Positions 1 through 38,681 of a DNA stretch of 38,681 nt are shown one piece after another. The first letter of the stretch is position 1, and every line of letters starts with the position of its first letter. The translations under genes and the position numbers were made by a program. The DNA comes from Paramecium tetraurelia (taxonomy: Eukaryota). Location: NCBI GenBank assembly GCA_000165425.1, contig CT868073.1, forward strand, positions 62,001 through 100,681. Reading direction: 5' to 3'. A model generated the notes under the pieces. It did no database searches and was not told the origin of the DNA. It saw only the letters and a list, made by a program, of their open reading frames with translations.

Positions 1-681
1 ACTATCTAATATGAAAAGATTCAAATACTCATAACTTCATCTAGATCTCGATGCAAAATATCATCTGCTTATCGTGCTTTTAAAAATTATAATCTTGCTT
101 CATCCTTATTCAACTTTTATTTAGCTGCATCGAAATTCTGGTTTTTACTCACATCCATCAAAACCGATAGCCCTACACTAGATAAGGTATTTGGATTTTA
201 TTATTCTCTATATACCTTTGCTTTTTCTGTCTACAGTTACTCATATTGTAATTTCATCTTCAAAATTTCTTCTCTTTTCTTATACATTTCTTGATTCGAT
301 ATACCCTTAGTGTTCATCAATTTTTCATTCAAAATATACTATTCTCTATAATTTTATAGGTTCCTTAAGAATTGTTATTCCTTTCCATGAGTTGCTTATC
401 TTTGAGACATCAGATTTTATAAATAATACTTCTTTTAAACTTATTCCGGAGTTAAGAATTTCATTCCTCCTCTATCCAATTAATTAATTTCTGCCTATAT
501 TTTAGCCATATCTCTTTCATATTCTCCTTATATAATATGCAATCTTCCTTAATTACGACAATTACTTATTTAATAACGAAAACATCTCCTATGCTTCTTA
601 ATCATGATTTGCTTATCTAATAGATAAATTACTCTTCTGATTTGCTTACTCTAATAAAGAATCGCTTAAAATTCTAGACAT
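1..681 (-). CDS. Hypothetical coiled-coil-rich protein, 3' end outside the window
   Basis: With code 6, ATG at 681 starts MSRILSDSLLEQ. After a probable small intron (exact site unresolved) the frame reads ...LHIIQGEYERDMAKIQAEINQLDRGGMKFLTPEQ..., rich in E/K/Q. Confidence 0.6.
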
Positions 682-867
682 TCTAATTAAAATTAATTGT
701 TTATCTCGTAAAACAAATTTTATTATTTAATTAATAAAATAATACATATATTTTTATATAAAAAATAGTACAAAATTTACCTCTTAGGAATAAATTCTGA
801 CCTTAATTTATGTACATCCATCCATTTAAAAACATTAGACTAGTTCTAGATATTTAATAATATTTTA
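682..867. promoter_or_regulatory. Short divergent intergenic region, probable bidirectional promoter
   Basis: 186 bp AT-rich spacer between head-to-head start codons at 681(-) and 868(+). No specific motif identified. Confidence 0.4.
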
Positions 868-3192
868 ATGCAATAGAAAACAAATACAATTTGTTAATTA
901 CCCTTAAGGCCGTAAAGAAGAGCAAATCTAGACAAAGATTTTAGGATTAAGACTGTTGAGTCTAATCATTTTGAACTTTAATTTTTAAAGGACGTGATAC
1001 TTCATATTTACAGTTTTGCAATCTAACCTGAACCTCCTTTGGATTCAGAAAAGGAAATTAGAAAATAATTTAATGAATTTAAAGATGAAATTCAAAAGGA
1101 AGGAATTAAAAGGTATTGTATCACAGGAATGAATCTTTGGAGCTATGAATTGAGAAAGAATGCCATTCATTTAGAAAAAGTTATGAATAAAGAAAAGAAG
1201 ATGATACTCGACATCAAATATGTTAAAACAATTAATTTAAAAGAGATGGCCTAGTTTGATGATTAATCATCAATAAATGTAACCAAATAAGCTATCAATG
1301 CTATACTTAAGTAGCTTTATGAATCTAGAAACATGAAAGAGTTGTTTGGAAAAGGTAAATTTTATGAATCCAAAATGAATGAAGAAAAAAACCTCTAAAA
1401 AAATTACAATATTGGCTACATGAAAGGTTTCAGGAGTGCATTTTGCAGCGGACAATCATCTCCTCTACTTTAAATAGATTATAGCGTAAAGTTAATCAAT
1501 ACATATCCCATATCTAGAATAATTTCAGATATGGAATGGAACTATGATAAACATGAATTATAACTACAAATAAGAAAAAAATTAATTGGATAATCTGGGC
1601 TTGCTAAATATTCGAATCGATTCTATAGAATTGATGATATAGATTTTTCTAGAAATCCATAATCCATGATGGAAGATGGAAAAACTACATACCGTTTATA
1701 TTATTAATAAAGATACAATATTACTATAAATGATATATCCTAACCTTTATTGGTCCATCAGACTAAAAAGGGATAAAAAATAAGATTGATTCCTGAATTA
1801 ATGATGTTAACTGGATTATCATAAGCACAAAAAACTAATACTAACATCAAAAAATTCCTTAGGCCTATATTAATTGTGAATTAAAACGAAAGATAATAAA
1901 GGATTATGGATGAGAGAGGTGAATTAGAGTATTTGATGAAGTAATAAAATATAGTTCTCAAATCTAATTCTAAAACATAAGCCTATGAAATAAGGAAGCC
2001 AGAAATATATGCTGAAGGAATAATAAATAGTTTTCCTGGTGGATGCTTTGAGATAAAAAATAAATTTTATTAATAAAGTAAATTAGAAAATTGGGTTTTA
2101 ATATATAATGATTAAGAAGAACAGTTGGCAAATTATTTTTTAAGATAACTAATATCAAGTGGAAATCGTTATGGATTAATCTTATCACAACCTCTTCGTT
2201 AAAAGGTTAAAAGTGATCAAAGCTAAGATTGGATATCATGCCTTGAATAAAATTTTTCAGAGAAAGGAAGGCCAAAATTGGTAGTTTCATTAATAGATCA
2301 AGAAAAAGATAAATAGATTTATCAACAATTAAAATAGTATTTAATTGCTGAGGAAGGCGTATCTCATCAAAATGTCACTCTATAATTGATTGAAAATTAA
2401 AAATTTGGTGCAATAGTTCCTAAAATAATCCAATAAATACATAGCAAATTAGGAAATTAAACGTGGAATATATAAAAGATATAAGAGATCTCAGATAATA
2501 TTATGATTGTTGGAATTGATGTTTATCATAAAACAGTTTTAGGATTGGATTCTTGCGTTGGATTCAATGCTTAATTTGGATAGTAAGGTTATGCTAATTT
2601 CACTAAAACTATAATTGTAAGAAAAGGAAAAGAAATCAATAAAGATGTAGCTATGTTACTAGAACAAAGTTTAGAAGAATATTAGAATTATAATAAAAAA
2701 TTACCTGATACAATTATAATTTTTAGAGATGGAGTAGGGACTTCATAGATAAATAGATTATATTAAGAGGAGGTAGAAACTATGAAAGAGATTATTAATA
2801 ATAAATATAATTTAAAATTACCAGAATTTGCATTTATAATGGTGAATAAGAGAATAAATGATAGGTTCTTTTCATAATCAAAAGAGAATTTTGGAATGAT
2901 TGTTGCAGATAGAGTTGTCTCTTCTCATTTTGATTATTTCTTGATTGCATAATAAGTTAATTAAGGAACAGCAACTCCTACACATTATACAGTTTTGGAA
3001 AATTCAACTAAATGGAATGAAGATTTATTTTGGAAATTCACATTTTATCAATGTTTCAATTACAGAAACTGGTGTGGACCAGTTAAAATACCAGCTTGTG
3101 TTCAGAACGCCCATACTGCTGCGTATAGAGTTGGCGAGGTTATCAAAACCAACGCAAGTTATTATTTGGAAACGAAATTATTTTTCTTATGA
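868..3192 (+). CDS. PTIWI: Piwi-clade Argonaute (Ptiwi family), 774 aa, intronless
   Basis: Single open frame under code 6 from ATG 868 to TGA 3190-3192. PAZ motifs: NRFYRIDDIDF, YYQQRYNITI..QPLL, LIPELMMLTG. MID residues: IYQQLK..SHQNV..QIHSKLG. PIWI motifs: VGIDVYH, KGKEI, IFRDGVG, QGTATPTHY, YRNWCGPVKIPACVQNAH, and C-terminal LFFL. The paralog number cannot be assigned from sequence alone. Confidence 0.97.
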
Positions 3193-3239
3193 AAAAATTG
3201 TGTTTCCTTATAAAAAAATAATCAACAAAAATATATATA

Positions 3240-3755
3240 TCATTAATTTTATTATTTGAAGTAATCACTAAAACTATATTTTTTAAATCCATCCTTCAGA
3301 ACCTTAAGTGTCATTATTTCTTAATTTTGTTCAATTATTTTTGTCTATTGTTCAATTAGTAATTATTTTAATTACTCATTCTCTTATCTAACTAACTCCA
3401 TTTCTAATTCAAAATCATGATTTCGTTATAGTAGTTTTAATATTCTCTTCTCCAATTATTCTTGTTCTTCATTATGCTTCGGTATATAAACTAACTTATC
3501 AAACTCATAAATACTATTTTCGAGTTCCTAAATGTATTCTTGTAACTTTTATTATTCTTTAACTTTGTTTACAGTCTCGACTACTTCACTTCTAATTCTG
3601 GTTCCATTTTTTTAGATTGAATTTATCTTCACTCCTGAACTCCCGCTAACTCTTACAAGTTTCTCAGGAGTGACAAATTTTTATTAAGGAATTGGTGAAT
3701 GAGAAGAATTGCGTGAATTTCTCATATACAAAGAGTGAGATGGTGTTCTATTCAT
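3240..3755 (-). CDS. Hypothetical 171-aa protein with C-terminal coiled coil
   Basis: Open frame MNRTPSHSLYMRNSRNSSHSPIPQQ...KLQEYIQELENSIYEF...EQLEKRILKLLQRNHDFELEMELVRQENEQLKQLL..., ending at TGA 3240-3242; 516 nt. Confidence 0.8.
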
Positions 3756-3811
3756 ATTTTAAATATTTTTAACTTCAAATATATTAATAAACTTATAATA
3801 CTACTATACTA

Positions 3812-4899
3812 TCAATAATTTATTGATAATGCTTATTAGGCCATTTCAGAAAAACTATCAATTGCTAATTTAGCTAATCCATTCGTTCCCCAAGTATCTC
3901 CCCATGTGTTTTCAATAACCCAAAACTATTATCCATTTTATTCACCCCACCCTATAATTTTCACTGCTTAGCCACCATGAAAATGAGGCTACCCTTCCAA
4001 AACTTAATAAATTCCATCTCGATAGATTAAAAAGTCTTTATAAACTGGGATAATAGCAACTACTGGTCCTTTATTTAGGATATCTCTTTTGATATCCTAG
4101 TATATAAACATTAATACGTCTTTATTCTATAACTAGCAATATGACTCTGCTTTATATCTCTAACAATGTCCAAGGGCATTAGTACACTCTTTAAATGTAT
4201 CATCTCCTTTAAAAGGATGACATTCATTTGTTGTTAATCCATGCTTTATAATATAATCAGCTGATTTTGTTAAATGTCCTCCTTTGCACCCCAAGTTTAA
4301 TTTACCATCGCATGACAATAAATTTTGAGCAGATAATTATTAAGTTTAATTTTATTTGCAAACTCTGTCTGAGAATGAAGAAGAAACAGCGATAGAATAA
4401 GAAGATGAACAATTTCCCTAATTGTAAACTTGGTGATTGCATTATGGATATGCTTCTTTGAAGTTGTAATATACAGGAGTTTCATCCATAAACGACAATT
4501 TGCATTTCTCTACATTTATTTGTTACGTGAAATCGTTTTTAAATAAGGTTTTTGCTTACATTAATGTGATATTCTATTGTAAATAATAATTAAACATAGA
4601 AAAAAGCATTTGGGCCTAATGTGTATGAATGGCCTTAGGAATTATGAGACTTTATTTCAGATTCATTAATTATGATGTATTCTTTTGTTTATTTAGTAAA
4701 CGATAAAAAAGAAATGATAACAAATCCAATCACAACTATTAACTTTGAAGAATTTCTTACTTGATAATATAATATGAATTCTGTAAGTGGTTATAAAATC
4801 TGGTTTAGTGGTCCTTTTCTTAATCGCTGTTTATAATAGTTTTAATTTCTCAACTTATTACTTTGTAGGACAAGGACTCGACGAACGTGGTCCACGCAT
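3812..4899 (-). CDS. Papain-family (C1A) cathepsin-B-like protein, predicted catalytically inactive, with an N-terminal membrane anchor
   Basis: Three introns (4736-4760, 4574-4595, 4097-4117) give 339 aa. Motifs: NQGNCSSSYSIA..FSDRVC, LSAQNLLSCD..GCKGG, NKGPVVA, GGQAVKIIGWG, WVIENTWGDTWG. Hydrophobic segment IHIILSIVIGFVIISFLSF follows a ~40-aa basic N-terminus. Confidence 0.9.
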
Positions 4900-5906
4900 T
4901 CTTAATTAATTAATAATTATTTAATCATTTTTTTATCATAATAAAAAAGTCATAGGATATTCCTTACGATATTAAAGCAATCCAAATTAATTAAGCTAAG
5001 ACATCTTAAGAAACCTAAAATAAAGGATGAATATTAGGTTAAAGCTTATGATTGAAATGCTGCTAATATTTAATCAAAATGTGTATTATGTTAAGATTAG
5101 TTCTAGAGAATTGGTTGGAAAATATCTTTGTTATTAGAATATAAATCAAAGCATCTTTTATAAATCAAATATGAATTTAATCCAAAATAGAAATGAAAAC
5201 AAAATATTAGAAAAAGTATCTCTAATGATACTCCAACCTATATTTTCTTTCCTTTTTCTTAATTTGATATTTTAATACGAATAACATTTCTTTCAAAATA
5301 GATAACACCTGATAAAAATACAAAAATATTAATACAGCAAACAATTAACATAAATATAAACTCAAAATGACTATTATTCTTGATATTTGTTGTATGTTAT
5401 TGAGGAACAATAAATTCATATATAAATTTGTATTTGATTAGATATCAGTAGAGCTATTCTAAAAAATACATCTTTTATTTTAATAAAGAAAAAAGGTAGT
5501 TTTATTTAATATAATTATTCTAAACTTATTTATATCATAATAAGGTTTGAAATCGTACCTCTAATTATTATTCGTAAGTTGGTGAAGATGCTTGCCAAGA
5601 TCCCCCTCCATTATATCAATATTATAGATTTCTATATATTGATATTCAAAACCTTATGTAATTCAGTATTTCTTCATACTTATTTTAATATAAAATCTTA
5701 TAAAGTTTCTAGTATCAGTAACTGGCTTAGTAATTTTAAGATCTTTGATTACTTTGTTGATTATTAGATAAATAACTCTATAAGTATTATATTTTTGCTC
5801 TAAATTTTACTAAAGATAATTACAATTGATATTGGTAACTCTAATATCATAATGGCTATTTAAAGCTGATTGTTTATTAGTGAATATTTCATAATAAAAT
5901 TTAATA

Positions 5907-6308
5907 ATGGATAATTAAAAGAAGTGCCTTTTTGAAAAATTTGGAGGAGACTAACAAGTTTCGGAACTCATTGATCAATTCTATTATAAAGTATTGTTTG
6001 ATAAGCTACTTCGTGACAAATTTTTGAAGGCAGATATGAGTAGAGTTAGATATCAATAAAAGCGATTTTTCGCTTAGATGATGGGCGATTCCAATACCTA
6101 ATATACTGGAAGGTATTTTATTTGTTTAAATAACAATAGAGATTTAATCGAAGTCCACAAAAATCTCAATATCACCAACTAGTAATTTGATAAATTTAAA
6201 ACACATCTCAAAAATATTGCTTTAGATATGGAAATACCCAATGCAGACATAGAAGAGCTACTTCAACATGTTGAAAAACATAGAGACTTCATTGTATTCT
6301 AAAAATGA
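5907..6308 (+). CDS. Group I (trHbN-type, 2/2) truncated hemoglobin, 124 aa
   Basis: MDNQKKCLFEKFGGDQQVSELIDQFYYKVLFDKLLRDKFLKADMSRVRYQQKRFFAQMMG..YTGRDLIEVHKNLNITNQQFD.... Has the LFEKxGG start, Phe-Tyr at B9/B10, the YxGR motif and proximal His F8. One 27-nt intron at 6113-6139. Confidence 0.92.
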
Positions 6309-6548
6309 TAAAATGTTTATGTAATTGGTTATTATTATATATACAAATACCCAATTATTTTTGTCATATTAATTTTATCCATTTTATTTAGAATTCTAAA
6401 TTGCATCATGTACAATTTCATATTAAATAATCTCTAATATTAATAATACTAAAAGTAAATTAATACGCAATATTATCAAATAGAAATAATTTGATAGAAG
6501 TGAATCTTGGAAATTATAGTTAATTGTTATATCATATTGAATCAATAA

Positions 6549-7331
6549 TCAAATTTAACTTATGCAATGTCTTTTCCTTGGAGATGTGTTTGCTTTTATC
6601 CATATTTATTACTTTTCACTTTTAGTCTAATTTTTTTTGAATAAAGGAATCAAATAGACATTCTAGTATTTTTTATTTTGAGCTATGATAGCTTCCCTAT
6701 TAATTGGAGATCTTTGCGTTAACGATTTTAAAGAATAATTTTCTAATAGCGGTTTTGGTGGTTGACTCAATTTACGAATTGGACTCTAAGGTTTAGATGA
6801 TATTTTGAAAGTATTCAATTAATCTAAATTAAAAAACGAGGACTTTTTTTATTTTTATTCAGCAATCAATTATAACTTTTCTTCAGAATTAGCTAATATT
6901 ATGCTCTAACGAAATCTACAGTGATGTGCAAATCTACTTTGTCTTCGAGATGATAAGACTGATGATTTCTTCAGAAGTGGCGAATCTTCAAATTGAGGAG
7001 AGAATTCGTCAGCATTTAAAGAAGATTGAGTTTAAGAAATAGCAATTTATTGTTTTTTGAATATTGGTCTTACTTTCTCTCTGTGAAATGGAATATGATG
7101 TGTTTTATATTAAAATTAACTTTAAGTTCCACATTCTGAACAATAGCAACTTCTTCTTCTGTTTTTATTAATCTTGATTAGGTTGTGCACATCTTATTTG
7201 TATGTAGATCTAGGTGTATTGTCTCTATATTATTTAAAAACAATAGGTTTATATGACTTGAGATAACTATACAAAGAGCCTTGTTTATCATCACATTTAG
7301 AATTAATAGGATGGTGTTGTCTACTCATCAT
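6549..7331 (-). CDS. Hypothetical basic, low-complexity protein (~260 aa) with an RRRSCYCSECG motif
   Basis: ATG at 7331 and TGA at 6549-6551 are in the same frame (783 nt). Lys/Arg/Ser rich. Confidence 0.7.
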
Positions 7332-7472
7332 TATTAGTAAAATATGATATTAAAATTTTTAATCAAATTGTACATTTAAAGTCTTATTTCTTATTAATTT
7401 AGGGTTAATCCAAATTAATAATATTGAAATAGCTGTTCTAAATTAGATGGTAATTTAATTATATACTATATA

Positions 7473-7832
7473 ATGAATAAATAATTATCATTTAATTCTG
7501 AGGATAACATTGAATTTAAGGAAAAATATAAATCAAATAATGAATTGATGTTTGATAATGTTTTAATACCTTTTGTTTGTATTGGTGAAGTGAAATGGTT
7601 TACAATGTCTTCCTAAAAATTTAATTTATATTCAGAGTTGGAGATGTAGACTAAAATATCATTAAAAATTTAAAATGCATCTCCATATGCAACCACAAAT
7701 GAACTATTAATATAAACTGTATCTTTTCCTTAGAAGACTCCATATAAACTAATTGCAAAAGAAGTGCTATTTTAGAATAATTCCTAAATTATAAAATATC
7801 TTTTAGTTGTTGATTATAAAAATTTGCTTTGA
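7473..7832 (+). CDS. Hypothetical protein or gene fragment; coding-like sequence may continue to ~8210
   Basis: Frame MNKQLSFNSEDNIEFKEKY... is open to TGA 7830-7832. Downstream sequence looks coding but I could not join it confidently. Confidence 0.35.
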
Positions 7833-8384
7833 GTAAAGTTATCCATAATGTGCTACTTAATTTTAAACAACCTTTTCTTTTCTGCTGTTTTATTAAATAT
7901 GCTCCTTATATTCAATAATTAGCTGAGAATTTGCCAAATGTTTTTATCAACATGTAATGAATATATTCTCCTTCTATTATTTTGATGCTTCTAAAAAATA
8001 TGTTTGCGCTAAAACTATAGAATTAGTTTTCATGGAATAAATATTGGCATAAGATAATATAACATTTGTAGAATAAGTCTTGCTTCATATAAGAGATACT
8101 TTATTAAAGGTCTCCTAATCCATTAAATCTAGAAAATTGATGGTTTCCGTTTTTTATTTGCGGTAGTAATTAAATCAGAAAATTAGTAAGCAACAGTGTT
8201 TATATTATGATACCAAAAGAATGCCATAAAATAAGTGAGTTTAGAGATTTTTGGTTTCTTTTAGTTTGGAGAACTATGGTATTCTCATTATTTTATTTTA
8301 GTTATTGATCTATGTATATCAAAATTTAGTATGAGAATAGAAATCATTAATGAAATGAATTATATTAAATATAACAATTAAAGC

Positions 8385-11300
8385 ATGTTGTTTGAGAAAC
8401 TAAAAATATACAACACAAAAGAAAAGCTATTGGAAAGATTGAAAGAACTCAAGAAGGAGGAGGAATTGAAAAGAAATACTCCAATGAAAGAAAAAGTTAA
8501 ACGAACTTGTACGTAAATTTTGAGTTAATAATTTAGTTTCAACATCTCAATCATAAAGAACAACTTTGAATAGTTTTAATCGGTTGTCAACTTCCCCTAA
8601 AGTTTAATGCAATTTGGAAATTGAAAAAATTAAAATGCCTCTCACTTTTGAAAGATATCAAAATGTAACAAGGATGACAGAAATCCCTATACGTTAAAAG
8701 TTTTAATATTTTAAGTAATAAATAGATTATCAACTCCACAACCTCCTCAAAAGAGTATCCTTGAAAAATTAAATGAATAAGAGGAAGAGAAAATGATTAG
8801 AGAATTAATTGATAATTTTAAGCCAGAATTGTATGACGATATGATGGAGAATGATTAACAAGAAATTGAAAGATAAAATGATGAAGCACATACGAATTCG
8901 ATGAAACAATTTTCATATCAAGATTATAGTCCTTAAAGGATGAATATGATAAAAAAGCATCAGCATCATCACCATAAATCAAACCCATCTCACCTCAAGA
9001 ATAATCAAAAATACGAAGAGCAAAAACAGCTATACATATAATAATTGGAATATAAGGGAGATATTAATTAAGAATTAACTACTGATAGAGGAAAATATAT
9101 GAGGAAATTTCGATTGGCTAAGTAATCAATAGATATTATTTCCTTAGTAAGAATTTGAATAAAGTATCCTAAGAAGATTACAGAAAGACTATGAAACAAT
9201 TTAATAAATTAGAGGATTATGCATAATTTTATAAATAAACTCCTAATTTGTACATATAATTGAACAAAAGCTCCCATTAATAGCAAATATTTTAGAGTGG
9301 TCTAGGACTCGTTTAATAATGTAATCACATCTAAGCTGCTAATGCGTAAGCACAAATTAGATCCCCTTAATAAGTTAAAGTATTTTCTGATGCTCTCAAA
9401 ACTCAGTAATGTAAGACTATTACACATTTAAAGTTGAATCACAATAAACTTAATTCATTGAAGTACCCCTCTTGATTATATTTTATTAGAATTCAACAAT
9501 TGACAAAGTCATTCCCATAACATCTGTAGGAATTAGATTTAATGAATAATGGATTAGATTCAAAGTCTTGTTAGTTATTATCTAAATATATCTAAAAATC
9601 ATAGATAAAGAAAGTAAATTTGGAAAACAATAGAATTGGCGATATTGGAAGTAACGCATTATGCTAGGCCGTGCAGGATCACGATTATTTATTATACTTA
9701 AATTTATCCAAAAATAATTTAACAGAACATTGTTGTGTTGAACTAGCAAACTATATCAAGAAAACACAGGTTCTATTTGAATTATATCTTCATTTTAATT
9801 CAATAAATAGCGTTGGAGCTGTTAATATTTGGAAAGCATTGTATAAAAATTCTAGCGTCAAGGTCTTTGATATTTCATATAACAGAACAGCCTCTTTAGA
9901 ATGTTCTTAACAAATGGCCAAAGTAATTATTAAATAGTATCCAGAACTGATGCATATTGATATTTCATATAATGGATTTAATGAGGAACAGTCTATTGAA
10001 ATTAAAAAAGCCTTAGATTAAAATTAGAATATATATGGATTTCATTATTAGGGGAATTGCCCAAAATATGCAGTTGACTCTACTGGACATTTAAGAGATA
10101 GAATTCAAGAAGCTATAGATATCCAAAAAAAAATTGATGAATGCAAAAAAAATCCTCAAACTACTCTAAAATTAGTAGATGACAATCAAAATCCTGAATT
10201 ATAAATTTAAGAACAATAATAGCATTAATAGCAATAGCATAAAAGAATAAAAGATTTATAAACTGATTCAGAACTGTATAGGAATTTTAGATTTCGAAGA
10301 ATTTAAGGAATGAAGCCAATAAAACAAAACTATGACACTGACAGTGAATTGGATGCATGCTGGATATGTGATGGTTGGTAAGAAGTAAAATTTACTTGGA
10401 CACCTGGTAAATCAGGTGGAATGAATAATGATCCTATATTTGTTCATTTGAACTTTGAAACTTACAAACCTGTTTTAATGACACTTCATAATGGAGAATA
10501 TTCTGCTTATAGAATGTGTCCTCCAAATTTCAGAGTCACATATTTTTTCAGCAATCCTGTACTTGGGATCTAAACAACTGCAAAAAATCAGTTAATTACA
10601 TAAACTCCTCAAGAAGACGCTTTATATTCAACAAAACAATCCTTTTTATATAATGGAGATATTCTCATTGAAGGAAACAAAATGGGGTTCGTTAATGAAC
10701 TTTTTACTGAAGATAAACAGTCAATTATGGATAGATACTTTGCAAAAATCTTTAGTAAACCTAGAGAAGAAGAAAAAACCTTTGATTTGACTTAATTTCT
10801 AACCAAAACAGAAAAATTTTGGAGTTATGAAATCTCCATTTTTAAAAACTATTAACCAGACAATGATGAATTAATTGATGAATGTTTTGAATATGATTAT
10901 GGAAGTTCAAAAATTAATAAAATTATTAAGGACCCAATTGAATATAATGAGGTGAAGGAAATTATGAGAGAGTATTATCCTTATATTTTTGCAGCATATA
11001 AATTTCTAGCATCGACCCTGATTGGAGCAACAATTCCTTGTATTTCATCCAATGCCTTTTCGGACTTTTTATCAGCCACAGGAGTCATATCTGAAAAATT
11101 TAGATCTGGAGATATTGATTTAAATTTTATTGCAACATCAAATGTTAAAGATATCAATTATCCAAATGTTTATGAAAAGGCCTTAGTGAGATATTAATTA
11201 ATGGAAGTATTAGTTAGAATTGCTATTGACAAATATCTGAGAACCTAAATTTGCAAGTCAATAAAAGAGAGTTTGAGAAAAATGTTTGAAGAGGATGGAA

Positions 11301-12170
11301 TTAAATTAAAACTATAAGAAATTGATCGCAGTTAAGATTGGAGAGATATGAGATATTGGAATGAATAATGTGACATTTTATTAAGTAATTAATATAGTTA
11401 AATTTTCTATTAGAGGATAGATTACCAATGTTAAAAATGCTTTTCAAATTTACATCTAAATTAAATGCCAAACAAAAGTATTACAAACATATATGGCTAT
11501 AATTTAAAGATTTCAGGGATTTATTAAATAAATGCGATTTGTATTGTGATATTTTTGTTGAAAGGGATGCTTATCTTGCTTATCTACTAGCAATGCAGAC
11601 CTCTGTTGATGAACTTTACCTGCTAAAACATTTCTAAATGGAATTTTATGAATTTTTAGAAACTTTGGCTAGATGTGCTGAAAAATTATCACTCGTAAGA
11701 ACTATTGATTAAATGACTATTGATGATCGAAGATTGCAACCCCTATTTAAGAAATTAGATGCACTAACCTTTCTCATTTATATTAGATTGGGTGAAATTA
11801 TTAAAGCATAATTTCGTGAATCTGACGATCTTTCTGATTTTGATAAATGTATGTAAAAGACTTACGGTCAACTACCAAAACAGCCAAATCCTGATGATGA
11901 GGAAAATACTGATAAGATAACACCTTAATAAGAAGAAAAACTCATTAGAAGAACAACTTAAAACCATCGTTGTCCAACCTTTAATTACTATTGTATTATG
12001 CTTAATTCAATTTAGTCTTAACCAAATAAAAAATCAACTGGAATGACCATTTTTGCAGGTCATCAAATAAGCTATAGTAGCAGAAATCTAATTTTAAAAT
12101 AACACATTTAATTTAATCAAATGTTGTATAATATTTTAGGAACAAAGAGGAAGAATAACAACTAAAATGA
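8385..12170 (+). CDS. Large leucine-rich-repeat (RNI-like) protein, multi-exon
   Basis: LRRs such as LYLNLSKNNLTEHCCVELA, LYLHFNSINSVGA and VFDISYN at ~9500-10050, then CWICDGWQEVKF and a helical C-terminal region. Small introns include 8509-8536 and ~11993-12015; the last exon ends ...EEEQQLK* at 12170. Confidence 0.85.
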
Positions 12171-14010
12171 TTATAATTTTGATTTATATTATTAAAATCA
12201 ATTCATATAAATCAGAATCAATAATATTATGTAACTTTTGAGTAATGACTTTTGATTCAATTAAATTGTAGACTTAAGAATAGATTAAAAGAGTTATATC
12301 TTAAATCTATCTATTAAAATATTCAAATAATTCTTTAAAAAAATGTTGATGTTCGCATAATCTCCAATTTTAGGTATAATATCAATTTTGTAAAAATTTA
12401 TATTTAGAGGAAAATTATATAACCTTACTATTTTATAATCGATTATTAAATTCAATGTTTAAGTATTTTAATAAAGAAATTTATTTTTAATTCCTAAGTT
12501 AATTAGACAATTGAAGGAATATAAAAAGAGATGTATCCATTGTATTTTCATATATATTTTTAGATAATATAGAATGAATCTTAAAATTTATATTAATTAT
12601 GCTACTTTTATTAATTTTAATCTTGTTATCAATCATTAATATAGCTTTTCCAATTCCTCCTTAATTTCTTTTGCACTCCAATACTGATAAATAAAATAGG
12701 CCTTAATTTTCAGAATATATGTTAATAAAAACTTTTTAATTCCTAATTATATATCTTTTTAATTGTGGTGCTAAAACCTTCCATCATTCAAGAAGCAGCA
12801 TTATCAGATCATCCAAAATAATCCTAGTGGTGATATCCCATTCAAAAGCATAAGGCTTGGTGCACCTGGATTGAAATTATCCATGATTCTGGAAGCATCA
12901 CACAGACCAAAAATTAGAATAATAATAATGAATTTGTTGATAATGTAGATACATAATGAATATAATAAAATCTAATAACTTTATCAGAAACTTCTTTCAA
13001 TATTTTTTATAAATTATTTTATTCAATCCTATTCATTTATCATAAACTTTAATAATAATTTACCTCCCTTTATGTTATTAATTTATATTTCTTATTTTAA
13101 TTTTTTAACTTATTTCTCATACAATAATTATTGGATATATATATAAAATAAGATATTCAATATAAATAAGAATATGAGACCATTTCTTAATGTAATTGCA
13201 TTAAGGAGTAAAGATGAGTTTTATTTTAAATTTGGATTCAAGAAGAAAAGATCGAAAATTCATCATAAGTTTAATAGACAAAAAATATATTATTTATTGC
13301 AATATTTTTCTTGGCATCCTAAATTTTAATATGTATTTACAAAATGCATAAACATTAAAATAGTGTAAATTGATATTCAGTTAATAATTAATTGAAATTA
13401 CTATCGACTATTTAAAACACTCTTCCCTTTGATGATTTTAAGTTAACTTTCTTAATATATTTCCAATTAGATTCTGAAATTCCTACAATTATGCTTGATT
13501 TTTCTTTTCAATTGAATCATCCCTAAACCCATACTTTTAATGTATAGGTTATCAAGAAAAATAATTCATCCTCAACTTCTACTTCTTTTACATTATATAT
13601 ATATATTTGTAACACTGTAATAATAATAACTGAAAGCATAATTAAATTTATTAGATTTAAAAATAAATTAATTAATATTAAATAGTTCGTCATAATTAAA
13701 GGAGGTTTAGAAAATAATGCTAATAAACAAACTCTGTTAAGGGAATGTTCACTAAATAAAGAAAATCTAATTATCATAATGAATTTGAAAAAGTCTCTTA
13801 AATTTTCAAAATATGTTTTTGTTATTCCATATTTTTCAATCATCTTTAATTCTTAATCAAATACCAAGCTAACTTCATAATTAAGGATAAAAATGTATAA
13901 GTAATCATTCTTTATTTAGAAAGAAAAATTAAGTATCTTTCCCTAATATAAATATTCAATAATCCATATAAATATTTCATTAATTTTAAAATAAAAAAGA
14001 AATCTATAAA

Positions 14011-14958
14011 ATGTCAAATTTCGACTAAGCATAATCTACAAATATACCAATTGTAGTTACACAGTAAGAAATAAGCCAATAAGGAATATTTAATCAAACT
14101 TCTAAAACATTAGGTTGGTATTAATATTTTCCTGAATCCAATGGTGTTGCTACTTAGGAACTATCAACTCATGATCAGCAAATGTTCTTTATTGTTAAGC
14201 TATATGCATTTTTGGCTGGCTTGTTCATTTTCCAGTATCTAATGGTGATCATGTTTTATTACTGTGAACAGTTCAGATGGAGTTTAATAATTTTTGATTA
14301 CCCATAACCTTTGTATTGGGCTATCCTAGGGGTTACAATTATGTTAGGAATGATAGCTTATTTTATCAAATAATCAAGAAATGTAATGCAGTTTAAATTA
14401 TGATATAGCCGCCAATAAATCTAATTATATCTATGTTATATTCCTTTGGAGTAGGGTGTGTCTTGTAAGCACCATACGCAGATAGTTTATGGTGGAATGA
14501 AAGCAGTTTGTTAATAATCTTATATCAATTTTGTATGACTTTATGTACATTTGGAACACTTATTGCATATAAATTGTAAGATTCTTAGTCGGCAAATGGA
14601 TCATGTAATTATTATTCATATATTAGATTTATTGTTGATGGCATTTTTACTAGATCTGTTCGTTATACTTATTTTTATTTTAACTTATGTTGAATTGGCT
14701 TGGTTGATAGTGATTAGTATAATTGTCCATGTAATCTATGCATGTCTTCTATTATTTGAGACATAATTGATATAAAGAGGAAAAGTATTAAACAATATTA
14801 TTTAGTTTAACCTCGGTTTGAATGAGTATATTTCTGGAGCTCTCTTTATTTACATAGAAGTAACTCTATTTTTTATGTTTGTGGCCATTTTATTTGTTGT
14901 CTTTATGTGTGTGGCTCTAGTAGTGTTGATTGGAACTTTTATTGTTCACAAGAAGTGA
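14011..14958 (+). CDS. Bax inhibitor-1 / TMBIM (Lifeguard-like) multi-pass membrane protein, 292 aa
   Basis: Introns at 14383-14408, 14605-14626 and 14785-14805. Family-like motifs FIVKLYAFL, SRNPPINLII and YACLLLFETQLIQRGKFNLGLNEYISGALFIYIEV (compare YDTQ...EYI.AAL.LYLD). About 7 hydrophobic segments. Confidence 0.8.
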
Positions 14959-15261
14959 TTGATTAATAATAACTAATATTTAATAATTTAATATATATCT
15001 CATAAAGTTCATAAAATTTAACATTTACTAAACTTTATATTAAAAAAAATATGCATATTATTTCAATAATGACAATATTGTTTTTAATACATTTAAAAAG
15101 AGTTTGAATTTAACCAAAATTATACTCTGAGAAAAAATAGAGAGTATAATAAAAATAATGAAAAGTGAAGTCTATTATTAAAAAATTCTAGGAAGATCAT
15201 TTTACTCTGAGAATAGGGACATTAAATAATTGTGTTAAATAAATTAAATTCAATGATGAAT

Positions 15262-16314
15262 TCAAATGTTTTCTGTGTATTTTTTTACTTTAATTTCCTT
15301 TGAATTTGAATCCCAAAATATTAAAAATTCTCCGTCATTACTTAATGTCCCAAAAATATTTCCTTCACTTTTCTCACCACAATCAATTTGATATGTCTAA
15401 TCACAATCGAAGAGCTATGTGGAATATGGGGATTATTAAAATCTTAAACAATTTATGTAGTAGCCATTCTTTATTATTAATACGTTTTTCTATTTGTTGT
15501 ATTTAGATGGAAAGAAACACATACATGATTGTTCACCTCCATGAATTGGAATATTTTATGTATTGAAGTAGAGTTCTTAATTAGATTACATTTAAAGGTT
15601 GTATATCCGAAGATCGTTAGAAGAGTAAGGTACAAAAACAAAGCTTTGATTGTTTATAAATTACAATCTATAACCTCTCCGATTCAATTAGATTACCTAT
15701 TTAACTTCCCATTATTATTAATTATGTTATTTATCGATTATTAATATCTTACAATCCTAAAAACAAGTAACCAATTGATTGCCATCTTCCCTAAGTGAGC
15801 ACTCATAAATTGTACTTGAATTCTAATTTATTGTTTGAGAACAAGACCATTCAGAAGTGGCAAGTGCAAATGTAGACCAGAATTTGATTGTGCCATCTCC
15901 TGATCCACTAATAAGTAGGTTTTCTTTTATGTGATCCAATACAAGACAACTTATGAATTTGGAATGTCCCTTCAACTTCATCATGTACTTTGGACTTGGC
16001 ATAAGAATGGAGAACCAAATAATGATAGATGCATCTTAAGAACCAGAAACAAAGTTTGGTCTTTTCTTGAAAAAATTAAGGGTTGTTATCCAATCTTTAT
16101 GTTTATATATCTCTTGGATTTATTTCACTTAGCCATTTTTGAATTAGAGTATTTTAATATTTTTATATGCCGAACAAGTCAAGAGTGTATTACTATCATT
16201 AATAGCTATGGCATAGCATAATTGCTTTTAATGAATTCCATGTTCTGAAATAAGTTCATATTTATATGGCTTATTTTTTATTTAAATAGAAGCACAACAC
16301 TCTTATTGTAACAT
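15262..16314 (-). CDS. WD40-repeat protein, ~350 aa
   Basis: ATG at 16314 and TGA at 15262-15264 are in frame. Repeats include HKDWITTLNF..FVSGSQDASIIIW and GHSKFISCLVL..LISGSGDGTIKFW. Confidence 0.9.
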
Positions 16315-17091
16315 GCTTAAAATTATTTATTAAATGTAACGAATGGTGAGCCATAATTTTTAATACAATTTATAGAAAGTTCTAGAATGTTTTATAGAAT
16401 TTAAAAACAAGAATTTTCCTCATAATTTTTACTATCCTATTAAAAAAAATAATATTCACTTAAAAAGCTAAAAAAGTAAAAATATTCATAAAAAATGTTG
16501 TTCAAATTTGCTATTTAAGGACAGAATTCATAAAATATTTTGTTAATAAAAAATGTGACTCATAACTCACTTCCATGTGATAGGAAAACGAATGAATTTT
16601 GCTGTTGTAAAATACAATCATGTTATTTTAAAGGAGAAATAAAACTAATTGGGATTTCTCATTTCTATCATCTATACATCAAGAAATTTAACAAAACATC
16701 TGAAAATATTAATATAATATAAATCGATCGATCTAAATCATTTTATATAATAATTGAACAATCATTTATTCAATTCTATTTTATAATGAAATACCAATAA
16801 ATGATGTAATATGTAATTTTATAATTTAAAGATGTAAAATAATTTAAGAAATCAGAGAATAATTTATTGGAAATTTAAAAATATTGATGCGAATAGATGC
16901 AAAAGGTTTTGTATTTTGCAGATAAAATAATTACTTAAAAGTAGTATCATACTTAGGTATGAGATCAATTACTTGGCTTTATACAAATTTCAATATCAAA
17001 TTTATAATAGTTTTTTTCAAGAACTAGATTCATTAACAAATGAATAATAGTTTAATCCAAAAAAAAGAATAAATAAATGTAATGGATAAAA

Positions 17092-20000
17092 TCAACTAAA
17101 TGCAATATCAGTATTACGATATATATTAATTGATTAGAATTTATAATTCCAAAATACCCAATAAGAATTTATGTTGATAATGCTAAATTACACATGAAGT
17201 TATTTATATATCAAATTATTTTAAAAAATCAACTCTTAGGACATTGAGTTATTTAAATCCTTTATTTCCTTTTATTTAATTTTCCGAAAGTATTATAATC
17301 TCATTTATAATGTTATAAAAATTAGATTTATTAGTAAAATAATTATGATGGACTTCTTAGAGTCATACAGAGATTTGGGAATTAAAAGAATTGAAATTTG
17401 AGCATCAGATACTTCATTTTAAGCAAATAAGACAAAATTAAAAGAGGAATTTTCTACATTTTGAATATCTAATTCGTAATTTATTATTCCCCAATAAACC
17501 TAAGACTGGTTTATAAAAATAAAATGCGTAGTATTTACTTTTAAGGTTTCTATGTGAGAATTTTTACGATAAATTGTATCATAATATTCTCTTTCTTCTT
17601 GGAGATCATAATAATAAGTAATATTTTAGTTAAGTTATTTCAAAATTAAATAGTTCTCATCCATATAATCAGGCTTGAAATCAAAATCTAATAATGGATT
17701 CCTAATCTATTCTCTTACCTGGAAAGAACAAATAGAACCGTTCTAAATATTAATCTAGAGTTATATCATAAAGGATTAATAATGATAGCTCATAAATAGA
17801 ATAACAGTAATAATAGTTACATTCTATTTGCATTAAATTAATCCAATATTTCTTATTATAGGATTACTCTCGCCTGTAGGCAATAGATCTTAAAGTATTT
17901 TTGTGATATTATAAAAGAATTCGATGTAAATTCCATTAAGTTTGATTGTGTAAATCATTATTTCTACTTCAAAAATTAATTTATGATCCAACCTTTCTAA
18001 CCCAATAAATTAATCCACTGATAACTCAATGTATTTGATATCCAAATCATAATTATTTGAAAGGTGAATTAGACTAAAATCTTAATTCTTAATAAATATA
18101 TAGATCTATTACTATGCATTCTATAATTTAACCAAATTTTATGTTTTAATAACGTTTTCATGAAAGGGTAAACCAACTGTAAAGTTTATGATTTATACCT
18201 AGAGTTCCTTACAATTTGAATGGTCTTCTAAGATACACAAGAGTAAATGAATATGCAAATAGTCATTTAATTGACAAATCCATAGAAAATAATTTTCTGA
18301 AATCCAAAATACCTAATACAGGACATTTTCTGTATATAGTTATGTAATTTAACAAAAAATTTTGTCTTCCAAAATAATTGCTGAAAATGGATACATTAGT
18401 TACTTATTGTTATTCAGAAAGACAATATTCTTTTGTTTAATACAAAATATAAATGAATCAACGCACTCTTTAAATAGTTTAATAAATTACAAAGGTCCCT
18501 ATAATCTAATTTTATCATTATCAATAATTGTTACATTATGTATTGGACCTAAAAAAATTTCAGAAATTTTTAGTTTCAATTTTTCATTATTTTATATTAG
18601 AAGAGACACTTAATTTGATTAAGTAGATAAAAGATGACATTCATTTAAAATTAAAATGCTTAAATTGATACTATTTTCAAATTAGTAAGTTGGATTTAAT
18701 GTTAACTGATACGATTAGATCAATGTTTATTGATTGCTAACATTAATATAAATAAGCGACACTATTTCATTTAAATAATGGTACCAGATTTATTCATTAT
18801 ACAAATATAATAAAGTATTATTGATTAATTCAAAATAGACATCATTTGTTTAAATAATATTAATTAATTTGATTGTTGTGGTAGTGATAGAGTAAGTAGC
18901 TATAAAAAGAGATTGCTTGTTTTCAATTAAAATTGCTAATTTCAAAGAACTAAACTTGTACTTTAAAGGATTTGAGAATTAATATTCTTATAGAGTATAA
19001 TTGCTAAATAGATGTAATTCATATTCATCTAAATGATATAAAATTATTGAGTTCGTTTGATTTTGTACTGCCCAGAGTAAAAAGTAAGTTTTTAACCAAC
19101 TTTTAATTGTAATAATTTAGACTCCTGATAATTAAAAGCATTTAACTTCTCCTTTCAATTCATAGGCAAAAATATTTTCATATTGAATAAATTTATTAGA
19201 CCCTAATTCTTAATAATATAAAATTAATTTTGGTTAGTAAAGATATTATGAGAGGTAATTGAGACGATTTTATGAAAACTAATCTAAATATATTAATAAA
19301 GGATATTCTGAACCCTTAACATATAGAATAATTTATTCAGAGGTTTATTAAATTGTTATCATTTCCATATAAGAAGGTATTTAACTTAAGATTATTTATC
19401 CTGAAATAAGTTAGATCATTTCGATCTTCATTTTATTTATATCAATAATATAATAATCTTCTAGATATTCTAGTACTTCAAATTATTTTATATTTACACT
19501 CAATTAAATTTGGTTTTTTTAACAATTAAGGAAATATTAATTATTTTCAACTTGAAAGACTATAAAATTTTTATTTTTAATGGATAATAAAGTAATCTTA
19601 CTTTTAAATTTATATCGTTTTATTCGTTAATAACATTAGTTCTCTAGTTTTTCTTTATATTTGATACTCATTTTAACATTTCCAGTCTTATTATTATAAA
19701 ATTCAAACTCTTGTTATTGAAATTGGGTAAATGATTGAATATTAAGTTTTGCTTATTATTAATATTAGCAATTCTTTTTAATTAAGAGTGAATACTAGAC
19801 TAAATTATTCTATTGCAGCTGATTTTCATGTTGAATTTTGAAACACTTTAATAATTCTTATTGGCCGTGTTTTTCAAGTCTCTTAAGTAAATATACAAAT
19901 TTTTATTTAGGTTTTACATAACTACTTATTGGAAAATATCTATAGAATTATGCCTATACTTTGAACTTATCTATTTAATAAAACATGTTATCTTATTCTA

Positions 20001-21075
20001 AAAAAAATAGTGATGAATTTAAAATATTATATTTTTGATATAGATGTTCATCAATCCTTATATTTAATTCATTTTAATTTTGTAAAAAGAGAAAACCAGA
20101 AAAAAAATGAATTTAATCAGTATTAAAAGAATTATCTAAGATTATTTCTTTGTTTATGATCTAAACCGGTTATAAATTTGTCTCATTTTTATAAGTTATG
20201 AGAAGAACATTTTAACAATTTTTAGAAAGTATTATTTTCAATATTTGATTTTCACTTTTCTATATGTTATTAAGAATTGCTTAGTCAGACTCCCAAATAA
20301 CTTAAATATAATTATTTGCCTCAACAAGATAAAGAGTCAATGAATTTGTTAAGCAAATTTGTACATGATCTATTTTAGTAAATATCCCAAGAGTTCGAAT
20401 GTAATTATTCGTTTTAGATTCCATTATTATTTTTAGTTAATCATTATTTATTTCGAAAAGCTTCCATTCCAAACAATTAACAAATGCAATTATAAATTAA
20501 TTTTTATCAAAGAGCTTGAATTGTTTCTTTTTGCATTTATCCTGTATTTAAATAGAAACATCATACTCAAATATCAGAGTCACATCGCCTAATAGACTTA
20601 CTTAATATTGTTTTAAAGTAAATTGGGTCATGCAAAATAATAATAGGTTACCATTATCTAGTTAATAAATTTCATCACAGGAGTCTTCATCAGTAATATT
20701 TGTTTTTATCTTTATGCTTTCTTAATTGTTTTCTTACTTTTCATAATTTAATTTATCAATTTTGATACATGTTATATAATAGTTAAGTTCTAGAAACAAT
20801 TAACAAATTAGTTTCTTCAAAGTCACCTCTTTACCTAAGGATTTAAATATTCTTGTTTAAATTGGAACAACTTCGGAAGAAATAGTAAATAGTTTTTATA
20901 CAATTTTATTATCAATATGCTTTAAATTGTAATAATCTTCCTCATTTCCTTCTAATATAAAACAATCTTAAACCACTTAGTAACATGTTATTATGGGTTG
21001 TATTTGCTAAATTTCGCATGGATTTGAATTTATCTAAAATATCTAAACTCCAAAGACGATGATAATTAACAACAT
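17092..21075 (-). CDS. Large predicted type I membrane/surface protein (~1,300 aa), unknown function
   Basis: Signal-peptide-like start MLLIIIVFGVQIFQINS. Near the C-terminus, LFAQNEVS is followed by hydrophobic IIIILLINLIFITL and a basic tail. Both ends are in the same frame. The middle was not checked codon by codon and the stop position is approximate. Confidence 0.65.
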
Positions 21076-21230
21076 ATTTTAATATTTTTGTAGAAAAATA
21101 ATTAAATAACTTTTTTATTATAAATTTTATTGATTAAACAGTGCATACTTTGAATTTAAATCTTTATTGATTTAATAGAAATCAATTGATTTAACTACTA
21201 ATATTTAAGAGTACTCATGATATAGAATAG

Positions 21231-22643
21231 ATGATAATTCACAATCTGCTTAAAATCCGAAATCAAATAATTAAATATATATATAATACTTTAATTCTTC
21301 GAACTGATAGTAATTATAATCTCTAAACTAATAATCTATAATATAATTACTAAGGTGAAGCCTAATAATTTATAACTTTAAGTATTGATTACAATATTTG
21401 CAAATTATTTCAATAAGAATTTCGTGGAGTGTTTCAGGATATCCCACTAGAATCTTGGAGATTTTCTACAATTCTATTATTCAAGTGAAATGAGAATCAT
21501 AGCTTATATCCCAAAATATAGAGAAGAGCAAAAGTTTACCTTAAGCCATTTTTTAAAGTTTAAGTAAAACCTAAACCAAACCTATGCTGCTATGATCCTA
21601 GATTATGAATTCACTTAAAATTGAAAAGTCATTCAGCATTTATATTAGTTTTCTGAATTACTTTCTTAACTTTTTCTGATATATTGATTGAGCTCAAAAT
21701 TATAAGAAAAATTTGTTTTAGTATCTTTATAAATCGAATAATACTCAATAAAATCCGATTTTAATTTACCCTGTATTACAGATTACAATATTAGTATTTG
21801 CATATTCACTTTTATTATTATTACAAAAATGAATAGTTTACTATAGTTTCGTAATATGTATTAAGTTTCTAAAATGCTTGTTCTTAAATTGTTTTTCGTA
21901 ACTTAAAAGTAAGGCAATTTCAAAAAGGGTATATAAATTAAGCTTTCGATGTACTTTTCACTAGAAAAACTTAGGGTATTTTGAAAAAACATCGAAAAAA
22001 ACTGATTATTAGTGTAGGGATTCTTCTTTCACTTAAATATAATATAATAAAATTGAGTCTCAAACACGTTTCCTAACTTCGATAAGAATTAGAATATGTT
22101 TAAATATAAAAACCAACAATTAAAGCCATAAATTTGTTATAACAGTTTGGACTGCTAACTTGGTGTCTTTTAATAAATGATATGTACTAAATACAATGTA
22201 AATTATACATAATATTTTATAGGGTAATATTATTTAATCCTTAGAATTATTAAATTCTGATGGTGAATATATTTAAAAGAAACTCACTTCAGTCTCTTTA
22301 ATCTTAAGACATCAAATTTAGATCTTTTTTGATCTTCCATAAAAACAAATTAACTAAAAAAGCATTCTATAGTACAATATTTTATTAATCTAATGGTGCT
22401 GCAATTTCCCTAAGGAATATTAACAATATATTGTTAACAGTTAAAGAAATTGATTCCATCTCTATAATGGTTATAGTATTCGTATGCTTTGCAAAGTGAT
22501 TTTGTAAATAAATCTAGTAATCTTATAAATTTTTAAACACATTATTAGATATGGTTGAGTAATTAGAATAAAGTGCAAAGTTTGTGGAGGACTTTCATTT
22601 AGAAATTGAGATTTTATTGTTAACAAAGGACTCTTCCTAAATG
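21231..22643 (+). pseudogene. Hypothetical gene or decayed gene
   Basis: Coding-like blocks and an intron-like gtaaattatacataatattttatag (~22198-22222), with the last block ending at TGA ~22643. Frames at 21230-21700 are interrupted by TGA. Confidence 0.3.
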
Positions 22644-22714
22644 ATAGTATTAATTCATAATAGTAATGAATAATTATATATATATTAAATATTGAATAAT
22701 AAAATAGTAATAAA

Positions 22715-23963
22715 ATGATTCAAGGAGATCAAGACTTTGAATGTCATTTAGTTGAGATGCAACTGAATGACCAAGAATATCAAAATCTAGTTGACAAAGA
22801 GGAGACATTTATTTAAATTAACAAATAAGATAGTGGGTTTTGTAATTATCTTAGAAATGATATTTTAAACGATAAAACTAAATTAAAGTAACTATTAAAC
22901 AGAATTAATAATCAGTGGAATTAGAATTTTATGGTAGAACTTAAAAGAGAAGAAATCTTCACTTTGATTATATTAATGTTCCTTAATTAAATAAATAGAA
23001 AACAATAGTTTGGAGGATTTTATATAATAAATATGGAAAATTTAAAAAGAACTTAAATTAGACTTTGTACTCAAAAGATGCGATGCATAGAGAATTACTT
23101 ACGTTTATTCTATAGGAATAAAGACAATCTTTTAGAGAGTTCATTTGATAATAATGAAAAAGTGCAATTTAAAAATTAAGTTGTTAAATTCATAAAAAAT
23201 ATACAAGAAGTTGAATTTTCATTTAATGAAGGTGACTAAAAGAGCAAATTAAATATATCTATTAATGTAACCAATCAACGAAATGAAGATTAAAAGAATT
23301 CAACTGTTGTTGACTTTGCAGATCAGAACATCGGAGGGTTAACATTAGATAGTTATAATTGTGCTTAGGAGGAAGTAGACAATTATTATTTTATTTTAGA
23401 TTCTTATGCTTATTTTTCCAGAAGCTCTAGTAACTATGATATTTATTCCACCTATGAAAGATAATGAAGCTGTTTTAATCACTAATCTAAAGAAGTTCTC
23501 TAAATATTCTGGATATGAGTAATCTTTCATCTGCAAAGAATAAGAAGATTTAGAAAAGAATTTCTTTAATATGCTTGTAATTATTATTAATACTTAGGCT
23601 ATTGATGCAAAACCATTTAGTAGAAATATAGCATAGTTTAAGAAACAAAATTTAGACAGAGAAATACGGAAATGTTACTCAGGATTCTCATTAGCTTTAA
23701 AATACTAACCGAATAATGATATTTCAACAGGACGATGGGGATGTGGTATATTTGGAGGAAATCAGTATCTGAAAACAATGATTCAATTGATTTGTTTTGC
23801 TTAAGCAAAATATGAAACAGAAAATAGTACAGCAAAATTGATAATCAATGCTTCCAATACTCATAGTCTAATAACTTTTGTAAATGATCTGAAGCAATAT
23901 GAATAAATAGTAAATTTACAGAACCTTACAATATTGATTTAAGAGTTATCATAGCGTTTTTGA
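22715..23963 (+). CDS. PARG: Poly(ADP-ribose) glycohydrolase, compact catalytic-domain-only form, 400 aa
   Basis: Motifs VDFADQNIGGLTLDSYNCAQEEILMLIFPE (signature loop with QEE), FSKYSGY, AIDA, LDREIRKCYSGF and STGRWGCGIFGGN. Introns at 23375-23399 and 23577-23597. Confidence 0.92.
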
Positions 23964-24173
23964 TATTCCAATGATGATTAATTGTAGAGTATGATTATCA
24001 ACTACTTTTAAGAATAAATACAATAACCAGATCTAAATGATGAGGAAAGATGAGAGAGTACAAGATGAAAATGATAAAGATATTCAATATTATTACATAT
24101 TTTATTATGTTAGCATAATACTCAACTAACCTAAAATTACATTACATCTTAATTATATTCTGGGAGTTGAAAT

Positions 24174-24566
24174 NNNNNNNNNNNNNNNNNNNNNNNNNNN
24201 NNNNNNNNNNNNNNNNNNNNNNNNNNNNNNNNNNNNNNNNNNNNNNNNNNNNNNNNNNNNNNNNNNNNNNNNNNNNNNNNNNNNNNNNNNNNNNNNNNNN
24301 NNNNNNNNNNNNNNNNNNNNNNNNNNNNNNNNNNNNNNNNNNNNNNNNNNNNNNNNNNNNNNNNNNNNNNNNNNNNNNNNNNNNNNNNNNNNNNNNNNNN
24401 NNNNNNNNNNNNNNNNNNNNNNNNNNNNNNNNNNNNNNNNNNNNNNNNNNNNNNNNNNNNNNNNNNNNNNNNNNNNNNNNNNNNNNNNNNNNNNNNNNNN
24501 NNNNNNNNNNNNNNNNNNNNNNNNNNNNNNNNNNNNNNNNNNNNNNNNNNNNNNNNNNNNNNNNNN
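24174..24566. other. Assembly gap (N run)
   Basis: Run of N. Confidence 1.
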
Positions 24567-24568
24567 AT

Positions 24569-25324
24569 GAAGATTTTTAAAATTTGATTTTTTATTTCTA
24601 TCCATCGCAAGCCGGACCGGAGGATTTTAACAAGAACCCCGAACGAAATGGTCATTTTGAGTAGAAATAAAGTAATTATACAGCTAAACATATCAAACTC
24701 AATTCATTATGATCTATAATAAAGGTATAAGGATCCTAAATATAAAAAATTAATATAAAATGAGAAATAGAAAGTGAAAGAATAAATCTATAAATTTCCT
24801 AATGATATTAAATACTCAACTTATTTGAACCATTATCAACATAATAGTTTATGTGACTAAATACAACACAATCCTTTGCAAATTGATTAGATTAGAACCC
24901 CTACCAATTTCAATCAACATGTGGTTTCTCAAATCTTTTCTTCAATGCAATCCATGGATAAAAAAGTTACTTAACTAAAATCCTCGAATTAGTATAGTGT
25001 CCCTAAATAAGAAGAGGTCTTAGCTAAAGCAAGGTATTAGGTAATAATATATCTAGGTAATATTACTCTTAAACCTAGAACAAACTATATGCAAATTATC
25101 CTTAAAAATAGCAATTTTAATCATAAATATATGGCAAAAAGCAGTAATTCTAATCCCCATAATAATTCGAAAGGAATTAATAATGGAAGGAATCTCCTCA
25201 ATTTGTCTAATCCCAAATCATTACTCCACCTTAATAATAAAGATATTAATCTGTTTAACATTATCAATAAAAAATGTCAACGACCAGTTATATAGGGGGT
25301 TTTTAAAATGTGGCTCAAATTTGA
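24569..25324 (+). CDS. 3' part of a hypothetical protein with a Gln-rich tail; 5' end lost in the gap
   Basis: Frame EDFQNLIFYFYPSQAGPEDFNRTPNEM... continues through one 23-nt intron (~25034-25056) into a Q/P-rich tail ending at TGA 25322-25324. Confidence 0.6.
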
Positions 25325-26216
25325 GGTTGGTAATATAAATTAAAATGATTGCAATTAAAATAAATTCCAATTAAATAAAGTACTAGGCTATTCTATATTA
25401 ATTTCAGCTTAAAGTTAACATTTTCTTTTTATAAACTTACAATTTTTTTTATAATTTCTTCATGGAATATATATTAAAATGCAGCTCATTTTTTAAATAT
25501 AGACAAATATTATCTATAGCAAACCGTTTTAATTTCAAACCTGAACTCGAAGGGTGATGCTTACTAAATTAGAATAAGAGATTTACTACCATCATATCCA
25601 AAATAAGTTCAATATTCTTTCTTTCAAAATTCTATTAATACTAACTTTATTGATTTTCAATAAAAGACTCTAGAATTTTCGAAGAATTGTAATTATTTGC
25701 AAATATAAAACAAATATAAAACAAATAATTGAAATTGCTTGAAATAACCCAAATCATCTATAATAAATAAATATCTTAAAATTTCAACAGAATTTCGACA
25801 AGGGTACCTCCAAAAGCAAACATTGATAGATTTATTGATTAATGGAATTAATAATCATAAATATAAAATCAAAATGGAGAAATCTTCAATTATTAGTTTG
25901 TCCTAAGATATTTAATCTTTAATCAATTAAGATTGGACTTTAGAAAATGGAACTGAATTTCAGATTATTAAATCAACTTTATATAGTTTTACAATTTTCA
26001 GATTTTATTGAGATTATGAATAACAATAATCAGGCTTTTGTCTTTTTCTTATAATCATATTTTTAAGTATTAAGTTTAAAATTATATTAATTAGCCTTTT
26101 TTGATCTCAAATTATTTCTTAGGTGATAATAAACTGATGATTGATTAACTAATTTTCAAAACTTAATTAGTTATCATATTAAATAATTTAAAATATTTTA
26201 TTTATTTATAACATAT

Positions 26217-29200
26217 TCATTTGATTGCTCCTTTCTCAATAAATAATTTTTCAAGGTTTTCATTTTCATTATTTTGAATTATTGATTAATTAATTCTACA
26301 ATAAAATGCTTCTATAAGCGAACTTTTTGTAAATTTATAATAACAAATTGGTAGTTTATAGTTTTTTAATGTTTGCTTATCAATCTAATATAATAGTATT
26401 GATCCATCATCCATTCCAATTATGAATTGCTTTTTAGAAGGAGTAAATTATAAATCCATTATTCTAGAACTGAAATTGTTCAAAGTGTACTTTAATTCAT
26501 TTTTTTCTGTATCAAAAATCTTTAAATCCTCTCTGTATTTGAAAGTACAAAAATATTTTGGTTTCTCATTTTATTAATTTAGAGTAGAAAAATCAAAACC
26601 CTATTTGTCTTCAATAACCCCAATTTCTGTAAAATCAGAAATGGTTTAATGAATTAATTCTCCAGATTTACTAAAAATCCTAATTGTTTATGAATCTAAA
26701 AATTAAAATGATAGTGCTTCAACTGGTTTTGTTAGATTAATTTTAACTTTTATAGAGTTCTTATCAACAATATCCCACAACCTTATTGTGTGATTTCTTC
26801 CTAAAGATAATAGCATGTTCCCATTTTATGAAAAAGCTAAAATCTAAGATTAATATTTTTATTTAAATGAGTTTCCTTCTAATTTTGCAATCAATTAACT
26901 TTTTTTTGATGATATATCATACAAATTAAAATAGGTATCAAATTAGATTGCAATCAAATTATTGGCTTCATTAAATCCAGCTGAATAATTATTTAATATA
27001 GATGGATCATCAAATGTTTCTTCTAATATTCTAACCTCTCCTAATTGAAAAACGATCATTGCACTCAAAAATCCATACATTCCATAATATTTTTAAGATA
27101 GAACTCCATATTCTTCATCTTTTACAGGGAAAATTTATAGACTCTTTGTATCATAAAAAGATAAATTATCAATTGTATAATCAAGTTTTAGATTAAACAA
27201 CTCTTAAACTTTTATCAAAACAAATCTATCATTCACGTCCCATATATAAATCTTATTATCAATATAACATGAGAATAATAATTTGCCATTACCAGAAAAA
27301 ACCAATGACATCACTTCTTTATTACTTACTTATGGTTCCTATAATATAGATTCTTTTTATTTTTTATCTATCGACCATATGATTATAGAATCTTGATCTT
27401 AAATTGCCAATTTTAAAGTATTTTCACAAATAGCTACATATTTTACTTTATTAACTTATATCCCTTGCATTTATTCATTCTTCAATTCAGATTAATTTAT
27501 TTAAATTACTTCTAATGGATTTGTTTTTATGAGTATATTTTTTGATAGAATAAATGATCTTGATGGAAAGCTCAGGTTTTCTTAAAATATTAATTTTTTA
27601 TTTTATTTACAAACCTAATCTAGATTTATAATCAATAACTTAGGATTTTTGTACTTACAGAAAAGTTGAGTTTACTCAATTTTCAATGCCAGATCACTTT
27701 CAGATAAACATGAAACTACATAGAAATGTTCGATAATGTATTTTGTATTTAATTTCCAAATATGGATTCCTAGTTAATCATCAAGTGCAGTAAAATATTG
27801 ACAGTTAGGTGAAAAGCAAACTTAAGTTGGAAGTCTTCGACCTTTTAAAAGAGTATCGATTTTTTTCAGTTCTATTAAGTCCCATCTGATGATTTCAAAA
27901 TTTGAAATGGATATCAATTAAAAACCATCTGGGGATATGCATAATGATTTAACTGAATCGGAATGACCATCCATTTCAAATTATTACTTTAAAGCTTTCA
28001 AATTCCATAACTTTATTACTTTTTCACTTACTTAAGCTATTATTCCTCTTTTTGAGACTTGAATAATTTCTATAGTTGGAGTATAACTTTTGAACATAGA
28101 TAGCAATTTACAAGTTTTGGCATCCCATAATTTAATTACTAAGTCAGAATAACTTGATATAAAATAAAGTCCATCCTAAGAAAATATAACCTGTTTCAAT
28201 TTTTGAATTGTGGCATCTTCAATCACTTCAAAGAATTAAATTATTTTGTTCGTTTCTAAATCAATAAGAGCTGATTTTTATTTTTATTTGTCATCTTTAT
28301 AGCAATAATAAGATTCGATTGCAATTAATTAAGTCTCTTGGGGATTGAGTGTGAAAAAATTAAAATTCTTTAATTTTAAATCAATTTATTTTAGAATCAC
28401 AGCAGAATTAATCTCAAATTCAGTATATATTGACTCTTATGAAACTATTATGAACAAATTACTATTATTTTAAGAAAAGTTCTGATAATAACAATTTTTT
28501 AATTCATCTCCTTTTAATGTTTTTTCGATTCTAATAGCATCTTATAGTGATTGAAAACAAATATGATTTTCATAACCAATACCTATAAATAATTAATCCT
28601 AATCGAATATTAAATCTGTTGATGTATTACCCTTATCAATTTAGATCAATTAAATTTAGTCTAATATTGATAAATTTAGCAATATACATTATATTTCGCT
28701 ATAAATACAAATTTATTATCTTTTTTCTAAAAATACCATTTTTTGTGGATTATTGGGCAATTAGATATTCACCAACTTTTCTATTGATTAAGAATCTTTT
28801 ATATCATATAATACCAACGAATTGTTATCTAATCCAATCACTATTTAATTTTAACTTATAAAACAAATAGAGAGACAACAACAATTTTATTCCAATTTAT
28901 GTATTATGTTATTAGTTTTTAGATGCTTGATAAATGCTCCAGAAATTGTGGCTACAGCCAAAAGAGAGGAATCATTAGAAAATTAGAAGTCCATGCAGTT
29001 AGTGGTAATGTATAAATTATTTGGACTGATTTATTTTTCAATATTTATAATCTCGAAACCATCTGAATTTCCCATCGCTATAAATTTTTAATTTTATGCT
29101 ACTGATAAGCAATAAGAAGAAGTACTCGAAAATTAAAATTAATGTTACATATAGATGTTCTCTTCATCTTGAATGTTTAATTGAAAAGCAACATAATTAG

Positions 29201-32200
29201 ATAAAATAATACTTTAGGTATTTAAATATAGGATTTTTTGAATATTCTGCAAATTGCTTAATCTAATTTTTTTTTCAATTTGAATCGATTTTTCAAATAT
29301 TTTCCATATCCTTAGAATTTCTATCTCACTTAATGATGCCATAATACTGCCATCTTAACTAAAACCTATATCTAACAATATTTCTTCAATTTCTAAACTT
29401 TAAATCAAACTACATTCAATTGAATTCAATAACTTGATTTCTTTGGATTATTTAAATTACAAAGACACAGCAAATTATGAATTTGGCCAAAAACAAATTT
29501 TATTGGACTCTATTGGCAATTACATTTATATTTCAACTTATTTTTAATCCAAATTTATGATATTCCAAAAAATAATTGTTTTATCTAAACTGCACGATAC
29601 CATTTTTGTTCCATCAATTGAGAATCCAAAATCTAAAACCTAATTTGTATGAGCTTCTAGTCTTATAATTAGTCTCTGTTTTTATAAATCCCATAGACAA
29701 ATAGTACTATCTTTGCTAGCTGAACCTAAAACTAAATTATCATTTCTGAATTTTAAGCATAAAATATCCTCAGTTTATTCGACAAACTTTGAGAGCATCC
29801 TTATTTGATGAAGGTTATTTAAGCCCCATATTTGGATTTAGAGGACTTCCTTTTCACTGTTTTTCTAATTGCAGCAAGCTAATATTTCAGAATTTGGAGA
29901 TATCTCAATTAAATAAATTTTTAATTAAGTATCTATTCTAAAAGAGTCTTATTGATCAAGTATCTATTATACATCATATAACTTCAGTGAATTCTTTTTA
30001 GACATTGAAGCAATCATTTTACTGTCAAACGAAAATGATATTTAATTTGTAGTAACTTATTAATCTAAAGAAAATAACAAATAAACCTGATATAGGTTCT
30101 CAATATTCAAGAAATCTAATCTCTTGTTTCCTCCAATTACTAAGACTTTAGAATCTTTTGAAAATACGATTGCGTTGATAGGTTATTACTATTATTGAAA
30201 CTCTATTATTTCTTAGATATCTTTTATATTGTTAGCATTCCAAATTTTAATTTTAGTGCCTCCTGTAGCTAAAAGTTAAGAATCAGAAGAAATTGCAATA
30301 CACTTTATTGAATCTTTATTCTTTCCTTTTGATAGATATTTTTATTATTATAATTTTAGCAGATTTTGCATTTGCCAAAAATATATTTCTTCTGAACTTG
30401 ATTTTGTTGCTAAATATTTACCATCTTAAGATAAATAAAGATTATGGTAACGATAATTTTATAATAATTACTATCCCATTTAACTCAAATCGTTTGAATT
30501 AAAGCAGTATATGCTATTTTAAGTAAGACATACTAAAAAATTGTTACTTTTAAGGAAAGTTTACAATTTTTCATTTTATGGTAAGCATACACTCTTAGGT
30601 TCCCCATCGCCTTATAACTTCCAGAGAGTTATAACTCCGTCTTCACTGCTTGATATTAAATTATTACCATCATCACTGAAAGCAATTTAATTGATTTTTG
30701 ATTTATGCCCAAATAATGAAGGTTTCTCTTTGCAAATTATATTTTTCCAAGTTGAATTCTCTATAGTTGCACAATTAAAATTACATGAATCGATCTCAAC
30801 ATTATTAAATTATGTATGGTTCAAATTACACTTATAAAAACTGATTCCATTTAATTTTGTATCTGCTAGGCATATGTTACTTAAATCAAAATTTTCAAAA
30901 TAAGCCCTTAGATAGCTTAAAAGATAAAGTGAATTAGAAGCAGATCTAATAAATTTACGATCGGAATCTAACTTTGATAATGAGACTATTTATATTAGTT
31001 TATTTTTAATTTCTTCTATCTTTAATACTTTTGGTTTTAATAAATCTAAAGTGCCTGAATAATGTTCTTATGATAGATTAAATTAATCCTTATTAAAGCT
31101 GCTTTTATATAATGCCATTTCATCAACTATTAGTTTCTCCTTAATAAAGATTCTCGTAATCAAATTCAGAAGATAGTAAGCCACAAAATATTCCTAAATG
31201 GATTTATGATTGAATGCATAAATACCACTTTTAGAATTAATCAACATACTCTTTCTTAAAATAGCTTTGTATTCAAAATCATCTTAATTTTCACTAAAAT
31301 ATGCATCTTCCCAAGAGGCTTCAACTCTCCTCTCTTCTTCTGCTTATTATATATGTAATTTTCCTTTTTATTTATAATTTACTTGTGTAATTTATCTTTA
31401 GGACATATCTAAAGCCAAATAAATAGAAAAGTCTAATAAGTCTGATAAAAAACTTTCGTGTGAAAGACTTTTCCCTAAATCTTTCAATTTTTATAATTAC
31501 TAATTGTGATAGAAATCTACAAATATTTCATAAAAATCAAAAGCAGTAAATTAATTTAAATTAAAAGCCGAAACAATAAAGTTGGCATCTTGCCTCACTT
31601 TAAAGTGTTTGTTCGAAATTAACGTAGTATCATTAATGTATTCTATAGAATTAGCTAAAGAAAATGATTCAAAAAAGTTTTAATTATCTAAATCTTCTAT
31701 AATTTAAGTAAATTATTCTAATATTACAAGTTCTAATTTTTGCTCATTAGGATTGATTTTCATATAATTTTACTCCTCAGTGTTCTAAACTTAATTAATT
31801 TTCCTTTTACAATATTTTTCAATCATATCTTTCGATTTCTAAGCTTCTGTTTTCAAAATCATAAAGTTTTTTTACAATTCAACTCTTATTATATTTGATT
31901 GTGAGTAATATTATAACATTTTTGGTAATATGTAAACAATTATTTCCATCATAAAAGGAGTGCCCATTAAATGAAATATATTAATATTATAAATCACTTT
32001 TAAAAATCTTTGTTCTCCCCATAACTAAAGCAGTTCCTTTTTTAAAGAAACCATTTAATTTGATGATAAAAAATTAAAAAATTCAACTTATTATATTTTC
32101 TATAAGAACCTTTCAACGTCCTAAGTCTAAAATAAGACTTCAGAATTTTGTTGTTGTTAAATAATAGAATATATTGTGCTTTCTAATTGGCTCCAAACCA

Positions 32201-35200
32201 ATCTAAATTCATCTAAAGAAAAGTTCTAGCCTTTTAATTACTTAAGAAATTCATAAAACTTCTTAATCGTCCTTTTAATGCTTATTTAAACGTATATTTT
32301 AATATATTAAAAACTTTATTCTTGACTAAATGGTAATATTTCAACCTCTTTTAGAGTTTCAATACTCTAACCATAAAACCATGTTTAATATCCGATTGAA
32401 TTTAATATTTCTTCTCTCGTAGTAATAATAATTTTAACAGATTACCCTGATGTTTATATATTGAGATCCTAAATCAGTCTATTTGTTTGGTAAAGGTTTG
32501 TTCCAATACATTTAAATTTCATCTCATCATAGCTATCCAATATAATTACTACTTTTAGATTTCCATTTATTATTGCATCCTTAAATTCTCTTACTTGAAT
32601 TTTATCAAAGTTATAATTTTCAGATTCGAGGGCTTGCTCAATTAAATTGTGATTAGGATCTTTTAAAGAAGGGAGTGACACATAAATTGGAATCCAATTA
32701 GGCCAAATCATATCGCAACTCCATATTAATTCTTCTATATTACGGGATGCTCTACTTTTCCCTGAACCTGCTTTGCCTTTAATTAACATAATATCCTTAT
32801 TCTTTTCATAATCACTCCATAAGAATTCGTTTACTTCTCCATCAAAATTATCATATCGATTTGCTATTAAAAATGTGATGAATTCACCATTACTATTAGT
32901 CTTCTTATTTCCAGTTATAGGATCATAATCCTGAGTTGTAATCTATATATGAACTTAATCTAACTGTTACTCGTGCATTGATATTTAAACCTTTTGTTTT
33001 CGTATATTTAACAACTCTTAAAAATTCTTCCCTCTTAATCTTCTTACATCATCTTAAACCCGTTTTACGCTTTCTAAAACCTAATCGATAGAAGATTTAA
33101 TATTTTTCAAGTCTTTACTAATTTCTCTTAAAAATATTAAACTAATGTCTAATCTTTATGACATATCTGTAATATTATCCAAATATATTTCATAATTATC
33201 ATAGGCTTGTTAGAGTTTTATTTTCATTTCATCTTAATTTTCACTAAGTAATACCTAGGTTTCTAGTTATTATATCTATCTTAATCTTGATTGCATTTCC
33301 TTTTTCAATTCATCTGAGAAATTCTGTAAATCTTTAGAGAACAACCCCTTCTACATCATTATCATTTCTTCATTTTTCAGAAGATTTCTAACACTTGGAT
33401 GTTTCTCAATTATCCAAATTTGTCTTAATAAATTGTCACAAAATCCTGATATAGTTTATTCTTAAACTATTGATTACATCTTAATTAAATTGAATACTAG
33501 TAATTCCCTAACTTTATATGAAGAATTTTGAAACATATCAGACAATCCTTCTTTGTAATTCATCTTCATTGCATTTGTAAATTGCATAATCATATCTTAT
33601 ATTTTATCAACCTTTGCATCTTTATCTTAGACTTCCTAATTTTCTAAAAAGAGAGTATTAAAGTTAATCATTTATGTAATTACAGGAACTTATTCTAAAT
33701 TAGGTTGACTTTGTAGCTTTATCATAAAATCCTCATCTAAAATAAGTTGTTCATCTTTATTAATCTTTTAACAACATTCTAAAGTTTATTTCACTAAATC
33801 AAGGAATGCTTGATTTAAACTTTCTTTAAAGGCATTCTTTAAATTACTGAGTAATTATAAATTTAATTATTAATTTTAACAACTTGCATCAAGAAGATGT
33901 TATTAAAATATTCGCTTTAACATTTTGGATTTATTAATTAAACTGTCTATCATTTAAAATACTCTATCAAAATCAAATAAATCTTTCATTTACAACTTCA
34001 ATATTTCGGCTTGGTGTAATTCTACTTGATCTTTGGTTGATTATTTAATATCTTGTTTTTTATCAATTTGATTTATTAACTAAAGCTGATTATCTAATAA
34101 TGTAATAATTTCTTAATATATAACATTTCTATCTTAAACTAAACCAATTAATTCTAATTTCATTTGAATTTTCGATAATAATAATGTATAATGAACTTTG
34201 ATTTGTTCTTACCAATCCTTTTTTTATATTTCAATTTTTTCTTTAATAATTTGATTTGATATTTTATTGAAATCTATTAATATATCATTTGTAAATTCTA
34301 CATTTTGATATTTTTTGAATACTATTTACAACTTTTCCTTCTTATCGATTATTTACGATTTGATGTATTCGTTTATATCTTTTTCGTTTTAAAATTACCT
34401 TTCAACTTCAAAATTTGTATTTGCAAACACCCCTTTTAATGAAGTTTCTAAAGATATAATTTTTCTTTGATGTAATTTAAGAATCATTATTAATCCTTTG
34501 TAAATGTTTAAATTAGAATAAATCATCATCAAAATTTTTCTTATATCACTCTCTTATTCAATTTATAACGTATCGTTTAACATAGCTTAAAAATGCACCT
34601 GAATTTCATTAACCATAAATAATATCAAATTTGGATTAAGTAGTTTAGTTATCTATTTTGCTATATTTTTTTAAGAAATATGTTCCTTCATAAAACCTTT
34701 TAATTATTTCTACCCTAAAATTGATAAAACATTTCTCTTTATGGTCGACACTTATACAACAAAATTATCTAAATAATTGTTGATATTATTAATAATAATG
34801 ATATTTTAATTTATTTAAGGTTCAAAATATTATTCCAATTAAAGATCATTGATAATTAATTCATCATGGGAAATAGTTGTAAATTAACAAATTTATATCC
34901 AAAACCTAGATACTAGTTATAAATTATTTAAAAATTCTATCATATGTTTGTTTTCAACTTCTTAAATAGCTGCTAATATTTATAGCTTTTATACATTTTG
35001 TTTCTCGTCCAAATTTTCAACATTATTTAAAACTATTTTTTAAATAATAGAATTTGTCAAAATTTCTTTATTTATTAATAAATTTATCTCATTGGTTAAG
35101 CATTGTAATAAGAAACTGGATTATTTTATTTAACGCATTAGAAACATTATTTCCTATCTGTTTATTTTGATTTCTATTTAATTATTTTTTGATAGCAAGG

Positions 35201-36695
35201 CATTATGCTAACTCACTTATTATTTAACAGCTTCTAAATTACTTATTATCTGCTCTTTAGAAGTTCTTAATTAGGTTATTAATGCTTTCAGTATTTCTAA
35301 GTTTGATTAATTTGTTAACAGTTGAATAAAAAGTTCCAAATGATTTAATTACTCTCCTTTTTTTACATTAAAATTAAAATTGATATAGTTTGGTAATAGT
35401 TAAATTTCCTCTTAATTATGAATCAAATACTCTTAAAATAATTTCAATGCTCTAAACTTTTTAAAGATTATAATTTTTTCTTCAAAAATCTTTAGTTTGG
35501 CAACAAATTTTTTATATGGCAATTAAATTATTGCATTTTCATTTATTAGTAATTCCCAAACTTCTTAATCAGAGGTTCCTTATTAAGTAAAACTTGCTAT
35601 TTAATTCTTTTGGATTATAGGTCTGAAACACATTAGATCAGATATCAAATTGATCCAACAATAATGTAACATCCAATCCTATGAAAATTTGATGTACTTT
35701 AAGTACGCATCTTAGATTGTAATAATAATATTCTGAATGGAGTATCCTAATGTTAATTAACTCAATATTGACCATTTGAGGTTTTCGAAAAAATAATAAA
35801 TTTCATATATTTTTAGAGGATTTTATATTTGCTTATCATAGAAATTCAAAAGTAAAAGTTTTCCTCCTTCAATTATTGAATTTATTAATTCGTCACTAGG
35901 TTTTAGTTAGGAGATTGAAGACATCAACCCACACATAATAGAGATTGCTAATTCTTAACTTTTTCCAGAGTTTGTCCTACAATGAACAATGCAAGTCTTA
36001 ATCATTTAAAGCTCAAATGCCCACTCCATTGATCCAAAATTTTATTTGCTTCTACTGTAATTTGTGATTCAATTTCAGATATAATATCCCAATAATTTTT
36101 TTTTTAAATCTTCCTTCATATACCTTTCTTCATTCTTTAATTAATATGAAAATATTATTCTAAATAGATCATTACAAATTTAGAGCAGAGAGTAAAATAG
36201 GTAACCAGAAAGCTTGAGGTAAGTAGTTAATTATTTCAGTAGTTATTCAACCATTTTTTCTATTAATTCATAATTGTGTGAGAGTAAAGATTCTTCTTGA
36301 CAGATTATATGAAATTGCTCTTTATGATTTTAAAACCACTAAAATGCTGAAAGCACTTCATCTTAATACATTTTATCTTAAAACCTTAATGATTTCTCTA
36401 TAATGATGTTAGTAAATTGTTATAAATCAGATGCAAAATTCTCTTCAAGTTAGTTTTATCTATAAGTAAAATCAGAATAGACTTTCTTTGTTCCACAGCA
36501 TCCCCCACCTCTTAATTGAATATATGAAGTCTAATTTTGGATATTGAATTGATAATTTGAGGATTCAAATTTTTTTGGATTTTGAAACTGTTACCTATTT
36601 TCTTTTTTGCTTTTATTCTGTAAAGTCAAAGCTAATAAATTAATCTTACTTATAAATTTACTAGGCTTTGCTATTTATTAGTAAAGTAAGCACAT
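26217..36695 (-). CDS. Giant NLR-like STAND protein: N-terminal helical region, coiled coil, NACHT-like NTPase, pentapeptide repeats, many WD40 repeats (~3,490 codons)
   Basis: Walker A GKAGSGKS at 32754-32777 and Walker B VVIILDSYDE at ~32523-32552. Pentapeptide-like FDLSNICLADTKLNGISFYKCNLNHTQF at ~30760-30900. WD40 repeats such as GHKSKINQIAFSDDGNNLISSSEDGVITLW span ~30720-26400. The same frame was seen at each point checked, apart from a local disruption at ~36020-36095. The start codon is tentative. Confidence 0.9.
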
Positions 36696-36841
36696 TAATA
36701 AATAATAATAATTATAGAGATGGATTAAATATCAAAAAACGATTTATTTCATTATTTAGAATTAAGGGATGATAATTAGAATGTTAAGTAAAATCAATAT
36801 TTGGGATTATAATTTAATATCAAAAAGGTATGTACGTTGTT

Positions 36842-37718
36842 NNNNNNNNNNNNNNNNNNNNNNNNNNNNNNNNNNNNNNNNNNNNNNNNNNNNNNNNNNN
36901 NNNNNNNNNNNNNNNNNNNNNNNNNNNNNNNNNNNNNNNNNNNNNNNNNNNNNNNNNNNNNNNNNNNNNNNNNNNNNNNNNNNNNNNNNNNNNNNNNNNN
37001 NNNNNNNNNNNNNNNNNNNNNNNNNNNNNNNNNNNNNNNNNNNNNNNNNNNNNNNNNNNNNNNNNNNNNNNNNNNNNNNNNNNNNNNNNNNNNNNNNNNN
37101 NNNNNNNNNNNNNNNNNNNNNNNNNNNNNNNNNNNNNNNNNNNNNNNNNNNNNNNNNNNNNNNNNNNNNNNNNNNNNNNNNNNNNNNNNNNNNNNNNNNN
37201 NNNNNNNNNNNNNNNNNNNNNNNNNNNNNNNNNNNNNNNNNNNNNNNNNNNNNNNNNNNNNNNNNNNNNNNNNNNNNNNNNNNNNNNNNNNNNNNNNNNN
37301 NNNNNNNNNNNNNNNNNNNNNNNNNNNNNNNNNNNNNNNNNNNNNNNNNNNNNNNNNNNNNNNNNNNNNNNNNNNNNNNNNNNNNNNNNNNNNNNNNNNN
37401 NNNNNNNNNNNNNNNNNNNNNNNNNNNNNNNNNNNNNNNNNNNNNNNNNNNNNNNNNNNNNNNNNNNNNNNNNNNNNNNNNNNNNNNNNNNNNNNNNNNN
37501 NNNNNNNNNNNNNNNNNNNNNNNNNNNNNNNNNNNNNNNNNNNNNNNNNNNNNNNNNNNNNNNNNNNNNNNNNNNNNNNNNNNNNNNNNNNNNNNNNNNN
37601 NNNNNNNNNNNNNNNNNNNNNNNNNNNNNNNNNNNNNNNNNNNNNNNNNNNNNNNNNNNNNNNNNNNNNNNNNNNNNNNNNNNNNNNNNNNNNNNNNNNN
37701 NNNNNNNNNNNNNNNNNN
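36842..37718. other. Assembly gap (N run)
   Basis: Run of N. Confidence 1.
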
Positions 37719-37879
37719 TAAACAATCTTCATACTTAATACATTACATCAGAAATCATTTAAGTTTAAAATTAAATTCTAATACAATTGTCAAGTAATTT
37801 GATCCCTTACATTTATTTCTGTGTTTACATTTACTATTTTGAAGCAATCATTAATTTGATCATCTAATATGTTCAAATA

Positions 37880-38681
37880 AAATGTTTGATGGATAAAAGG
37901 TTAAGAGACAAGAATATAATCTCCAAAATCTAGGTCTCTTCATTTATATTTGATGATATGATTTTCACTAGTTCAAAAAGGAAATTAATGTATTATACAA
38001 AACATCTATAGATAATTTTGTCTATATAATGAATTACCAAATAACTTAATAGATTTTAAAAAATTTAGATTAAATTGATTAATTTAAAATAATCACCAGA
38101 TAAGTTTCGCCATCTTAAAATAGTTTGCTAAGGATTCTAAAGAAGAATTGCATACCTAATAAATTTAACTGAAAGAAATCATACAACAAAAGTGTATCTT
38201 TTATAGTAAAATTATCTTGCAAAAATTTTTAAATGCAAGATAATCTTGAACATATATATAATCTTAATCCATAGACTATGATATACTCCCAGCTATTTAT
38301 TATAAAAATACTGACGATCATAAGAAGATAAATTTAAACATAAAGCCTATAAGTAAATTTATTGATTTGAAGGAGAAAAAATTAAGCCATATTGGCAGTT
38401 TCTTAAATCAACTTCGCTTAATGAATTTAATAATCATCAACTTTGTGTTTAGATGGTGGTTAAAAAGGGAAATAAATCAAATTAGAATAAATTAAATAAG
38501 TGTAAGTCTAAATGAAATAATTTGGAATAGCAAAGTAGAAATCCTTACTCATAATCTAGGCACATTGATCTTTTGCATCGCTGCGTCATTAATTTACACA
38601 ATCTATTTCAAGATTAAGTGAATTTATTAATCTTACAAAATGTTAATCTTGTGATATCTAGATAATATGGCTATATTTCTC
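37880..38681 (+). pseudogene. Coding-like but TGA-interrupted sequence, possible decayed gene
   Basis: Protein-like stretches on the + strand are repeatedly broken by TGA. No recognisable domain. Confidence 0.25.

Follow-up and report, generated by a model that had tools for sequence, protein, structure and literature searches.

An LRGG site of ubiquitin-tail type ahead of a putative acylation signal in a NACHT-WD40 protein family of Paramecium

The locus and its gene

The window, i.e., the whole stretch of DNA that was analysed, comprises 38,681 nucleotides of Paramecium tetraurelia, and the gene considered here lies on its minus strand as two open reading frames, with the features collected in Table 1. 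The upstream ORF, P0001 (36695..36075, 206 aa), and the giant ORF (36029..26217) share one frame and are kept apart only by two TGA codons. Compared with the window, the contig of DNA run X1 has 1-nt deletions at 36083, 36036 and 36019, plus substitutions nearby, and after these differences are applied 264 codons run stop-free across the junction. The homologues also run uninterrupted through it. Because of these local X1-type differences the gene is annotated in the window as two models (P0027 and P0024, of 196 aa and 3262 aa). An intron of 69 nt (GT..AG, 36127..36059), which would join both ORFs, was dropped as a candidate, as the homologues and run X1 read through.

Table 1. Positions of the features of the gene in the window
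Feature	Position	Strand	Remarks
Leader, Met1 to Gln60	36516..36695	-	poorly conserved; predicted disordered
Annotated intron, 30 nt, GTA...TAG	36632..36661	-	inside leader of public model P0027; in frame, stop-free
LRGG, residues 61-64	36504..36515	-	same as ubiquitin's final four residues; putative cleavage after Gly64
GCCGTKK, residues 65-71	36483..36503	-	proposed new N-terminus
Linker, residues 72-86, motif to first helix	36438..36482	-	coil, pLDDT about 48 (AlphaFold)
Start of conserved all-helical N-terminal domain, residues 87-206	36078..36437	-	shortened in window by local frameshifts
Differences between window and DNA run X1	36019..36116		three 1-nt indels and four substitutions
Giant ORF, 3270 aa and stop	26217..36029	-	helical region of about 1080 aa of no known family, NACHT, pentapeptide repeats, WD40 propellers
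NACHT NTPase region	32295..32807	-	Walker A GKAGSGKS at 32777..32754; PF05729 partial match
Pentapeptide-repeat stretch between NACHT and WD40	30738..30905	-	PF13599, E 1.1e-5, under curated cut-off
WD40 beta-propeller region, about 1500 aa	26220..30731	-	PF00400, E 2.8e-50, many propeller families

With a NACHT region carrying the Walker A motif and with WD40 repeats at the C-terminal end, the encoded protein is classed from its sequence as a NACHT-WD40 STAND NTPase (NLR-like). PF00400 is matched with 167 bits against a cut-off of 27, the propeller families being found from residue ~1767 on. The partial match to PF05729 (E 1.7e-4) has 21.9 bits against a curated cut-off of 26.7, falling under it because the query boundary split the domain, and precomputed annotation assigns this family to the window's model P0024 as well as to many homologues. 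Upstream of these domains, residues 1-1099 of the giant ORF are modelled by AlphaFold as nearly all long helices (mean pLDDT 69.5), with no Pfam family found there. The model of P0001 has helices at residues 87-205, with pLDDT >90 for most of residues 87-190, and its helical domain includes the invariant residues W120 and F121. For both AlphaFold models Foldseek gave no PDB fold match at E<=0.001, only generic helical repeats. No Pfam family was found in P0001 at E<=0.01, and no protease domain was found by Pfam in the window's NACHT-WD40 protein.

The minus strand at 36515..36483 reads TTAAGAGGTGGGGGATGCTGTGGAACAAAGAAA, which is translated with code 6 as LRGGGCCGTKK, residues 61-71 of P0001, with SYIQ immediately N-terminal to it. 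The LRGG has the numbers 61-64 in P0001 and 51-54 in model P0027, from which the 30-nt intron is removed. An earlier note on this DNA had placed LRGG-GCCGTKK in the giant NACHT-WD40 frame, ~60 residues from its beginning, which is confirmed by the translation together with run X1 and the homologues that bridge both ORFs. The Leu-Arg-Gly-Gly junction of ubiquitin (Ub) and ubiquitin-like (Ubl) fusion precursors is present here (36515..36504).

It is also noted that, of three raw RNA-seq runs labelled as the same species, X20 gave 2 reads (35856-35972) and X21 and X22 gave 0, the 2 reads carrying no information on the 5' end, splicing or expression.

Conservation of the motif and divergence of the leader

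The family set consists of 54 proteins from five P. aurelia species. Within their first 400 residues the pattern [LI]RG[GC]G is present in 43/54, and in 42 of the 43 it is exactly LRGGG; it should be noted that the 43 sequences are orthologues and paralogues, which are non-independent, and that shared ancestry inflates the counts. In a 43-protein set with 87,658 residues, 0.14 occurrences were expected from composition. Beyond residue 400, no further LRGG was found in the family's 114,013 residues. Eight of the 11 motif-less proteins have models that begin downstream of the site, and the other 3 cover it in altered form, P0035 having AGGGC and P0009 and P0041 appearing frameshifted.

In alignment A1 (33 sequences) the only invariant columns within the length of P0001 are R62, G63, G65, W120 and F121, and L61, G64 and C66 are each conserved in at least 90%. 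The leader columns flanking the motif are conserved in at most 9/24. The motif-bearing homologues are 24-71% identical to P0001. Both of the deepest clades have the motif, and the branch between them is 1.85 changes per site long (support 100/100). The objection, foreseen in the earlier note, that the motif might not be conserved among paralogues or orthologues therefore does not apply, since it is kept in orthologues and in deep paralogues the leaders of which have diverged. Concerning the distribution of the family, a phmmer search with P0001 against 1.84 billion representatives gave 21 proteins at E<=0.001, of which ten were identified, all from Paramecium aurelia species, with no relative from another genus among those identified. 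In a metagenome scan, 304 pattern stretches matched P0001, with 0 confirmed relatives, and a tblastn search of the window with 52 family N-termini matched this locus alone.

The leader in the motif-bearing proteins is 7-162 residues long. Many leaders have 50-60 residues, and in 14/43 there are 7-11, a length found throughout one whole clade. In the four closest pairs the leaders have an identity of 0.50-0.74, with at most 1 gap, against 0.82-0.91 in the domain, and in distant pairs the leader identity is ~0.2-0.3. By contrast to the free length upstream, 32/33 proteins have the conserved xWF at 47-61 residues from Gly65, with 54-56 as the usual spacing. With such variable length, and with a divergence faster than that of the domain, the leaders seem to behave like propeptides.

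We consider next where the translation begins. The sole in-frame ATG upstream of the motif is Met1, with an in-frame TGA 14 codons further upstream, and the in-frame Met codons in the window's ORF are at residues 1, 109, 148 and 193. Before Met109 there are the conserved columns F87, I98 and K101 and the confident helix from residue 87. Because the conserved protein sequence starts at LRGG and there is no Met between the motif and the conserved domain, translation must begin upstream, and the start codon cannot be downstream of the motif, a possibility that had been raised against the reading of the motif. No family protein (0/54) starts with Met-Gly, the arrangement for co-translational modification of a Gly after Met, and in the window the Gly is preceded by the leader and LRGG rather than by the initiator Met. 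As for the annotated intron in the leader, the stretch SKFISKINLLA is present in the ORF P0001 and absent from model P0027. The octaurelia orthologue P0005 begins within the equivalent stretch, which makes the leader-intron call of P0027 doubtful.

It might be argued that the motif results from a gene-model artefact, with an unannotated intron making Met-Gly, or a downstream start, so that the leader is never in the protein. The window's gene is split into two models, the leader contains a questionable annotated intron in frame, P0009 and P0041 have what look like frameshifts at the motif, and the RNA-seq runs gave no support for the model, all of which is in line with this argument. We nevertheless judge it very improbable, as LRGG is conserved as protein, hence translated, as no Met precedes the conserved domain and no family protein has a Met-Gly start, and as an upstream in-frame ATG is present in 20/20 long models free of splits and frameshifts. 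Moreover, the 34 bases preceding the sole AG within the LRGG codons are GT-free; since Paramecium introns have 20-35 nt, an intron of such size cannot end inside the LRGG codons.

The earlier note saw no likeness of the leader to ubiquitin, which agrees with three results. There is no ubiquitin-family Pfam match in P0001-P0004 at E<=10; a PDB phmmer search with residues 1-71 gave no ubiquitin at E<=10, only 2 unrelated matches; and in the AlphaFold model, which has no strands, a beta-grasp ubiquitin-like fold is absent from the leader. The leader of P0001 is all coil with pLDDT 41-54, and so are residues 1-86 as a whole. A likeness of the leader's tail to the end of ubiquitin was also considered and was dropped, being without support from Pfam, PDB phmmer and AlphaFold.

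These results bear on another explanation, that the site is the relic of an ancestral ubiquitin-X fusion, in which the body has decayed while the tail is still cut by the host deubiquitinases (DUBs), the Gly-Cys being without a lipid role. The tail is exactly LRGG, many leaders have the length of 50-60 residues mentioned above, and natural Ub/Ubl fusion precursors cut at the di-Gly are described (PMC8013793). If this explanation were true, however, the decay of the body would have abolished the fold-dependent recognition by DUBs, and the selection on LRGG would lapse. In addition, the leader gives no ubiquitin signal by Pfam (E<=10), by PDB phmmer (E<=10) or in the strand-free AlphaFold model, an entire clade has leaders of 7-11 residues, and no reason would be given for the conservation of Gly, Cys and Ser/Thr behind the site. 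We thus give it little probability.

Residues after the site and the proposed maturation

For the residues that follow, a cut is assumed between LRGG and the next Gly, and all 3056 Gly residues of the same proteins serve as the background. The new N-terminal residue after LRGG is Gly in 43/43. Cys is present at positions 2-5 in 43/43, against 7.9% in the background, Ser/Thr at position 5 in 30/43, against 10.2%, and a basic residue at positions 6-8 in 31/43. In the PROSITE pattern PS00008 position 2 is small and uncharged, position 5 is Ser/Thr or small, and position 6 is not Pro; a PS00008-like pattern of this kind is found in 33/43, against 23.6% in the background, with 10/43 missing it. The fit of the residues after GG to an N-myristoylation signal, claimed in the earlier note, is therefore far above background, with GCCGTKK in the window, where the proposed roles are N-myristate on Gly, S-palmitate on Cys-Cys, Thr as position 5 and Lys as positions 6-7. 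Several members of the short-leader clade have Phe/Trp at position 5 of the new N-terminus, e.g., GCGSFKM, GCGTFRM and GCGSWKT. Directly after GGG there is Cys in 39/43 and Ser or Gly in the other 4/43; since Gly is next after LRGG in 43/43, a cleavage after LRGG fits better than one after LRGGG.

An LRGG placed before an acylation signal and behind a throw-away leader suggests a cut that switches on membrane anchoring. We thus tentatively propose that a putative tail-specific peptidase removes the propeptide at LRGG and unmasks a myristoyl/palmitoyl anchor, a reading which, from the sequences, the structure models and the analogy with known systems, we hold to be quite possible though still short of probable. 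In the proposed pathway the gene product would be the pro-form of the giant NACHT-WD40 (NLR-like STAND) protein, the N-terminal leader, with 60 residues here and 7-162 in the relatives, being a propeptide to be discarded. The cleavage after Gly64, by an endopeptidase that recognises the linear L-R-G-G tail of ubiquitin/NEDD8 type, would give the new N-terminus G-C-C-G-T-K-K. Gly65 would then be N-myristoylated post-translationally by N-myristoyltransferase and Cys66/67 would be S-palmitoylated, so that two kinds of lipid would anchor the receptor to a membrane through a flexible tail of ~20 residues ahead of the helical N-terminal domain. As every paralogue has the site unchanged, the cut would be a constitutive or host-regulated maturation.

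Based on this pathway, each conserved position could have a role, with L, R, G and G forming the site and Gly, Cys and Ser/Thr the acylation signal; the putative protease site directly before the cryptic Gly is an invariant LRGG, which matches a known protease-recognised tail. The AlphaFold prediction that leader, motif and linker are all disordered ahead of the confident helical domain implies that the site is accessible. Against the proposed pathway count the 10/43 sequences that miss the pattern and the Phe/Trp at position 5. It also counts against it that in human cells, where a Gly was exposed off the ribosome via ubiquitin fusion, Gly/N-degron degradation was favoured over myristoylation for the one reporter tested, MIC19(NT)-GFP (PMC8013793).

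Concerning the enzyme, the earlier note had named a deubiquitinase of the host or a pathogen, and an ordinary one is not supported by the leaders, which are disordered, have 7-11 residues in 14/43 and contain nothing like a ubiquitin body. Since ordinary DUBs need the ubiquitin body, which the leader lacks, some other peptidase must be assumed; a classical DUB dependent on the ubiquitin fold is an improbable candidate for the cut, which would more likely be made by an enzyme resembling the proteases that read LXGG as a linear motif. The interpretation of that note as a whole, a propeptide masking a lipid anchor, is in this way partly supported.

A different explanation, which needs no cleaving enzyme to be invented, is that the motif functions uncut. 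LRGGGC would then be an N-proximal linear motif, e.g., a docking site or substrate of a palmitoyl-transferase or a protein-binding site, and the match to the ubiquitin tail would be a coincidence. This is consistent with the Cys lying within 4 residues of the third Gly in 43/43, with the disorder of the region, which is usual for linear motifs, and with the 10/43 proteins outside the myristoylation pattern. However, it would leave unexplained the invariance of L, R and both following Gly, the Ser/Thr enrichment at position 5 from the third Gly (30/43 vs 10%) and the free upstream length (7-162) together with a fixed downstream spacing. We therefore consider it rather unlikely.

It can also be asked whether the protein cuts itself at Gly-Cys by an N-to-S acyl shift, in the style of Hint/intein-like domains or Ntn-hydrolases. 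Ciliate ubiquitin-like genes with intein-like domains exist, and enzymes of the Hint/Ntn type typically have a short propeptide ahead of the nucleophilic Cys, to which the Cys after GGG in 39/43 would correspond. By contrast, after this Cys the AlphaFold model has ~20 residues of coil and then helices, the beta-rich Hint/Ntn fold being absent, Ser or Gly replaces the Cys in 4/43, and P0001 has the lack of Pfam families given above (E<=0.01). Self-cleavage appears to us exceedingly improbable. Note also that a mitochondrial presequence, a bacterial lipobox and Ntn/Hint autoprocessing were rejected as candidates on sequence logic and on the helical fold in the AlphaFold model.

Relation to known systems

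Proteolytic unmasking of a lipid anchor is already known for a few bacterial effectors and for caspase substrates. In AvrPphB, ORF4 and NopT, proteolysis opens embedded sites with Gly (P1'), Ser (P5') and Cys, to which eukaryotic enzymes then attach myristate and palmitate (PMC2708883). The Paramecium family has the same layout, with Gly in 43/43, Cys in 43/43 and Ser/Thr at position 5 in 30/43; the difference is that AvrPphB, ORF4 and NopT are bacterial papain-like type III effectors that cut themselves, whereas here a host NACHT-WD40 protein with the putative site LRGG is concerned. In BID, PAK2 and huntingtin, the caspase cleavage bares a cryptic N-terminal Gly that is then modified by N-myristoyltransferase (PMC4200515, PMC9880554 and PMC11492065). 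The trigger there is an apoptotic caspase site, whereas in Paramecium it would be a ubiquitin-tail motif kept family-wide.

The natural proteins SDE2, FAU and TUG are cut at an internal di-Gly by DUBs, and in Ub/Ubl fusions including the Ub-ribosomal proteins the DUBs split off an N-terminal portion with Gly-Gly at its end, which sets the functional C-terminal protein free (PMC8013793). Such fusions carry a folded beta-grasp domain, whereas the Paramecium leaders are disordered, unrelated in sequence and down to 7 residues long. The papain-like protease of coronaviruses and the adenovirus protease cut after (L/I/M)-X-G-G without the ubiquitin fold, and this is the enzymology that the short disordered leaders would require; we know of no LXGG linear-motif protease in Paramecium.

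A search of open-access papers and bioRxiv found no description of acylation unmasked at LRGG. If the proposed pathway is true, what would be new is the use of a ubiquitin-tail site without the ubiquitin fold across an expanded family of NLR-like proteins in a ciliate, which would imply that a free-living eukaryote has a peptidase for LRGG in linear form and that processing of the Ubl type is coupled to lipidation. A first clue would also be gained to the role and the cellular location of the large, unstudied NACHT-WD40 repertoire of Paramecium.

The LRGG could instead be a ubiquitin-tail decoy that is normally intact and is cut solely by the protease of a symbiont, a pathogen or a virus (deubiquitinase-like, Ulp-like or of the LXGG type), the cut activating the receptor by unmasking the lipid anchor or an N-terminal Gly degron. 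The protein has an NLR-like architecture, the N-terminal leaders evolve fast, and a pathogen DUB might hardly escape a decoy made of the invariant ubiquitin tail. However, most bacterial DUB effectors require the ubiquitin fold, the identical site in every paralogue and in both deep clades leaves no diversity of specificities, and nothing in the window ties the gene to infection. The nearest precedent is NLRP1, which pathogen proteases activate by cutting its N-terminal region and exposing a new N-terminal Gly; its site mimics the sites of viral polyproteins, lies in a region that evolves rapidly and differs between hosts, and its cutting ends in degradation (PMC7857732). With NLRP1 and CARD8 the Paramecium family shares a protease cut in the N-terminal region of an NLR (proposed here), the new N-terminal Gly and the fast-evolving N-terminus. 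It differs from them in having an invariant site with a lipidation signal behind it. Judged by this analogy, an invariant site would rather be expected of constitutive maturation than of a rapidly evolving tripwire such as that of NLRP1 (PMC7857732), and a decoy of this kind seems improbable to us. If it were true, the ciliate would sense pathogen DUB activity through the LRGG cut.

A related version, which we consider decidedly unlikely, is that the mimic of the ubiquitin tail is a built-in, family-wide switch, by which a ubiquitin-tail-specific protease, of the host or a pathogen DUB/Ulp-like one, takes off the variable leader and turns a soluble pro-receptor into a myristoylated, palmitoylated one bound to the membrane. 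In that case a 'deubiquitination' of a leader that is not ubiquitin would license the lipidation.

Finally, with respect to the lipid anchor, we note that RPS5, SUMM2 and related plant CNLs are anchored to the membrane by N-myristoylation and S-acylation at the extreme N-terminus (PMC11467418 and PMC13043302). As in these, an NLR-type receptor here has an N-terminal acylation signal, which in Paramecium is predicted. The plant CNLs have the canonical Met-Gly and are modified co-translationally, whereas in Paramecium the Gly is masked by the leader and LRGG, and the plant NB-ARC-LRR proteins and the Paramecium NACHT-WD40 proteins belong to independent NLR-like lineages.

One gene split in the window

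The motif is located at 36515..36483 of the minus strand, where TTAAGAGGTGGGGGATGCTGTGGAACAAAGAAA is translated under the ciliate code into LRGGGCCGTKK with SYIQ directly before it, as the earlier note had read. It occupies residues 61-71 of P0001, the ORF of 206 aa that has an in-frame TGA 14 codons 5' of the ATG and its in-frame Met codons at residues 1, 109, 148 and 193. This ORF shares its frame with the giant ORF, with two TGA codons alone between them, and the homologues from other P. aurelia species are continuous across the junction. The window was compared with the contig of one DNA run, X1, out of 19 entries that cover the stretch. Relative to the window, X1 has 1-nt deletions at 36083, 36036 and 36019 and substitutions at 36020, 36033, 36101 and 36116, plus 35858 and 35943; of these nine, seven, comprising three 1-nt indels and four substitutions, fall within 98 nt, 36019-36116, and applying the X1 differences to the window gives 264 stop-free codons from 36695 to 35900. 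Since the junction is open both in the homologues and in X1, the window carries there a local error, probably of the reference assembly, or else a strain-specific frameshift. The true gene is one continuous ORF, about 3480 aa long, and because of the differences at 36019-36116 it is publicly modelled as two, P0027 with 196 aa and P0024 with 3262 aa. The earlier note was correct in placing the motif some 60 residues into the frame of the giant NACHT-WD40 protein.

It is noted that P0027, named 'uncharacterized protein', has a 30-nt leader intron taken out. The length of this intron is a multiple of three and it is stop-free, with the reading frame kept if it is retained, and in the octaurelia orthologue the annotated start falls within the corresponding stretch. 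This intron annotation is doubtful.

Features in the window, with positions and the basis of each assignment
Feature	Positions	Strand	Basis
P0001 ORF, 206 aa	ATG at 36695 to TGA at 36075	-	translation
Leader intron, 30 nt, GTA..TAG	36632-36661	-	public model
Giant ORF, 3270 aa	36029..26217	-	translation
Helical region between motif and NACHT	32733-36029	-	predicted helices
Pentapeptide-repeat stretch	30738-30905	-	PF13599, E 1.1e-5
Argonaute/Piwi gene	607-3192	+	Piwi E 1.3e-56
Papain-family C1 peptidase ORF	3815-4666	-	E 5.8e-41
ORF with weak LRR matches	9542-11713	+	
Small WD40 protein ORF	15265-16314	-	
1327-aa ORF	17095-21075	-	no Pfam family
ORF with weak PARG helical-domain match	22715-23464	+	
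N runs (assembly gaps)	24174-24566; 36842-37718		

Conservation of the island and divergence of the leader

Through three word-index searches, one exhaustive phmmer search and two cluster members, 55 proteins were gathered, of which 54 are counted because P0027 duplicates the P0001 locus; all those with a species name come from P. tetraurelia, octaurelia, pentaurelia, primaurelia or sonneborni. [LI]RG[GC]G is present within the first 400 residues in 43 of the 54, exactly LRGGG in 42 of these, with the counts being over related sequences and not independent trials. Eight of the remaining 11 models (P0024, P0030, P0031, P0033, P0034, P0038, P0042 and P0054) start 3' of the site, while three cover it in altered form: P0035 (AGGGC), P0009 (EVVDAAE) and P0041 (KWRRLLF). 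The latter two, from other Paramecium species, look as if the Arg-Gly-Gly-Gly-Cys codons had been read out of frame, and a splicing error or a frameshift at the motif is probable in their public models. The 54 proteins, 114,013 residues in total, contain no other LRGG past residue 400; from composition, 0.14 is expected by chance over the 87,658 residues of the earlier 43-protein set.

In the 33-sequence family alignment (A1), the invariant columns within the length of P0001 are limited to R62, G63, G65, W120 and F121, with L61, G64 and C66 conserved at at least 90%, and the leader columns anchored on the motif reach a maximum of 9/24 identical. The maximum-likelihood tree of the 200 residues 3' of the motif has two deep clades, set apart by 1.85 changes per site with 100/100 support, both of which keep LRGGG. 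The leaders of the 43 proteins are of 7, 7, 7, 8, 9 and (in nine) 11 residues, the remainder ranging from 21 up to 162; leaders of 7-11 residues are found in 12 of the 17 proteins of the short-leader clade. Among the four closest pairs the leader identity is 0.50-0.74 versus 0.82-0.91 for the helical domain, and it drops to about 0.2-0.3 in more distant pairs; the 22 residues 3' of the motif change at a rate similar to that of the leader. The leaders of the close pairs align with at most one gap, implying that the frame is kept, as expected of translated sequence. The leader sequence itself is barely constrained, and neither the sequence nor the length of the region 5' of the island is indispensable. 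The contrast between the invariant six-residue island and flanks at chance-level similarity is, on these alignments, real, and the expectation that the motif would be kept despite divergent leaders is borne out.

Since LRGG is conserved as protein and no Met is present between the motif and the conserved domain, a start codon downstream of the motif, a doubt raised in the earlier note, is ruled out, and translation starts upstream of the island. By the same evidence, and with no GT in the 34 bases preceding the sole AG inside the LRGG codons, it is highly improbable that the leader is a gene-model artefact.

The third Gly is 47-61 residues, mostly 54-56, from the conserved xWF in 32/33 proteins. 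With the family alignment, AlphaFold gives coil over residues 1-86 of P0001 (pLDDT 41-54) and helices over 87-205 (pLDDT >90 over most of 87-190), so that as modelled the island lies within an N-terminal tail that is disordered, and its spacing to the conserved helical domain is fixed. No ubiquitin-family Pfam match was found in four family proteins, nor ubiquitin among the PDB sequence matches of residues 1-71, both at E<=10; with its coil prediction, the leader is indeed unlike ubiquitin. That LRGG is the relic of a ubiquitin fusion is very unlikely, as no ubiquitin signal is left in the leader and the leaders of an entire clade are just 7-11 residues long.

A possible propeptide masking a putative acylation site

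Positions after LRGG were numbered from the third Gly, the background being all 3056 Gly residues of the same proteins, and the myristoylation pattern applied is of the PROSITE PS00008 type. Position 1 is Gly in 43/43; Cys is present somewhere in positions 2-5 in 43/43 (background 7.9%), Ser/Thr at position 5 in 30/43 (10.2%), a basic residue in positions 6-8 in 31/43 and the whole pattern in 33/43 (23.6%). The pattern is missed by 10/43, and several short-leader-clade members have Phe/Trp at position 5. Cleavage after LRGG would give Gly as the new N-terminus in 43/43, whereas one after LRGGG would give Cys in just 39/43.

We propose, tentatively and as a reading that falls somewhat short of probable, that the leader is a propeptide, which would be removed by a peptidase reading the linear L-R-G-G tail. 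After the cut, the exposed Gly would be N-myristoylated and the adjacent Cys residues S-palmitoylated, with the lipids anchoring the NLR-like protein to a membrane. Under this reading each conserved position has a textbook role. Classical DUBs require the ubiquitin body, and because the leader is without one another peptidase must be postulated. A further weakness is that about a quarter of the family is imperfect versus the N-myristoyltransferase consensus. It is also a weakness that exposure of Gly away from the ribosome, examined in human cells with one reporter, MIC19(NT)-GFP, favoured degradation by the Gly/N-degron route (PMC8013793). For each half of the proposed mechanism there is a documented precedent: embedded Gly/Ser/Cys sites of AvrPphB, ORF4 and NopT are lipidated after proteolysis (PMC2708883), and DUBs cut SDE2, FAU and TUG at internal di-Gly (PMC8013793).

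The proposed mode resembles the protease-unmasked acylation of AvrPphB and caspase substrates, but the Paramecium protein, which has no protease domain, is not a member of that class. It likewise resembles Ub/Ubl fusion precursors without belonging to them, a ubiquitin fold not being found. Plant CNLs such as RPS5 show that NLRs can be lipid-anchored, but from a canonical Met-Gly start, which the Paramecium family, with its leader-masked Gly, does not have. No description of an LRGG-masked acylation site or of this family was found in open-access papers and bioRxiv.

Alternatively, LRGGGC could be a linear motif that is never cut and serves, for instance, palmitoylation alone, which is rather unlikely because the invariance of L, R, G and G and the free upstream length would be left unexplained. 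That the site is a tripwire cut by microbial proteases specific for the ubiquitin tail is an appealing idea for an NLR-like protein, with NLRP1 as precedent (PMC7857732); it is quite unlikely, however, the site being identical across all paralogues and not diversified. Hint- or Ntn-type self-cleavage at Gly|Cys is extremely improbable, with coil and then helix following the Cys in the predicted fold. As a conserved sequence feature the LRGG-Gly-Cys island has good support; its role as a cleavage and acylation site is a proposal.

The remainder of the protein and its neighbourhood

Besides a Walker A motif and a NACHT match, the giant ORF contains a pentapeptide stretch and WD40 propellers over about 1500 residues, and P0024 carries a precomputed PF05729; the protein belongs to the NACHT-WD40 STAND class. 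Its residues 1-1099 are predicted by AlphaFold as long helices (mean pLDDT 69.5) and match no Pfam family, nor any PDB fold at E<=0.001. The stretch of about 1080 residues that separates the motif from NACHT, with very long predicted helices, may be the output module, without Pfam or PDB-fold counterpart. Phmmer with P0001 against 1.84 billion representatives gave just 21 proteins at E<=0.001, and within the databases searched the N-terminal module is confined to the P. aurelia complex. The pentapeptide repeats, below the curated cut-off, lie between NACHT and WD40 and are an unusual linker for a STAND protein.

The second N run starts 147 nt upstream of the start codon, making the promoter region and the upstream neighbour unreadable. 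Elsewhere in the window, the Argonaute/Piwi gene has ArgoN, PAZ and Piwi domains.
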